Below the pieces are notes generated by a model. The model saw only the letters and a program-made list of their open reading frames with translations, was not told the DNA's origin and ran no database searches. From assembly GCA_050246315.1 (NCBI GenBank), contig JBFWWG010000004.1, forward strand, positions 96,001-160,000: 64,000 nucleotides of DNA. The letters run 5' to 3'. Positions 1-64,000 of the stretch are shown in pieces (the first letter of the stretch is position 1; every line of letters begins with the position of its first letter). Source of the DNA: Nitrospiraceae bacterium. Its GTDB lineage: Bacteria; Nitrospirota; Nitrospiria; Nitrospirales; Nitrospiraceae. Made by a program: the position numbers and the translations under genes.

Positions 1-758
1 GAACCGCCCTCAGGCACATCCACGTCCGCTTCCATCTTGCCGGCGAACGGATGCCAGGCCATGATCTTGTGCTTGCCGGCCGGCACATCCTTGAGCTCGA
101 ACGTCCCGTCCGCATTCACCACGACATAATTCTTGTTCTGGACCGGGAGGAAGAAGCCCTGCATGAACTCATGCTGATCGCACTGGAGACGGAAGAAGGA
201 CCCGGCCTTCTCCTGCCGGAGCGTGATCGGCTTTTCGAGCTTGGATCCCTTCTCAGCCAGACCGATATTAAAAATGGTGGCGGAGCTGGGGCCCTTGACC
301 TCGAAGGAATGCGGGTTGTGGAGCACGCCCTTCACCGACTTCGGATCGTCGGGGTCCGCATCGTGGTTCTCGACACGGAAATTCTTCTTGTTCACGACGA
401 TGCCGCTGAACGGCTGAAAATCACAAAATTCGGCGACCACATCCGTGCCCCCGTAACCGTCCATGAACGCCTTATCCTCGATGTCCCGAACCGACACCAC
501 CGCGTTCTTCAAGCCCCCATCCTTGCCGACTTCAATCGTCTTGAGGAAACGCTTATCCCCATCCATAACATCCTTGTTCGGAATCTTGGGGCAGAACTTC
601 GGATTCGGGAACTTGGAAAACATGAATTCCTTCTGCTCGGCCTTGCCGGCATAGGTCACCTTCCCGGTCACGGTGCCGCCGGCAAAGGACGCCAGCGGAG
701 CCGCCAGGAAGGAGGCCGCAATCAGACCCGACATAGCTAGTAACGAACCTGTCCTCAT
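1..758 (-). CDS. Secreted cupredoxin-motif / carboxypeptidase-regulatory-like domain protein (3' end runs off window)
   Basis: Not in the ORF track. Hand translation from ATG 758 (AAGGAGG RBS): MRTGSLLAMSGLIAASFLAAPLASFAGGTVTGKVTY...VLHNPH...LQCDQHEFMQ...DGTFELKDVPAGKHKIMAWHP. Signal peptide; paralogue of 2435-3376 and 3398-4315. Confidence 0.85.
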   Translation of the reverse strand, partial: MRTGSLLAMSGLIAASFLAAPLASFAGGTVTGKVTYAGKAEQKEFMFSKFPNPKFCPKIPNKDVMDGDKRFLKTIEVGKDGGLKNAVVSVRDIEDKAFMDGYGGTDVVAEFCDFQPFSGIVVNKKNFRVENHDADPDDPKSVKGVLHNPHSFEVKGPSSATIFNIGLAEKGSKLEKPITLRQEKAGSFFRLQCDQHEFMQGFFLPVQNKNYVVVNADGTFELKDVPAGKHKIMAWHPFAGKMEADVDVPEGG

Positions 759-944
759 GATGACTGCCTCCTTGATGGTTGAACAAAATCTTTCGGTATG
801 CATGCCGACCAGCCCCAGGAAAATTCTACTCTGTGCCTCAAGGCTCCACAAGGCAGGGGTCGTGAAGCTGGTTGGCCGCACCCATTCCCCTATTTAGGCG
901 CACGAGTGATCGGAGGGACTGTACCGACTCCCAAAAGAGTCACT

Positions 945-973
945 TTTATACAGAATCCTCCATCGCGAGTCAA
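945..973 (-). promoter_or_regulatory. sigma70-type promoter TTGACT-N17-TATAAA
   Basis: Near-consensus hexamers with a 17-nt spacer upstream of the CDS starting at 758; inverted repeat GACTC-N6-GAGTC (926-941) lies over the predicted start site. Confidence 0.6.
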
Positions 974-1032
974 CCGTGCCCCAAGCGGCTCCATGCGCCG
1001 TTTGCACGGTCTTGCCCCTTGGAGGAAAAGAC

Positions 1033-2406
1033 TCAGAAGCGTGCGTGGACCGCCTGTTGATCCTGGCGCAGTAGGCGAATCAACGATGCGGCTGCCGTCG
1101 CCTGTACGGCCGCATCCTGGTCACGCAAGGCTTCCTTAAGGTCCGGAATGTGCTCTCGGCTCCCGATGCGCCCCAGGGACCGGGCCGCAGCAATCCTTGG
1201 GCGGGGCAAGGGATCGTGCAGGATCTGATCCAGATAGGCCAGCGCGGCCTGTCGATTCAGCCCCGCACCGCGCCCCAGCGCCTTGGCAACCGCCGAGCGA
1301 GGGCCGGGGTCTTGGGCTCGCATCAAACTACGTACGGCTTCCTCGATCTCAGGGAAAGGCTCGCCCAATCTAAGCATGGAGTCCACGGCCGCACCTTTCA
1401 CTCCGGGATCGGGGTCGTGAAACGCTTTTCGAAGAACGGGGACGGCCTCTTTCCTGCTCAATTCCCCCAGCGCGACCGCCGCGCTGGATCGCACGGCGGG
1501 AATCTTGTCGTTCATCAGCGTAACGAGCGGCTCCAATCCTTCCGCCTTGCCGAACAAACCCAATGCCGCAGCCGCCCCTCCTCGCACAGACGGTTGTGGA
1601 TCACGGCTTCCCGCAATCGCGAACTCCAGGCCGCGTGGGTCCTTGAGTTCTCCCATCACACGCAAGGCGGTGCTCCTGGCCTCGGGGTTTGCCGCCTTGG
1701 CGGCCTGAGTCAGTCCGGTCCAGGATTCTTTGCGGCCGAAACGCAGCAAGGCTCCGATGGCCTGCACCCGTACCATCGGTTGCTCGTCGTTCAGCGCCTG
1801 CTCAAGGAGCGGTCGCTCGCGCTTGTCGCCGTTGAGCCCGACCGCTCGTACGACATTGGCCCGAACCATCGAGGCCTGATCCTCCATCGCCTTGCGCAAC
1901 CTCGGCGACTTCCGGCCGTTCTGCAATTGGCTCAAGGCCTCGGCCGCCAGCGCCCGGACAAGCCCCGACCCGTCGCTCAGACCATCTTCGAGATCTGGCA
2001 CGACGTCCTCGGACTCCAGCTCCTTCAACGCTGTATATGCGGCACCTCGCATCTGTTCGCGCATATCTTTGAACAACACCCGAATGAATCCCATCGCGAC
2101 GGTCTCCAGCAGCGCCTCCTCGTCGCGGCCTTGGTCCTTCGCCACTTGGTCGTAGACGTCCAACGCATCCTTGGGACGCCCGAGTTCGATGAGCGTTTTG
2201 GTCTTGAGCGTGCGGGCGTGGGTGGACAGCGAACGGTTGTCGCCCAGACGATCCAACAACTCCAGGGTCTGAGGATAACGCCGTTCCGAAAATGCGCCCT
2301 CCGCCTCCCGTTCGAGGGCACCGGCTGAAGGAGCCTCAGCACCCTCGACGTCCGGGCCGAAGAACAGCAGGCCCAGACACAGCAGCGCTCCCGTTCTCAT
2401 CATCAT
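1033..2406 (-). CDS. HEAT/PBS-lyase repeat protein with signal peptide
   Basis: Many L-x-D-xxxx-VR-xx-A-xx-ALG repeats; N-terminal hydrophobic segment. Start placed at MMMR (2406) to avoid overlap with the upstream gene. Confidence 0.85.
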   Translation of the reverse strand: MMMRTGALLCLGLLFFGPDVEGAEAPSAGALEREAEGAFSERRYPQTLELLDRLGDNRSLSTHARTLKTKTLIELGRPKDALDVYDQVAKDQGRDEEALLETVAMGFIRVLFKDMREQMRGAAYTALKELESEDVVPDLEDGLSDGSGLVRALAAEALSQLQNGRKSPRLRKAMEDQASMVRANVVRAVGLNGDKRERPLLEQALNDEQPMVRVQAIGALLRFGRKESWTGLTQAAKAANPEARSTALRVMGELKDPRGLEFAIAGSRDPQPSVRGGAAAALGLFGKAEGLEPLVTLMNDKIPAVRSSAAVALGELSRKEAVPVLRKAFHDPDPGVKGAAVDSMLRLGEPFPEIEEAVRSLMRAQDPGPRSAVAKALGRGAGLNRQAALAYLDQILHDPLPRPRIAAARSLGRIGSREHIPDLKEALRDQDAAVQATAAASLIRLLRQDQQAVHARF

Positions 2407-2434
2407 CGACGGAATGGAACGCGACACGACGAGT

Positions 2435-3376
2435 CTACTGTTGGTATTCAACAAGGGGTTCGATCGCGACAGGATGTCCGAGAGACTCCGGCCCAAATCG
2501 AGGGTTTTCCATCACCTTGAAAGCCGACCGATTTCCCCTCGGCGCTTCAAGGACAACGTCCTCGGTAACACGCCCGTTGGGAGCCACCGTCACCGTTTTG
2601 GAGATGCTGGGACCGGATTGAGGGTGCCAGATGACAAGTTGATAGGTTCCGGGCGGAATATGATCAAGACGATAGGTACCGTCGGCCGCGGTCACGGCGT
2701 AATAGGGGTTGGTCACCGCCACAGCCCAGCTCTCCATAAATGCATGGAAGCCGCACTGCATGTAAAAGGTGCGCCGGCCGTGGTTGAGATAGATCGGTCC
2801 GACCAACGATCTTCCTGGCTCATGATCGTGGGTCGCGTGCAGGTCACCCCGGTGATGGCGGACGTTCATGCGCAGGGGCGAATTGAACAGGACTCGCGTC
2901 CCGGCCTGCAAGGAGGTCTCATAGCCTTGGATATCGTGCATGACCGGGTCCATGTTCACGACTTCCACGGCGTGGCCGTTCCGCACGATCGTGACAAAGG
3001 GTGTGAATTTGCAATCGCGCGCTTCAACGAGCGGAACCGACAACTCGAACGGTTTGCCGCTTTCGATCCCTTCAAGAAACACGACGGTGTCCTTGAGACC
3101 CCCTCCCTGATCGACGACAAAATCGTAATGCAACCGCCAGCCCTTCCCGTTGGAAATGCGTCCGCAGTATTGAGGATCGGGAAACGTGATCAGGTTAAAC
3201 CCCTTCGGCTCCGGCACCGCGCCTTGCAAGGTTACACGCCCCTCAATCGTGCCACCGTCCTTCACCTCGATCACCTCATACGCCGACGCCTGCGCCGGAA
3301 GTCCCAGGGCCAGGACGATCGCGCAGCAGACGAGCCTGCCTACCAAGAACCTGGTACCGACCATACGACCGCTCAT
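2435..3376 (-). CDS. Secreted cupredoxin-motif / carboxypeptidase-regulatory-like domain protein
   Basis: Signal peptide; GGTIEGRV; MHDIQ...CGFHAFM; DGTYRLDHIPPGTYQLVIWHP; His-rich loop RHHRGDLHATHDH. Confidence 0.85.
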   Translation of the reverse strand: MSGRMVGTRFLVGRLVCCAIVLALGLPAQASAYEVIEVKDGGTIEGRVTLQGAVPEPKGFNLITFPDPQYCGRISNGKGWRLHYDFVVDQGGGLKDTVVFLEGIESGKPFELSVPLVEARDCKFTPFVTIVRNGHAVEVVNMDPVMHDIQGYETSLQAGTRVLFNSPLRMNVRHHRGDLHATHDHEPGRSLVGPIYLNHGRRTFYMQCGFHAFMESWAVAVTNPYYAVTAADGTYRLDHIPPGTYQLVIWHPQSGPSISKTVTVAPNGRVTEDVVLEAPRGNRSAFKVMENPRFGPESLGHPVAIEPLVEYQQ

Positions 3377-3397
3377 GCCATAACCTCCGAAGAATGT

Positions 3398-4315
3398 TTA
3401 GGGTCTCTGTAATTCCAAGGTCGGGCGGATGTCGATCGAGCGTCCGAGGGCCTCCAGCCCGAAGTGAGGATTCTCGACGATTTCATGCGCGCTCCGACGT
3501 CCCGTCGGCGCCTTAAACTCAAAGGAAGCCGTCGCGGTTTCTCCGGCTTTCACCGTGATGTTCTGCTGCAACATCGGCCCGGTCTGAGGATGCCAGGCGG
3601 CCACTGCATAGTCGCCGGGCGGTACCTCTGCCAGAGAAAAACTCCCGTCCGGCCCCGTGATCGCATAATACGGATGCTCGATCGCCAGCCCCCAACTCTC
3701 CATGTAGGCATGGAACCCGCACTGCATGACGAAGATGCGGCGCTCCTTGGTCATGCGGACCTTCTGGACCACCGGTTCGCCGGCGATATGCTTATGGTAT
3801 TCGGCCCCGACTCCGGATCTTGGATGGTGCGGATTCATCGGCAGGGGTACATTGAACAGCACACGCGGTCCCAGATTGGAGGTTTCATAAGCCTGAATGT
3901 CATGCATCACCGGGTCCATATTCACGACCTTCACGTCATGATCGTCACGCACCACAGTGACGAAGGGGAGAAACCGACAATCGCGCGCCTCGATCGTCGG
4001 CGGGGTAAAGGCGAACGGCTTGCCTTGTTTCACCTCGGTCAACATCACCACGACATCCTTCAGCCCGCCGCCCTGAGACACCGTAAACTCTTCGAGGATG
4101 CGCCATCCGGTGCCCGTTGAGATGCGTCCGCAATAGACGGGATCCGGAAACGTAATGAGGTTGAACCCTTTGGGAATCGGCTTCCCACCGGTGATAGTCA
4201 CCTTCCCAGCAATCGTCCCTCCATCCACGACCGCCATCTCATCGTAGGCACCCGCCTGGGGCGCAAACCACACAACCCACAGCGCCATCACTGCGAATCG
4301 AATCAATCGAACCAT
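3398..4315 (-). CDS. Secreted cupredoxin-motif / carboxypeptidase-regulatory-like domain protein (close paralogue of 2435-3376)
   Basis: Shares PKGFNLITFPDPxYCGRIS, NMDPVMHDIQxYETS and MQCGFHAxMESW with its neighbour; ATG 4315 follows GGAGG. Confidence 0.85.
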   Translation of the reverse strand: MVRLIRFAVMALWVVWFAPQAGAYDEMAVVDGGTIAGKVTITGGKPIPKGFNLITFPDPVYCGRISTGTGWRILEEFTVSQGGGLKDVVVMLTEVKQGKPFAFTPPTIEARDCRFLPFVTVVRDDHDVKVVNMDPVMHDIQAYETSNLGPRVLFNVPLPMNPHHPRSGVGAEYHKHIAGEPVVQKVRMTKERRIFVMQCGFHAYMESWGLAIEHPYYAITGPDGSFSLAEVPPGDYAVAAWHPQTGPMLQQNITVKAGETATASFEFKAPTGRRSAHEIVENPHFGLEALGRSIDIRPTLELQRP

Positions 4316-4378
4316 GACCGGCCTCCGCTCGACGGTTCGTCCACAAGTATGTGTGTTCAGTCTACAAGACCCTGTCAC

Positions 4379-4413
4379 CAAAAAGAAGGGGGAGCCAGAC
4401 TCTGGCTCCCCCT
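4379..4413 (-). terminator. Intrinsic terminator after the multicopper oxidase gene
   Basis: Inverted repeat AGGGGGAGCCAGA/TCTGGCTCCCCCT (4387-4413) followed by TCTTTTT on the minus strand. Confidence 0.75.
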
Positions 4414-4442
4414 CCCACACGTTCCTCTCGGTCGATGAAACG

Positions 4443-7400
4443 TTACCGGGAGGCCACCGGACTCACCTGAGCCTCAGCCGGTGAATCGGCCTGCGCCTTC
4501 TTCACTCCGACCGCAGCCCCGGACAACGGTAGCAACCGTTGATCGCCGGACGGTAGGACGCGCACATAGCCCCACTGACCGGACTGCGAATACGGCAGCC
4601 GCTGGTTGCTGTAGGTAAAGTCGCCCACCAACCGATAGGGACCGCCTGCCGACGGGATGAACGCATCGATGACCTCGGAACCGGAATACTCGACGACGCT
4701 GATCATGTCGGCGCCGCGCATGTACGGTTCGATCGGCCACTCGTGCTTCTCTATGCTGAACATCCCGTTCTGCTCGTTGGTCGCACCCAGAATGTGAAGC
4801 CGAACCGGATCTCCCGCATGCGCCTCGATAATAGGCGTCACGGGATCTTCCGGCTTATCGGCCACGCAGGGCTGGAATACGCGGCCCAGCGTGCACCCCA
4901 GCTCTTCCCGGAACTTGTACGGCTCGGACCGGTAGTTCACCCCGGTCAGACCCGCCACGTTCTGGACGTAGGGCATGAAGCTCGTCCCGATGATGTTGTC
5001 TTCGTCCTGGAAGAACAACGAGGCATCCCGGTAGTTCGTCCGGAACTCGTTGCCGGATATCGTCCGGTCTACGATGACATCCACCATCCAGGCATTCTTG
5101 TTGGACACATCGGCTCCGGTCTTCGGATCGCGGTACTTGGAGCCCTTCGGGCCGACCACGACCGCGCCGAAGAGACCATTCCGAGGATTGAGCATCGGAT
5201 TGCCGCCATCCCACACCAGCGACGTGATCTCGCCGTTCGCAGGATCCGCATAGTAGGTGTACGTGCGGCTTTCGCCCGGGGCGACCGTCTGGTCGTTCGG
5301 GTTGTTACCGACGTTCCAGCCAAGCGAGTCCTTCGGATCGAAGGCCAGCGACATGGCCGAGAAGGAAGCACGGCTGCTCTTCATCTTGTTTTTCAAGTTG
5401 ACCTTAATACAATCCCCCACGTTCACGTGCAACGTCAGCGGCATCGGCTGCGCATTCGCCACCGTGGCGATCTCGTCCTCCAGGACATAGATCTTCGCGT
5501 CGGGGTTGGTGATCTGGATCTTCCGCTCGAAGTCCACCTCGATGGCCTCGGGCGCCTTTGCGTTGAACTTCATGTTCGGATAGTCGATCGCCACGACATT
5601 GAACGACTTCACCGGAGCATCGGCCGGACAGACCGGTATTGGTGCCGGAATTTCGTTCCGTCCCGAATAACCGGCAGGGAGCCTCTGCAAATCCGGCTGT
5701 TCCTTGTCGTACACGCGGAGAATCCCCCACCCACCCTCGGACAGCTTGGAAGCCCGTCCGTTGAAGTGGATAAAGTCGCCGGCTTGCAGCCGAGGCCCGC
5801 CGGCTTTCGGCACTACCAGGTCATACCGTTCGGCAATCCCGATATGAATGGAGTTCTTCCGGTTCGCGTCGCCGGCATACCGTTCGGTCAAGAACGTATG
5901 GCCGGACAACGTCCACACCATCGACTCGTTCATCAGCGTATGCAACAGACGAAATACCATCGTATCGCCCACATACGCGCGCAGCAGCGGCGTGTAGGGA
6001 TCACCATGGATCGCGCTGTTGAACACCTGGTGGACATCCGGATTAGAAGCCAATCGCTGGGCGATAGGTCCTGCCCGGAAGTTCAAACCGCTCCCTGTAG
6101 TATGGGTCCCACCGTTAAGGAACGGCATCGGCGTCATGTAGATTTTTTCCGGCATCTGGAACGAGACTGTTTTCCCTGCTTCCAGCGCCACCTCGACCGG
6201 CTGGCCGGGCGGGTTACCGGCGGTCACAATATTCACCGTGTGGGGCACGGTGTCATGAACCTGCACCATCAATTCACGGAAACTGCCGTTTACGTTATGT
6301 CCGACCGGCTCAATCGTCCGAATGTCGGCGATCGGTCCGCTCCGGACCTGCTTCCCGGTCTTGGGATCGTGGTACGTAGACCCGACCGGCTCGGCAATGA
6401 AGGTTCCGAATCCGCCGTGCGGCCAAGTGGTCGCGCCGAAGGCATGGTCGTGCCAGAACACGGTACCCACGTCCGCATCGACCCAGAACCGCTGCCGCAC
6501 GAACTCAACCGTCACGATGTCCTTGGCCGGGTGATCGTGCTTCAGACCCTTGGTCAAGGTAATCGTGTTGCCCTTGATCTCCTTGATGCGGGCGATTTCG
6601 TTGCCCTTGACGTTGTCCGCCCCGACGAGGATCAGGATCTTCGGATGGTATTGGGCCGCGTTCTTCACGGTAATGGTGGTGGCCCCCTTCTTCACAGGCG
6701 CCGTCAACACCGTGTTCATCGGGACAGGCAGTCCCTTCTTGTCCTTCTTCTCCAGCATCGTGAACGGACGCACCGATTGTTCATAGGAGAACCCAGTGAT
6801 CACCCCGTCCGACGCCTGGTTGTCGAACTGGAGGAAGTGCCAGTGCGTATTGATTTTGGATGCCTGGAAGTTCGTGTAGTCGTCGTCCTCCCATTCACTG
6901 GTCAACGTCCAATCCAGGCAGTCGTAGATGTTGCCGCGGACGACCAACGGATACTTGAGGTCATCGTTGGCGCGAATCGCTGCTTCTTCTTCATGCAACA
7001 CATAGATCAAGCCCGTCTGGTCTACGACGGCCGGCTCTTTGCCCTGCGCCTTCGCCAACTTGATCGGGAGCTTGATGAAGTGCACATTGTAATCTTTGCG
7101 TCCGGCGTTTTCGGGACACAAACTCCACACGCCGTTTTCACCGGGCTTGGCTTGATCCAGGCTCTCCTCACCGTTGTCGTCCCGGCGAATCGGCTCAAGC
7201 CACGGGGCACCGACGTGATTCGGGGAGAACATCACACGCTTCCCGAAATGCGGCGTCAGGTGCGGCCAAGCCACACGCCCGGTCGTCGGCTCGAACGTGA
7301 TCGGATGACGCTTGCCCGGATGTGTCGACTTGTACTTGGGACTGTCAAACGTGCTTTCCTTCTCTGACATCGCCTTGTTGCCGTCCCAGATCCAATCCAA

Positions 7401-9314
7401 CACCGTGGCATCGTAGGACACAATCTGGCCCTTTTCATCGTCCTTGTGACCGGGCTTTCCTTGTGTCGGCAACTGCATTTCCACCCAGTCTTTGATCGTG
7501 ATCACGGCCGGACTGCCCTTCCAATTGCTCTTACCCTTATCCACAATCTGGAAAGTCTTTCCGAACCAGTCCACCGTCGTCCCGACCAATTTGTCGGAGG
7601 TCACGGGGTGCTTGATGCGTCCCTTGCGATCAGGCAATTCGCGCAGGTCCGGCATCGTGTCATTGCGATGGTCTCCATGCTGCAGCGTGTTGTACACCCG
7701 CCAGTATCCCCACATGCCCGCCACATAGTGGTGCGCGACGTGGCAGTGGAAGAGGAAGTCGCCGGCAAGTTGCTGGCACAGACCCGACCCGCACTCCGTT
7801 TCGAGGTCCAGCGCTTCCGACGGTCCGATGACTTCAACGTCTACGCGATCGGTCTTATGACGAATGACCGGATATTTCACAGGACCGTTTACGGAGACCG
7901 CCCAGAGGTTCATATCGTCGATGGCCCGCGGGCTGCGCGGCCAACGAATCGTCCCGCCGTGCGGATGGTGGGAGTGGAACACCTCCGACCCACCGTGCAC
8001 CAGCCGGAACTTCGCCGGATCGCCCAAATAGGACCGCGGAATGGTCGGGGACGGATCGCCGAACGTATAGGAGCTATAGCCCATCGACTCGTCTTCAAAC
8101 CCGAAGTATTCGTGCTGCACATGCATGTTGTTGATGCCGAAGGGCTCGCTGCGATAGTTGATCGCACGGGCGCCTGGCCGATACACGTCCGTCAACGGAT
8201 CGCGTTGCGGCAGGAAGTCGCCCTTCTTGTTGACCGGGCGGAACGCCTCGTCGCCCACTTCGTGATAAATCAACACGTATTCCCGGAAGTCCGGACCCGA
8301 GCCGTTGTCGATCATCACCTGCCAACCGCTACTGGCCGCCTCGTCCTTGGAGGTCGGATCTCCGAGCGCCTGCAGATAGGACGAGCCGCGCGGCTCGACG
8401 ACGAAGGCCCCAAAGAGCCCGAGCACCGTCAGCTCGCGATCATTGCTGAAGCTGTGGAATTGTTTCACACCCTCCTGGGCGGCCGGATGGATATACCATT
8501 CCATCTCCACCGCCTTGTCCGGCTTGGCAACCGAGTCCGGGTTGGTCGTGGTCGCCGCCTGTCCCGTGGCGCTGATGACTGGATAGGAGCCGTGGATGTG
8601 CAGGCTGACCTCGTCCACACCCTCCAGCTTGTTCTCCAGCTTGACCTTGACACAGTCGCCTTGGTTGGCGCGGAGCACGAGCGGCTCGATCCACTGAGCC
8701 TGCACACCGGGGAGCACCGCTCCCGGATCATAGCCTTCCTTCTCGCGCGCCTCCTTGTTCTTCGTCTCCTCGGCCCGCACCTTGTCGAGATTCTCCGTCA
8801 AGACGTACATGTAGCCGGGATAGTAATCGAGCCATTGATTGAGGGTGATCTCGATGTTGATCGCCTGCACGTTGAACTGCTTGACGGGCGCATACGCTGG
8901 ACACTTGCCCCCGCCCTCCATGACCGGCTCACGGCGCGGATCCGACATCAACAGGAGATCCTGCCCGCCGGCACCATACTGGTGCATCATGGACATCGTA
9001 TTGAAATTCCCCGTGCTGACCTGCTGCACCTGCGGATCCTTGGCCATCTGCTCCATGATCCGTTGATGTTGCTGCTCAACCTTCGCCGAACGATCCGGAC
9101 GACCCGACATCGCGTCTTCCACGACGGTCTGGCCTTTGAGCTGCTCCGCCCACTCCGGCGTGGCATGCCCCATGGAGGTCATATGGACCGAAGCATGGCC
9201 CTCATGGGACGTGTCTTCAGCCGCGCCGACCAGCGGGAGCGCCAGAAAGGCGCCTGCCGCCAGCAGGCTGACCCAACCACGAAGCGGTTGAATCTGATGG
9301 TGATGATTAAGCAT
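4443..9314 (-). CDS. Large multi-domain multicopper oxidase, MnxG-like
   Basis: 1623 aa with signal peptide; copper motifs SLHIHG, FHSHHPHG, FHCHVAHHYVAGM, NTHWHFLQFD, FWHDH; repeated PLVLRxNxGDC domain starts. Confidence 0.9.
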   Translation of the reverse strand: MLNHHHQIQPLRGWVSLLAAGAFLALPLVGAAEDTSHEGHASVHMTSMGHATPEWAEQLKGQTVVEDAMSGRPDRSAKVEQQHQRIMEQMAKDPQVQQVSTGNFNTMSMMHQYGAGGQDLLLMSDPRREPVMEGGGKCPAYAPVKQFNVQAINIEITLNQWLDYYPGYMYVLTENLDKVRAEETKNKEAREKEGYDPGAVLPGVQAQWIEPLVLRANQGDCVKVKLENKLEGVDEVSLHIHGSYPVISATGQAATTTNPDSVAKPDKAVEMEWYIHPAAQEGVKQFHSFSNDRELTVLGLFGAFVVEPRGSSYLQALGDPTSKDEAASSGWQVMIDNGSGPDFREYVLIYHEVGDEAFRPVNKKGDFLPQRDPLTDVYRPGARAINYRSEPFGINNMHVQHEYFGFEDESMGYSSYTFGDPSPTIPRSYLGDPAKFRLVHGGSEVFHSHHPHGGTIRWPRSPRAIDDMNLWAVSVNGPVKYPVIRHKTDRVDVEVIGPSEALDLETECGSGLCQQLAGDFLFHCHVAHHYVAGMWGYWRVYNTLQHGDHRNDTMPDLRELPDRKGRIKHPVTSDKLVGTTVDWFGKTFQIVDKGKSNWKGSPAVITIKDWVEMQLPTQGKPGHKDDEKGQIVSYDATVLDWIWDGNKAMSEKESTFDSPKYKSTHPGKRHPITFEPTTGRVAWPHLTPHFGKRVMFSPNHVGAPWLEPIRRDDNGEESLDQAKPGENGVWSLCPENAGRKDYNVHFIKLPIKLAKAQGKEPAVVDQTGLIYVLHEEEAAIRANDDLKYPLVVRGNIYDCLDWTLTSEWEDDDYTNFQASKINTHWHFLQFDNQASDGVITGFSYEQSVRPFTMLEKKDKKGLPVPMNTVLTAPVKKGATTITVKNAAQYHPKILILVGADNVKGNEIARIKEIKGNTITLTKGLKHDHPAKDIVTVEFVRQRFWVDADVGTVFWHDHAFGATTWPHGGFGTFIAEPVGSTYHDPKTGKQVRSGPIADIRTIEPVGHNVNGSFRELMVQVHDTVPHTVNIVTAGNPPGQPVEVALEAGKTVSFQMPEKIYMTPMPFLNGGTHTTGSGLNFRAGPIAQRLASNPDVHQVFNSAIHGDPYTPLLRAYVGDTMVFRLLHTLMNESMVWTLSGHTFLTERYAGDANRKNSIHIGIAERYDLVVPKAGGPRLQAGDFIHFNGRASKLSEGGWGILRVYDKEQPDLQRLPAGYSGRNEIPAPIPVCPADAPVKSFNVVAIDYPNMKFNAKAPEAIEVDFERKIQITNPDAKIYVLEDEIATVANAQPMPLTLHVNVGDCIKVNLKNKMKSSRASFSAMSLAFDPKDSLGWNVGNNPNDQTVAPGESRTYTYYADPANGEITSLVWDGGNPMLNPRNGLFGAVVVGPKGSKYRDPKTGADVSNKNAWMVDVIVDRTISGNEFRTNYRDASLFFQDEDNIIGTSFMPYVQNVAGLTGVNYRSEPYKFREELGCTLGRVFQPCVADKPEDPVTPIIEAHAGDPVRLHILGATNEQNGMFSIEKHEWPIEPYMRGADMISVVEYSGSEVIDAFIPSAGGPYRLVGDFTYSNQRLPYSQSGQWGYVRVLPSGDQRLLPLSGAAVGVKKAQADSPAEAQVSPVASR

Positions 9315-9500
9315 GGACCGGCCTCCTTGCTGTGTTAATGAACTTGCTGATCAATCAGGACTGAAAAACCCGGGCGAGACATGTATCGAAGCGTCCACAC
9401 GAGCGATTCCGGCAGTGACGACAGACGTTTGTTGAAGGAGGGTTTTCACCGAAGGGAACTCTATGGTCACTGCAGGCATGCGGACTAGGTTGTGACTAAA

Positions 9501-9555
9501 TTACGATGTCGTAAAAGACCGAGCCCAAGATACTCAAGTTGAAGAAACGTGTCAA
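9501..9555 (-). promoter_or_regulatory. sigma70 promoter TTGACA-N17-TATCTT with downstream palindrome TTACGA-TG-TCGTAA
   Basis: -35 at 9555-9550, -10 at 9532-9527; 14-bp inverted repeat at 9501-9514, just downstream of the predicted start site. Confidence 0.7.
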
Positions 9556-9708
9556 CCCTCAAACTCGCCCTCCAGCCCGATGTGCCGTCGATCCGAATCT
9601 GACTTTGCCATGACCGGTTTGACGCGTTCGGCTCGACCCTAATTCGGCGACGCACGGCACGAGCCCGTGTTTTCTTCATGTACTCCAGTTGTGAGATAAT
9701 GTTCCGAT

Positions 9709-11532
9709 ATGCTTGTTAAGAAATGGCTCGTCGGGCTTCCGCTCAAGACGGCGCAAGCGGCGCATGAACGCCTTTCCAAACGCTTGGCTCTGGCGATCTT
9801 TTGCCCTAATCCGCTTTCTTCGGTCGCGTACGCGACCGAAGAGATCCTCCTCGTTCTCATCCTTGCCGGGACGATGGCCTTGTGGTGGTCGATTCCCTTG
9901 AGTCTCGGAATCGTCGGGCTCATCCTCATCCTCAATGTCTCATACCGCCAGATTATTTATGAGTACCCCGAGGGCGGCGGCGCCTATGTGGTCGCCAAGA
10001 ATAATATCGGTGAACTGCCAGGTCTGACCGCGGCCGCGGCGCTCATGATCGACTATACGCTGACCGTCGCGGTCAGTACGGCCGCGGGCATCGCGGCAAT
10101 TACCTCCGCTTGGCCCACACTGTTCCCGTATCGTGTCGGGTTGGGGCTGGGAGCTATCATCCTCGTTGTCGTCATCAACCTTCGCGGTGTGCGGGAAACC
10201 GGACAAATCTTTGCCGTCCCCACTTACTTCGCACTCGTTGCACTGTCGGGCATGATCCTCGTCGGGTATACGCGGATCCTCTTCGACCACTCGGTGGCAC
10301 CCCTCTCGCCCCCGCCGGCCGCGGACCCGGTCCTATTCGAAGGTGTGATGTTCTTCCTGATCTGCCGGGCGTTTTCCGCCGGCTGCACGGCGGTCACGGG
10401 CATGGAGGTGATCTCCAACGGCGTTAAAGCCTTTCGTCCCCCCGAGCCCCTGAATGCCTCGATCACCATGACGGCGATGTCAATCATCCTGGCCGGTCTG
10501 TTCTTGGGAATCAGCGGATTGACCTACTATCACGGCATCGTTCCCAAGCCAGATGAAACCGTGGTATCTCAGTTGGCCCGGGCGGTCTTCGGCGAGGGGA
10601 CGCTCTACTACATTGTGCAAGCCTCTACGATGATGCTCTTGATTCTCGCCGCCAATAGCAGCTTTAGCGGATTCCCCCCACTGGCGAGCACCTTGGCGCG
10701 AGACGGCTTCATGCCACGCCAGATGTCAGGCATCGGAGATCGCCTGGTCTTTTCCAACGGCGTCATCATATTGGGCGTGCTTGCAGGGCTCCTGTTGCTC
10801 ATCTTTCAGGGCGATACCCACGCGTTGATCCCGCTCTACGCCATTGGTGTCTTCATTTCGTTCACCCTCTCTCAAACCGGGATGGTCCTGCGATGGCAGG
10901 CAAAGAGAGGGCCGCACTGGCGGAAGAAATTGTTCGTCAACGGTTTGGGGGCTGTCACAACCGGCATCTCCACCCTAATCATCACGATCACCAAGTTCGT
11001 GCAGGGAGCCTGGATCGTCATTCTGCTAATCCCGATTCTCATCATGTGGTTTCGGTCCATTCGCGCCCATTACAAGGCTGCGGCCGAACAGGTGGCGCTG
11101 GCCAGGGATCATCGTCCACCCGTACCCAGGTTGAATACCGTGATCATTCCGATCAGCGGCGTCAACCGCGCCGTCGTGCGGGCCGTGGACTATGCGCGCC
11201 ATCGCTCCACTGACGTGCGGGCCGTGCTGGTGGACATCGATCCGCAGGAAACCGCGCGGACGGAGATCCAGTGGGCGCAATGGGGATGTGGTGTCCCGCT
11301 CATCGTGTTGCCCTCTCCCTATCGGTCCATCCTGGAAACCCTGCTCGACTATATCGAACAGCTCCTGCAAAAGGATCAGGATGGATGGGTCACCGTGGTG
11401 TTGCCGGAAATATTGCCAGCGCGGTGGTGGCAGAACATCCTGCACAATCAGCGGGCCTTGATGTTGAAAGCGGCGCTTTTGTTCAAAGAGCGCGTGATCC
11501 TCACCGACGTCCCCTATCATCTCCAACGATAG
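9709..11532 (+). CDS. APC-superfamily permease, KimA/YdaO-like (putative K+ transporter)
   Basis: LSSVAYATEEIL, YPEGGGAYVV, ALMIDY and CTAVTGMEVISNG motifs; about 12 TM helices; C-terminal soluble domain with SPYRS and LHNQ. Confidence 0.85.
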   Translation: MLVKKWLVGLPLKTAQAAHERLSKRLALAIFCPNPLSSVAYATEEILLVLILAGTMALWWSIPLSLGIVGLILILNVSYRQIIYEYPEGGGAYVVAKNNIGELPGLTAAAALMIDYTLTVAVSTAAGIAAITSAWPTLFPYRVGLGLGAIILVVVINLRGVRETGQIFAVPTYFALVALSGMILVGYTRILFDHSVAPLSPPPAADPVLFEGVMFFLICRAFSAGCTAVTGMEVISNGVKAFRPPEPLNASITMTAMSIILAGLFLGISGLTYYHGIVPKPDETVVSQLARAVFGEGTLYYIVQASTMMLLILAANSSFSGFPPLASTLARDGFMPRQMSGIGDRLVFSNGVIILGVLAGLLLLIFQGDTHALIPLYAIGVFISFTLSQTGMVLRWQAKRGPHWRKKLFVNGLGAVTTGISTLIITITKFVQGAWIVILLIPILIMWFRSIRAHYKAAAEQVALARDHRPPVPRLNTVIIPISGVNRAVVRAVDYARHRSTDVRAVLVDIDPQETARTEIQWAQWGCGVPLIVLPSPYRSILETLLDYIEQLLQKDQDGWVTVVLPEILPARWWQNILHNQRALMLKAALLFKERVILTDVPYHLQR

Positions 11533-11548
11533 CCGTCAGGAGTTCGCC

Positions 11549-12658
11549 ATGCCGATAACACGCCCCAGCTATCGAGGACTGATCCTGTTCCTGGCCGTAG
11601 GCGGGCTGAGCGTGCTCCTTGCTGGATCGGCCTGGTCGTTCGAGATCCTGGAACCAGACGAACAGGGGCAATTCAAGTCCGGCCAAACAGTCACCGCCAA
11701 GGTTGATCTCGGCAAGGATACCGGCGTCGTCAAGGTGCGCTACTATTGGTATTCGGAGCACGCCGAGGCGCTGGTCCAGGCCGATGAGCCTGCGCCCCAG
11801 TCATCGGACCAGTCATCACTCTCGACAAGCCAACGGGCTCTGGAGGAGGAACGCGCGACTGGGCAACAGATCGTCGCTCGGCCGGCGCTCGTGTCGACCG
11901 CCGAGAACGATCCACCCTTCGGAGGAAAGTTGACCATCCCGCACGAGGCGGTGGGCACCATCCGGCTCTTGGCCGTCGCGGAAATCTCGCGTGGCCGGCT
12001 CGGGATCCAGACGTCCTTCGACGAAATTCTTGTGAAGGCCGAGCCCCCGAGCGAACTCGCATCGATCGACTTCGAGACCGAAAAACCCCTCAAACTCGGC
12101 AGGATCGGACAGGCCGCCAGCTATGAGCAGGTGGACTTTCGCGGAAAGACCATCGAATTGCCGATCGTCGGCCTCTTCGCCGATGGGATCACTCGGAGCC
12201 TCTCTTCCCCCTCGACCGGCACCACGATCACCTCATCCAACCCAGCCGTCATCAAAGTGGAATCGTACGGCTTGCTCCGGCTCACCGGCAGCGGCCGCAC
12301 AACGTTGACGGTGAAGAATCGCGGCAAGGAAGCCTTGCTGGAGGTCATTTCGGCCCTGTCCGATGAGCCAAACGAGCCCCCGATCGCCGAAGCCGGAGAG
12401 AATCGGACCGTGAAGGCGGGACGAAAGGTCGAATTGAACGGGCTCAAGAGCCGAGACCCGGAGGGCGAAGCGCTGTTCTATTATTGGAGCCAGGTCCGCG
12501 GCAGCAAGGTGCCGCTGCTCGATCTGAACATGCCCCGGGCCTCCTTCGTCGCCCCGACCGTGTCCGAACCGCGACTGTTCCGCTTCAAGCTGCGGGTTTA
12601 CGATAAGCTGGGGGCGGATAGTTTGCCGGCATTTGTGGACGTCACGGTGGAACCTTGA
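11549..12658 (+). CDS. Secreted Ig-like/PKD domain protein
   Basis: Signal peptide; Big_2-like SSNPAVIKV; PKD-like NEPPIAEAG...LNGLKSRDPEG...YYWSQ. Confidence 0.75.
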   Translation: MPITRPSYRGLILFLAVGGLSVLLAGSAWSFEILEPDEQGQFKSGQTVTAKVDLGKDTGVVKVRYYWYSEHAEALVQADEPAPQSSDQSSLSTSQRALEEERATGQQIVARPALVSTAENDPPFGGKLTIPHEAVGTIRLLAVAEISRGRLGIQTSFDEILVKAEPPSELASIDFETEKPLKLGRIGQAASYEQVDFRGKTIELPIVGLFADGITRSLSSPSTGTTITSSNPAVIKVESYGLLRLTGSGRTTLTVKNRGKEALLEVISALSDEPNEPPIAEAGENRTVKAGRKVELNGLKSRDPEGEALFYYWSQVRGSKVPLLDLNMPRASFVAPTVSEPRLFRFKLRVYDKLGADSLPAFVDVTVEP

Positions 12659-12771
12659 GCCCGCGTCGCCCATGGACGCTCCTGCTGCAATCGCGCATTC
12701 GCTGCTGCGACAAGCCTAGGCCACTCGACGGGATTTCTCCGGCGGCGACAATGAAGAGGGGCTCTGCCCGA

Positions 12772-12923
12772 TGAGCCGCCGGCTCACACGAAGTGCGGTA
12801 TGGCGGGCGGGCTCGCCGCTCAGTCGGTCAACGTACCCGGCGGGTACGCCTTCCTTCCTCCCGGCTCCGGGCGCCCGTCTCGCCACGGGCAGCACGATCG
12901 GGGTCAGGTCTTGCAATCACACA
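12772..12923. repeat. Cluster of GC-rich hairpins, REP/MITE-like element
   Basis: Hairpins TGAGCC-gcc-GGCTCA (12772-12786), CGTACCC-ggc-GGGTACG (12832-12848) and GCCCGT-N6-ACGGGC (12873-12890), ending in GGGGTCAGGTCTTGCAATCACACA; lies between convergent genes. Confidence 0.5.
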
Positions 12924-12946
12924 CAATGCTTCATGGGCAGGATTCC

Positions 12947-13362
12947 TTAGGACAGGATGGTTTTCACGAACCCGGCTCCTGAGATCACCGGTACATCCGC
13001 ATACTGCGTCCGCTCAGAGTCGTGATCGCCAGTGATCAGAAACTCCACCAGAGGGCGTGTCGCGGCGAGGTCCAGAAAGATCCGGTCTGTTTCATCACGA
13101 AGAGGAGTGTTGGTAGGATTTGGTTCGATGATTTCGGCGAGTTCAGGAAAGTCAGCCAGGAATTCCGCTATGTCAACTCCAGCTCTCTGAAACAGTCTAC
13201 GCAGACGCGGTCGAAACAACACAGCGCTCAGCTCAGCCAACGTGGGAGGACTCACAACGGGGACGGGAATGCCCGCAGCACCGCGTCTAAAATTTTCCCG
13301 GGTGGGCCTGCAGGAGGGATGAGGCCGGAGACGATGATGTTGGCGTCAACGATGACCCGCAC
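12947..13362 (-). pseudogene. PIN-domain toxin, frameshifted
   Basis: GTG 13362 gives MRVIVDANIIVSGLI...GPPGKILDAV, which stops at 13252. The rest (SPPTLAEL...RDETDRIFLDLA...LITGDHD) continues in another frame. Confidence 0.8.
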
Positions 13363-13603
13363 GCTTCCGTCGCACAGCCATTACTTCATGGGAGCTGGGT
13401 AGCGGAGTGAGGGTTCCTGATTCTTTCGCAGCACCTCTCAGCCGTTGTCCCATGCGAGCTATACGCCGCCGAGCGGTCCGCCGCCGTTCGGGCTCGATCA
13501 GCAGCACATTACCCTCCCGCTTAACCATCACAGGTCCCGCCTAGCCCTTCAACAGCGAAGAAGGGATCAACAAGCCATCTTTGGTCTGCCGCAGCTTACT
13601 CAT
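13346..13603 (-). pseudogene. AbrB/MazE-like antitoxin with in-frame TAG
   Basis: ATG 13603 after AGGGGG: MSKLRQTKDGLLIPSSLLKG*AGPVMVKREGNVLLIEPE...; TAG at 13543-13541; 3' end overlaps the toxin start. Confidence 0.7.
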
Positions 13604-13671
13604 ACCCCCTATCGCCAACAGGGTGCCAAGAATAGCCGAGTCCCGCATCGAACATAACTTGACTGGCGTTT

Positions 13672-15285
13672 CTAGGCCCTACTCACCCGCATCGGTCCGT
13701 AGGTTTGACGGGCCTTCCGCAATTCCTCCACATGCCGTCGTAAGGCGGGGCTAAATCGTGAACGGAGGACCGTCATGCGCATCGGCGCGATGGTCCTCTC
13801 AACCTTGGCAATCCGGTTTTTGAGCTGCTCGACCAATTCCTTCCCTGAGCGGGTCAGCCAGCCAAGTGAGCGATTCGCATACTCCAAGTCTTGAATGGAA
13901 TATCGCACCGATTCGACTTCTTCCAGGCAGCGGAACTGCGCACGGAGGAGGTCACGTCTGGTGAGGCCGGCTGTACGCCAGCGGTCCGGGCGTTTCTGTC
14001 CCCAGGTTGACAGCCGCTCGAACAACAGCGCTCCCATCGTAAACGTGAACGTGGCATGGAGAATGCCGCGGATCGGGCGAAGGCTGCGCCGCCAGGGAGA
14101 GTAGAACCGTTCTTGATTGTGATCTCCTTTATAGAAGACATACTTCCTGAGTAACAGGTTCAGATGGTGATGGCTGTTCTCATGGATCAGGTCGTCGATC
14201 AGATCCAGTTGGTCCCGCTCGAACATATTGATGAAGGACAAGCCCGGCCTGTGACGATAGCTGAAGCTGACGACGCCGCTTGCTCGCAGCGGGACCACTC
14301 TCGTCGTAAACAGCGACAGCAGATTGAGCCCCTCCGGCCAAGCTTCTTCGATCACGTCGATAGCCCGCCTGAGGCGAGGGAGCAAGGTCGGCGAGGAGGA
14401 TCGCGCATCGCGAGGGATACGCTGCCGGTCATACACCAACGTCGGTCCCAGCGTGAGCCCGTGCCGCCAACGGACATCGGCTTCCTGCACGTAGCAGGGC
14501 GGATGGTATGTCCAAAACCATCTGGGGACATCCTCGCAGACGAGGATCACGGATCGCTTCCGGCCGATCTTGAGGGTCATCTCGCCCGAAAAGATTTCGA
14601 ATTGCGCGGAGGAGCGCTTGCCACCCGGCCGCATCGTTGTCGTGGAGGGCATTGCGACAACGGTGCCGTCGATTCCAACCGGAAGCGTCTTCGCCGGTTC
14701 GGCGCGTTCGAGGTCAACATCGAGATCGCCCAGAACGATCCACCGTTTCCGCTGTTCTTGCCTCACCCATCGACAGGGCAAGCCCGGCACCAGAAAGAGC
14801 GATTCCTGCACCAACTCTCGGCTCAACCGTTCGCACAGTCTGGTCAAGCGCGGAACGAGGCGCGAGGGTTCAGGACGACGATTCGGGAAGAGCTCGTCTA
14901 GATAGGTATGTTCGTAGAATCGTTCTTGGCACTCGGCGAGAAACTGTTCGGCGAATTCCGATCGATCGGGCTCGCGTCCGAGTTGCGAGAGGACGTCGAT
15001 GAAGTACAGCAGGTCGTTGAGGCCTTCGACCCACCCGACAACTTTCCAGGAATCCCACGCGTCCGGGCTCAGCGAGTCATGAAGTAGCCGAAAGTAGGCA
15101 AGCGGCAGATCGAACCGAGCGACAGCCCCGGGGTACTGTCGCTCTAAATCGTCACAGAGCCCTCGAAGGAGCGACTTGATCGACCGGCGAAACGAGTGGT
15201 TCAATCGAACGAGATGGGCTATGCGGAAGGGATCAAGGGACACAAGGGTCCAAATCGAGCGATCGTCAACCGATTCTCGGCGCAC
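13672..15285 (-). CDS. HEXXH-motif domain protein (alphaKG-HExxH-like)
   Basis: LIHENSHHHL and FYSPWRRSLRPIRGILHA motifs; exact start uncertain. Confidence 0.8.
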   Translation of the reverse strand: MRRESVDDRSIWTLVSLDPFRIAHLVRLNHSFRRSIKSLLRGLCDDLERQYPGAVARFDLPLAYFRLLHDSLSPDAWDSWKVVGWVEGLNDLLYFIDVLSQLGREPDRSEFAEQFLAECQERFYEHTYLDELFPNRRPEPSRLVPRLTRLCERLSRELVQESLFLVPGLPCRWVRQEQRKRWIVLGDLDVDLERAEPAKTLPVGIDGTVVAMPSTTTMRPGGKRSSAQFEIFSGEMTLKIGRKRSVILVCEDVPRWFWTYHPPCYVQEADVRWRHGLTLGPTLVYDRQRIPRDARSSSPTLLPRLRRAIDVIEEAWPEGLNLLSLFTTRVVPLRASGVVSFSYRHRPGLSFINMFERDQLDLIDDLIHENSHHHLNLLLRKYVFYKGDHNQERFYSPWRRSLRPIRGILHATFTFTMGALLFERLSTWGQKRPDRWRTAGLTRRDLLRAQFRCLEEVESVRYSIQDLEYANRSLGWLTRSGKELVEQLKNRIAKVERTIAPMRMTVLRSRFSPALRRHVEELRKARQTYGPMRVSRA

Positions 15286-15455
15286 ACTCTAGCGCAGGAA
15301 CCTTCAGAGGAGCAACTTTGTGAAACTGGTAAGGGAGGAACTCGCAAATGGAAGGGTTGAAGAACCTGTTCGAATCGCCCGCCATCCCCCGCCGTCCTCC
15401 GGATGCCAGCCCCTTTGTTGAGCCACCACCAGAACGGCAGGATCTCGCACCGGCT

Positions 15456-15698
15456 TCAGGCGGGCATCCCGACAGCAGGCGGCGCCACCTCAACTTCCGG
15501 CTGCTGCTCGGGAACATCCACGATCACGAGCCTCGATACCTGTGAAGCCTGAGCCGTCCGATGCTTCAGTATCAACGGGTCTACAATGTTGCCGCAGGCC
15601 ACACAACGCCAACTCTTGATCCACAGAGGCCCCAGGCTTTCTCGAATATCGAGAAGATGATCCTCGATCATCAGCCCATGACAACGTGCGCACTTCAT
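15456..15698 (-). CDS. Small zinc-ribbon protein (80 aa)
   Basis: MKCARCHGLM...WRCVACGNIVDPLI; AAGGAGG RBS before ATG 15698. Confidence 0.8.
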   Translation of the reverse strand: MKCARCHGLMIEDHLLDIRESLGPLWIKSWRCVACGNIVDPLILKHRTAQASQVSRLVIVDVPEQQPEVEVAPPAVGMPA

Positions 15699-15765
15699 GT
15701 TCGCCTCCTTTGTTCTCGTCTCATCCGCAGTTCCGGTTCTCCTGTGGGCATGCGTCTCGGTTAAT

Positions 15766-15781
15766 CGCAACGCTGATGCCA
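15766..15781 (-). promoter_or_regulatory. sigma54 -24/-12 promoter TGGCAT-CAGCG-TTGC
   Basis: GG-N10-GC spacing, about 70 nt upstream of ATG 15698. Confidence 0.65.
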
Positions 15782-15960
15782 TATCGGTGGTCACTATCAG
15801 GTCAAAATTCGGCTATTTCCTCGGCAATGCAACAACGTTAAAATTAGAGGGTTTACAGCCTGGATCCGCAGCACCCGGATCAAGCACCTCGCGATCTTCC
15901 CATCAATCGGGGAATCTGTACCGAAGCGATCCCTTGGAAGGCAGGTGAGAAGGAGACAGA

Positions 15961-17421
15961 ATGTCGCTGTCTGCGGCGGAAATTGACGCTGTCGTGTCGG
16001 AAATTCGCCCGGCTCTTCTGGGTGGCTGGATTCAGAAAATCTATCAACCTACAGATACCGCCGTGACCCTGGACATTCGTGTGCCGGGTCAGACTTTAGC
16101 CCTGCACCTCTCTGTCCTCCCCAGCGCAGCAAGACTCCACCTACTCTCGACGCACCTGCCGAATCCCGAGCGACCTCCTTCGTTTTGTCAGCTCTTGCGG
16201 GCTCATCTGCTCGGAGCGAGGGTCGAAGCGATCCAGCAATGGGACACAGACAGGATCGTCGAGATCAGGCTGCAAACCAAGGCTGGGATCCGGACACTGG
16301 CGGCGGAGCTTACAGGACGGAGCGCGAACCTCTACTATGTCGATGCAACAGGCTGCGCGCTCGCCGCCCTCCGGCCGGCGCCGGAACGGATCGGCAAACC
16401 GTGGTTCGATGGAATCGGTCAACCCAGAACGGATCAGCCGCGGGCCATGCAACAGCGGTTCGCGGTGTCATCCTCGTCAGCGGACGTTCCGGACTATCCG
16501 CTCTCACGAGCGATCGAGCAGCATTATTCAAAGACGGAGCTAGAGTCGCAAATTCGGCGTCTCGAACAAGATCGCTTGCAGGGGTTGACCCGCCAGTTGA
16601 AACGTCTCACCCGGCGTATTCTCGGCATGGAGGAGGACCTTGATAAGGCTCGGCGCTATGAATCCTACGGACGTTACGGCGAGTTGCTGAAAGCCCATCT
16701 CGCCCAGATACAGAAAGGACAGGACAGTGTGACCGTGGAGGACTACTTCGATCCTGACCTTGCTGCGATCACCATTCCATTAGACCCGGCCAAGAATCCC
16801 ATCGCCAATATGCACGAATACTTTCAGAAGCATCAGAAGTTTCTCACGGCCGAGACCGAGATCCGTCCGAGGATGGAGGCGGCGGAACGGGAGCGGGCTG
16901 AACTCCGGGAAGAAATGGACCGCATTCGACGCGGCGAGTGGCCCCCGCCCCTTCCCACGGAAAGACCCGGCGACCAACGTCATGACAAGCCGACCGGTCG
17001 TCAGAACCGACAGGACTCAGCGCCCCGACGCCGCGGTCCCTTTCGCCGGTTTACCTCTCTGGACGGACATCCGATCTACGTGGGACGGAACGCCCAGGAA
17101 AACGAAGAACTCACCCATCGGTTCGCACGGGGCGACGACTTGTGGCTTCATGCCCGCGGCGTGCCGGGCTCCCATGTGGTCGTACGCCTCCCGAAAGGCA
17201 GTGAGCCTCCGGTCGAAACAATCCGCGACGCCGCCACGCTCGCAGTCCTTTACAGCGATTTCAAGAAGAGCGGTAAGGGCGACGTCGTCTATACCAGGAG
17301 AAAATGGGTAAAGAAGGCGAAAGGACGAGCCCCCGGCACGGTGACGGTCACCCAGGAACGAACGATTTTCCTTCAACTGGAAAAGACGAGATCGGATCGT
17401 TTGAAAAGTACGGCCGAATAG
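15961..17421 (+). CDS. rqcH: NFACT family protein (RqcH/FbpA-like, ribosome quality control)
   Basis: IQKIYQP, DRIV and ELTGRSANL (NFACT-N), a coiled coil, and IYVGRNAQENEEL...WLHARGVPGSHVV (NFACT-R). Confidence 0.85.
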   Translation: MSLSAAEIDAVVSEIRPALLGGWIQKIYQPTDTAVTLDIRVPGQTLALHLSVLPSAARLHLLSTHLPNPERPPSFCQLLRAHLLGARVEAIQQWDTDRIVEIRLQTKAGIRTLAAELTGRSANLYYVDATGCALAALRPAPERIGKPWFDGIGQPRTDQPRAMQQRFAVSSSSADVPDYPLSRAIEQHYSKTELESQIRRLEQDRLQGLTRQLKRLTRRILGMEEDLDKARRYESYGRYGELLKAHLAQIQKGQDSVTVEDYFDPDLAAITIPLDPAKNPIANMHEYFQKHQKFLTAETEIRPRMEAAERERAELREEMDRIRRGEWPPPLPTERPGDQRHDKPTGRQNRQDSAPRRRGPFRRFTSLDGHPIYVGRNAQENEELTHRFARGDDLWLHARGVPGSHVVVRLPKGSEPPVETIRDAATLAVLYSDFKKSGKGDVVYTRRKWVKKAKGRAPGTVTVTQERTIFLQLEKTRSDRLKSTAE

Positions 17422-17482
17422 GAGCCAGAGAGTCTCTTCCCAGGGACAGACTCCCGGTGGATGATGCCTCGCCAATCAGTTT

Positions 17483-18757
17483 CTATAGCCGGCAGACTGC
17501 GCTGGTATTCCCTCCCGCAAGCGTGTCTCCTGCGGCGGTGCCGAGCAGTTGGTAATGGCCGAGCCCCAATTCCTTCCCATAGGCCTTGCCCACCAGAACG
17601 TCCTGCACATGTTGATGGTCCTGAGCGCGGAAGTATGAGCGCCCCTCCTTGAGCCCGTCGAATTCATGCCCTTCCAATGCTTGGACGACCGCTGAGGTCT
17701 CGGTGGAACCGGCCCGGCGTACAGCCTCCAGGATTTGCGTGGCCGCCGCATACCCGAGGTAGCAGCGCGAGGTAGGAGTGTGGTTGTACTTGTCGACCAC
17801 CGCTTGGATGAAGCGTCTCGACCCTTCGGTCTTGATCTTCGGATCCCAGACCAGGCCCCAGATGCCGGCATTGTCGGCATAACCCAGCGGCCGCCCGATC
17901 TGTTCGCCTCCGATCATGCCGGCGATGCCGATCTTGTCCTTCACGAAATCCAGTTTGGCGCAGGTCTTGAGCGCGTGCACCAGATCCCACCCATAGAGAT
18001 TGAGGATCACCGTCTGGGGATTGGCGGCCTTGGCTTTGGTCAGGGCCTCGGTGAAGTCGGTGGCGCCGAACGATGTCATAACAGAGCCCAGCACCTCACC
18101 CTTCTGCGCCCGACAGGCCTCGGCCAAGGCCTGCTCGGCGGACCTGCCGTCCACCGTGTCCGCCGTGACCATGAACCAGCGCGGACCGTACTCCTTCACG
18201 ATGTAGGGCGCCACCGCATTGGACAGCATGGTGGCGTTGGGCATAAAGACAAACATGTGCGCGTCGCATCGTTCCCCGGTGAGGGCCGGAAGGTGCGCGC
18301 CCGTGACCATGAACAGTTTATGCTCCCGCTTGGCGACGTCACTGACTGCGAGCGCGCAGTCCCCGTTGAAGGTTCCCATGAGGAAATCGACACGGTCCTC
18401 CTTGATGAGTTTCAGGGCGGCCTTCTTGGCCATCTCCGGATTGGACGCGTCATCGGCCTCCACGATCGCCACGGGACGTCCTAGGACGCCAGCCTGCTTG
18501 TTATAGAGATCCACGGCCACGGTCGCCCCATGCACATCATGAATGGAGGAGGTCTTGTAGGGACTCGTAAGTGGATCGATGATCCCGATCGTGATGGGCT
18601 CGTCGGACACCTGCTCCACCATCCTCGCACGGGTTGGAGCTGACCCCGCGGTTCCGTCATCGGCGCCTCCCGCCCAACGGGGGATGCCTCCAAGCAACGC
18701 CGTCCCGCTTGCGACCGCCGACCATTGCAAGAACCGCCGTCTGGATATCCGACTCAT
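17483..18757 (-). CDS. Branched-chain amino acid/amide-type ABC substrate-binding protein with Tat signal
   Basis: MSRISRRRFLQ twin-arginine motif; GVLGRPVAIVEADDASNP; FRAQDHQ. No permease genes adjacent. Confidence 0.85.
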   Translation of the reverse strand: MSRISRRRFLQWSAVASGTALLGGIPRWAGGADDGTAGSAPTRARMVEQVSDEPITIGIIDPLTSPYKTSSIHDVHGATVAVDLYNKQAGVLGRPVAIVEADDASNPEMAKKAALKLIKEDRVDFLMGTFNGDCALAVSDVAKREHKLFMVTGAHLPALTGERCDAHMFVFMPNATMLSNAVAPYIVKEYGPRWFMVTADTVDGRSAEQALAEACRAQKGEVLGSVMTSFGATDFTEALTKAKAANPQTVILNLYGWDLVHALKTCAKLDFVKDKIGIAGMIGGEQIGRPLGYADNAGIWGLVWDPKIKTEGSRRFIQAVVDKYNHTPTSRCYLGYAAATQILEAVRRAGSTETSAVVQALEGHEFDGLKEGRSYFRAQDHQHVQDVLVGKAYGKELGLGHYQLLGTAAGDTLAGGNTSAVCRL

Positions 18758-19290
18758 GTCCGTGTCTCCTTCTGTAGGACCTGGGGAATGCACGGATGGG
18801 ATGCAAGAGTGCGGCCAACGCTCAACCCCGCCTCGCCATTGAAATGAGAGCGAATAGAGCGGAGACGAGGTGTATCCTTTATCCTACTACGTGGCTCGTC
18901 GTAGTTCATGTCGCCCGGAGAATGGGATTTCTCAGCCGGATGAACGCGGGCTACGCGAAGTGGGGATGACGCTTCGACGAACTCGGCCAGACGCAGGTCT
19001 CGATTACCATTCCGTGTGAGGAAGACCGGAGGTCGTTGAACTCTCGGGGGTACGGTGGAAGCAATCCGATCGGTTGGGACGGGAACACATCCGACATAGG
19101 CCGGCTGAGCGACACCGGCTGACAGAACGGATCAACCCGATCAGACACATCAGGGACAAGTAGGCGGGTGAACGGGCGGTGTCCCGTTGTCCATCGCGCT
19201 CCAGCGTGACTCGCTGCGGGACAGTTCGGCTTGCCCGATCCAGATATCCGAGATCATGGTGCTGTGGGCCTTCCGCCCGCCATGCTCCCG

Positions 19291-20082
19291 CTACTCCCCC
19301 ACCCGCACCAATAGGCCCTTCTCCTTGCAGACTTCAAACGTCCAATGAAACACCGCAATGACCACAGCCAAGTACAAGAGGTTGAGCCCGATGGCCCAGG
19401 TCAGGTGGGAGGCGGAGAGGATGCCGTCCCTCAAGACTCCCCGCATGCCCTCAAAAATATGAGCTGCAGGATTCATCCACGCGATGCCCTGTAACCAGGC
19501 GGGCAGCACGTCGAGCGGATAGAACACGCAGGAAATCGGCTGAAACAGGAACACCATGCTCCACGCCAGCACTTCCGCTTCGTGGCCGAATCGCAAGATC
19601 AACGAGGTCGTGAAGACGCCGATCGTCCAGCCGGTGACCACGAGGTTGAGGACGAAGGGAATGAGCGCCAGACCGATGACAAACACGTTATACGAATAAA
19701 ACGCGTAGGCGCAGAGCGTCATCACGCAGGCGACGGCCGCCACTTTGAAGATGCTCATCGCCATGGTCGAGGCGAGAAACTCGCTGGGCTTCAAGGGACT
19801 GGCGAACAGGTTCAAGAGATTGCGGGCCCAGATCTCTTCGAGAAAGGTGATCGTGATCCCTTGCTGCGCTCGAAACAACACATCCCACAGAATGAGGGCG
19901 CCCAGGAAGAACGTTACCAGCCCCGGCACCTGTCCTTCATGCCTCATGAGGTAGACAGTGATGAATCCCCAGATGACCAGGTCCAGCAGCGGCCAGTAGA
20001 AAATCTCCATGATCCGAGGCAGACTGCGCTTGTAGAGATACAAATGCCGGCTCAGAAGCGCGATGACCCGATGCCACTTCAT
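19291..20082 (-). CDS. ABC-2 type exporter permease
   Basis: About six TM segments; VFYPLDVLPAWLQ...NPAAHIFEGMR. Confidence 0.9.
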   Translation of the reverse strand: MKWHRVIALLSRHLYLYKRSLPRIMEIFYWPLLDLVIWGFITVYLMRHEGQVPGLVTFFLGALILWDVLFRAQQGITITFLEEIWARNLLNLFASPLKPSEFLASTMAMSIFKVAAVACVMTLCAYAFYSYNVFVIGLALIPFVLNLVVTGWTIGVFTTSLILRFGHEAEVLAWSMVFLFQPISCVFYPLDVLPAWLQGIAWMNPAAHIFEGMRGVLRDGILSASHLTWAIGLNLLYLAVVIAVFHWTFEVCKEKGLLVRVGE

Positions 20083-20813
20083 CAGGGTTGCTCCCTCGCC
20101 AAACGGAGAAAGACCTCTTCGAGATCCCGGTCCCCGAACCGTGCGGTAATTTCGCCCGCGGTGCCTTCCGCGACGATCTTGCCGCGCTGCAGAAAGATGA
20201 TGCGGTCGGACATCTCTTCCATCTCGCGCATGTTGTGAGAGGTGTACAACATGCTCAACCCCGTCGACCGGCGGACATCCTGAAGCAACGCGCGGATCTT
20301 GTGGGCAATGTCGGGATCGAGGCTGGCCGTCGGCTCGTCCAGAAACAGGACTTTGGGTTCGGTCAAGATGGCCTTGGCGAGGGTCAAGCGGGTCATCTGT
20401 CCGGACGAGAGTTTGCGGGTCAGCTTATGACGCATCTCTTCCATCTCCAACTGCTTCGTCACCTCATCGAGACGTTGTTCCACATGTGCGAGGCCGTACA
20501 ATCGGGCGACCACGCGCAGATTCTCTTCCACGGTCAGGGAATAGGGCATCGAAATGTAGGTGGAGGAAAAATTGACCTGCTGCATGATCGCCTCGCGATG
20601 TGACGCGAGGTCGAGCCCGAACATGCGGATCGTGCCGCTCGTCGGGGTGATCAAACCCAACAACATCTGGATGGTCGTCGTCTTGCCGGCTCCATTCGGC
20701 CCCAGCAAACCCAGAATCTCGCCGGGTTGAATATCGAACGAGATATCGTTCACGGCGACGAAGTCGCCGAACCGCTTCGTGAGACGGCACACCTGGACGA
20801 TCGGCGTCATCAT
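20082..20813 (-). CDS. ABC exporter ATP-binding protein
   Basis: GPNGAGKTT, LSSGQ, LFLDEPT and SHNM motifs. Confidence 0.95.
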   Translation of the reverse strand: MMTPIVQVCRLTKRFGDFVAVNDISFDIQPGEILGLLGPNGAGKTTTIQMLLGLITPTSGTIRMFGLDLASHREAIMQQVNFSSTYISMPYSLTVEENLRVVARLYGLAHVEQRLDEVTKQLEMEEMRHKLTRKLSSGQMTRLTLAKAILTEPKVLFLDEPTASLDPDIAHKIRALLQDVRRSTGLSMLYTSHNMREMEEMSDRIIFLQRGKIVAEGTAGEITARFGDRDLEEVFLRLAREQP

Positions 20814-20839
20814 AATAAGGCATCGCGGGATCGGCCCGC

Positions 20840-21544
20840 CTAGAACAACAGATCTTGGACTTTTTCAGGCAGGTGGCAGGTCTCGCACTTCCGGCTCAGC
20901 ACCGCGCCGTCGTGCTCGGCCTTCCCATCGTGACAACGGAAGCAGTCCGCCATCGCCTTCCTATAGAGGACACTACCTCGGGGATGCCGTGGCTCGTTCA
21001 GTTTGCCGTCGGCCTCCACATGTCCGCGGGGAACGATAATCGGGTACCCCTTGATGGGCTCTCCATGCACCACCCGCGAATGGCAGGTGACACAGCCCTC
21101 CCCTTTCTCGCGCTTGTCGAACGCCTTCATGTGTTTCCGATGGCTCATCACCAATCCCACTTCCTTGACCGGAGAAGGCAGATCGCGCGGCGCAACTTCC
21201 GAGACTCGCAAAATCTCGCGATGGCACCCCAAGCACAGTTCGGAATGCACAGTCGCGTCCAGCTCATGCGGCGCGGTGGGCCTGCCGAACCAGGTAATCA
21301 GCACATCCTTCGTCCCGGCATAGGCCTTGTCACGCAACCATCCTATCGGCGTGCTCCGCACATGGCAGTCCACGCACGACACCTCCTTGTGCGAGGATCT
21401 GGCCCAGCTCTCGTAGGAGGGCGCGATGGTATGACAGGACGCGCAGAATTCCGGCTGGTTCGTAAGGTGTAGCCCGCCGCCGCCGAGGGCCCCGGCCCCG
21501 GCCACGATGGCCAGGACGACCCAGGGAGAGTATTTATGTCTCAT
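20840..21544 (-). CDS. Membrane-anchored hexaheme cytochrome c, NapC/NirT-like N-terminus
   Basis: N-terminal TM helix; TNQPEFCASCH; six CxxCH motifs (CASCH, CVDCH, CLGCH, CVTCH, CFRCH, CETCH). Confidence 0.9.
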   Translation of the reverse strand: MRHKYSPWVVLAIVAGAGALGGGGLHLTNQPEFCASCHTIAPSYESWARSSHKEVSCVDCHVRSTPIGWLRDKAYAGTKDVLITWFGRPTAPHELDATVHSELCLGCHREILRVSEVAPRDLPSPVKEVGLVMSHRKHMKAFDKREKGEGCVTCHSRVVHGEPIKGYPIIVPRGHVEADGKLNEPRHPRGSVLYRKAMADCFRCHDGKAEHDGAVLSRKCETCHLPEKVQDLLF

Positions 21545-22043
21545 TCCGCGGACGTCGAGGAAAATGGGAGATGATCAGTCGGGCCACCGCGGGGATATCG
21601 TCCGCATCGAGCACGGGGACGGAGACCGTGACCGGCTTATTCGAGACAACCGCCAGCAGCCCTTCCGGAGAGACCGATACTTCCCCCGGCTGATCCCTGA
21701 CCACTAGAATCTTGGGATACCCGTCGCTCTTCCACCCTTCGGCGATGATCAGGTCCGTATCCTCGTCCAGAAACCGATCCCGCACGTCTTCCGGTTTGAC
21801 TTCATCGGACACGTCGGCAAACATGGCTAGACTTCCCTTGGAGAGCACCACCACCGCGCTGGCCCCCGCGCGTTTGTGACGCCAACTGTCCTTGCCTTCC
21901 GTATCGAGGTCGAACCCGTGGCCGGCATGCTTCACCGTCGCCACCTTGTAGCCGGCACGGACCAGTTCAGGAATGATCCGTTCGATGACGGTCGTCTTCC
22001 CGCTATTCGAGCGTCCGACGAAGCAGACCACCGGGATTGCCAT
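21534..22043 (-). CDS. mobB: Molybdopterin-guanine dinucleotide biosynthesis protein B
   Basis: VGRSNSGKTT, VKHAGHGFDLDTEGKDSWRH, IAEGWK. Confidence 0.95.
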   Translation of the reverse strand: MAIPVVCFVGRSNSGKTTVIERIIPELVRAGYKVATVKHAGHGFDLDTEGKDSWRHKRAGASAVVVLSKGSLAMFADVSDEVKPEDVRDRFLDEDTDLIIAEGWKSDGYPKILVVRDQPGEVSVSPEGLLAVVSNKPVTVSVPVLDADDIPAVARLIISHFPRRPRNET

Positions 22044-22064
22044 GGCGCGCGCTCCTTTACCCTA

Positions 22065-23345
22065 TCAGCAACAGGACTGCCGGTGGCCTGTCGACGGCTG
22101 GCACCCAACTTCATGCGTCCAGAGGGGCCCGCTAAGGACCTGGACGCTTACCCAATCGCCGGGGTTCACCCGCTCCACTTCGGCAGGCACATCGATCAGG
22201 CAATTGGCCCTCACCATCGACGTCAAGATCCCGGAGCCTTGGTCGCCCGTCGTCCTGACGTGAAACACATCTTGCTCTCTGGTGAGAATCCCTCGTAAGA
22301 AATGCCGGCGATCGCTTCGCTTGGAAAATTGTTCCTGAAACTGCGCCCGGATGACCGGACGTCCGTAGCTGCGATGGCCGCCCATCCTCAGCATGGCCGG
22401 GCGCACCAATTGCTCGAACGTCACCATGGAGGACACAGGATTGCCGGGAAGCCCGAAGGCCAATTTTCCCTGAATCTTCCCGAAGGCCAACGGCTGGCCC
22501 GGTCTGATGGCCAGCTTCCAGAAATGCATCTCGGCCCCGAGGTCCCGGAACACCGCCTTCGTAAAATCATAGTCGCCCATCGATACTCCGCCCGAGAGTA
22601 CGAGAATGTCGGCGTTGATCCCATGGGAAATCTTCTCGGTCAGCGCCGCCGGATTGTCCCTGGCGATACCCAACAGGATCGGCACGCCTCCGGCTTCCTG
22701 CACCGCCGCGGCGATCCCGTAGCTGTTGGAATTGATGATCTTGTCCTCGCTGAACCGTTCGTCAAGGTCCGCCAGCTCGTCTCCGGTTGAGAGAATCGCA
22801 ACCCGCGGCCGTTGATAGACCAGCACGAGGGACCGCGCCAGGATGGCCAGCATGCCGGCCTCACCCGGTCGGATCGCCATGCCTTGGGAGATGATGCACT
22901 CCCCTTTCTTCACATCCTCGCCCTGAGGTCGGATATTCGCGCCTCGCGGCTCCACCTTGAACACACGCACCGAGTCGGGCGTGTGTTCGGTGTCTTCCAC
23001 CTTGATGACGGTATCGGCTCCGCTCGGGACCGGTGCCCCGGTCATGATTCGGATGGCCTGTCGAGGCCCAACGCACTTGGACGGCATCTTGCCGGCCGGC
23101 ACGTCCTCAACAATCGTCAATTCCACCGGTTTGGTGATCGCATGATCCTGCTTGATGTCGTCCCATCGAACCGCAAATCCATCCATCGCAGAATTGTCCC
23201 ACGGCGGGTTGTCCCGCTGCGCGACGATGTCCTCACCGAGCACACGCCCCAACGTATCCAAGATCGGAATCTTCTCCAATCCAAGCGGGCGGGCCGCCTC
23301 AAGTACGATCCGTTGGGCTTCCTCTAAGGGCGTCAGACCTTGCAT
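22065..23345 (-). CDS. moeA: Molybdopterin molybdotransferase
   Basis: SAMDGFA, IMTGAPVP, STGDEL, SGGVSMGDYD, LPGNPVS. Confidence 0.95.
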   Translation of the reverse strand: MQGLTPLEEAQRIVLEAARPLGLEKIPILDTLGRVLGEDIVAQRDNPPWDNSAMDGFAVRWDDIKQDHAITKPVELTIVEDVPAGKMPSKCVGPRQAIRIMTGAPVPSGADTVIKVEDTEHTPDSVRVFKVEPRGANIRPQGEDVKKGECIISQGMAIRPGEAGMLAILARSLVLVYQRPRVAILSTGDELADLDERFSEDKIINSNSYGIAAAVQEAGGVPILLGIARDNPAALTEKISHGINADILVLSGGVSMGDYDFTKAVFRDLGAEMHFWKLAIRPGQPLAFGKIQGKLAFGLPGNPVSSMVTFEQLVRPAMLRMGGHRSYGRPVIRAQFQEQFSKRSDRRHFLRGILTREQDVFHVRTTGDQGSGILTSMVRANCLIDVPAEVERVNPGDWVSVQVLSGPLWTHEVGCQPSTGHRQSCC

Positions 23346-23369
23346 AGGGCCGTTTTCTCCGTCTTCACG

Positions 23370-24323
23370 TCAGTGCTGGTGCCGCGGCGCGATATTGACC
23401 AGCGACCCGGCCTTCTTGCAAAACGCCTCCACCTTGTTCGCAATGCCGTGGAACGCGTCGGCGGTGGCGGTGTCGGAATAGAACATGGCGAAAGGTTCCC
23501 CTGCATCCGATTGCGTAACGACATCAGGGTCCAGGGGAATGCGCCCGAGGAAGGGCACGCCCATGTCGAGGGCGGAAGCTTCTCCTCCTCCTTTACGAAA
23601 GACCTCGATGTGGTGATGGCAATGCGGGCATTCGAGCCCGCTCATGTTTTCAACGATGCCGATGATCGGCACCTCACTGTCACGGCAGAACGTGACGGAT
23701 TTGCGGGAATCCAAGAGCGCCACTTCCTGCGGCGTGGTCACGATCACGGCTCCACTCACGCCGCCGAGCAGATCAATCGTCGTCACCGACTCGTTCCCCG
23801 TCCCAGGCGGCAGATCAATCAACAGAAAGTTGAGGTCCTGCCATTCAACGCCTCCGAGCAACTGATTGATAAACTCATACTTGTACGCGTCGCGCCAAAT
23901 GATGGGATCGTCGGAATTCTGGAGGAGGAACGACATCGACGCGATCTTCAGGTTGTAGGCCTGAAAGGGAATGATCCCGCCGGATGTGCTGATTTTAAGC
24001 TTCTGCCCTTCCGCGCCCACCATCTTGGGAATGTTCGGCCCGTGAATGTCCAAATCGCAGACCCCGACGTGCCACCCCTTCAAAGCCAGGCTGACGGCCA
24101 GATTGGTCGTGACGGTACTCTTCCCGACCCCGCCCTTATTGCTCATGACGAGAACTTTGTATTCGATGCGTTCCATCCGCTTGGAGACAAGCCAGCGACT
24201 GTGGCCTTCCTTGTCCTTTTGACACCGTTCGGTTTCGTCGCAGATGGCACAGGCCCAGAGATAGGTGCACACGTCGCCGCTGCCCGACCCCGGCGTGTTG
24301 ATGATATTCAATTCCTTCGGCAT
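23370..24323 (-). CDS. mrp: Mrp/ApbC/Nbp35 Fe-S cluster carrier ATPase
   Basis: KGGVGKST, DLDIHGPNIP, DLPPGTG, VTTPQ, ENMS...CPHC. Confidence 0.93.
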   Translation of the reverse strand: MPKELNIINTPGSGSGDVCTYLWACAICDETERCQKDKEGHSRWLVSKRMERIEYKVLVMSNKGGVGKSTVTTNLAVSLALKGWHVGVCDLDIHGPNIPKMVGAEGQKLKISTSGGIIPFQAYNLKIASMSFLLQNSDDPIIWRDAYKYEFINQLLGGVEWQDLNFLLIDLPPGTGNESVTTIDLLGGVSGAVIVTTPQEVALLDSRKSVTFCRDSEVPIIGIVENMSGLECPHCHHHIEVFRKGGGEASALDMGVPFLGRIPLDPDVVTQSDAGEPFAMFYSDTATADAFHGIANKVEAFCKKAGSLVNIAPRHQH

Positions 24324-24381
24324 GATGCGTCCTCTATAGATGACTGCGATGCATGACTGCCCTCATCGAGCGCGGACCGGC

Positions 24382-24870
24382 TCAGCGTCGGTGGCTCGCT
24401 GCCTGCTTGTGGATTTTCCCTACCGTATGTTCGAGAATCGGCAAGATCACGCCCAGGTTGTCTTTCGCTCCCCGTGAGCTGCCGGGCAGGTTGACGATCA
24501 AGGTACCGCCTCGGATTCCTGCGGTTCCCCGGGATAGCATCGCGGTTTTGACTTTTTTGACGCTCTCTTGTCGCATCGCCTCGCCGATCCCAGGAACCTC
24601 CTTTTCGACGACGTCCCTGGTGGCTTCCGGCGCCCAGTCCGTAGGGCGCACTCCGGTTCCTCCGATTGTCAGGATCAGGTCGGTCCGCCCTGCATCCGCC
24701 ACCGCAGCGAGTCGCTCGGCAACCGCTCGTCGGTCGTCCGCCACGATGTCATAGGAATTCACCCTCCCCGGAATCTCCGCTACCATCTGCTCCAACGCAA
24801 CGCGGCCCGTGTCCTCTTCGGTCCCGGAGACGATCTTGCTGCTGATCACGATCACGGCCACCTGAAGCAT
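24382..24870 (-). CDS. MogA/MoaB molybdopterin adenylyltransferase
   Basis: TIGGTGVRPTDWAPEAT, SRGTAG, NLPGS. Confidence 0.92.
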   Translation of the reverse strand: MLQVAVIVISSKIVSGTEEDTGRVALEQMVAEIPGRVNSYDIVADDRRAVAERLAAVADAGRTDLILTIGGTGVRPTDWAPEATRDVVEKEVPGIGEAMRQESVKKVKTAMLSRGTAGIRGGTLIVNLPGSSRGAKDNLGVILPILEHTVGKIHKQAASHRR

Positions 24871-24876
24871 GGGGGG

Positions 24877-25851
24877 TCATGAGCGTCCGATGCCGCTGGG
24901 AACGGCCACATACTCGTCTTCCGACTTTCCGCCTGGTCTGGCCATCTTGGGTCCGCCTTGCCCATGGGCCGCCGCCGGCACGCCTCCGGACGGCTCTGCG
25001 TCCTGGGCCGCTTCCATCCGTTTCTTTTTATTGAAGAACCCGGCGCTGACAATCCCGACCTCATAAAAGACGTACATCGGGACCGCCATCAGACATTGAT
25101 TGAAGGGGTCCGGAGTGGGAGTGAGGATCGCCGCGAAGATGAATGCGGCCAGAAATGCCCACTTGCGGTAGCGCTTCAAGAAGGGCGCATCGACCCACCC
25201 CAGCTTTGCCATCAACGTGATGGCAAGCGGTACCTCGAAGATCATGCCGAACACCAGCAGGAACCAGAGGGCAAACCCTACGTATTGGGCAATCGAGAGC
25301 TGAGGGATGAATCCGGCGTTCACGCCATAGGAAATCAGGAAGTTCAACGCAAACGGCAGCACGAAGAAGAACGAAAACAGGACTCCCGCATAGAACGCCA
25401 GCGAGCTCAGCAGCACGAAGGGCCCCACAAACCGCCGTTCCTGCGCATGCAGGCCCGGGACCGTGAACTGCCAGAGCTCGAAGAGGATGTAGGGCGCCGC
25501 CAGGACGACCGCGAAAAGTCCGGCCACCTTGACGTTCTGCCACAGCGCCTCCGCCGGGGCGAGAAAGACGAAAGGGACAGCCGGCAGATCAGTGGGTACC
25601 CACTCCAGCGTCCGAGGCACAAACATGTTCTGGAGCGGCACCCTGATCCATTTCACGAGCGTGTCCGCATAGAAGAAGGTGACGACGAACACCACCCCGG
25701 TCACCAATACGGCCCGGGTCAGCCGCGCCTGGAGCTCCACCAGGTGCTCCATGACCGGCATTTTCTTGTCTTCCAGAGGACGGAAGACCGAATCCTGAAG
25801 CCATTCCCACACCTTGGAGGGCTTCTTGTCTTGTGCCTTGTCTTGCGCCAT
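24877..25851 (-). CDS. tatC: Twin-arginine translocase subunit C
   Basis: MPVMEHLVELQARL, WQFTVPGL, FEVP, AAILTPTPD. Confidence 0.95.
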   Translation of the reverse strand: MAQDKAQDKKPSKVWEWLQDSVFRPLEDKKMPVMEHLVELQARLTRAVLVTGVVFVVTFFYADTLVKWIRVPLQNMFVPRTLEWVPTDLPAVPFVFLAPAEALWQNVKVAGLFAVVLAAPYILFELWQFTVPGLHAQERRFVGPFVLLSSLAFYAGVLFSFFFVLPFALNFLISYGVNAGFIPQLSIAQYVGFALWFLLVFGMIFEVPLAITLMAKLGWVDAPFLKRYRKWAFLAAFIFAAILTPTPDPFNQCLMAVPMYVFYEVGIVSAGFFNKKKRMEAAQDAEPSGGVPAAAHGQGGPKMARPGGKSEDEYVAVPSGIGRS

Positions 25852-25892
25852 AACAGCTACATGCGACGGCCTCGATCAGGAAAATGACGCGC

Positions 25893-27413
25893 TTACTTCG
25901 GGTTTACGGCGACGAACAGTGTGTTTCCCTGCCGGCTCAACAACAGGACAACCGGCTCATCCTTCTTGACCTTGGCCGACGCCTTACCATAGTCCTCGAC
26001 GGTTTTTATCGGCTCCCGATTCACTTCCTGGATCACATCGCCCCGTTGCAAACCCGCCGCTTCCGCCGCCGTCCCTGATTCGACCGAGCTGATCAAGACG
26101 CCGGCGGTCTTCGCAGAAAGGTTAAACTGATTGAGCATCGCGGCATCCAGCGGCTGCACGCGCAGCGCCGCCAGCACGTTGTCGGGCAGCTTCGCCGGTT
26201 CCGGGGCTGCCGGAGGGGCCGGCTCTCTCCGCGCCAGCATTTCATCCGAGGGCCGCTCGGCGACCTTGACGTTGAGCACCTGCTCCTTTCCGTCCCTCAA
26301 AATCTTGATCTCGGCATCCCGCCCCACGATCGTTCGGGCGACCAGGTTTCGAAGCTGACTCACACTCTGCACCTCTTTTCCATTGAATGCCACGACGACA
26401 TCGCCGCGCTTGATGCCGGCCGCGAAAGACGGCCCATTCTCGTTCACGTCGCTGATCAGCACTCCTTTGCGATTCTCCGGAATCTTGAACGACTTGGCCA
26501 ATGCCGGCGTGATTTCTTGGATGGCGACTCCCATCCAACCTCGCACCACCTTGCCGGAACGCGCCAAACTGTCCACGATATCAACCGCGATCGTGCTCGG
26601 AATGGCAAACCCGATTCCCTCGGAACCGCCGGTGCGTGAGAAGATCGCGGTGTTGATGCCGATCAACTCCCCCTCCATATTCACCAGGGCGCCCCCGGAG
26701 TTGCCGGGATTGATCGCGGCATCGGTCTGGATAAAATCCTCGTAATCCGCGATACCGACGTTGCCGCGACCCAACGCACTGATGATGCCCAGCGTGACGG
26801 TGCTGCTCAATCCGAAGGGGCTCCCGACAGCCAGCACGACGTCTCCGACCTGCAACTTGTCATAATCCGCCCATTTCAAAGGCATCGGCAAATTGGTCGC
26901 CTCGATCTTGATGACGGCCAGATCGGACTTTGGATCGGTCCCGATCACCTTCCCCGGAAACTCACGCTTGTCGCTCAACGTGACCGTAATTTGCGAGGCG
27001 TTTTCCACCACATGGTTGTTGGTGACAATATGCCCGGCCGCATCAATGATGACGCCGGACCCTGCGCTCTGCTCCGGCCGGCCGTGGGGACCTGGAGTGG
27101 GCGGACCGGGCGGTTCCATTCCTGGCGGCTCTTCTCCGGGCGGTCCCCCCGGAGGTCCGCCGAATGGGCCAGGCGGAATCTGCCGGCGCCCTTCTCGCCG
27201 CCCTTCTCCCCCAGTCACCGCAATGTTGACGACCGCCGGGGTCACCTTTCTGACGATTTCGGAAAACCCTTGGGAGAACGCGGCGGGCACGGCGGCCTGT
27301 CCGGTCGGAACCCCAATGGTTCCGAATCCCGTTATGAGCACTAGCCCCGCCAGAGCCACCCCGCCAACCCACCATCCGATCATTCCCCTCGTTGCCGTCC
27401 GTCCAATCTTCAT
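25893..27413 (-). CDS. DegP/DegQ (HtrA) serine protease with two PDZ domains
   Basis: [30 protein letters not shown] 27413 after GGGAGG. Confidence 0.95.
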
Positions 27414-27527
27414 TGGTCCTCCCATAACGTGTGAACCATTCGCCCCAGAGACAACCCTTCGACTCGACGCCGAGCCCGCGCAACCGCGGACGAGCATACC
27501 CCTTCAAGGGTGGTATGAGGTCAACGC

Positions 27528-27557
27528 ATTCTACAACAAGAGAAAAGTCCTCTTCAA
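27528..27557 (-). promoter_or_regulatory. Candidate sigma70 promoter TTGAAG-N18-TAGAAT for the degQ-tatC-Moco cluster
   Basis: Hexamer matches; direct repeat GAAAAGTCC at 27542-27550 and 27562-27570 flanks the -35. Confidence 0.45.
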
Positions 27558-27871
27558 AGAGGAAAAGTCCGTACGTTGACGGTGGTCGCTGCCAAGACAG
27601 GACGATGCTGAGCGAAACCGTCGTCGGTCGTCGTCAGACCCCGCTAGCGCAAGGCTACGGCTGCTTCGGGACGGTGTGAGGGAGGAGGCGAAAATCGCGG
27701 AGGGGAGTGCAGCATGGGAGCGGCGCGTTCCAAGTGCCGCGATTTCTGGGTCTGACCGAGGTCCTCTCTGGACTTTGCGCAACGGACTGCCCGTAAGGCC
27801 GTACCCCTCGTCCGCACCGCTAAAGCCGGCGGAAGGATTAAGATGGGAGGGTTTTTGATCACCTAACCGGA

Positions 27872-28669
27872 TCAGACCTTGACCAGGATGCCGTGGTGCC
27901 CCATAGGAACTCTGGAAAAACGATCGGGAGGCAGCACCGCCGAAGCCGACAATGTCTGCGAACCTGATAGGTGCGAAGGTGGCGCCATCAAGGTGCGGGA
28001 GTAGAGCGCCGCCGCCTGGCTGCGGCGGGAAATATTCAGCTTCTTATACATGCTCACCAGGTAGTTTTTGACCGTCTTGTCGCTGAGCTTCATCTCCCGC
28101 GCAATTTCTTTGTTGGTGAGCCCCTGGGCAACCAGCGGGAGCAACCGCCTCTCCTGAGCCGATAACGGGGTACGTCGCCTTCCTGATTCTCTGGTTTCAC
28201 GGATCATGCCGAACAATGTGCCGGTCAACCGAGGATCGATGATACTGTCGCCTGAAGCAACGATTCGAACTGCGCGGACCAATTCTTCGGATGAGATATT
28301 CTTCAGCAGGCAGCCGTGTATACCGGCCCGCACGATCGCCGCCAAGGTCGCTTCCTCAAACGTAAGGGCAAAAAATAAGATCCTCGTCCCGGGATGGCGG
28401 GTGAGCGTGTCATTGACCTCGTCGAGCAATCCCGGGTGGGACACCGAAATGTCCATAATGACAACATCGGGATGGAGACGAGCGAGTTTGGGGACAGCCT
28501 CCTCCCAAGTAACCGCCTCATCCGACACGACAATGTCCTGATATCGGTCGAACACGCTGCGCATGCCGATCCGTTCAAGTTCCAACGGATCGACGATGAG
28601 GATTTTGACCCGTTTCAGGCCGTCGACATCCCTGTCATCTGCCGGGGCATGGTGAAGACGTGTGCGCAT
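27872..28669 (-). CDS. NarL/LuxR-family response regulator
   Basis: Receiver domain (PDVVIMD, LLKN) plus HTH LSAQERRLL...GLTNKEIA...TVKNY; AAGGAG RBS before ATG 28669. Confidence 0.9.
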   Translation of the reverse strand: MRTRLHHAPADDRDVDGLKRVKILIVDPLELERIGMRSVFDRYQDIVVSDEAVTWEEAVPKLARLHPDVVIMDISVSHPGLLDEVNDTLTRHPGTRILFFALTFEEATLAAIVRAGIHGCLLKNISSEELVRAVRIVASGDSIIDPRLTGTLFGMIRETRESGRRRTPLSAQERRLLPLVAQGLTNKEIAREMKLSDKTVKNYLVSMYKKLNISRRSQAAALYSRTLMAPPSHLSGSQTLSASAVLPPDRFSRVPMGHHGILVKV

Positions 28670-28706
28670 AGGACTCCTTCCTGGTTCCTCAAACTGAGTC
28701 TGCTTA

Positions 28707-28722
28707 AGCATATGTCATGCCA
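28707..28722 (-). promoter_or_regulatory. sigma54 -24/-12 promoter TGGCAT-GACAT-ATGCT
   Basis: GG-N10-GC spacing about 40 nt upstream of ATG 28669; AT-rich, IHF-like TATCAAATTCTTC further upstream (28780-28768). Confidence 0.6.
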
Positions 28723-28869
28723 CAACCTCAATCGATTTCGCGAGATTTTTCATCAAATGAGACATCGGAAGAATTTGATATTTCACGCTTTCTGTATGCG
28801 TCGCGACAGCCCAAACTCTTGGGTTGGGCGAATAGCTTGGTGAACCTGGGGCAAAAACCCTTATGCTAT

Positions 28870-28895
28870 GGTGCGGCCACCATGGTGGCCGCACC
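28870..28895. repeat. Perfect 26-bp palindrome GGTGCGGCCACCATGGTGGCCGCACC
   Basis: Identical to its reverse complement; intergenic between the two regulator genes. Confidence 0.85.
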
Positions 28896-28950
28896 CTCAC
28901 TTGTCACATTCATATCCACTCCCCAGCCACGACTGAAGATGAGAACCTCG

Positions 28951-30384
28951 TCACAGCTTGGGTGCCCGCAGTCCCCAACGCTGAAGTTTCATATGGAGCG
29001 CCTTATAATCGATTCTCAGACGACGGGCGGCTTCAGCCTTATTCCACCCGGTCTCTTCCAAGACTTGCATCACCGCGGCGCGCTGCGCCTCCTCCGCCGC
29101 GCAGCGCCCGATTTCAGCGAGCGTGCGATCGCCGATCGGCCGATGATACCCTCGTCCCGTCAGTCGTGCCTCTGATTCGCCCGACGATTCGCCGACCTTG
29201 GCCAGTCCACGGACCGCCGCGGGCAGATGCGGCGGGCGAATGATCCGGTCGGCCAGAATCACTGCGGCCCGGATCGAGTTTTCCAATTCACGGACATTCC
29301 CGGGCCACTGATGGTTTTCCAGCAGTCGTAAGGCATCCGTCGAAATGCCCTGCACTCTCGTCTTGTATGTCCGGTTCGCTTCCATCAGGATCACATGGGC
29401 CAGCAACGGAATGTCCTCTCTCCGCTCACGGAGGGGAGGCACCCGGATCGTCACGGTGTTGAGGCGAAAGTACAGATCTCGCCGGAATGTCCCGTGCTCC
29501 ACCATCTCGTCGAGATTGGCGTTGGTCGCCGCCAGAATCCGGACATCGGCCTGGATGGTGTGCCGTCCGCCAAGACGGTCGAATTCCTTGAATTGCAGCA
29601 CGCGCAGGAACTTGGCTTGAACGGCCAGCGGCAGATTGCCCACTTCGTCAAGCAGCAACGTCCCGCTTTCGGCACGCTCGATCCGCCCGGGCCGCGTCTG
29701 TGTGGCGCCGGTGAAGGCACCGGCTTCATGGCCGAACAACTCCGACTCGACCAGATCCTGCGGAATGGCCCCGCAGTCCAGCGGTAGAAATGGTGCCTGA
29801 CGCCGGGTGCTTAATCCGTGCAGGACCTGCGCAACCAATTCCTTTCCGGTCCCGCTCTCTCCGAGAATCAGTACAGGCACGTCGTATGATGAAACCCGCT
29901 TAACGTGCTCGATCATGTCGAGTATGGCCGGACTCATCCCCACGATGGCGCTCAACGCAGACGGCTTCACCCCGTCGCCCGATAAGGTCGCCACCTCGTG
30001 CGTCAGTTCCTGGAGTCGGAGACAATTCCTGATCGTGATCCCTAGTTTGGGAAGGGTCACCGGTTTGGTGACATAGTCGAATGCGCCAGCCTGCACCGCT
30101 TCTTCGGCGTCCTTTTGACTCACAAATCCGGACAACATGATGACTCGGTAGGGACCCAATTCTGGAAGCAGTTGCGACTTGAGCAAATCAAGGCCCGTCC
30201 CATCGGACAGGCGCATGTCGAGGAGCACCAAGTCCGGATGATCACGGCGGACGATCGCCGCCGCCGCCTGCGCGCTGTTGGCAGTCGCGGGTTCATACCC
30301 TTCTTCCTTGAGATAGCCTTCCAGCATCCCCAGAATAAGAGGATCGTCATCGACAACGAGGACGCGGGCGCCGCTGGTCGGCAT
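28951..30384 (-). CDS. sigma54-dependent response regulator (NtrC/AtoC family)
   Basis: Receiver VVDDD/LLDMRL; GESGTGKE; ESELFGHEAGAFTGA; WPGNVREL; Fis-type HTH. Confidence 0.95.
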   Translation of the reverse strand: MPTSGARVLVVDDDPLILGMLEGYLKEEGYEPATANSAQAAAAIVRRDHPDLVLLDMRLSDGTGLDLLKSQLLPELGPYRVIMLSGFVSQKDAEEAVQAGAFDYVTKPVTLPKLGITIRNCLRLQELTHEVATLSGDGVKPSALSAIVGMSPAILDMIEHVKRVSSYDVPVLILGESGTGKELVAQVLHGLSTRRQAPFLPLDCGAIPQDLVESELFGHEAGAFTGATQTRPGRIERAESGTLLLDEVGNLPLAVQAKFLRVLQFKEFDRLGGRHTIQADVRILAATNANLDEMVEHGTFRRDLYFRLNTVTIRVPPLRERREDIPLLAHVILMEANRTYKTRVQGISTDALRLLENHQWPGNVRELENSIRAAVILADRIIRPPHLPAAVRGLAKVGESSGESEARLTGRGYHRPIGDRTLAEIGRCAAEEAQRAAVMQVLEETGWNKAEAARRLRIDYKALHMKLQRWGLRAPKL

Positions 30385-30387
30385 GAG

Positions 30388-33300
30388 TTACGGCTCCTGC
30401 GGATGCGGGCGCCCACGTTTCCGAACCCGGTCGGTCGTGGACGGATCGGAACAAGACGGACTCGAGTCGGGCATTGCAACCGCGGGCAGCCGGACGGTGA
30501 AGCTGGCACCCTCTCCTGGACGGCTTTCGCAGCCGATCGTGCCGCACAGTTCGGACACGATCCGATAACAAATGGCCAAGCCAAGGCCCGTGCCTTCTCC
30601 GACCGGTTTAGTCGTATAGAACGGATCGAAAATATGCGGGAGATGCTCGGCTGGGATGCCGGTGCCGTTGTCCTGAATACGACAGACCACGACACGGACA
30701 CCCTGGTGCTCTTCTTTCGACAAGCCCACGCGGATCACACCCCTGCAGCCGACCAGATCGATAGCCTGCCGCGCGTTGGTAAGCAGATTAAGCAGGACCT
30801 GCAACATGGATTGGGGATCCGCAGACACCACCGGAAGCTCGGGCTCGAACTCCATCTCTACACGGATCTGACGCGACCGCAGGTCCGTCCGGACCAGGAA
30901 AAGCGCCTGCCGCACGATGCTTTCCAGATTACAAAGCTCCCGGCGCCCGGTTGATGAATGCGCACCGCTCAAGAAATGGTTGACGATGGTCGTCGCGCGC
31001 GCGGCGGCCTCCTGCGCAGCGCCTAATTCCTGGCGCACGGCCTTCACTTGGTTTTTCTCCAGCTTGCGCTCGATCAGATGCAAATGCCCCGTAATCACAA
31101 ACAGCGGGTTATTCAATTCGTGCGCCACACCCGCGACAATGGTTCCCAGTGTGGCCAGGCGATCGGCATGGCGGAGACGTCGCTCCAGCAGCCTCCGTTC
31201 GGTCACATCCGTCAGCAAGCCCAAATACCCGATCGGCTTCCCCTCACTGTCCGTCAGCGCCCGCACCCAACAGGCCAGCTCCAGCACCTTCCCGTCTCGG
31301 CGTTTGCCGACCACATGAATGTCCCTGACCGCCTCCTCCCGTGCCGCCTCCTCCCAGATCGCCCGCGACTCGTTTTCCAAATTGGCAGGCACATAGGGAA
31401 GCGGACGACCGATGACCTCGTGCGCACTCCACCCGAACATCGCTTCCGCCGCCATATTCCAGGATGCCACCTTGCCATCATTGTCCCGCATGATGATCGC
31501 GAGCGGCGAGGCATCCACCAACGTCTGGAGCAACTGGGTCGTCGCCTTGAGCGCCTGCTCCGCCCGCTTCTGCTCGGTGATGTCTCTCGCAATGCCGACC
31601 AGCAACGTCACCGCTCCACGATCGTCCGTGGCTCGCTGTCTGCGATCGTGAATCCAGCGTTCCGTTCCGTCCGGGTTGACGATGCGATATTCCACATCGT
31701 AGGACGGCGATCCCGCCATCCACCGCTCGAAGGCCTGCTGCGCTCGATCCCGATCGACCGGATGGACGGCCGAGAGCCACTGGCGTGGGTCGCGATAATG
31801 TTCCGCCGCGGGACGGCCCCACAGCCGTTCGAACGCATCATTGATATAGACGAGCCGAAGCGGGTTCGGGCTCATGATCCAAAACACATCGTTGACCGTG
31901 TCCGCAAACGTCCGAAACCGCGATTCACTCGCCCGCAGCGCCTGTTCCGCCCGTTGGCGCTCCAGCTCGGCCGCGGCGCGACTGGCAAAAATCGCTAACA
32001 GCGATCGGGCTTCGTCGCGTCGGAGCAGCGGGGCGCATTTCATGACGGCCAGGACTCCGAGAGAGCGGCCCCCACTGTCGTCGAGCGGCGCGCCGATGTA
32101 ACTTTCCACATCGAAGCGCCTGAGCAGGGGATCTGCCGGAAACAGGTCGCGGAGACACTGATCGTATATCTGCACCGACTGCCCGATGACGGTTTCGGAC
32201 GGCGAGCCGGTCAACGGATAATCGAAGTTCGGCAACCGTTGCCCGCGCCCACAGACCGCGATCGTCCGGATCACACCAGGAGCCGATGGATGCGGGGTCG
32301 CGACAAAGGCATACTCGGCGTCCAACGACGTACAGAGATGTTCCACAAGAGAATGGAACAACGCCTCACCCGTAGCGGCTGACACCCCGTTGGCCGCCTG
32401 GAGGAGCCGTTCCTCCGCCCGCTTTCGAGCGGTAATATCGGTCAGGATGCCGTTCCAGACAATGCTCCCATCCGGCCGAGGAATCTCCGGAATGGAATCC
32501 CCTCGGAGCCATTTGATCGAGCCGTCGTCCAATCCTACGCGGAATTCATGGCCCCAGGGAGACAATCCTTCTGCCGACTGTTGGATAGAGACCTGGAGGT
32601 CGCCCAGATCTTCTGACAGCCCAAACCTCCATGCCTCCCGGACATCTCGCATCACCGCTCCCGCCTCGACGCCCAGAATCTCCTTGACGCCCCGGCTCAT
32701 GAAGAGGAACCGATCGGTTCCATCCGGACTCAGTTGATACTGATAGACGGCTCCGGGAATGGCGTCCGTTATCCGCTGGAGCCGCAACTCCGTCTCGCGC
32801 AGCGCCTCCTCCGCCTTTCGGCGCAAGGTAATATCACGCGCGATGCCGAGCACCCCGATGATCGCCCCATTTTTCTGGTAGACCCCTCCCGCACACTCCA
32901 TCGACAACCATTCCCCATCCCGTTTCCGCAGTCGGAGTTCGACCCGATTGTCTCTAACGCCGGATAGGATATCGTCCAAGGACTGGACGGCCAGCGCGCG
33001 GTCGTCCGGATGAACCAACTCGGTGAAGGGCTGCCCAAGCCAGACTTGCCGCGAGCAGCCGGTCCGTGCCTCAAAGGCAGGATTGATGGACAGGATCAGC
33101 CCATCTGGCGACAGCAGGTAGACGATGTCTCTGAGGTTATCGACCAACGAGCGGTACTGGGCTTCGCTGTGTCGCGACGCCTCCTCCGCACGCGCTCGAT
33201 CAGTCAGATCGTGACAAGTACAGATGTATCCGTCGAATTCGCCGGCCTCATTCATCACACTCGACAGCGCTACCTCGACTGGAAACTGCGAGCCGTCCCG

Positions 33301-34707
33301 GCGCTTCCCTGTGATCTCGCCGCGCCATCGCCCCTCCCGTAACAAGAGCGGAAAGATCTTCCGTTCGTAGTCGGCCACCGATTCGGACGGGGTGATATTC
33401 TTCCAGGTCTTGCCGATCAACTCCTCCTGCTCATATCCGTATAGTTCGGCATGCGCGCGGTTAATATACGTATAGATACCGGTTTTGTCTAGCAGTGCCA
33501 TCCCTTCCATGGCGGTGTCAATCGCCCGCCTCATCACCGAATTCGCCTCCTCTACGAGCTTCCGAGAGGTGACGTCCACGGCGGTTCCGACCAGCTTGAC
33601 CGCGCGACCGTTGCCGTCCCGGGTGGTTGAGCCTCGAAGGTGCGTCCAGACGATCGATCCGTCCTTGTGAAGCATCCGCAACAGACATTCATAGTTGTCC
33701 GTCAGCCGATCGATGATCGCGATGGTGGCGTCTGTGGCCAGTCGCCTGTCTTCGGGATGGATGAGGGTGAACCAGTTCAGGTCTCTTTCATCCCATTCTT
33801 CCCGTCCATAGCCGAACAACGCCTTGAAGCTGGGATCTCCCTGGGATCGGCCGGCGAGGAAGTCGTACTCCCAGACCCCGACTCGTCCCGCGACGGCGGC
33901 CCGGGCGTACCGTTCCTCACTCTCACGGAGTAACTGTTCGGTCCGCTTGCGTTCGGTGATGTCCCGTACCGCACTCAGCATGACCGGTTCGCCCCGATAG
34001 CGAAACGGCAACGTCCGGACCTCGACGGGAATGAGGGTGCCGTCTTGACGTTGACCAACGCCTTCCGACTCGAATGCGCGTCCCTCAGCCGACGCGGCCG
34101 CAGCGTGCTCGACGTGAGCATCGGAATCAGCATGGATGATGTGCCGGCATGACAGGCCAAGCAGCTCCTCCCTGGAATACCCGTAGAGTTTCAAGGCTGC
34201 GGGATTGACGTCCAGAATGACTCCTTCATAACTGACCACCAACAGCGCATCCGGCGCGGACTCAAAGAGACACCGGCACCGTTCTTCGCTTTCGCGCAGT
34301 GCCTCTTGGGCGCGCCGCTGCTCGGTGAGCACCTCGGTGTACATGACCAACCCGGCGACCACCCCCTCTTCGCCATACCAGGGCCTGATCTCCCAACGGA
34401 CCCAATCCCGGCTGCCGTCATGGCGAAGGAAGTACTCGCCGTCGGAACCTTCCACGGCGCCGGCGAGGCAACGTTGGTGAATCTCCAGCCACCTCGGCAT
34501 AGACCGGATTTCCGGAAAGACGTCGTAGTGGTGCTCCCCGATGATGCGGCGATCGCCCAACCGATAATCTTCCAACCACCGCCGGCTTGCGGCCAGGTAC
34601 CGCAACTCCGCGTCCAAGATCGCCACGGCCGCCGGAATCTGTTCCATGACCAACAACAGGGCCGCATGCCCGGACGCCGCCAGGTCGAGATTGAGCGGGC
34701 GCATCAT
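30388..34707 (-). CDS. Cytoplasmic multi-PAS/GAF sensor histidine kinase
   Basis: About eight PAS-PAC units ending in D(I/V/L)T-like motifs, one GAF, H-box AHELNNPL, then NLLTNA, DNGTGI, FDPFYTTK and GTGLGL; no TM segment seen. Confidence 0.93.
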   Translation of the reverse strand: MMRPLNLDLAASGHAALLLVMEQIPAAVAILDAELRYLAASRRWLEDYRLGDRRIIGEHHYDVFPEIRSMPRWLEIHQRCLAGAVEGSDGEYFLRHDGSRDWVRWEIRPWYGEEGVVAGLVMYTEVLTEQRRAQEALRESEERCRCLFESAPDALLVVSYEGVILDVNPAALKLYGYSREELLGLSCRHIIHADSDAHVEHAAAASAEGRAFESEGVGQRQDGTLIPVEVRTLPFRYRGEPVMLSAVRDITERKRTEQLLRESEERYARAAVAGRVGVWEYDFLAGRSQGDPSFKALFGYGREEWDERDLNWFTLIHPEDRRLATDATIAIIDRLTDNYECLLRMLHKDGSIVWTHLRGSTTRDGNGRAVKLVGTAVDVTSRKLVEEANSVMRRAIDTAMEGMALLDKTGIYTYINRAHAELYGYEQEELIGKTWKNITPSESVADYERKIFPLLLREGRWRGEITGKRRDGSQFPVEVALSSVMNEAGEFDGYICTCHDLTDRARAEEASRHSEAQYRSLVDNLRDIVYLLSPDGLILSINPAFEARTGCSRQVWLGQPFTELVHPDDRALAVQSLDDILSGVRDNRVELRLRKRDGEWLSMECAGGVYQKNGAIIGVLGIARDITLRRKAEEALRETELRLQRITDAIPGAVYQYQLSPDGTDRFLFMSRGVKEILGVEAGAVMRDVREAWRFGLSEDLGDLQVSIQQSAEGLSPWGHEFRVGLDDGSIKWLRGDSIPEIPRPDGSIVWNGILTDITARKRAEERLLQAANGVSAATGEALFHSLVEHLCTSLDAEYAFVATPHPSAPGVIRTIAVCGRGQRLPNFDYPLTGSPSETVIGQSVQIYDQCLRDLFPADPLLRRFDVESYIGAPLDDSGGRSLGVLAVMKCAPLLRRDEARSLLAIFASRAAAELERQRAEQALRASESRFRTFADTVNDVFWIMSPNPLRLVYINDAFERLWGRPAAEHYRDPRQWLSAVHPVDRDRAQQAFERWMAGSPSYDVEYRIVNPDGTERWIHDRRQRATDDRGAVTLLVGIARDITEQKRAEQALKATTQLLQTLVDASPLAIIMRDNDGKVASWNMAAEAMFGWSAHEVIGRPLPYVPANLENESRAIWEEAAREEAVRDIHVVGKRRDGKVLELACWVRALTDSEGKPIGYLGLLTDVTERRLLERRLRHADRLATLGTIVAGVAHELNNPLFVITGHLHLIERKLEKNQVKAVRQELGAAQEAAARATTIVNHFLSGAHSSTGRRELCNLESIVRQALFLVRTDLRSRQIRVEMEFEPELPVVSADPQSMLQVLLNLLTNARQAIDLVGCRGVIRVGLSKEEHQGVRVVVCRIQDNGTGIPAEHLPHIFDPFYTTKPVGEGTGLGLAICYRIVSELCGTIGCESRPGEGASFTVRLPAVAMPDSSPSCSDPSTTDRVRKRGRPHPQEP

Positions 34708-34883
34708 GCCCCTCCTACCCGACCGGCGAAGCGCCTACCGATGGCAGACTCATCAATCCTCATGATTCGACTCTGGATGCGAACGTTGTTTCGGCCTCAC
34801 GGTGCCGGTCGGCATGAGCGAGCGGCTCCTGCCTCTCCCACCCCGGTCGATTCATCCGCCCGTGCTGCCTGCGCGACCATCCG

Positions 34884-36242
34884 CTAAGAAGACAGGCGTG
34901 GTTGTGTCGTGACCGCGCTCTTGGCCACAGCCGCCGCCATCGAGATACTGAACGCCCCTTCCCAATCCATGTCGGCTGGTACCAGGCGACGTGCCTCCAC
35001 GCTCTCCGTCCGAGACAGCGCCAACACGATGTTCTTGCCACCGAACCCGAAACTGTTGATGAGCGCCCGCTGGATGGCCGCCGGCCGCCCGTGCCCCGGA
35101 ACGTAATCCAAATCGCAATCGGGGTCCGGGTCGGTCAAATTCAGCGTCGGTGGCACAAACTGATGTTCCAATGACAGCACGGTGCTGATCACTTGAAAGG
35201 CGCCGCTCGCGGCAAACGCATGGCCCAAGGCACCCTTGAGGGAACTGACGGGCACCCGGTACGCATGCGCCCCCATTGCCTGCTTGATCGCCTTCGTCTC
35301 GATGGCGTCCAACTCCACGCTGCCGAGTCCACAGGCGTTGACATACTCCACTTCCTCCGGAAACCAGTGGGCGGCCATCAGCGCCCCCTCGATCGCACGC
35401 TGTTGCTCTCCTCCAGACTCCATAGGTTTGGCCATCGAGTGGGCGTCGCAGGTAAAGGCCCACCCTTCGAGCTCGGCATAAATATGTGCGCCTCGGCGGA
35501 CGGCATGCTCGTATTCCTCGAGTACCACGCAGCCGGCTCCCTCGCCCATGACGATGCCCGATCGGGTCCGATCGAATGGACGTGGCAGATTCCGCAACGA
35601 TCCCTGGCAATCCGGAGCCAGGGTCCGACCCGCTTCCATTGCGGACAGGATCGTCGGATGCAGCGGAGCTTCGGCTCCGCCTGCAACGACCAAATCGACG
35701 TTACGGGATCGAATCAGGTCGTAGGCCCGCCCGATGGCGTTCGCCGTTGAGGAACAGCCGATCGAATAGGTTTCGCACTCACCATGGACGCCGAGCGCAA
35801 TGGCCACTTCGGCGGAGACCGCGTTGGGGAAGGTGGCCGTCATGGTGAAGGGATGGAGATGTTGCTTGCGCAACATGCAATCATGCGCGGCGAAGGCTTC
35901 ACGAAGTCCGCCCACGGACGTGCCGAAGCTGATCGCCATACCGGAGCGGTCCTCGGCCTCCAGATCGAGGTCCGCGTCCCGCACGGCCATCAAGGCTGAC
36001 GCGACTGCGAAATGCGACACCCGGCCCATGCGTCTGGCTTGCTTGGGCGGAATGAAGTCCGTGGCATCAAAGTCCCGCACCTCGCCCGCTAAACAGGATT
36101 TGAACGAGGCGGTTTCGAAGGACTCGATCGGCCGGATTCCGGATTCCCCTCGGCAGAGCAAATGCCAAAACGTCCTGAGATCACAACCCAGTGGAGACAC
36201 GACACCCAACCCCGTAATCACAACGCGACGCGATAGGCTCAT
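34884..36242 (-). CDS. FabF-like beta-ketoacyl synthase with non-canonical active site
   Basis: RRVVITGLG, GCSS (catalytic Cys), RPFD...GEGAG, YVNACGLGS (in place of NAHGTST), KGALGH, NSFGFGG. Confidence 0.9.
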   Translation of the reverse strand: MSLSRRVVITGLGVVSPLGCDLRTFWHLLCRGESGIRPIESFETASFKSCLAGEVRDFDATDFIPPKQARRMGRVSHFAVASALMAVRDADLDLEAEDRSGMAISFGTSVGGLREAFAAHDCMLRKQHLHPFTMTATFPNAVSAEVAIALGVHGECETYSIGCSSTANAIGRAYDLIRSRNVDLVVAGGAEAPLHPTILSAMEAGRTLAPDCQGSLRNLPRPFDRTRSGIVMGEGAGCVVLEEYEHAVRRGAHIYAELEGWAFTCDAHSMAKPMESGGEQQRAIEGALMAAHWFPEEVEYVNACGLGSVELDAIETKAIKQAMGAHAYRVPVSSLKGALGHAFAASGAFQVISTVLSLEHQFVPPTLNLTDPDPDCDLDYVPGHGRPAAIQRALINSFGFGGKNIVLALSRTESVEARRLVPADMDWEGAFSISMAAAVAKSAVTTQPRLSS

Positions 36243-36398
36243 GGTTCATCCTCCTCGTGTGAGATCCATCTAAGGAAGGTCTGCTCAATTCAAGAATCTA
36301 GATGGCGACAAGACAAATTCCCTGTGTTTTGTGCACCGACCGATCGAAATCAGTATTTATTCAGGCCTTCCCTAACCGGCAGATTCGTTTGGGCGTCC

Positions 36399-37679
36399 TC
36401 ACCTATGTTCCGTACCGTGCCAGACCGACATATGGTCCCGATGGGTTTCCCCCAACGCGTCCTGGGGATAAAACTTCTCGTAGAATCCAATGTCGACATG
36501 GTGGGCTTGAAACGCAATGACCGTCTTGAATGCATCCACATGAGCCGGGAAACGACCATAGGTACGATACACATACTCACAGAATCGAATCGCCGCTTCG
36601 ACCGCGCGCGCGCTATGCGGCTGGACTTCCTGCTCCTGCTTGCGGGGAATCCACGGCCAGGTGGCGGGATTAGGATAGATCCCGCTGGCGCCGAACTTGG
36701 AGTAGACGAGGTTCCGGACCGACGTCTCCATGGAAGGTACGAACGGCGGGCAGGGACCTTCCCAGATATCGGGGATGCCGACGGGGTTCGATCGGGCCCC
36801 AGGCACCAAGGACGGCGCAAACAGAAATCCAAGACCCGGATAGATTTGCGGTTCCCATCCAAGGAGATGCCGTCCACTCCCGACGCTCTGGATCCCGCCA
36901 CCCAGCCCGATGGCCTGCTCCATGAGGAACATGTTCTGGCACACCGCTCCTTGCTCCTGAAGCGCCGTGTCGCTGATCGCGGCATCGAGATCACGCAGTG
37001 TCATCATCCGCCGCGCGCCTGGGTCATCATGGAGGTATCCGCCTCGACTCTTTCGGAACTCATCCAGGCCGCACCCGGCCTGGCCGTTGTCGGTGTCCAC
37101 AATGAAATAGCCGTATTCCTCGCTGAGCAGTACCAGCAGGAGATTCAAATAGACCCGCGCCACCTCCGTCACGGGCACGATGAACTGCGAGCCCGGGCGG
37201 TTGGCATACCACTGGTTGAATGACAACATGAACGGCAATTGCCTGGGAATGTCCAAGCGGCTTGATTGGAGGCGCACCAGATTCGGACGGGCTCCGCTGT
37301 TCGGATGTGGCACGCCGGCTGCGTAAAATACCCCGTCGTCGTTCGACACAAAGAGCCTCGTCGTATTGGCCGCGCAGGCACTGGGGACGGTGCGTCCTCG
37401 AAACCCCATGATGGCCATGCCTTGCCCATCCTCATGGCCGGGCCGACGGACATACTGCATGTCGGCCAGGTGCGGACCGGTCTCCCCGACTCCGGCAAAG
37501 AGAAGGTAATGCAGCTCTTCAGCCGTCAGTGGGACCGGCTGCATCTCACTCCGATAGCGAAGCGGGCCAGCCGGCAGTTCCATCCCGCACCCAAAACGAC
37601 GGGTCCGTCGTTGCTGGAGCAAATCAACCAACGTTCTGAGTTCGGTGGATTGCGTCGCATGACAAGTCGAGGAAACCAT
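36399..37679 (-). CDS. Nitroreductase/SagB-like flavin-dependent oxidoreductase (putative)
   Basis: LQQRRTRRF (FMN-binding RRSxR-like), PLTAEELHYLL, GRTVPSA, GAVCQNMFLMEQAIGLGG; AAGGAGG RBS before ATG 37679. Confidence 0.65.
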   Translation of the reverse strand: MVSSTCHATQSTELRTLVDLLQQRRTRRFGCGMELPAGPLRYRSEMQPVPLTAEELHYLLFAGVGETGPHLADMQYVRRPGHEDGQGMAIMGFRGRTVPSACAANTTRLFVSNDDGVFYAAGVPHPNSGARPNLVRLQSSRLDIPRQLPFMLSFNQWYANRPGSQFIVPVTEVARVYLNLLLVLLSEEYGYFIVDTDNGQAGCGLDEFRKSRGGYLHDDPGARRMMTLRDLDAAISDTALQEQGAVCQNMFLMEQAIGLGGGIQSVGSGRHLLGWEPQIYPGLGFLFAPSLVPGARSNPVGIPDIWEGPCPPFVPSMETSVRNLVYSKFGASGIYPNPATWPWIPRKQEQEVQPHSARAVEAAIRFCEYVYRTYGRFPAHVDAFKTVIAFQAHHVDIGFYEKFYPQDALGETHRDHMSVWHGTEHR

Positions 37680-37729
37680 GGGTGCGCCTCCTTGGTGCAT
37701 GAGTCTTCTCCGCTCGCGCGGCTGGCGAG

Positions 37730-37777
37730 ACTCTACAAAGATGGTGCTATCGCTGTAACCTACCCACCCGGGTAGGT
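37730..37777 (-). promoter_or_regulatory. lux-box-like palindrome ACCTACCC-accc-GGGTAGGT with downstream -10 TAGAGT
   Basis: 20-bp ACCT-N12-AGGT inverted repeat at 37758-37777, 22 nt upstream of a TAnnnT hexamer (37735-37730). Confidence 0.75.
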
Positions 37778-37913
37778 CAGCGGAGTCTCATCCCGGGAAC
37801 GGAGAGGACATGAAGTAGATTGATGTGTGGAAGGCAGCCGAACATGGAGTGGGTTCGGAACAGCCCTGGGAACGGGATTCGACTGTGGTTTGAAAAACCT
37901 GAACGATGGCGGA

Positions 37914-38723
37914 CTAGGACGTCGCTTCTGAATGGCGGTTCGCACGGGCGGCAGGGAGGAGGAGTTCGAGGAGTTCATTGTGCTGGGACCGCCAGTTAGC
38001 GATAGCACTCCAGCGGTTTTCCACCCCCCCCAACTTCTCATAGATGTTCTTGAGGTGAAACTTCACGGTGTTCAGACTCACACTCAATATCACCGAGATT
38101 TCCCAGTTCGTTTTCCCTTCGGCAACCCAACGCATAATCTCCTCTTCGCGCTTGGTCAATTGCGCCTGAGGGGTCTGCGCCGGAGACTGATCCTGAGGGG
38201 TCAACGCGCGGAGATAGGCCAGATGGAAATGGGGGGAGAGGATTTGCATAATCGCACGTAGCTTGGGCATCGTCTTGTGGTCGAAATTGCTGAATGCAAA
38301 ATAGGTGCACGCGCCGAGCACGCCGCGAATCCCGACCGATAGACAGCTTTTGATGCCGAAATCCAGTTTGAGGCTCGTGACCTCTCTGGGCACCTCAATC
38401 GCGGGGGCATCTTCGCTGGTCACAAATCCGAACCGAGTGGTTTGCATCAGTTGGATTGCGGGGTCGCTCAGGAACCCACACGACGCATAGAGGTATGAAA
38501 ACTCATCGCCATAACTCGAATGGCCGATTTGCAATTCGCATTTTCTGACGTTGAATGCCCCACAGGCCGAAAACTCGTGCGGGATGATGGAGCCGACCGC
38601 CGCCGTCAAGGCGGACAGTCGTGACTGGGAATCCACCGATTGCGTCTGATACATGATGTCCCGCAGTTGCTGAAATTCCTTGCGGGATGGGTACGGGAGA
38701 GCCTCGGTGCCTCGAACAATCAC
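37914..38723 (-). CDS. LuxR-family regulator with autoinducer-binding-like domain (LuxR solo)
   Basis: SYGDEFSYLY...LSDPAI...DFGI in the N-terminal domain; HTH LTKREEEIMRWVAEGKTNWEIS...NTVKFHLKNI; no luxI in the window. Confidence 0.88.
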   Translation of the reverse strand: MIVRGTEALPYPSRKEFQQLRDIMYQTQSVDSQSRLSALTAAVGSIIPHEFSACGAFNVRKCELQIGHSSYGDEFSYLYASCGFLSDPAIQLMQTTRFGFVTSEDAPAIEVPREVTSLKLDFGIKSCLSVGIRGVLGACTYFAFSNFDHKTMPKLRAIMQILSPHFHLAYLRALTPQDQSPAQTPQAQLTKREEEIMRWVAEGKTNWEISVILSVSLNTVKFHLKNIYEKLGGVENRWSAIANWRSQHNELLELLLPAARANRHSEATS

Positions 38724-39038
38724 GCCGCGATCCTCTATGCAGAAGAGTCAACCAAACCGGCGGGCACAGAGTCAACCCCGGAACACCCGAGGCTGACCAC
38801 GAGGAATGCAAGACGATGCGATACGGCCATCTGTCGGACCCTCACTTCCTCTTCGGGAAGTGAAGGATGACCGGATTATGGTGCTGGTTGTGGCCGTAAA
38901 ATCGGACGGTATCATAGCACCATCTGCATCGATGAGAAATAGAGACGTTCGGTCCTATCTCGAATTAAATCAACCGATATTTCACAGACTTTTGTGGTGC
39001 TTTTCGATCACAGAAGAGGAATGAAGAGCGGAGCAGGA

Positions 39039-39749
39039 TTAGTCGTTCATGACGATCAGCAGTTCGACGCGCCGGTTTTTCGCGCGACCGTCCGGAGTTG
39101 TGTTATTCGTCAGCGGTTTGTACTCGGCGAAGCCGCTTGCGGAGAGACCGCCTGTGGGGACGCCATAAACTTCGCTCAGCGCTCGCACGACCGAGGCCGC
39201 TCTAGCAGTGGACAATTCCCAGTTCGATGGAAATTGAATGCTTTGTATTGGCACATTGTCGGTATGTCCTTGGACCCGCACCTCCTTAGGAGCCTGATCG
39301 ATCAGTACCTCCGCCAGAGCCTCAAGCAACGGCAGCGCCTCCGGGCGCAGCTCGGCCTGTCCGCTCTCGAACATCGTGCTGTCGGCGATGGTGATCAGGA
39401 CGCCTTCATCCGTGTCGGCAATGGCCACATGTTTGGTGAAAAGAACATCGCGGCTGCGGCTGGACAACACCTCCTGGATTTTCCTGACCAGGATCGGTTT
39501 TTGGTGAAGCACCGGCACCAGCGACGACTTGTGCGCGCCCATCTCGAACACCTTGTCAGAGACCGGGGTGCTGACAACTGGTTTCAACGCGGCCTGGATC
39601 GATTCGCTCACCACCCTAAATTTGCCCTCGTTGACGGATGAAACAGAGTACATCACCACGAAGAAAGCGAACAGCAGCGTGATGAAGTCGGCATACGACA
39701 CCAGCCACCGTTCGTGGTTCTCATGCTCTTCGTGCTTACGTTTGGACAT
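39039..39749 (-). CDS. motB: Flagellar motor stator protein B
   Basis: RWLVSYADFITLLFAFFVVMY; OmpA-like GHTD...NWELSTARA...NRRVE. Confidence 0.95.
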   Translation of the reverse strand: MSKRKHEEHENHERWLVSYADFITLLFAFFVVMYSVSSVNEGKFRVVSESIQAALKPVVSTPVSDKVFEMGAHKSSLVPVLHQKPILVRKIQEVLSSRSRDVLFTKHVAIADTDEGVLITIADSTMFESGQAELRPEALPLLEALAEVLIDQAPKEVRVQGHTDNVPIQSIQFPSNWELSTARAASVVRALSEVYGVPTGGLSASGFAEYKPLTNNTTPDGRAKNRRVELLIVMND

Positions 39750-39756
39750 CTGGCTT

Positions 39757-40518
39757 TTATTTTTCGTGGATCTGTCCGCCGCCGATGTATCCGGAGAGTT
39801 TCTCTTCCAATTGACGAGGGTTATCTCCGGATGCGATGCCAACCAGTCCCGAAATCAGCATCATCCGCATCCCCGTTTCCTGCTTGATCTTCAGTTTGAT
39901 CTTGTTGCCCAACGGGAGAAAGAACAAGTTCGCCGCACCCACTCCATACACTGTCGCCACAAAGGCCGTGGCGATTCCGCTCCCAAGCTTGGAAGGATCG
40001 GCCAAATTTTCCATCACGTGAATCAGACCCAATACCGCTCCCAAGATCCCGACGGTGGGCGCATACCCTCCGGCGGCTTCCCACACTTTGGCCGCGGCCG
40101 TCCCCTCTTCCTCATGATGCTCCACTTCCACTTCGAGGATCTCTCGGACCATCTTCGCGTCGGTGCCATCCACGATCAGTTGCAATCCTTTCGCGAAGAA
40201 GGGATCTTTGATGTCCTTGATCTTGCCCTCCAGGGCCAATAACCCCTGCTTCCTGGCCACCTGAGCCAAGTCGACCACTTGCTTCAATTGCCCCTTAGGA
40301 TCGTGCTTGGGATTCAATAGCGCCAGCGACAGGAGCGAGAAGCTCTTCATCACCACGGGAAGGGGATTTTGAACGAAACAGGCGCCGATCGTTCCGCCAA
40401 GTACGATCATAAACGCAGTCAACTGCATGATAGAGCCCACGTGTCCGCCTTCCAGGGCTTGCCCGCCCAGGATGGAGCCTAGGGCTACCACCACGCCGAG
40501 CACGGTCAGAATATCCAT
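39757..40518 (-). CDS. motA: Flagellar motor stator protein A
   Basis: ARKQGLLALE, GLQLIVDG, GGYAPTVGILGAVLGLI, AFVATVYG. Confidence 0.95.
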   Translation of the reverse strand: MDILTVLGVVVALGSILGGQALEGGHVGSIMQLTAFMIVLGGTIGACFVQNPLPVVMKSFSLLSLALLNPKHDPKGQLKQVVDLAQVARKQGLLALEGKIKDIKDPFFAKGLQLIVDGTDAKMVREILEVEVEHHEEEGTAAAKVWEAAGGYAPTVGILGAVLGLIHVMENLADPSKLGSGIATAFVATVYGVGAANLFFLPLGNKIKLKIKQETGMRMMLISGLVGIASGDNPRQLEEKLSGYIGGGQIHEK

Positions 40519-40653
40519 CCCGCTCGCTTTCCCTGACGGGCATCCCGAGCAGGCACGCCAGCCGCAGCATGGTACGATTCCGTTCGACTCAATCCGTCGT
40601 TCGCTCGCATGACTCGGGATCCTGATGAAGACGATGCCGGAGCCGCCTGCACG

Positions 40654-40833
40654 TTATTGCAAGCGCGCAGCCCGATGGACCCATTCGTCGAGATCTCGGC
40701 GTACAAAGCGCCAGTGCTTTCCGATCTTAGATGCGGGAATCTGCCCGAGCCGAGCCAGCTTATAGACGGTGGATTTTGGGACGCGGAGCAAATGCGCAAC
40801 CTCGAGAACGGTGAGGATTTCAATCTGTGCCAT
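40654..40833 (-). CDS. Excisionase-type (HTH_17) DNA-binding protein
   Basis: ILTVLEVAHLLRVPKSTVYKLARLGQIPASKIGKHWRF; GGAG RBS. Confidence 0.85.
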   Translation of the reverse strand: MAQIEILTVLEVAHLLRVPKSTVYKLARLGQIPASKIGKHWRFVRRDLDEWVHRAARLQ

Positions 40834-40894
40834 GACCGTGGCTCCACCTGGCCGTTGATTCATCGGGCGCACACATCCCCTTGCCTGTTGTGTG

Positions 40895-40922
40895 TTATCG
40901 GCCCGAGACCGAGGAAACTTAA
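40895..40922 (-). promoter_or_regulatory. sigma28 promoter TTAA-N16-GCCGATAA
   Basis: Perfect FliA -10 octamer upstream of the HTH gene and motAB. Confidence 0.8.
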
Positions 40923-40973
40923 GACAGGGCTTCTCACCGATCTGGTCCGCCATGCCATCGGGAGCTGCCTGGA

Positions 40974-41579
40974 TCAGGCATGCGACAGGCCAGGCGCGCG
41001 CTGTTCGCCACGCCGCTGTTCAGCCTGGACGTGAAGAATGTGGCGGATGAGGGATTCCTGATGATCGGCACTAATGTCGAGAAACTTTGCCCCGATGAGA
41101 TATTTTTTCTCTTCCGACCCTCTTGATTCAGTCACACGACTGACCTCCGCCACAGCGGCAATCGGAAAGAACGGTGGAAGAATCAGCTTCACCTCAATCT
41201 GGTCGCCTTCGTGGAAGCGTTGGTCGGTCGGGAAACTGATCCCGGTTGCACTGATATTGACCTGCGTCATTTTCGGCAGCGGAAGCCCGCCAGGCACCGT
41301 CTGTGCCAGTGCTCCGACAACCAAGGCCAGCGCCCAATCGATCTTCATGAGCCAGGGAACCAGCAAGGCTTGAGGGTCATCGGGCCTGATTTGATTCAGC
41401 AGACGGTCCGTGGGCGCGGAGATGAAATCATGGATCGCCGTTGCGCTACGGGGGTCCATTCCGATAACGGTGCAAGTAGAAGGCTGTCCAATCGAGCGAT
41501 ACTCCAGTAGTAGCCGATCATCGATGCGCTGCCAACCTCGTCGATCGAATTCCACCGATTCTGTCGTCGGCAATGGCAC
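40974..41579 (-). CDS. PilZ domain protein (c-di-GMP receptor)
   Basis: RRGWQR (RxxxR) and NISATG ((D/N)xSxxG); start placed at the GTG after GGAGG; ORF is open to 41666. Confidence 0.85.
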   Translation of the reverse strand: MPLPTTESVEFDRRGWQRIDDRLLLEYRSIGQPSTCTVIGMDPRSATAIHDFISAPTDRLLNQIRPDDPQALLVPWLMKIDWALALVVGALAQTVPGGLPLPKMTQVNISATGISFPTDQRFHEGDQIEVKLILPPFFPIAAVAEVSRVTESRGSEEKKYLIGAKFLDISADHQESLIRHILHVQAEQRRGEQRAPGLSHA

Positions 41580-41596
41580 GTTCCGGCTTCCTCCAG

Positions 41597-41938
41597 CTAG
41601 CTGAGACGATCGAGTTGCCTCCCCACCGATCGGCCGTCGACCAGGGTCGATGAAAATGATTTCCACCGAGACCGCGCGGCCGCCGCCTCCACCAACAATT
41701 GGTGCAGGGCGGCTTTCGCCACGAGGGCGCGCGCCATAATGGTCTCGTCCATGGCCAGGAGCGCACAGGCCAGGTTCGGCATCACATGGTTATGTTTGAA
41801 CCACGTGCGACGCGCGTCATAACAAGCCGAGACTCGGTCCCAGTCTCCTCGCTCGGCGGCTTCCAGCGCCTCGACTGTGAGACGGCCGATCCCGTCAGTC
41901 CACGCCCCTGGTGTCGGAAAGTTATTCGGTTCGGGCAT
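41597..41938 (-). CDS. FliT-like helical protein
   Basis: Follows fliS; ALEAAERGDWDRV...R pattern. Confidence 0.55.
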   Translation of the reverse strand: MPEPNNFPTPGAWTDGIGRLTVEALEAAERGDWDRVSACYDARRTWFKHNHVMPNLACALLAMDETIMARALVAKAALHQLLVEAAAARSRWKSFSSTLVDGRSVGRQLDRLS

Positions 41939-42314
41939 GAATGGCCGCACCGCTTTCCGCGAGCTTCTGCCAAGCCTCGCGTAAGATGCTCAGGCATCGG
42001 ACCGGGCCATCGAGACGATGGGCCTGATGGTGAAGATTGACGTAAAGCAGCTCCGCCAAGATGTAATCGTACAGACGCCGCAAGGACACCGCAATGTCTT
42101 CGCCCTGCTGCATGTCGAGCACGTCGGACAATTCCGTTACAATGTTGACCGCACGGCTTAGGAACCTGGCCCTGTCGGCTGCTCGATTCCCCCGGATGCT
42201 TTCCTGCGCGAGCAGCATGGCCTGGATTGCTCCGTCGTACAGGACCACGACCACCTGCACGCCGGACGAGGTCATCACATTTGTTTGCTGGTACTGCTGG
42301 ACCGCACTTCGCAT
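41922..42314 (-). CDS. fliS: Flagellin export chaperone
   Basis: YQQTNVMT, LYDGAI, LRRLYDY, LREAW. Confidence 0.93.
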   Translation of the reverse strand: MRSAVQQYQQTNVMTSSGVQVVVVLYDGAIQAMLLAQESIRGNRAADRARFLSRAVNIVTELSDVLDMQQGEDIAVSLRRLYDYILAELLYVNLHHQAHRLDGPVRCLSILREAWQKLAESGAAIHARTE

Positions 42315-42329
42315 GACACCTCTTTACGA

Positions 42330-43721
42330 TCAGGAGATTCGCGTGCGCAAGAAGTCGGCTTGAGACTGGAGCTGGCGGAGCAAGCCGTCCAAGTTGGCAT
42401 ATTGGAGCCGCAGTCGCGCCTCATAGGCCGCCACCTCGTCTTCCTTCCGCTGGATACTGTCGGCCATTTTCTCGATTTCTTGAGTCAGGCTGTTCTTGCG
42501 GGAGGACACCACACCAGTTTCCAATTCGTCCAGCCGGTCGACGGCCTCCGTGACACGCTGGGCAATTCCGGTCACGGTCGACTGCCGAATAAACAACGCG
42601 CGAGCGGCTGAGTAGTCGGTGCTGAGTGCTTGGGACAGCCTAGCTTCATCGAGTGTGAGGGTGCCGTCGCGTTCCGTCTTGAACCCCACCTGACCCGCGC
42701 TGGTATAAGTGGACAGTCCTGGCACTTCTCCGGAGATAGCCTGTCGAAGCGCAGAGAGCGTGGTCCGGACCGCCGATTCCCCCGTCAAAATTCCCGCCTT
42801 CGCGGTCGCCGGATCGAAGGTCGCCCGCTCATGAATGAATTTCACCACGTCGTTGTAGGCAGCGACCAGTTTCTTGATGTTGTCCTTCACCGTTGCGGTA
42901 TCGAGGCTGACGGTCACGTTGACCGAGTCCGTTCCGACTGTCACCTGCTTGAGGTTGAGCGTCACGCCCGGGATGACATCCGTGACGGTGTTCCCGCTCC
43001 GTTGGATAGTCAATTGCGTTTGGGCAGGATCCCCGATGACGAGGATCGCATCCTGCGCGACTTGAAGCGTGTCCGCCCCCCCCGTACCGGACGTGTTGGC
43101 CAGGTCCAAGGCGGTGCCGTCGGCCGTGATGGAAATCGTGTTGGCGGCTCCCGTACTGGTTCCCGTCAGCACCAGCCGATAGGCGGGTGCCTGTGCTGTT
43201 CCGGAGTTCACTATGGACGCGGTGACGCCAGCGCCCAGGTCGTTGATGGCTGTACGCAAGTCCTCCAGCGTGCCACTATCCCCCAAAGTTACCGTCTGCT
43301 CCGCCCCGGTTCCCACGCGGAAGGACACCACGGCCGACGTCCCGGCCACGATGTCCGCTGTGGAACTCGCAACCGCTTTGGCCGCCTTGTTGGTTATTTG
43401 ATGAGCGGTGGCGAGTTGGGTAACCTGCACCCGGTAGTTGCCCTGGACCGCCGTAGAGGAAGAGGAAAGAGAGAGGACTTCCTCGTCGCTGACGGTTGCG
43501 CTCGTGCGATCAAATGAACTCGCGAGTCTCAAGGCATCCGCAGCCCCTTGGACTGCCAGCAGCTTGGCGCCGAGTGAACCTAGATCGGCCAGTTTTGATT
43601 GCAATACTGTCTTCTTTTCGTTCAGCTTATCGATCGGCAAGCGCTGGATCTTCACCAGCTCGGTCACAACCTGGCCGAAGTCGATGCCGTTGCCCAGACC
43701 TCCGAAACTGACAGTCGCCAT
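42330..43721 (-). CDS. fliD: Flagellar filament cap protein
   Basis: FGGLGNGID, VTQLATAH, VIPGVTLNL, YEARLRLQYANLD. Confidence 0.93.
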   Translation of the reverse strand: MATVSFGGLGNGIDFGQVVTELVKIQRLPIDKLNEKKTVLQSKLADLGSLGAKLLAVQGAADALRLASSFDRTSATVSDEEVLSLSSSSTAVQGNYRVQVTQLATAHQITNKAAKAVASSTADIVAGTSAVVSFRVGTGAEQTVTLGDSGTLEDLRTAINDLGAGVTASIVNSGTAQAPAYRLVLTGTSTGAANTISITADGTALDLANTSGTGGADTLQVAQDAILVIGDPAQTQLTIQRSGNTVTDVIPGVTLNLKQVTVGTDSVNVTVSLDTATVKDNIKKLVAAYNDVVKFIHERATFDPATAKAGILTGESAVRTTLSALRQAISGEVPGLSTYTSAGQVGFKTERDGTLTLDEARLSQALSTDYSAARALFIRQSTVTGIAQRVTEAVDRLDELETGVVSSRKNSLTQEIEKMADSIQRKEDEVAAYEARLRLQYANLDGLLRQLQSQADFLRTRIS

Positions 43722-43747
43722 CCTAGGCCTCCACCCCTGCCGAATTA

Positions 43748-44101
43748 CTAGATACGCTCGTCAACGAGCTGTCCGGGATTGCCTTGCAAGAACTTCGCAA
43801 CACGGAGCACTTCTTCCGGAGGAATCTGTTGAACGATATCACCTGACTTTTCGTTCAACACCTTCACAACCAATCGATGTAGCTCCGGATCGACTTCATA
43901 ACGAAGGAGGGAATCATTGGACGAGGACACCTGCTCCATGCTCGCCCTGCCTCGGATCGGTCCATCTCGACCGCCGACACCGGTTTCCTCCTCCACCACA
44001 TGACGGAACGAAGCGGGGCGCGCCTGAGAACGAATCTGCCCGGTCTCCACAGTTCCGCCGGCCGTCATCGGCCCACTTGAGTTGGCCACCTCCGGAATCA
44101 T
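43748..44101 (-). CDS. flaG: FlaG family protein
   Basis: LRYEVD...LVVKVLNEKSGDIVQQIPPEE; located between fliC and fliD. Confidence 0.88.
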   Translation of the reverse strand: MIPEVANSSGPMTAGGTVETGQIRSQARPASFRHVVEEETGVGGRDGPIRGRASMEQVSSSNDSLLRYEVDPELHRLVVKVLNEKSGDIVQQIPPEEVLRVAKFLQGNPGQLVDERI

Positions 44102-44132
44102 AGGCACCTCCCTGAGCAGCTCCTCCTACCCG

Positions 44133-44160
44133 TTCCTCCCCCGGCGAACCGAGGGAGGAA
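44133..44160 (-). terminator. GC-rich UUCG hairpin 3' of flagellin (terminator or stabiliser)
   Basis: CTCCCTCGG-TTCG-CCGGGGGGAG on the minus strand; no U-tract. Confidence 0.45.
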
Positions 44161-44180
44161 GAGTGGAGCGAGTTACCCGG

Positions 44181-45008
44181 TTACCTGCTGAGGAGAGCCA
44201 GTGCCGCCTGCGGCAGCGAGTTGGCCTGCGCCAGAATCGCGACGCCCGACTGCACAAGGATCTGGTTCCGCGTGAAGATCGCAGTTTCATACGCCACATC
44301 GGCATCCCGAATGCGGGACTCGGCGGCCGAAAAGTTCTCGCCGGTCACCGCCAGGTTGGAGATCGTGGTCTCAAACCGGTTTTGAATGGACCCGTATTCC
44401 GCACGGGCGGTGGCAACGGCGCTGATGGCGCTGTCGATGTTGGCCAACGAACTTTGGGCGTTGTTGGCGGAGGAAATGTTGACGCTGCTCAATCCCAGCG
44501 CATTGAGGTCCAGATCGTTCAGATCGAGCGACAGCACGTTGCTGGACCCGCTCTTGAACCCGACGAATACGCTGAAACTGTTGGTGGCCCCGCTCAGAAG
44601 CGCCTGGCCGTTGAATTCGGTGACGCTGGCGATCCGGTCGATTTCCGAACGCAACGCGACGAATTCCTGATCCAGGTAGGATCGCTCTGTCGTACCGACC
44701 GTCCCGCTGCCCGACTGAGTGGCCAATTCGCGCATCCGGGCAAGCAGGTTCCCGATTTCTTGCGCCGCACCGTCCGCGATCTGCGTCAGACTGATGCCGT
44801 CGCTGGCATTTCGTTTTGCCTGATTAATGCTGCGGATACTCGCCCGCAACGTTTCCGAGACGCCCAGGCCGGCTGCATCATCTGCGGCCCGGGTGATTCG
44901 CAAGCCCGAAGACAAACGTTCAACCGACCGGGTCAGCGAATTCGTGCTGCTTGTCAGGTTTCGTTGGGCGGCCAAAGACGCGAGGTTAGTATTGACTACA
45001 AGTGACAT
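44181..45008 (-). CDS. fliC: Flagellin (275 aa)
   Basis: VNTNLASL, ERLSSGLRITRAADDAAGL, GSIQNRFE, SRIRDAD, ILAQAN. Confidence 0.97.
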   Translation of the reverse strand: MSLVVNTNLASLAAQRNLTSSTNSLTRSVERLSSGLRITRAADDAAGLGVSETLRASIRSINQAKRNASDGISLTQIADGAAQEIGNLLARMRELATQSGSGTVGTTERSYLDQEFVALRSEIDRIASVTEFNGQALLSGATNSFSVFVGFKSGSSNVLSLDLNDLDLNALGLSSVNISSANNAQSSLANIDSAISAVATARAEYGSIQNRFETTISNLAVTGENFSAAESRIRDADVAYETAIFTRNQILVQSGVAILAQANSLPQAALALLSR

Positions 45009-45058
45009 GGACCCTTCCTCCTAACTCATCACGCACAAGTCAACAAGTGTGAGCCATC

Positions 45059-45070
45059 AGCTTCCGTGCT
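45059..45070 (-). promoter_or_regulatory. Candidate CsrA site in the flagellin leader
   Basis: AGC-ACGGAA-GCT hairpin with GGA in the loop; further GGA motifs at the RBS. Confidence 0.55.
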
Positions 45071-45147
45071 CATGACCCAGCGGCCATGCCGACCAGCGAG
45101 GTTGCGCGCATCCCAGCCGTCTCATGCCGCCGTGTTCTGTGCCCTCG

Positions 45148-45174
45148 TTATCGGCAGTCGCCCGTTGGACTTGA
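45148..45174 (-). promoter_or_regulatory. sigma28 promoter of fliC, TCAA-N15-GCCGATAA
   Basis: Perfect -10 octamer 140 nt upstream of the start codon. Confidence 0.85.
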
Positions 45175-45235
45175 GTCCTGAACCGGGTTTGGCGAAGGTT
45201 CTGTTCGACAACGGATATCAATGGACAACAGTGGC

Positions 45236-45778
45236 TCAGAGCATCGGCTGGTCCGCCCCCGGCAGCCTAGCCAAGACCTCGTATTGCAAGAGATCGCCTA
45301 TGCGAACCGCATCTTTGCGACTGCGAGCCTCCAGTAGTTCAGCGATCCACGGCACCAACGAATCCCGTTTTTCAGTGGAGGTGTACCCGCGATCCTGTTC
45401 AACGGCTTCCACATAGTCGGCCAACCGGCCGAGCCATCCATCAAGGCCTGCGGTGGCCGTCTCCCCTCGCTGGTGCGCCGCGACCAACGCCGTTCCTTCC
45501 TGTCTCAATTGCCGTCCATAAGTCTCCACCAGCTCACGGGTAGCAGCGGAGATCTCGGCGACGGGCTGCGAGGTGGCCCGAACGACCCCGATCAGGCTAC
45601 CGGGTTGGGAGAGAAAATCCGGGTGGAGGTCACGGTCGGTGACGGGACGTCCTCCAACCTCCAACCTCATCACCACATGCTGTCTGGTCTGTGCCCGATC
45701 ACTTACCTGGGCAAGCGCTTCGAACAAAGTTGCCTCATCAGAGAGTTCCCACTCCTCGTCGTTCAAGAATATCCGCAT
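45236..45778 (-). CDS. Hypothetical protein (flagellar glycosylation-locus associated)
   Basis: 180-aa ORF with AGGAGAGG RBS; C-terminal DAVRIGDLLQYEV. Confidence 0.7.
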   Translation of the reverse strand: MRIFLNDEEWELSDEATLFEALAQVSDRAQTRQHVVMRLEVGGRPVTDRDLHPDFLSQPGSLIGVVRATSQPVAEISAATRELVETYGRQLRQEGTALVAAHQRGETATAGLDGWLGRLADYVEAVEQDRGYTSTEKRDSLVPWIAELLEARSRKDAVRIGDLLQYEVLARLPGADQPML

Positions 45779-45805
45779 GATCGCCTCTCCTTTCCTGCGA
45801 CTCTC

Positions 45806-47491
45806 CTACGCCGTGTCCGCGGCGGACATTCGGCGCACCGTCAACACCGGCACTGACACCGATTGCCGGCAATTATCGCTCGTGAGAGAAAAGATCAGAT
45901 GGGCCACCTCATGAACGCGCCGCTGCCATGCCCGATAGGCGCTCAATTGCTCCGATGCCATGGCGGTCAGCGTCAACGCCTCCCCGTTGCAGGTTTCTCG
46001 CACGAAGGCCACTGTGGCAGAGCCGAAAGCCAAACCTTCGGCGGCGAGAGTGACGGCACGCCGGCGCAGGTCACGCATCTCCGCCTGAAGCGCTTGCACT
46101 GATGAGACCGGTGGAACCGAACGGCGACACAACCGCTCAAGCTCGTCCGCTTGCGCAACCAACCGCCGGAGCAATGGAGCAAGATACCGAAATACTGCTC
46201 GCTGCTCCTTCGCGTCCGGCGCCTCCCCTTGCGGTACCGGGCTAAGGCTCTCACGTCCAGTAAATTCCTGAAACCAATAGCGTCTCCACAGGGCGGCATA
46301 CCACTCACTTACAGCATCTGCTCGTCCCACCTTCAGTTTGTAAGCCCCAAGCCCGTCATCATCGAGAGCGGATTCATAGATCCGAACGCCGGTCGAATGA
46401 GCCGGCATCGGGCCGAGTCCCATGCCATACAGACAGAGCTCCGCAGCCTGCTCAGAAAGGATCCGATCCTTACAGGCATGATGCGCGCAGACCTGATCAA
46501 ATCCGCATGGAGCGCACCCAAGATCCGGCTGCACGACCCAATGGCCCGGCCCATAGGGGCCGGTCTCGCGAAAGTCCACGTGCCCCACAGACAGATCGAT
46601 GACCGGTGTGCCGGCCGAGACTGCCAGATGCATCGGCCCCGTATCGTTCGTCAGCAACAGCCGGCACTCCGCCAGCAGTGCCGTCAGGGACTTCACATCG
46701 GTGCGTCCCAACACATTCCGGAGAGGCGCGGCCCCCCCTGCATTTCGATAGGCGTTGATCGCCAGTTCCACCGCCTCCCGCTCGACCTCCGTACCGATCA
46801 TGACGAATCCGACCGTCGCGCGGCGGGCGATTGCGGCCATAGCCCGGCCAAACGAGTCGGGACGCCAAGCTTTGATGATCTCGCTTGCCCCGACCTGCAC
46901 GGCCATCCACCCCTCCGCCGGTCGTTGCCGGCCGAGGAGCGCCCGAGCCTCCTCGCGGGCCTTAGATGAAACGGGCATCCGCAATGGAGTAAAGGGACCG
47001 TGACCGCTGCCGCCGAGTGCATAGAGATCGACGAGATTGAACCGGTTCAACCGTCGATGCCGATGCAGATCCGTAAAGTAGGCCATCCAGGCATTCCGTA
47101 CAACCGTCGCCCCGTCGGTGGCACAGGTGACGCCGCGAATATCAGGTGCCCCGATATACGCAGCCAGCAACCCGCTTCGCCGGTTGAACGTGAGATTCAC
47201 GATCCGGTCATAACGCACTTCAGCCAATGGCCGAGCCCACTCCTTTAGCTCGCGATACAACGTGACCAGGTCCTTCGCCATTGCACGCCCGTTCTCGGTC
47301 AGGGCCCGGAAGTCGAGCGCATGGACCTGTCGTACATTTGGCAACAACGCGGCCACAGAGGCAAAACTCTGGTCCACGACCAGATCCACCGCCGCATCCG
47401 GCCATTCATGGCGAAGCCGCGCGATCAATGGGACCGACTGGACCAGATCGCCCATCCTGGTGATGTTCAGGATCAAGACCCGGCGGCTCAC
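45806..47491 (-). CDS. GT9 (heptosyltransferase-like) glycosyltransferase with C-terminal extension
   Basis: TRMGDLVQ, QVGAS...KAW, LLTNDTGPMHLA, ETGPYG. Confidence 0.9.
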   Translation of the reverse strand: MSRRVLILNITRMGDLVQSVPLIARLRHEWPDAAVDLVVDQSFASVAALLPNVRQVHALDFRALTENGRAMAKDLVTLYRELKEWARPLAEVRYDRIVNLTFNRRSGLLAAYIGAPDIRGVTCATDGATVVRNAWMAYFTDLHRHRRLNRFNLVDLYALGGSGHGPFTPLRMPVSSKAREEARALLGRQRPAEGWMAVQVGASEIIKAWRPDSFGRAMAAIARRATVGFVMIGTEVEREAVELAINAYRNAGGAAPLRNVLGRTDVKSLTALLAECRLLLTNDTGPMHLAVSAGTPVIDLSVGHVDFRETGPYGPGHWVVQPDLGCAPCGFDQVCAHHACKDRILSEQAAELCLYGMGLGPMPAHSTGVRIYESALDDDGLGAYKLKVGRADAVSEWYAALWRRYWFQEFTGRESLSPVPQGEAPDAKEQRAVFRYLAPLLRRLVAQADELERLCRRSVPPVSSVQALQAEMRDLRRRAVTLAAEGLAFGSATVAFVRETCNGEALTLTAMASEQLSAYRAWQRRVHEVAHLIFSLTSDNCRQSVSVPVLTVRRMSAADTA

Positions 47492-49305
47492 AGCAGATCC
47501 CTCATGTCCGAGCGATGCTCATCGAGCAGAAGGATCAACAGCTCTTCGCGGCCGAGGGTGGCCGTGGCTCCTTTCGCCTTGATCCTGGCCGCAAGATCTC
47601 GTAGTTCCACCCGCTCGGTGTCAGGCCCCTGCCGCAAGAGCGGGATCAACTCGGGAGTGTCCCGGCTCTGCTCCGCTAGGCGTCCGGCCTGCCGATCGCC
47701 GCGTAGAATCGCCCCGACCCGATCCGGCTCGCCCATGCCGATCCTCGCCAGCAGGGTCTTCATCCGATGCACATACGTATGTTCTCGCAAGGTTCGATCA
47801 TAGGCTTCCTGGGCCATCACCCGCCTGGCTTCCGGTTCCTGTCGCCATGTCTGGAGGTATCTCACAAGCCCATCCTCATCGGTCAAGGTCGCTATTTGCC
47901 CGGAGTCGAAGAGGTTCGGAAGCAACCTTCGTCGGTCCACCAGTTGAAAAGCGCGGCAGGCCGCCAACTCGAACGTGCGCGGGTTGACAAAGTCGCCCTC
48001 CGGATCGAACCCCGTTCCGACATGGGAGTGTAGGTTTAGATTAATCGCCGTGGCGTTGAAGATCTTCACGCAGGTCTCGGTATCGACCCGCGCTCCGCCC
48101 CGTTGAAGCGCCGGCTGTACCGCCGCCGCTCCCTCCCACTCATTGCCCCAGATCTTGAACGTCCATTCCGAGGAGGTCAGCCGGGGCAACAGCGCGCGGC
48201 GGTTCGCATAGCCGGCGCCGACAAAGGCGACGTCGGCCCCGAACTCGCGCCGCTCTGCCTCAGAGAGCTCCAACGGCCGGTGAACGGCCGGATCGGCCGC
48301 CATCGGCAGATACTCAATCTGCTTGGCACCGGCCCATCGCATCGCTTCATGGCAGCGGTCCTGCTGAATGACGAACCAGTAGTCGTAGCCGCCCGCCACC
48401 TGTTGCCAATAGGTCAGGTGGCGATAGTTCTCGACGAACCACATGCTCGTCAGAAACTTCTTGCGTCGCAGATGCTCCAACACCGGAAGCGTCAACGGCG
48501 CCTGAGCCAGGGCCAGGATGAGGTCCGGCGGATCTTCCGCAACGCGGGCCAGCGACCATTGGCTGAGCAGCTCCGCGAACTTAGCCTGGAGCAACTGGCG
48601 ATGCCGCCCGTCGGATAGTCCCGCCATCGCCTCATAGCTGCCGTGATGGAAACTGTGATCGATCCAGGTGACCCTGTGGCCGAGCTGTTTGAGCGCGGAA
48701 GCGGTATAGCGTGCGATGGGGAGCGACCCCCCGTAGATCGGACCCACCACCGCCACATGTAGCCGCCCCCCCATCTTCACCGCGAGGGCCTCCCTCAACG
48801 AGGTCTCGAGTGCGGCATAGGAGTCCGCGTGACAGTCGGCGGCCGGCGCATAGGTGAGCAGGCGAAGCGGCTGCGAGAAGGACGCGAGCGTCTGGGCGGC
48901 TTCTCCAGCGGGCCCAACAATCCATCGGACGAGACCGATCCAATCACCCAGATCGCGTGCACGGCATGCGTCATGAAGCTCCCTCAGGTCCGGCACGACC
49001 ACGGCAATTTGCACGCCGGTTCGCGAACGTTTGCACAGCGCCTCCACGTGATACAGGAGGCCGACGCCGAGGATGACCGCTATCTCGTTCGACTGCCAGA
49101 CCGCCAAATGACCTTCCGCCCAACGCTCCGCCTCCTGTCGGGGATCATAGGAGCTGTGGACCCAGCGGTCGCCGCACGTTGCCGTCGCCATGCCGTTGCG
49201 CGACTCAAGGATCTCCAGCACACCGCCGGATGACTCCCGGATCTGCACGGCCAGAATCGGATCGTTTTCAGCGATCCGCGCCACATTGGATTCGAAGACT
49301 GTCAT
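47488..49305 (-). CDS. CgeB/DUF3880-like glycosyltransferase with Maf-like N-terminus
   Basis: VHSSYDPRQEA and LGVGLLYHV at the N-terminus; YLPMAADP, FVGAGYANR, NPRTFELAAC, EHTYVHR. Confidence 0.85.
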   Translation of the reverse strand: MTVFESNVARIAENDPILAVQIRESSGGVLEILESRNGMATATCGDRWVHSSYDPRQEAERWAEGHLAVWQSNEIAVILGVGLLYHVEALCKRSRTGVQIAVVVPDLRELHDACRARDLGDWIGLVRWIVGPAGEAAQTLASFSQPLRLLTYAPAADCHADSYAALETSLREALAVKMGGRLHVAVVGPIYGGSLPIARYTASALKQLGHRVTWIDHSFHHGSYEAMAGLSDGRHRQLLQAKFAELLSQWSLARVAEDPPDLILALAQAPLTLPVLEHLRRKKFLTSMWFVENYRHLTYWQQVAGGYDYWFVIQQDRCHEAMRWAGAKQIEYLPMAADPAVHRPLELSEAERREFGADVAFVGAGYANRRALLPRLTSSEWTFKIWGNEWEGAAAVQPALQRGGARVDTETCVKIFNATAINLNLHSHVGTGFDPEGDFVNPRTFELAACRAFQLVDRRRLLPNLFDSGQIATLTDEDGLVRYLQTWRQEPEARRVMAQEAYDRTLREHTYVHRMKTLLARIGMGEPDRVGAILRGDRQAGRLAEQSRDTPELIPLLRQGPDTERVELRDLAARIKAKGATATLGREELLILLLDEHRSDMRDLL

Positions 49306-49308
49306 GTC

Positions 49309-50508
49309 TTACCGCTCGACACACAGCACGGGCCCGATCGAGGCCCAGATCGCCTCTCGCCGGCGCTCGGCGCCATCCGGATGGTGGAGCCGGCAATAGT
49401 AGGTGCCCCAGTCGTCGAACCGGCTTTTCCAAAGAGACCATTCGGGCGACGTTCCGGGGCAGGAACCCGACAGCAATAGTTCCACGCTCGACTCGACTGG
49501 CCAGTCCTGAGGTCTGCTTTGGCCAGTCGGCTCGTGTTGCCAGACCCAATGCCCTCGCCCGTACGGTCCCGTCTCGTGCACACGCGCCCGAGCGAAATAC
49601 CACCCCATCGCACGAAGTCCTAGGGCCGCCCCCAGATGGAGAGGTCCTGTATCGGCCCCGACGATCCAGTGACAGCGACTCAAGAGCGTGGCCAATTGCG
49701 CCACGGTCAATATTCCCGTTGAGTCCCAAAGGCGTCCGAGCAGCAACGGCGACAGCCTGTCTTGGATGGCGGCAGCCACCTCGGATTCCAGTCCTGTCCC
49801 AATGAGCACGACGTGAGCGAGTGAATGGGCCGTCAACAAGGTCTCGATCCAACGAGCCCATATCGACGGAGGCAGGCAGCGCTCGGAAGCTCCCGCTCCG
49901 ACCGCCACGGCGACCCACAGGCTGTCTCCCTTCCCGACCGGCGAACAGACGGCTGGAAGCTCGTCATCTGCCGCCTGAATGCGCGGCACGAACTCCGGCG
50001 GGCGAACCCCACAGAGCCCGCAAAACGCATCCGACAGATGGACGCGATCGTCCGTCCGACGGCTGGCCACGTTGCGAAGATAAGCAGCCCAAGCGGACAA
50101 TGACACACCTAGCGGACCATCCGATCCCGGTCCGACGACCTGAGCCGCCAGCAGGTGCGCGGCATAAATCGCTCGCGGATGCTGATTCAGGTTGAAAGCC
50201 AGCTCGTACGTGCCGGCGCCCAACTCATTCAGATAGTGCGTAGCCTCCCGGCAGATCTGCTGACGCCGACCGTGAGCCGACTCCACCCAGGCCCTCCATT
50301 GGGCGCCCTGCCATTCGAGGACCCGCTGGAGATGGGGAAACAATCGCGCGACCGGAGCCAGAGGCGCCGCACACAAGAGATCGAGCGTGAGCCTTGGTCG
50401 TAACTGCGTCAGGGATTCAATAGCCGGAAGTGTCTGAACTAAGTCTCCAAGTCGGGCCAATTGGATCAGCACCGCCTTTGAGAAGGGTTCTTGTACTGTT
50501 TCGCTCAT
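49309..50508 (-). CDS. GT9 glycosyltransferase
   Basis: QLARLGDLVQT, ADTGPLHLGAA, HETGPYG. Confidence 0.9.
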   Translation of the reverse strand: MSETVQEPFSKAVLIQLARLGDLVQTLPAIESLTQLRPRLTLDLLCAAPLAPVARLFPHLQRVLEWQGAQWRAWVESAHGRRQQICREATHYLNELGAGTYELAFNLNQHPRAIYAAHLLAAQVVGPGSDGPLGVSLSAWAAYLRNVASRRTDDRVHLSDAFCGLCGVRPPEFVPRIQAADDELPAVCSPVGKGDSLWVAVAVGAGASERCLPPSIWARWIETLLTAHSLAHVVLIGTGLESEVAAAIQDRLSPLLLGRLWDSTGILTVAQLATLLSRCHWIVGADTGPLHLGAALGLRAMGWYFARARVHETGPYGRGHWVWQHEPTGQSRPQDWPVESSVELLLSGSCPGTSPEWSLWKSRFDDWGTYYCRLHHPDGAERRREAIWASIGPVLCVER

Positions 50509-53500
50509 GCCACAAGCGGTAGGCTGCCGGCTGCCGATAGGCCTTTCGCGAGATCATCCAGGCCCTCGAAGCCGGGATTGAGCACGCGGATCGTGTCGTA
50601 CTCTTTGCGCGCGGCCTCGACCCGACCCAGCCGCAGCAACGTGCCGGCAGAGGCAAACCGAGCAGACAAGTCACTGGGATTACGGGCGATGTACCGTTCC
50701 AGATCGTCCGACAATGGCTCCCATCGTCCGAGCGAGACGCCGACCCGAAGGAGCCAATGGAGAACCTCCTGATCGTCCGGATACTCGACCGACAGGTGCC
50801 GGCAGATATGCCAGGCTTTCTCTAACTGATTCTGCCCGACGACCGCCATACCCATCCCCAATTGAGATCGCTTGGCGTCGGCGCCGAGGCGGAATGCCCG
50901 CTCAAATTGCTTCTCCGCCTCGGCGAACTCTTGCCGCTGCATCGAGAGCACCGCCTGCATCAACCATCCCTCGGCATGATTAGGCATGAGTCCCAGCAGC
51001 GCGGATACATGCTCCTCGGCCTTTGCCACCGCGTCCTCTTCAAGTGCCATCCTGGCCAATGAGCAGTGCGCCTCCGCATCGTCCACGACCATGAGCACTC
51101 GCTCCCAAAAGAGACCGGAGAGGTCACGGGCGCCGACGATCCTGCAGACCATGGCGGCCCAACGGAGCACCCACTCGTCGTCAGGCCACTCTTGCACCCT
51201 GGCCAACAGGGATCGAAGACCCTCCCGCTCCTGCCGTTGCGCCAACCGTTGCGCCTCCGCAACCAGCTCCCAGCGCCTGCGTTCATTCGTATCGGTCAGA
51301 GGATCAAGCCTGGTCCGCATGATTTCGCCGTCCGCTGTTTGCCGGAACACCAGCCCATCCTCGACGTAGGCGATGTCTTCGTCGGGAATCCACCAGTGCT
51401 GCCCCCAGCGCTCAAGCAGACGCTTGGCGTTCTTGGCATCGTGGGCCTTTCGGCCGACACTCTGGCTTTCAAGATGGTACAGAACGCTCTTCGGCTGATA
51501 GACAACCCGCCAACCCCGCTCGCGGATCTTCAAGCAGAGATCCACGTCTTCAAAACTGTTGAGATAGCCCTCGTCGAATCCGCCCGCCGCCTCGAAGACT
51601 TCACGTCGAATCAACGTGCAGGCGGCCGTCACACACTGAAACTCCCGCCGCCGGTTCACGACCGGATGATCGCCCGGCAATTGCCGGTAAATGTGATAGG
51701 GCGTGAACATCACTTTTGAGAACACCACACCGGCATGTTGGATCGTGCCATCCTCGTACAACAACTTGCTGCCTACGACCGCCACCTCGGCATGGGTCTC
51801 CACTTCGTCCACCAAGGCTCGGAGCCAGCCTTCCAACGGAATCGTGTCGTTGTTCAAGAAGACGAGATACCGTCCGCGTGCCGTGGCGGCCCCGCGGTTA
51901 CAACTCTTGGCGAACCCACTGTTCGCATCATTCCGCACGATCTGGACATCGCCGCCGAGCGAGGTAAGAAACTCCTGAGTCTCGTCCGTGGAGCCGTCAT
52001 CTACGACGATCACTTCATACTCGACCCCGTGAGTGACCGCCGCCAAGGCCGAGAGGCATTGCCTGGTCAAGTTGACCTGGTTGAACACCGGCATAATGAT
52101 GGAAACATCATGACGATTTGCCGAAGAGGTCATCGGCGGCGGCTGTACTTGCAGAGCCTGCTGTATGGGCTCTTTCTGTTGCGAACCCAGACGGACTCCC
52201 TCCTGAAACGCCGAGGTGAGCAGGGCCTGGTAAAGGGGATAGAGCACGGTCCTGGCGTAGTAGTGGTCGAAGCCCATGTCCTGAATACGAAGAGCAGCCA
52301 TGCGCGAGACCGTCGGCTTTTCGACTTCCTTGAGCACCGAGAGGAGCAAGGCTATCCGATCTCGGCTGGAGGTGGAGGACCCCGAGTCTCGCGGCACTTC
52401 ATCGAGCCTCAACATCAGTTCGTTCAGAACCGGATGCTTGCCGGCCAACAACACCGCCATCTGTCCGGCCTTTCGCTGGCGCTCAACGAAGCTCTCCGGC
52501 GTGATCTCATGATGGTGTCTGGTCACCGCTAGTGGATTGAAATGAATCTGCATGCCTTGGTTCGCCAAACGATAGCCCAACTCTACATCGTCGAATGCGG
52601 GATACAGGAAATCCGGATCGAAGAGGGTCGTCTGCCGGTGCAAGAATGATCGTTTGAGGGAAAGATTGCTGGTGTAGAACAGGCGGAAATCCACCTTCCC
52701 GTTCTTGACCAGATGGTAGGCAAATTGCTGACCTCCTTCCGGCGAGACGATGAACTTCATGAAGGGCGTGACCGTAATCTCAGGAGACCAATCGATGAAC
52801 CCCAGCATGGCCTCCGACTCCACCGGATGTTTCCGATGAAATGTCGCATGAGCCTCCAGGAAGCCAGGCTCGGGGATCATGTCGTCACCAGTAATGACGA
52901 CGACGTGCCCCTGAGCGGCGCGGATGCCCTCATTGCGGGCGGCATTGGCGCCTCCATGCGGCCGAGTGACGACGCGGAGGGCAAACGGCAGCTTCATGCA
53001 ACGGATCATGGAGGCGGTGTCGTCCGTGGACCCGTCGTCGACCAGCAGCACCTCGAACCGATCAGGGGAGAACGTCTGTGAAGCAAACCCCAAGAGCGTC
53101 TTCCTGACGATCACCTGTCGATTATAGGTTGGAATGACGACGCTTAGTTCGGGAGCGGAGCGGAGTTGCTCGTGATCCAAATCGGAACTGGCCCGCGCAT
53201 TCCATGCTTCCGTCCGAGAGATCCCGGCAATACCGGATTGCGCAGCTTCCGCGTCACGGATCGCTTCGACAACGGGGTCCAACCGATAGGCCCACCGAAG
53301 TACCTGATCGTAATGTTGTGCCGTCACGTGCTCGACAAGGGGCGATGGCCCTTCCCCGAGCCGTCGCTGCAGGATCGCAAACCCCTCCTCCAGGAACTGT
53401 TTCCCCGTGATCAGATCCTCGCGGGACAATTGCGGCGTGTGCATCGGCACCTGATGCCCCCCGTAGTCGCCCCACCGCATCGAGTCGATCCAGCCCTTTC

Positions 53501-54695
53501 GGAGCGCCTCTTCGTAGAGCGGAGTGCCAGGATAGGGTGTAATAATCGTCACGCCGATCGTATCGGGCTGATACCGTTGGATCAGGTCGTAGGTGGCGAC
53601 AATGGATTCGCGCGTTTCTTTAGGCAGCCCCACGATCAACAGGAAATGCAGGCGAATCCCCAGACGCCGGGCCTTGTCGCGCACGTGGGCCAATCGCGGC
53701 ACGGTGAGTCCCTTCTTGCCCTCCCGGTGATGCATCACGGCTTCGTCGCCGGTTTCCACGCCGATCAGGATGCCGACGCAGCCTGCGGCGCGCATCTTTT
53801 CCATCAGCCCGTCGCTGAGGCAATCCACACGGGTTTCGCACATCCAATCCAACGTCCAACCCGCCCTCACGATCAGATCGCAGAGACGCTCAATCCGTTC
53901 CTGGTTGAGTGTGAAGGTCGCGTCGCGGAAATAGAGTTTGGTGATGCCCTGCCGCTCGACGATTTCCTTGATCTCGGCTGCGATGCGTTCGGGACTTTGC
54001 GACCGCCACTTCACACCCTCGACCAGCGGATAGGGACAGAAATAGCCGCAGGGATAGGGACAGCCCCGGCTCGTCTGGAGCGTGGCAACCGGCGATCCAA
54101 GCAGTGGATAGACGTACTGCTGGTTTGGCAGCAGATCCCTCGCAGGAAAGGGAAGGCGATTCAAATCAGTAACCGGCTCGCCTTCTTCGAAACGGAGGCT
54201 CGTGCTATCCGAGCCGTCGTCCTGCCCCAGCCAGGCGCACCCTTTCCTCGACCGCCCTGCGGCCAAGTCCACGATCGACAGGTCCGCTTCTCCGTGGATC
54301 ACGAGATCGGCACCGCTCCGCCCGAGCAATGCCTCAAGCGTGCGGTGGTCGCGAATCAAGGTCTTGGCAAACACCTTGGCATCGGGATGCCGTCGGCGCA
54401 GCTCAGCGAGGAACGCCGCATCGGCATCAAGAGTCGGCAAGGCGACGGTGGCCAACAGGACATCCCATGTCCGGCCCTCCAGCCGCCGATAGACGCCGGC
54501 CTCGTCCAGGCGCAGTGGATCAGCGTCGATTAGTTCTACCGATTCCCCGACTTGGCGCAAGGAGGATGCCATCGTCGCCAGATCAAGCGGCGGCAACAAC
54601 AGGTGGTCGCCGCCATCGAACCCCAATCCACCAGCCATACTCCGGCTGACGGGCCGACGCGCCAAGGACGGGCTGTTGATCAACACGATGTGCAT
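50505..54695 (-). CDS. Fusion: B12-binding radical SAM + GT2 + GT2 + TPR
   Basis: GEAD...PFPARDL, TSRGCPYPCGYFC, GVETG, PYPGTPL; SVVIPTYNR...VDDGSTD; SIIMPVFNQ...VDDGSTD...FLNND...EDVDLC; C-terminal TPR-like helices. Confidence 0.88.
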   Translation of the reverse strand: MHIVLINSPSLARRPVSRSMAGGLGFDGGDHLLLPPLDLATMASSLRQVGESVELIDADPLRLDEAGVYRRLEGRTWDVLLATVALPTLDADAAFLAELRRRHPDAKVFAKTLIRDHRTLEALLGRSGADLVIHGEADLSIVDLAAGRSRKGCAWLGQDDGSDSTSLRFEEGEPVTDLNRLPFPARDLLPNQQYVYPLLGSPVATLQTSRGCPYPCGYFCPYPLVEGVKWRSQSPERIAAEIKEIVERQGITKLYFRDATFTLNQERIERLCDLIVRAGWTLDWMCETRVDCLSDGLMEKMRAAGCVGILIGVETGDEAVMHHREGKKGLTVPRLAHVRDKARRLGIRLHFLLIVGLPKETRESIVATYDLIQRYQPDTIGVTIITPYPGTPLYEEALRKGWIDSMRWGDYGGHQVPMHTPQLSREDLITGKQFLEEGFAILQRRLGEGPSPLVEHVTAQHYDQVLRWAYRLDPVVEAIRDAEAAQSGIAGISRTEAWNARASSDLDHEQLRSAPELSVVIPTYNRQVIVRKTLLGFASQTFSPDRFEVLLVDDGSTDDTASMIRCMKLPFALRVVTRPHGGANAARNEGIRAAQGHVVVITGDDMIPEPGFLEAHATFHRKHPVESEAMLGFIDWSPEITVTPFMKFIVSPEGGQQFAYHLVKNGKVDFRLFYTSNLSLKRSFLHRQTTLFDPDFLYPAFDDVELGYRLANQGMQIHFNPLAVTRHHHEITPESFVERQRKAGQMAVLLAGKHPVLNELMLRLDEVPRDSGSSTSSRDRIALLLSVLKEVEKPTVSRMAALRIQDMGFDHYYARTVLYPLYQALLTSAFQEGVRLGSQQKEPIQQALQVQPPPMTSSANRHDVSIIMPVFNQVNLTRQCLSALAAVTHGVEYEVIVVDDGSTDETQEFLTSLGGDVQIVRNDANSGFAKSCNRGAATARGRYLVFLNNDTIPLEGWLRALVDEVETHAEVAVVGSKLLYEDGTIQHAGVVFSKVMFTPYHIYRQLPGDHPVVNRRREFQCVTAACTLIRREVFEAAGGFDEGYLNSFEDVDLCLKIRERGWRVVYQPKSVLYHLESQSVGRKAHDAKNAKRLLERWGQHWWIPDEDIAYVEDGLVFRQTADGEIMRTRLDPLTDTNERRRWELVAEAQRLAQRQEREGLRSLLARVQEWPDDEWVLRWAAMVCRIVGARDLSGLFWERVLMVVDDAEAHCSLARMALEEDAVAKAEEHVSALLGLMPNHAEGWLMQAVLSMQRQEFAEAEKQFERAFRLGADAKRSQLGMGMAVVGQNQLEKAWHICRHLSVEYPDDQEVLHWLLRVGVSLGRWEPLSDDLERYIARNPSDLSARFASAGTLLRLGRVEAARKEYDTIRVLNPGFEGLDDLAKGLSAAGSLPLVA

Positions 54696-54854
54696 GAGGC
54701 CTCCATACCACGCTTGCTAAATCCGGCTCCCCTCAGATTGTTCTTGCCAGTCGGATCAAGACATCCAGTGATCATTTTATCTTTCATACCAACTTTCAAT
54801 TGATCAGTTGATCAGGCCGCATCTCGATAGTTTTCGCCAGTCAAAGAGCAGCCT

Positions 54855-56180
54855 TCACGAGCTCGTTCTCTCGGGCGACAGACCACCCAGCGTAACCAGT
54901 TGGGATTCAGGCCCGCCCTGATGGGCAAGAGATACGGCCTTGTTCAGCCACTGATAATCGACGTGCTTCACCTTGGCTTCGTTGGGCGTACGGCAGGAGC
55001 CGTTGTAGGGATCCACCATGATCAACCCTTGCAGCTCTAATTCGGCCGCCATGCCACTGCCAGGAGTAGGCGTGAAAAAGCTCGTGCTCAGGTGATCCGG
55101 CTTGATTTTCCAGACCATACGCACGGTGTCCGCAGTTTCGGATCGGCTCTCGCCCGGCGCGCCGAACATGATATTGGCCCAGACCTTGACACCGTTCTCC
55201 TTGCAGATGACTGCCGCCTTCAGATTCTCCTCGACCGTTGTTTCCTTCTCAAACAGGTCGAGGATTCTCTGACTGCCGCTCTCAAACCCGATCATCGCCC
55301 AGGCCAGACCGGTCTCGGCCATCTGGGCGACCACATCCGGATAGCGGCAGATCAGATCGGCCCGCATCTGGCAGATATAGGGTTCGGTGAATCCGGCAGC
55401 CCGGTACTGGCGGCAGAATTCGCGGGTCCAGCGGTGGTTGATGAAGAACAGATCATCGTGGGCCATCCAACTGCGAAAGTGAAAGCGATGCTTGAGCTCG
55501 CGCAGCTCACTAATGACGTTTGCCTGGCTGCGCATTTTTACCCGATTGCCAAAGACGGCGCGCTCGGCAGGCTGGCAGAAATTGCACTTGAAGGGGCAGC
55601 CTCGTCCGGCGTTCGTCGTGACGAACGGCGTGGGTAGCCGCGGGACCATGGGAGTCTGAAGTTCCCCCGTGATGTCGAAGAGATCACGGTCCACCCAGGG
55701 GATCTCATCCAGCACCGGCGGTTCGCCGACAATAACCCGGTCGACTGACTCGCCCCGCTCCAGTGTTGCGAGCAACTTGGGAAAACTGATTTCCCCTTCT
55801 TGTGTGATGATGTGATCGATCAATCGATTCGACGACACCTGTTGGAATTGGACCGTCGCATGGACCCCCCCGATCACGACGACGGCATCCTCGTGCTCCT
55901 CCTTGATAATCCGGATCGCCCGCACGGCGTCGGGATAGTGTAGGCTCCAGGAGGTGACGCCCCAGACTCTCGTCATCCTCCTCGCCACCTCCTCTCGAAA
56001 CTGTCCCCAGCCGCCGAGAGTGCGGAGGTCGATCAGGTCGACGGTATGGCCATGAGCCTTGACGGCTGCGCTAAGCGATGCCAGGCCATGGTCGATAAAA
56101 TTCGCCTCAATTGTCGGCTTCTTCTTGAAGCTGTCAAATCCCGGGAGCGCAACTCCAGGGAAGATCAGTGTGACGTGCAT
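54855..56180 (-). CDS. B12-binding radical SAM protein
   Basis: GGVHAT, QEGEI, RGCPFKCNFC, GFESGSQRIL, TPTPGS; ATG 56180 after GAGG. Confidence 0.9.
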   Translation of the reverse strand: MHVTLIFPGVALPGFDSFKKKPTIEANFIDHGLASLSAAVKAHGHTVDLIDLRTLGGWGQFREEVARRMTRVWGVTSWSLHYPDAVRAIRIIKEEHEDAVVVIGGVHATVQFQQVSSNRLIDHIITQEGEISFPKLLATLERGESVDRVIVGEPPVLDEIPWVDRDLFDITGELQTPMVPRLPTPFVTTNAGRGCPFKCNFCQPAERAVFGNRVKMRSQANVISELRELKHRFHFRSWMAHDDLFFINHRWTREFCRQYRAAGFTEPYICQMRADLICRYPDVVAQMAETGLAWAMIGFESGSQRILDLFEKETTVEENLKAAVICKENGVKVWANIMFGAPGESRSETADTVRMVWKIKPDHLSTSFFTPTPGSGMAAELELQGLIMVDPYNGSCRTPNEAKVKHVDYQWLNKAVSLAHQGGPESQLVTLGGLSPERTSS

Positions 56181-57247
56181 GATTGGAGTCCTCGCTGCCG
56201 AACCGAACGAAGCAGTGAAGCCAGCCGGCCTGCCTCGTGGTACCACTGGAGTGTGGCGGCCAGGCCACGGCGGAGCGACCATCGGCCGTAGAACCCGATC
56301 TCCCGCTTGAGTTTGTCATTGTCATAGAGACGGTGACAGCGGTCCGCCTCGCCCATCAACAGATAGGCAAAATCTGGCGCAACCGGCGCATGTGCCGAGT
56401 CGTCCGACAGCCCGGCCAAACGGGTGGCCAGCAGATCTCGCTGGCCCAGCAAGGCAGTGAGGTGATCGAGGTACTCTTCAACGGAAACCGGTGCGTCACC
56501 CGTCAGGTTATATAACCCGGTCAGTCGTGCCTCGACTGATCTCCAGACGCCCTCTACCAGATCGTCCACATAGAGCGGCTGGAAACGCCGGTGCCTGAGT
56601 CGAGGCCAGATCGGGTGGAAGGAGGTCACGCCCAACAGCGTCATCAAGGATGATTCCAACATCCATGCGCTGCCGGGCCCATAGATATTGCCGATTCTCA
56701 AGACGAGAGCCTCCCGCCCAGGTTGCTTTCCCCAGACGGTGACCAAATCTTCGGCTGCCTGTTTCGATCGCCCGTAGGCCGACACTGGACGACAGGGGAC
56801 TTCCTCCTTGAGCGGACCCTGTTGATCGGAGGTCAAGCCTTGCGCTTCGATGCTGCTCGCATAGACGAAATACGGCACACCGAGCGCCGTGGCGAGATCG
56901 AGCGCCCGCTGCGACCCATTCACATTGCTAGTCTGGAGCGTCGAAGCATGCAAGGCGGTCTCGGCCGCAAAGTGCACCATGAAATCCGGCCGGCCGAGCT
57001 TGGCCAGGTGGGCTGTCTTGGATGGATCGATTGGATCAATCGGATCATCCGGACTCCCGAGATCGCAGGAAACGATCAGCGCCCCTCGGGATGACAGATC
57101 TCTGGCCGATGGTGTCTCGGTCCGTCTGGCCAACACGGTCACGCGAGAACCGGCGTCCAACAACTTGCGAGCCAGGTGCGAGCCCAAGAATCCCGTGCCG
57201 CCCGTCAGAAGGACATTCCATGGTTTCTGTCGCCGGATTGGCTCCAT
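56165..57247 (-). CDS. NAD-dependent epimerase/dehydratase
   Basis: TGGTGFLGS, YGRSK, LRIGNIYGPG. Confidence 0.92.
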   Translation of the reverse strand: MEPIRRQKPWNVLLTGGTGFLGSHLARKLLDAGSRVTVLARRTETPSARDLSSRGALIVSCDLGSPDDPIDPIDPSKTAHLAKLGRPDFMVHFAAETALHASTLQTSNVNGSQRALDLATALGVPYFVYASSIEAQGLTSDQQGPLKEEVPCRPVSAYGRSKQAAEDLVTVWGKQPGREALVLRIGNIYGPGSAWMLESSLMTLLGVTSFHPIWPRLRHRRFQPLYVDDLVEGVWRSVEARLTGLYNLTGDAPVSVEEYLDHLTALLGQRDLLATRLAGLSDDSAHAPVAPDFAYLLMGEADRCHRLYDNDKLKREIGFYGRWSLRRGLAATLQWYHEAGRLASLLRSVRQRGLQSCTSH

Positions 57248-57457
57248 GCACGCTCCTTCGTTCTCGAAACGCCAGCCTTGAAGGAGAGCAAACCTTAGAC
57301 CACGAGGGCCGGCACTTCGGGCTCCCTATATTTCAACCGGTTATCAACGGCGATCGGAGGGCCTGGCTCTGCTGAAGAAAGCGGGGAGGAAAAAACTTCC
57401 TGGATCAGAGCGGCAAGAACGGACCCGGTCGTTTTGGGTGGCTTCCTACGAAGCGAC

Positions 57458-58849
57458 CTACGCTGCCGCTTCGAGCACGGCGTTCGGCATCACACCAAGC
57501 CGGCCTGCGTCGAGCACCTCCGTGATGCGCTTGATGGGCTTCGTGGCCTGCATCGAGAGATCCAGCGTCTGGGGCGCCACGTTCGGACCCGCAGTCGATT
57601 CCCGGATAACGACCACGACCGGGTTCAAGGTCTGCGCCTGATTCATCCGCGAGACAATGGCGACTTCGCCGGTGTTGAGCTGAACACACGACCCCACGGG
57701 ATAGATGCCGATGCACCGGATCAATCGTTCCACAAAGGCCGCATCCAACAGACCTCGGCGCGTCATGTCATAGAGCATCTGGAGCGCGTGATGCGGGGTC
57801 ACAGCTTTTCGATACGGGCGATCGCTTGTCAGTGCATCGTAGACATCCACAACCCCGGCGATCATCCCGAATTCCGAAAGCTGATGCCGCTTCCTGCCAT
57901 AGGGATACCCCGAGCCGTCAAGACGTTCATGATGTTCCAGAACGGGAAGCAGGACCGGTGGTTCGACCCTCACCGTTTCGCTCAAGTATTCAGCCCCCTG
58001 CTCCACATGTCGTTTCACCTGCGCAAAATCGTCCTCCTCCAATCGGCCGGCTCGATTTAGCACCTCAACGGGCAACTGCATTTTCCCGATGTCATGCAGC
58101 AACATGCCGAACGCGAGTCGCTGGAGGTCGTCGCGATTCATGCGCAGATTCCGGCCCACGGCCAAGGCCAGGACACACGTGTTGACCGAATGGTAATAGG
58201 TGTACTCGTCGAAACTCTTCAGTCGTACCAAGCTCGTCAGCGCGTCCGGATTTCGAAGGACACTCCCGACCAGCACATCCACAGCCGTGACCACGGCCTC
58301 GGAATTGAAGGCGCGTCCCATCTTCGCATCGGCCATAGCCTGCTGAACCATCTGCTTTGTTTGTTGATAGCCGGCCTTCGCAACCTCCAGTTCCTGTTCA
58401 AACGGGCTGGGTGTCAGATCGAACGCCTCGCCTGGTCGAACGGCAATTGTTGCCTCCGGGTCGGAGTCGGTGACGGCGGCAGCACCAGCTCTACCAGGAG
58501 ATACAACGGATCCTGCGACTGTCATCGTTCTCCCAGAGGCAGGCGGCGATGCCGGTCCGTTCCAGTGAGCACGTTGCGAAACCGGGTTATTCGATTGGGT
58601 TTCAATGGGAATACCCTGCGACTCATCGCATTGTGGCACAGCCTCTGGCGACGAAGCGGCCTTCTTGTCCTCGGTTCCTTCGATTTCAATTTCGACGATT
58701 TTGACTCCGCAGGCCCTGACCATCTCCACATCCGCCTGTGTCGTCATTCTCATTCGATGGGAAACAAATGGGGTGGCATACCATGGCTTGTCCAGACTCG
58801 TGACCAACATACCGACTGACAGTTTCGTAACAGGGATTTTTGTCCTCAT
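57458..58849 (-). CDS. HD-GYP phosphodiesterase with DUF3391-like N-terminus
   Basis: LSVGMLV...W..TPF; YTYYHSVN; LHDIGK; HHERLDGSGYP; DRPYR. Confidence 0.93.
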   Translation of the reverse strand: MRTKIPVTKLSVGMLVTSLDKPWYATPFVSHRMRMTTQADVEMVRACGVKIVEIEIEGTEDKKAASSPEAVPQCDESQGIPIETQSNNPVSQRAHWNGPASPPASGRTMTVAGSVVSPGRAGAAAVTDSDPEATIAVRPGEAFDLTPSPFEQELEVAKAGYQQTKQMVQQAMADAKMGRAFNSEAVVTAVDVLVGSVLRNPDALTSLVRLKSFDEYTYYHSVNTCVLALAVGRNLRMNRDDLQRLAFGMLLHDIGKMQLPVEVLNRAGRLEEDDFAQVKRHVEQGAEYLSETVRVEPPVLLPVLEHHERLDGSGYPYGRKRHQLSEFGMIAGVVDVYDALTSDRPYRKAVTPHHALQMLYDMTRRGLLDAAFVERLIRCIGIYPVGSCVQLNTGEVAIVSRMNQAQTLNPVVVVIRESTAGPNVAPQTLDLSMQATKPIKRITEVLDAGRLGVMPNAVLEAAA

Positions 58850-58942
58850 CCTTCATCCTTTACATGAATGATGAATGACCTGATCTCGCATAAGTGAGCG
58901 GGGCTCCACAGTGATGTGCGAGCAAGATATCCACCCGCTTCT

Positions 58943-58970
58943 CTATCGGTCGGGCCGGTTGCAGGCTTGA
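58943..58970 (-). promoter_or_regulatory. sigma28-like promoter TCAA-N16-ACCGATAG upstream of the HD-GYP gene
   Basis: Same architecture as the other flagellar promoters; lies in the 3' end of fliW. Confidence 0.65.
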
Positions 58971-59470
58971 GTGAAGCCCCGTGGTCCGGAGAGGTCAACC
59001 GGCGCGCAGACATGGCCCGGCTCCCTCGGCTTGATCGACGGCTGCGACCACACCGGAAACCTGGTTGGAAGATCGTCAGGGAGAATCAATTGCTTGGCGA
59101 AACGGGTGCGCTCATTCACGATGACGGGGCCGCGAAGATTAGCGGTGATGCCATGCGGATCCGCACCCCGAAGCGTCAGGATCACGAAGACGACGGCATC
59201 GGAGAGAGTCTGCAGTTCAAGCTCAGCGAGTTCCTGGGGTTGCAACATCACACGGTATTCGCAGGAAAGATCGCCGGGGTCCATGATTACAAAAGCTAAC
59301 GCCGGGTCATCGACGGCTTGCAGCCACTTGAATAGAGCCGGCCGATCATGGTCCAGAATTACGAACCGAGTGGCGTGCGGAAACCCGACGATGCCAGACG
59401 GCATCGTCAACAGAGTCCGCTCGTCAACCGCGATAGCGCCGAAACGGTCTGTCGTCACACGAATCGACAT
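58943..59470 (-). CDS. fliW: Flagellar assembly factor FliW
   Basis: TDRFG, GIVGF, WLQAVDDPALAF, TANLRGPVIVN. Confidence 0.93.
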   Translation of the reverse strand: MSIRVTTDRFGAIAVDERTLLTMPSGIVGFPHATRFVILDHDRPALFKWLQAVDDPALAFVIMDPGDLSCEYRVMLQPQELAELELQTLSDAVVFVILTLRGADPHGITANLRGPVIVNERTRFAKQLILPDDLPTRFPVWSQPSIKPREPGHVCAPVDLSGPRGFTQACNRPDR

Positions 59471-59756
59471 TGGAAGATCCTTCTCCAGTCTGAGCAGGCG
59501 TGGCCATCCCGACCTGCGTCCGACGCGACCGCGGAGGCGTCAGTCGTTCAAGCTCAACGGTGCTCAATGGATCGGCGGACGCGGCAAGACGGTTCTGCTC
59601 TCGAATGCGCGCATACACTTCATCTCTGTGCACTTCGACCGAACGCGGGGCATCGATCCCTAGACGCACGATGCCTCCCTTCACCTGAAGCACCACCACC
59701 CGGATGTCCGAGCCGATCGTGATTGCTTCCCCCGTCTTGCGCGTCAGTGCCAACAC
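59424..59756 (-). CDS. csrA: Carbon storage regulator CsrA (extended C-terminus)
   Basis: MLALTRKTGEAITIG...VRLGIDAP...VHRDEVY. Confidence 0.93.
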   Translation of the reverse strand: MLALTRKTGEAITIGSDIRVVVLQVKGGIVRLGIDAPRSVEVHRDEVYARIREQNRLAASADPLSTVELERLTPPRSRRTQVGMATPAQTGEGSSNVDSCDDRPFRRYRG

Positions 59757-59796
59757 CGTCGCCGTCCTTGGATCAACTTCAACCGTCTGGGGAACC

Positions 59797-59824
59797 CTAT
59801 CGGTTGGCTGAAGGCTTGACTTAA
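59797..59824 (-). promoter_or_regulatory. sigma28-like promoter TTAA-N16-ACCGATAG upstream of csrA
   Basis: Matches the local flagellar promoter consensus. Confidence 0.65.
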
Positions 59825-59836
59825 CTCGTTTGGATT

Positions 59837-60727
59837 CTATCGGAGGAAATTCAACAGACTGGTACTGAACATGCGACTCAGTGTGGCGTTGGCCGCTTCC
59901 ATGGCCAGCTCGTTGCGGCTGAGATCCGAAATCGCTTTAGCGAGATCGGTATCTTCACGATCGGAGATCGCCCGGGTGACGAGTTCGGTCGCGCGCGCCA
60001 GCCATTCTCCGACGACATCCATTCGATTCACAAGCGCTCCAATTTCTCCCTGGGCATTGTTCACTTGTGCCATCGCTTGATCCAGGTTGCCGATTCCCGC
60101 CTCAATTCCCGCCTGGTTGTTGCCTTCCATGGCCGCAAGGAGGTCCCGCAGAGAGTTGAACAAATTGGTCGTAGGCCCGGAGAAGATTTGGCTACCGGGG
60201 ATAGTGTCATCGATCGTCTGGCTCTCCCCAACCTCGATAGCATGTCGCTCGCCATTGCCCTGATAGACAACATTGTCGCCGGTCGTCACCGCATAGGGCA
60301 CGGCATCGGTATCGGTGCCAGCGAAAATCGCCTGGCCATCCAACTCGCTATTGGCCAACTGTAACAAGTGACGATGTAACTGTCTGACCTCCTGAGCGAT
60401 CGTCGCACGTTGTTCCGCGGAAGTCGTACCGCTCGCCGCCTGGATGGTGAGTTCCTTCACGCGGGTCAACACCGTCGTGACTTGCGTCAATGTTGCGTCG
60501 GAGAGTTCCAGGCGCTGCCTGCCGAAGTTGATATTCCGGCTCCACTGTTCGTTGCGGGACAACTCCGTGCGACCGGCCAAGACCTGATTGAACGAACTCG
60601 GATCATCCGACGGTTTGAGCAGGCGCTTTTGGGAAGAAATCTGCTCCTGTGCAGACAGGATACGCCATCGGGTGCGCTGCATGTTTCCGAACAACGTATT
60701 GAACACCTGGTTATCCGCAACTCTCAT
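59837..60727 (-). CDS. flgL: Hook-filament junction protein FlgL
   Basis: QISSQKRLLKPSDDP, LANS...IFAG; follows flgK. Confidence 0.92.
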   Translation of the reverse strand: MRVADNQVFNTLFGNMQRTRWRILSAQEQISSQKRLLKPSDDPSSFNQVLAGRTELSRNEQWSRNINFGRQRLELSDATLTQVTTVLTRVKELTIQAASGTTSAEQRATIAQEVRQLHRHLLQLANSELDGQAIFAGTDTDAVPYAVTTGDNVVYQGNGERHAIEVGESQTIDDTIPGSQIFSGPTTNLFNSLRDLLAAMEGNNQAGIEAGIGNLDQAMAQVNNAQGEIGALVNRMDVVGEWLARATELVTRAISDREDTDLAKAISDLSRNELAMEAANATLSRMFSTSLLNFLR

Positions 60728-60767
60728 GAGATTCCTCGCAGTGAACTGCCCTTCACTCACCCACCGA

Positions 60768-62162
60768 TCAGCGCTTTAATGTGAGCAACGTCTGCAACAT
60801 TTCATCGGCCACAATGATGACACGGGAGGCGGCCTGAAAGGCGCGTTGCGACTGCATCATCTGCACCAGTTCTTCATCGACGGACACACCGGAAATTTCT
60901 GCGCGCCTCGCCTCCAGATGTTCGTGAATGATTTCCTGTGCGTCGAAGTCACGTTGGGCCGCCTGTGTTTTTGTTCCGATAGTTGTGACTATAGAATTGA
61001 AGTATTGATTGAAGTTCAGTCCACCCAAAGATGCGACAGTTTGGCTCTGAAGAGCTGAGACCGCAATTGCATTCGCGTTGTTCCCGGGAACCCCGGCCGC
61101 AGTGCTCGACGCCGCAACCGTTCGCCCGTCCGTCAGCGCCACGGCCATCGTCCTGGCCGTCACTCCTCCTGCGAGAAAAAAGTCCTGTCCCGTGGACCCG
61201 TCAAGTCCGAATCCCGAGCGATGCTGCAGATTGATCCCGGCCACCATCGCGGCAGCCAAGCTATCCAAGGAACCTTGTGCCGTCGGAATCTGCTGATCGC
61301 GCACATCGAGGATCGCCTTGAGGCGCCCGCCCCCGGTTGACGACGTGAGATCGACGGAGGCTCCGCCGCCGCCGTTGTACCGGACGTCCAGCAATCCGCT
61401 GTTCCCCGAGTCGGGCACTCCCACCAATTGGTAAGCCCGCCCCCTCTCCACCAACTGGTGGCCTTTCCCCACGAACACGGTAACCTGCCCAGTACTGTCC
61501 TCGATGGTCGAAATCTCGATCTGTTCCGAGAGGGCCCCGAGTAGCTGTCGCCGTTGATCGCGGAGATCGTTGGCCTGTTGCCCTCGACTTTCCGCGAGGC
61601 TGATCTCCTGATTGAGGTCGGCAATTTTCACGGAGAGGGCATTACTGTCCGCGATCGTCTGGCCGACCTCTGCATCGATCCCTTGGCGCTGGCGATCGAG
61701 GTCCGCCGTAGTCCGGTTGAATAGCTGAGCCAACGACGTGGCCCGGCTAAGCAACACAGTCCTGGTCGTGAGATCGGCAGGGTTGGTCGAGACATCCTGC
61801 CAGGCCTGGAAGAACTCATTGATGGTAGCGCCCAACCCCTGTTCGCCGGAGGTCCCCATACTGTCCTGGACGCGCAGCAGCCAACCGCGAGCGGCATCGA
61901 ATGTACCAAGCGCGCTACCAGACCGCAGCAATGAGTCCTCCACCACTCGGTCGACCTGCTGGCGAATCTCCGCGACCTGGACGCCGGACCCCACCTGCCC
62001 CGGCTGATCATTGAGTGGACGATTTTCCTGGAGGATCGGTTCTTGCCGGCTGTATCCGGGCGTGTTCACATTGGCGATATTGTGCCCGGTGACCATCGTT
62101 CTGCGCTGGGCGGCGGAGAGCGCGCTCTTCCCAATGTCGAACAGGTTCGTCAAGTTCATCAT
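60768..62162 (-). CDS. flgK: Hook-associated protein FlgK
   Basis: GHNIANVNTPGYSRQ, ANDLRDQR, SGVSVDEE; start at MMNL, coupled to the flgN stop. Confidence 0.95.
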   Translation of the reverse strand: MMNLTNLFDIGKSALSAAQRRTMVTGHNIANVNTPGYSRQEPILQENRPLNDQPGQVGSGVQVAEIRQQVDRVVEDSLLRSGSALGTFDAARGWLLRVQDSMGTSGEQGLGATINEFFQAWQDVSTNPADLTTRTVLLSRATSLAQLFNRTTADLDRQRQGIDAEVGQTIADSNALSVKIADLNQEISLAESRGQQANDLRDQRRQLLGALSEQIEISTIEDSTGQVTVFVGKGHQLVERGRAYQLVGVPDSGNSGLLDVRYNGGGGASVDLTSSTGGGRLKAILDVRDQQIPTAQGSLDSLAAAMVAGINLQHRSGFGLDGSTGQDFFLAGGVTARTMAVALTDGRTVAASSTAAGVPGNNANAIAVSALQSQTVASLGGLNFNQYFNSIVTTIGTKTQAAQRDFDAQEIIHEHLEARRAEISGVSVDEELVQMMQSQRAFQAASRVIIVADEMLQTLLTLKR

Positions 62163-62671
62163 TAACCTCTGTGCGCGACGCGAGCTCCAGCAACCGCCGG
62201 CGTCCTGATCCCGGAAGCCGAATAGAGCCCCTCGTCTCCGCGGACCTGCCACAATCGGAGGGTGTGTTCCGCATGCTCCTGCAAGCCGGCCAGAGCAAAC
62301 CGATTCACGGCCATCCCGCCCCGCACTTCTTCCACCAGACTCGTCAACCGCCGACCCGCCGCATGTAGGCGCTCTCCGAGCTCTCTGCCGACTCGCGCCG
62401 CCACCCCAGACAGGCCCTCTGGACCGATCGCCCCTCTCCCATCCTGGCCCCTCCCCTCCAAACACTGAGCGCGTCTGATCTCCAGTTGTTCGAGCTGATG
62501 GATTGAATGGAACCGGCGTTGTGCGATGCGGTCCAACGAGAGGATTGAACATTGCCCCAAGGCATGTCGCTCTTCTTGTACAAGATCAGCCAGCACTTCA
62601 AGCTCAGCGATCTCTTGATCTAGCAGGCCGAGCAGCATGGTCACGGACTCCGTTACCGAGGAGTAGGACAT
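62162..62671 (-). CDS. flgN: Flagellar export chaperone FlgN
   Basis: Coiled-coil protein between flgM and flgK; C-terminal LYSASG. Confidence 0.8.
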   Translation of the reverse strand: MSYSSVTESVTMLLGLLDQEIAELEVLADLVQEERHALGQCSILSLDRIAQRRFHSIHQLEQLEIRRAQCLEGRGQDGRGAIGPEGLSGVAARVGRELGERLHAAGRRLTSLVEEVRGGMAVNRFALAGLQEHAEHTLRLWQVRGDEGLYSASGIRTPAVAGARVAHRG

Positions 62672-62710
62672 GGTTCACCCCACCCCAGTCATAGGACCGG
62701 GGACAACCAA

Positions 62711-63016
62711 TCAGAGGATACTGTCGATCAAGGTGTGTCGAATGAGACGATCTCCTACGGCTCGACCGCGGACGTCATAGGTTCCGGTATCGACCGCCTG
62801 TTTGAGTTCCGCGAGCCGTTGATCCCGAGCCGGATCGGCAGCACGTGTCAGCTCACCGACCTGTCGCATCTCTTTGGCCGCATGGGAAATTTCCACCCGG
62901 TCCGCTCCGGAGGGAACCGCCTTGAGAGTTTTGTCGGCGGTGGGTCGATCGGCTTCCTGCACGCCCAGCAGCAGCCTACCCAGATCGTCAATACGGCCAT
63001 GTCTGGAAATCTCCAT
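62711..63016 (-). CDS. flgM: Anti-sigma28 factor FlgM
   Basis: DRVEIS...RDQRLAELKQAVDTGTYDV. Confidence 0.9.
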   Translation of the reverse strand: MEISRHGRIDDLGRLLLGVQEADRPTADKTLKAVPSGADRVEISHAAKEMRQVGELTRAADPARDQRLAELKQAVDTGTYDVRGRAVGDRLIRHTLIDSIL

Positions 63017-63136
63017 GGCGTTCCTCCATCCCTGCCTTCGATTGATGATTCGGCCGCGCTCAGATTGTCCACGGCAACCGGAAAAGCCTCCTCACGTGCT
63101 TCTCCCCACCTTTTCTGTCTCAAGTTTCGCGAGAAG

Positions 63137-63595
63137 CTATCGTGCCTGCTTCTGCCTCAACGAGTGGAGATGGGCGTCCGCCCGCCCCGGCGGCGCTGGT
63201 CGCCCACTGTGTATATCGGCTGCGGCAACTCCAGACTTGAGCGGGCCTCCGGCCGGTTCCATAGAATTCGGCGGATCCAGTATCTGCTCCAGGGCTCGCG
63301 CCAATCCCAACCCTCCGGCTTCGGCAGCCCGCCTCCCAATCTCGGCATCGTACAAGGAATACCAGGTCTGGGCGGCCTTGCTTTCAAAGGGACCGGCCGG
63401 TATCGTCTGGCGCATGACCGTCAGGAGGTGTGAGATGAAATAGCCCTCGAATTGCTGGGCCGCTTCTTTGGGGCTGACCGAATTGGTGGATAACCGCGCC
63501 GCCAACTCGTCGCCCGCGATGGGACGAGAGGTCGGCATGAATCCCGAAGCGATTTCCCACGGATGACTCTGGAACCCGTCCAGGTTGACCTTCAT
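63137..63595 (-). CDS. flgJ: Rod-binding FlgJ (no muramidase domain)
   Basis: EAAQQFEGYFISHLLTVMRQT...GGLGLA; start uncertain. Confidence 0.8.
   Translation of the reverse strand: MKVNLDGFQSHPWEIASGFMPTSRPIAGDELAARLSTNSVSPKEAAQQFEGYFISHLLTVMRQTIPAGPFESKAAQTWYSLYDAEIGRRAAEAGGLGLARALEQILDPPNSMEPAGGPLKSGVAAADIHSGRPAPPGRADAHLHSLRQKQAR
63213..63240 (-). promoter_or_regulatory. sigma28-like promoter TCAA-N16-GCCGATAT upstream of flgM
   Basis: Inside the flgJ 3' end, about 200 nt before flgM. Confidence 0.65.
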
Positions 63596-63701
63596 ACCTA
63601 CCTTTAGTTGAACCGGCCGTCCTTTTGATTGCTCTTGACGGCCAGAGAAGACGCCTATCGAGATTCTCTTCCTGCTCTTGAACAGCTCCCTCGACCGCCC
63701 A

Positions 63702-64000
63702 TCAAATGATTTCAAGATTGGCTTGCAGCGCGCCGGCTGACTTCAGTGCGGACAAGATGGCGACCAAGTCCCGCGGCGTAACGCCGACCGCGTTCAGCGC
63801 CTGGACCACATCCCCCAATGTGACGGTCTCATCAATCACGACCAGTCTCGACTCCTGTTCCTTGATCTCGGTTTGGACATCGGGCGTCACAGTCGTCTGC
63901 CCCCCGGTTGACCCGACGATCGGCGCCGGCGGTTGTGAGACGTTTAACGTGTTCTTCACCGAAACGATCAGGTTGCCGTGGGAGATCGCACAGTTGGAGA
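63702..64000 (-). CDS. flgI: Flagellar P-ring protein (C-terminal part)
   Basis: AISHGNL...VSQP...LNAVGVTPRDLVAILSALKSAGALQANLEII. Confidence 0.95.
   Translation of the reverse strand, partial: SNCAISHGNLIVSVKNTLNVSQPPAPIVGSTGGQTTVTPDVQTEIKEQESRLVVIDETVTLGDVVQALNAVGVTPRDLVAILSALKSAGALQANLEII

Follow-up and report, generated by a model that had tools for sequence, protein, structure and literature searches.

A free-standing FabF-like ketosynthase (KS), in which the Cys-His-His triad of FabF is replaced by Cys163/Cys304/His341, is encoded in the genome of a bacterium of the family Nitrospiraceae (assembly GCA_050246315.1) as part of a conserved cassette with a LuxR-type regulator and a nitroreductase-fold protein. 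This enzyme is very probably not a housekeeping elongase, and the composition of its active site suggests that its chemistry is, on balance, non-decarboxylative. It is quite possible, although this reading is put forward tentatively, that the KS and the flavoprotein belong to a LuxR-solo circuit, in which their non-decarboxylative chemistry would give rise to an acyl-derived molecule other than an AHL. The minus strand of the gene, the partner, the LuxR and the lux-box-like palindrome, none of which the preliminary description mentions, move the reading from that of an odd enzyme to that of a candidate signalling or specialised-metabolite circuit. The window is the whole stretch of DNA that was analysed, i.e., 64,000 nucleotides of contig JBFWWG010000004.1 (positions 96,001 to 160,000), and its features are listed in Table 1.

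Table 1. Features of the KS cassette and its surroundings (nucleotide positions refer to the window, residue numbers to the KS protein)
Feature	Position	Strand	Remarks
NarL-type response regulator (receiver + GerE)	27872..28711	minus	in many other Nitrospiraceae its orthologue is the gene immediately after the KS
Sigma-54 response regulator	28951..30384		between KS and NarL-type regulator
PAS/GAF histidine kinase	30388..34707		between KS and NarL-type regulator
FabF-like ketosynthase (KS)	34884..36242	minus	ORF from ATG to TGA, 452 aa
KS motif GCSS	residues 162-165		Cys163 codon at 35754..35756
KS motif NACGLGS	residues 302-308		Cys304 codon at 35331..35333
KS motif KGALGH	residues 336-341		Lys336 and His341; His341 codon at 35220..35222
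KS motif GFGG(K) loop	residues 399-402		kept
Spacer between nitroreductase-fold gene and KS	36243..36398	minus	156 nt, with GAGGAGG ribosome-binding site
Nitroreductase-fold protein, no named family	36399..37700	minus	433 aa from first ATG
Lux-box-like palindrome, 20 bp, ACCTACCC-N4-GGGTAGGT	37758..37777		57-76 nt 5' of the first ATG of the nitroreductase-fold gene
Quorum-sensing-type LuxR, 'solo', ligand-binding domain + GerE HTH	37914..38723	minus	assigned by Pfam and AF2 model

The ketosynthase and its active site

The start codon of the KS gene is preceded at a distance of 7 nt by the Shine-Dalgarno sequence GAGGAGG. Its product matches both Pfam halves of the KS domain (PF00109 with 144 bits, PF02801 with 113.5 bits) and carries a C-terminal tail of approximately 40 amino acids past this domain. 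HMMER comparison with solved FabF structures yielded E-values of 8e-98 for 1e5m and 7e-93 for 4ls5, the KS residues 5-411 aligning with residues 7-414 of 1e5m, and in these alignments the segment 'yvnaCglgs' of the KS is found opposite to 'yinaHgtst' of both FabF proteins. The housekeeping FabF of the same genome shows NAHGTST in the very column of NACGLGS. The motifs GCSS, NACGLGS and KGALGH, which the preliminary description had read directly from the letters, are confirmed, and the alignments to 1e5m, 4ls5 and the genome's own FabF place Cys304 at the position of the first His of the FabF triad with Lys336 retained. According to PMC9006962, both histidines of ketosynthases catalyze the decarboxylative enolate attack and the Cys together with the Phe backbone forms the oxyanion hole; moreover, across ketosynthases the phosphopantetheine arm receives hydrogen bonds from Thr300 and Thr302 (bioRxiv 10.64898/2026.05.19.726425).

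The family models identify the protein as a ketosynthase of the KAS II type. It reaches 15.4 bits with the FabH model NF005703 (cut-off 304) and 18.2 bits with Thiolase_N (cut-off 26.4), making it by sequence a ketosynthase and not a thiolase. The looser subfamily model NF005589 is passed with 414 bits (cut-off 387) and the fabF equivalog TIGR03150 is matched with 417.9 bits, i.e., under its cut-off of 493.75. The genome (4.39 Mb, 100% complete) encodes a canonical fabF (NAHGTST) in a fabD-fabG-acpP-fabF-rnc cluster on contig C16, and holds only two PP-binding (ACP) matches, which are located on contigs C16 and C3. This bears out the earlier observation that neither an ACP nor other fab genes lie near the KS. 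Its further claim that the KS is no housekeeping elongase is well supported by the separate canonical fabF, the score below the equivalog cut-off, the patchy distribution, the LuxR-linked operon and the fixed exchange of His to Cys.

Conservation of Cys304 and the extent of the clade

Position 304 is occupied by Cys in 118 of 121 proteins (query and 120 homologues), counts which describe kin and not independent cases, as a single bacterial family supplies nearly all of the evidence. Cys304 is missing from P0109, which is truncated or frameshifted, from P0121, an unrelated protein of 682 amino acids, and from P0119, a divergent clade member (52% identical) with Ser instead, showing that the thiol is not indispensable in every member. 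Within the same 121 proteins Cys163 is found in 120, His341 in 119, Lys336 in 118 and Phe400 in 117. The codon for Cys304 is TGC in 58 and TGT in 8 of the 66 genomic copies, and RNA-library contigs from four runs of three studies are letter-identical across the KS gene. The conservation, the use of both Cys codons and the identical RNA-library contigs argue against Cys304 being due to chance or to a sequencing error. The possibility of a private mutation, which the preliminary description had raised, is resolved by the orthologues, as the exchange of His to Cys is fixed across the clade, and the phylogeny it had proposed shows the Cys304 clade as monophyletic (SH-aLRT 100) and separate from the genome's own fabF and its second KS.

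Further residues of the pocket are altered throughout the clade. The phosphopantetheine-binding Thr305 is replaced by Leu or Ile in 119 of the 121 proteins (Leu in the query), His268 by Ser in 118 and Thr270 by a hydrophobic residue in 120, and the DAYH(I/M)T motif of FabF reads DA(Y/H)SM(A/V). Judged from the sequences, the changes at Thr305 and in the DAYH(I/M)T motif fit the loss of the malonyl-decarboxylation site, and they do not tell apart the candidate activities put forward in the preliminary description, i.e., those of a transacylase, an amide/ester synthase or a non-decarboxylative condensing enzyme. The KS might still decarboxylate malonyl via His341 alone.

The protein P0273 was considered as a His-bearing orthologue and rejected, as it is clade-like only up to approximately residue 245 and continues with unrelated sequence, which marks the record as chimeric or degenerate. 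No clade member fused to the partner or to another domain was found among 52 representatives of less than 1000 amino acids or among the representatives of a search without length limit; KS fusions of approximately 780 amino acids among the representatives carry the canonical His. The nearest relatives outside the clade are also non-canonical, with Phe and Gln for the two His in P0247 and P0304 and Tyr for both in P0278 and P0302. The clade includes betaproteobacterial members, such as a protein named Sulfurirhabdus autotrophica. For these members, searching metagenomes with P0117 yielded no relative, a scan with the alignment A3 gave nothing beyond two ordinary FabF genes (NAHGTST, 39% identity), and a scan of genome contigs recovered no betaproteobacterial clade member.

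The conserved gene cassette

The order of the cassette, i.e., LuxR followed by the gene for the nitroreductase-fold protein (426/433 amino acids) and the KS, is conserved. The cassette is present in all 13 loci of a first set, the nitroreductase-fold gene is located directly upstream of the KS in 58 of the 60 loci with room for it, and 51 of 52 loci have a LuxR upstream. In 19 loci a P450 is inserted into the cassette. A second KS gene beside the KS was found in none of the 13 loci and in none of 67 clade loci. The cassette holds no ACP, CoA ligase or thioesterase, leaving substrate supply and product release unaccounted for by the mechanism proposed below.

No terminator-like site was found in the 156-nt spacer upstream of the KS. 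The operon is covered and the spacer bridged by RNA-library contigs of the three studies (35524-37698 for record 3 of X1; 36064-36879 for record 20 of X4), which show neither the strand nor a single transcript and for which DNA carry-over is possible. The depth of these contigs differs between the genes and their ends fall near 37698-37714; no expression level and no transcription start was read from either observation. Scans of the sequence for promoters and terminators returned no more sites than were obtained in shuffles.

The distribution of the genes is patchy. Of 50 other genomes sampled from the family, just 13 contain the KS, and among 300 other sampled genomes of the phylum the same 13 hold orthologues of both the KS (E ≤1e-193) and the partner (E ≤1e-166), with none holding only one of the two.

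The nitroreductase-fold partner

The likelier start of the gene preceding the KS is the ATG at 37679, behind an AAGGAGG site, resulting in a protein of 426 amino acids. In sequence searches this protein stays below the Pfam threshold (PF00881 with 17.6 bits, cut-off 23.5), has no NCBIfam match and reaches at best an E-value of 0.49 in a profile search against PDB sequences. A search of the Atlas returned its own cluster together with clusters that have no common family or 16% PF00881. Its AF2 model (pLDDT 84.6) superimposes on 8cqs_A with Z 15.2 and an rmsd of 2.5 over 176 aligned residues (VIA-align), and 51 chains, nearly all of the nitroreductase family, reach Z of at least 8; BmdC, ThcOx, McbC, AlbA and CLA-ER are also among the structural matches, and Foldseek gave an E-value of 5e-5. 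On the strength of this model the partner has the nitroreductase alpha+beta fold and is probably a flavin-dependent oxidoreductase, its closest structural matches including aromatising and dehydrogenating tailoring enzymes. The prediction of a complex between KS and partner resulted in a score of 0.00, which carries no weight either way.

The LuxR receptor and its putative operator

The LuxR encoded upstream matches GerE with 67.6 bits and Autoind_bind with 24.3 bits, which is marginal compared to the cut-off of 23, and its orthologue in N. moscoviensis shows no Autoind_bind match at E 0.01. Its AF2 model (pLDDT 81.6) matches CviR, SdiA, RhlR, LasR, QscR and TraR, with TM-scores of 0.65-0.71 for structures comprising the ligand-binding domain only. 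The AHL-sensor motif reads F/H/L-Y-D-P-T/S in the cassette LuxRs compared to W-Y-D-P-W in luxI-adjacent LuxRs of Nitrospira; both Trp are lost in all cassette LuxRs aligned, whereas LuxRs that are linked to a luxI in these genomes retain both. Substituted AHL-sensor motifs of this kind are regarded as the mark of non-AHL sensors (PMC4414361). In the 100%-complete genome no LuxI was found with PF00765 or with the LuxI of N. moscoviensis as query, the latter protein being recovered as positive control. Many lineage I Nitrospira have LuxR homologues and no LuxI, and the ligand sensed is described as unclear in a comparative study of 2025 (PMC12342949).

The 20-bp palindrome upstream of the operon is the sole match in the window at up to three mismatches. 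Of 60 orthologous upstream regions, 57 contain it with no more than one mismatch, its spacer being variable, and none of 1200 shuffles reached two or fewer mismatches. In all six genomes searched (the own genome and five further ones) it occurs as a single copy, always beside the nitroreductase-fold gene. It is likely that the adjacent LuxR controls the operon through this palindrome, the position, symmetry and uniqueness of the site being what suggests that LuxR may bind to it.

A proposed mechanism

We propose that in part of the Nitrospiraceae the KS forms the catalytic core of a small, self-contained circuit that combines a LuxR lacking a LuxI, a unique lux-box-like operator and an operon of two genes. 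The KS would load an acyl chain onto Cys163, most likely from an acyl-ACP of fatty-acid synthesis; this step is proposed since the nucleophile, the oxyanion hole formed by GFGG/Phe400, His341 and Lys336 are all kept. The apparatus for binding and decarboxylation of malonyl-ACP appears to be rebuilt (His303 to Cys, Thr305 to Leu, DAYH(I/M)T to DA(Y/H)SM(A/V)), suggesting that the second half-reaction would not be an ordinary C2 elongation. The acyl-enzyme could either undergo a non-decarboxylative Claisen-type condensation, in which Cys304 would serve as the base by analogy to thiolases, or pass its acyl chain on to a different nucleophile. Thiolases share the superfamily fold and the presence of two active-site cysteines with the KS and serve as a model for the possible role of Cys304. 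In their Cys-His-Cys site one Cys is acylated and the other acts as the base forming the enolate without decarboxylation, this second Cys being placed on another loop, close to where the KS has its GFGG loop.

The flavoprotein might then oxidise or dehydrogenate the product, and in some lineages the P450 may act on it as well. The product would serve as ligand of the adjacent LuxR, which would bind to the palindrome and drive the operon, resulting in an autoinduction loop analogous to PpyS/PluR and DarABC/PauR of Photorhabdus. The notion that the KS product is the own ligand of the adjacent LuxR is conceivable but rather doubtful. The active-site residues and their conservation, the cassette, the operator, the co-occurrence of the genes, the folds and the occurrence in RNA libraries are observations; all chemical steps, the binding of LuxR to the operator and the identity of the ligand are inferred. 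The most far-reaching form of the proposal would be an unrecognised non-AHL quorum sensing in Nitrospira including the LuxI-less lineages, in which the KS, using a second catalytic Cys in place of its decarboxylation His, performs a thiolase-like, non-decarboxylative head-to-head condensation of two acyl chains, the nitroreductase-fold flavoenzyme dehydrogenates or aromatises the product and the Trp-less LuxR senses it via the single lux box; we regard this form as speculative and unlikely.

Alternative explanations and known systems

Alternatively, the operon could be an output of signalling rather than a signal synthase. The LuxR would then sense an exogenous or AHL-type signal, originating from neighbours or from the luxI of some Nitrospira, and the pair of flavoprotein and KS would make a secondary metabolite or a modified lipid, or would modify or inactivate acyl signals. 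A canonical luxI and a second luxR adjoin the cassette in 5 of the 67 loci (N. moscoviensis and four others), which is why the cassette could be an output of, or an accessory to, AHL signalling. This would also agree with the retention of Tyr, Asp and Pro in the AHL-sensor motif, with the frame ACCT-N12-AGGT that the palindrome shares with the verified NspR1 box of Nitrospira (PMC8553950), and with the LuxR solos of LuxI-less lineage I Nitrospira being discussed as possible eavesdroppers (PMC12342949). However, the loss of both motif Trp from the cassette LuxRs, the retention of the cassette where no LuxI was found, and the single-copy operator, which is placed only before this operon in 6/6 genomes as expected for a dedicated synthase with autoinduction and not for a global regulon, make a role as signalling output rather improbable, although it is the alternative that survives best.

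A dedicated synthase linked to a LuxR solo has its closest counterparts in Photorhabdus. The synthases PpyS and DarABC are FabH/KAS III-like, and in DarABC an oxidoreductase reportedly works with the ketosynthase. The synthase described here differs from these in being FabF/KAS II-like with a second active-site Cys, its partner has a nitroreductase fold, and its hosts are nitrifiers of another phylum. Common to these systems is a WYDPWG-substituted LuxR that is paired with a ketosynthase-like synthase, with no LuxI (PMC4414361).

It is very unlikely that the KS is an ordinary elongating KAS II paralogue, which tolerates Cys304 and still condenses malonyl-ACP, e.g., for a special chain length. 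The KS shares with FabF/KAS II the fold and the length, is 40-48% identical to solved or representative FabFs, and keeps the nucleophilic Cys, Lys335, the second His, the GFGG/Phe400 loop and the Asp/Glu of the D-x-x-E stretch. The strong full-length FabF matches (1e5m, NF005589) and the retention of Cys163, Lys336, His341 and Phe400 would be compatible with elongation. Against this, the decarboxylative step needs both histidines (PMC9006962) and loss of the equivalent His defines the non-elongating KS0 domains (PMC4661987). Moreover, the KS differs from FabF/KAS II not only in the Cys for the first His but also in the neighbouring pocket, i.e., in the Leu for Thr305 and the rebuilt DAYH(I/M)T, it scores below the fabF equivalog cut-off, its gene lies outside the fab cluster without an ACP in a LuxR-linked operon, and its patchy distribution is tied to the flavoprotein and the LuxR. 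The KS0 domains of trans-AT and algal type I PKSs resemble the KS in having retained the catalytic Cys and lost the His of HGTGT/NAHGTST, a loss that is taken to abolish decarboxylative condensation and to allow transacylation (PMC4661987; PMC6855096). In contrast to the KS, which is free-standing with no carrier protein nearby, KS0 are domains of megasynthases passing chains to a downstream ACP, and the replacement residue is here strictly Cys and not merely any residue other than His.

There is a slim chance that Cys163, Cys304 and His341 form a redox or metal site, i.e., a disulfide switch or a Cys2His centre, rendering the KS a redox-gated enzyme or one that uses Lewis-acid chemistry rather than a classical acyl-enzyme. 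The three residues are strictly conserved together, their positions converge in the active sites of ketosynthases, and an active-site disulfide switch is reported for some thiolases. Furthermore, Cys-Cys-His is a common set of zinc ligands, LanC being one example. However, the side chain of Cys is shorter than that of His, making the geometry uncertain, P0119 has Ser at position 304, and the conservation of the oxyanion hole and of Lys336 fits a retained thioester chemistry.

Least probable of all is that the KS is an impaired subunit resembling a chain-length factor (CLF), which pairs with the housekeeping FabF or with the ACP-linked KS on contig C3: amxFabFmut/CLF proteins of anammox bacteria are FabF homologues with replaced histidines, by Cys in some species, and act as CLF-like partners (bioRxiv 10.64898/2026.05.19.726425), and the closest relatives outside the clade (P0247, P0304, P0278, P0302) have non-canonical triads as well, but the CLF types lack the nucleophilic Cys and adjoin an active KS partner, whereas here this Cys is kept in 120/121 proteins alongside Lys336, His341 and the oxyanion loop, none of the loci has an adjacent KS gene, and the conserved neighbour is not a KS.

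Significance

No description of a free-standing KAS II with a Cys-Cys-His active site, or of its clade, was found in the literature searched. A free-standing KAS II with a strictly conserved Cys-Cys-His site would add a new kind of active site to the thiolase superfamily and provide a natural test of the role of the first His. In wastewater plants, soils and waters, Nitrospira are the main nitrite oxidisers and the comammox organisms. For the LuxI-less LuxRs of these bacteria the cassette would offer a concrete and testable answer, as it brings together the receptor, one operator and the two genes of a candidate synthase, parts that may be expressed heterologously so that cultivation of Nitrospira would not be needed.

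Active site and conservation of the ketosynthase

The ketosynthase (KS) matches solved FabF structures with E-values of 8e-98 to 1e-80, and in the HMMER alignments to these structures its NACGLGS sequence pairs with the NAHGTST motif of FabF. The alignment with the housekeeping FabF of the same genome likewise sets NAHGTST against NACGLGS, resulting in the triad Cys163/Cys304/His341; neither Lys336 nor the GFGG loop, which includes Phe400, is altered. The preliminary description had placed a cysteine at the position of the first catalytic histidine; with both kinds of alignment in agreement it was right as written, leaving only the strand unstated.

Coordinates and context of the features discussed
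Feature	Location	Strand	Description
KS gene	34884..36242	minus	ORF, 452 aa, both ketosynthase domains across the full length
Partner gene	36399..37700	minus	no named family; directly upstream of KS
Palindrome	37758..37777		20 bp, ACCTACCC-N4-GGGTAGGT; between LuxR gene and operon
LuxR-family gene	37914..38723	minus	upstream of partner gene
Canonical fabF	contig C16		within fabD-fabG-acpP-fabF-rnc
Third KS gene	contig C3, L002 646..2349		451 aa, INAHATST; own ACP directly downstream
P450 gene of N. moscoviensis	L049 4926..6545	minus	PF00067 at 298 bits

Conservation was assessed in 121 proteins, i.e., the query and 120 homologues, of which 118 carry cysteine in the column of the first histidine. 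The three exceptions are the truncated or frameshifted P0109, the unrelated 682-aa protein P0121 and P0119, a divergent clade member (52% identical) with serine instead of Cys304. The 66 genomic copies encode Cys304 by TGC (58 times) and TGT (eight times), and as both codons are in use the residue is held by selection. The cysteine is fixed across the clade and does not represent a private mutation, the point on which the preliminary description had called for a check in orthologues. The threonine two positions past the lost histidine, one of two that in other KSs form hydrogen bonds with the phosphopantetheine arm, as described in a preprint on ladderane FabF (bioRxiv 10.64898/2026.05.19.726425), is leucine or isoleucine in 119/121 proteins. 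Moreover, the canonical FabF sequence DAYH(I/M)T reads DA(Y/H)SM(A/V)(R/K) in the clade, with the serine present in 118/121 and the hydrophobic residue in 120/121 proteins. The GFGGKN loop variant is found beyond the clade and is thus no clade marker.

A quick maximum-likelihood analysis of 51 KS sequences groups the Cys-Cys-His proteins in one clade (SH-aLRT 100), which includes a small betaproteobacterial subclade and leaves the genome's own fabF product and its second KS outside. Close homologues carry the names Nitrospira or Nitrospiraceae, and the source organism is a Nitrospira-type bacterium. The nearest representatives outside the clade (P0247, P0304, P0278, P0302 and P0313) likewise have non-canonical triads: the catalytic cysteine is kept and the two histidine positions hold Phe and Gln (as in P0247 and P0304) or Tyr and Tyr (as in P0278 and P0302); some of these five carry N-terminal extensions of 160–330 aa. 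Another protein, P0273 (401 aa), resembles the clade to approximately residue 245; the remainder is unrelated to it, carries a canonical His motif and ends in non-KS sequence, and the record probably reflects a chimeric assembly or gene decay.

Distinction from the housekeeping elongase

The assembly (4.39 Mb, 100% complete) encodes three KSs, and its only two ACP matches lie on contigs C16 and C3. The ACP-KS pair on C3 adjoins a permease-like membrane protein and is separate from the fab cluster. The KS scores below the fabF equivalog cut-off (417.9 vs. 493.75 bits). A sample of the phylum comprising 300 other genomes contains 13 with true orthologues (E-value of 1e-193 or lower, 67–75% identical), all in the same family: in 10/10 genomes of one genus and in 2/26 and 1/6 of two others. 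The remaining matches in this sample are all at fabF level with 42–44% identity. The earlier statement that no ACP or fab genes lie nearby is confirmed, and the inference that this is not a housekeeping elongase is well supported by the canonical fabF on another contig, the score and the restricted distribution.

A conserved cassette with a probable dedicated operator

The gene neighborhood of the KS is the main new result of the analysis. Of 67 clade loci from a collection of species-representative genomes, 60 had enough sequence to place the partner gene, which immediately precedes the KS in 58 of them; the two others are L102 (KS truncated) and L103 (fragmented). A LuxR orthologue is located upstream in 51/52 loci, adjacent in 33 and more than 700 nt away in 18; these separated loci match the 19 clade loci, all from one Nitrospira group, where a cytochrome P450 gene in divergent orientation separates the LuxR and partner genes. 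The same gene order was found in 13 loci of a separate genome search, which partly overlap the 67 and are not independent. In the phylum sample the KS and partner orthologues share the same 13 genomes, and neither occurs alone. At L102 (7513..8675, one MAG) only residues 222–446 of the KS are left, directly next to a LuxR fragment; this locus lacks both the partner gene and the KS 5′ half, and the core of the cassette thus seems to have been deleted.

The region upstream of the cassette (39039..45008) is a motility block with MotB and a PilZ-domain protein, both checked against Pfam, and, as read from translations, a probable MotA next to MotB and two ORFs resembling a flagellar cap protein and flagellin. 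Downstream follow a 1439-aa multi-PAS/GAF histidine kinase and a sigma-54 response regulator. Contigs of four RNA libraries from three studies match the operon letter for letter, two of them spanning the partner-KS gap; this places the operon in RNA libraries and would fit co-transcription, though it establishes neither a single transcript nor the strand.

Of 60 orthologous upstream regions, 57 preserve the arms of the palindrome with no more than a single mismatch (28 without any, 29 with one) and three have five mismatches, whereas the 4-nt centre is variable; none of 1200 shuffled regions came within two mismatches. No other match exists in the window when three mismatches are allowed, or in the whole genome when one is allowed, and each of five additional genomes (N. 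moscoviensis and N. defluvii among them) has a single copy, always before this operon. It shares the ACCT-N12-AGGT frame with the experimentally verified lux box of Nitrospira NspR1 (PMC8553950).

The LuxR receptor and the partner protein

The LuxR model (pLDDT 81.6) matches the full-length quorum-sensing receptors CviR, SdiA, RhlR, LasR, QscR and TraR, and ligand-binding-domain-only structures with TM-scores of 0.65–0.71. In alignments, the AHL-sensor motif begins with W-Y-D-P-W in Nitrospira LuxRs beside a LuxI. The Tyr, Asp and Pro of this stretch are conserved in the cassette LuxRs, and its two Trp are replaced by Phe/His/Leu and Thr/Ser, respectively; substitution in this motif is described as a mark of non-AHL ligands (PMC4414361). 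The operon may alternatively be an output of AHL signaling, as a canonical AHL pair, in which the LuxR has a strong autoinducer-binding domain and the LuxI belongs to PF00765, adjoins the cassette, at varying positions, in 5/67 loci (L049 of N. moscoviensis, 9394..11233; L060; L068; L086; L102). In the genome studied here LuxI was not found by PF00765, which recovers the N. moscoviensis LuxI as positive control, or by a query with that LuxI.

For the partner gene the second ATG (37679, 426 aa) is a more probable start than 37700, since this ATG follows an AAGGAGG site and homologues and the Atlas record start there. Sequence methods alone gave no significant family match for the partner. Its AlphaFold model (pLDDT 84.6) has a nitroreductase fold with large insertions, matching in VIA-align a Bacteroides FMN nitroreductase (Z 15.2, rmsd 2.5, 176 residues aligned) and, with Z 11–13.6, the azoline oxidases BmdC, ThcOx and McbC, the cyclodipeptide oxidase AlbA and the enone reductase CLA-ER; Foldseek agrees on the fold. 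Distant paralogues (31–43% identical) occur in a few genomes in unrelated contexts (L038 2652..6788; L037; L040), one adjoining a bacterial globin, a SAM methyltransferase and a radical-SAM DUF3641 protein, another a molybdopterin oxidoreductase and an HbpS-like protein.

Proposed function

Acyl loading on a KS cysteine needs a nucleophile and an oxyanion hole, and both Cys163 and the parts of the oxyanion hole are kept. For the condensation half-reaction, both histidines are described as necessary for decarboxylative enolate attack (PMC9006962), and loss of this histidine defines the non-elongating KS0 domains (PMC4661987). From the kept loading parts and the lost decarboxylation histidine we infer that an acyl chain would still load on Cys163, giving an acyl-enzyme that would not be extended with malonyl. 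Whereas in KS0 domains the histidine is simply lost, here its replacement is consistently cysteine, which argues that the Cys304 thiol has a job; the serine of P0119 counts against a thiol-dependent reading. In thiolases a second cysteine is the base for non-decarboxylative Claisen condensation, the closest superfamily precedent, and Cys304 might act likewise. Alternatively, the acyl group might be passed to another nucleophile. We infer every chemical step of this mechanism.

The flavin-type oxidoreductase partner, the optional P450, the dedicated operator and the Trp-less LuxR solo would all suit a compact biosynthetic route governed by a receptor of its own, and by analogy to PpyS/PluR and DarABC/PauR (PMC4414361), the product of the operon may be the ligand of the adjacent LuxR. 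Against such a circuit stand the cassette's lack of a carrier protein, ligase and thioesterase and the marginal autoinducer-domain score of the LuxR; moreover, nearly all evidence comes from one bacterial family. The finding is out of the ordinary: in the Cys-Cys-His KS a well-known enzyme has a new, conserved variant of its active site, and the LuxR-solo cassette holding it is previously undescribed. It belongs to an ecologically important genus, and its proposed function is directly testable.
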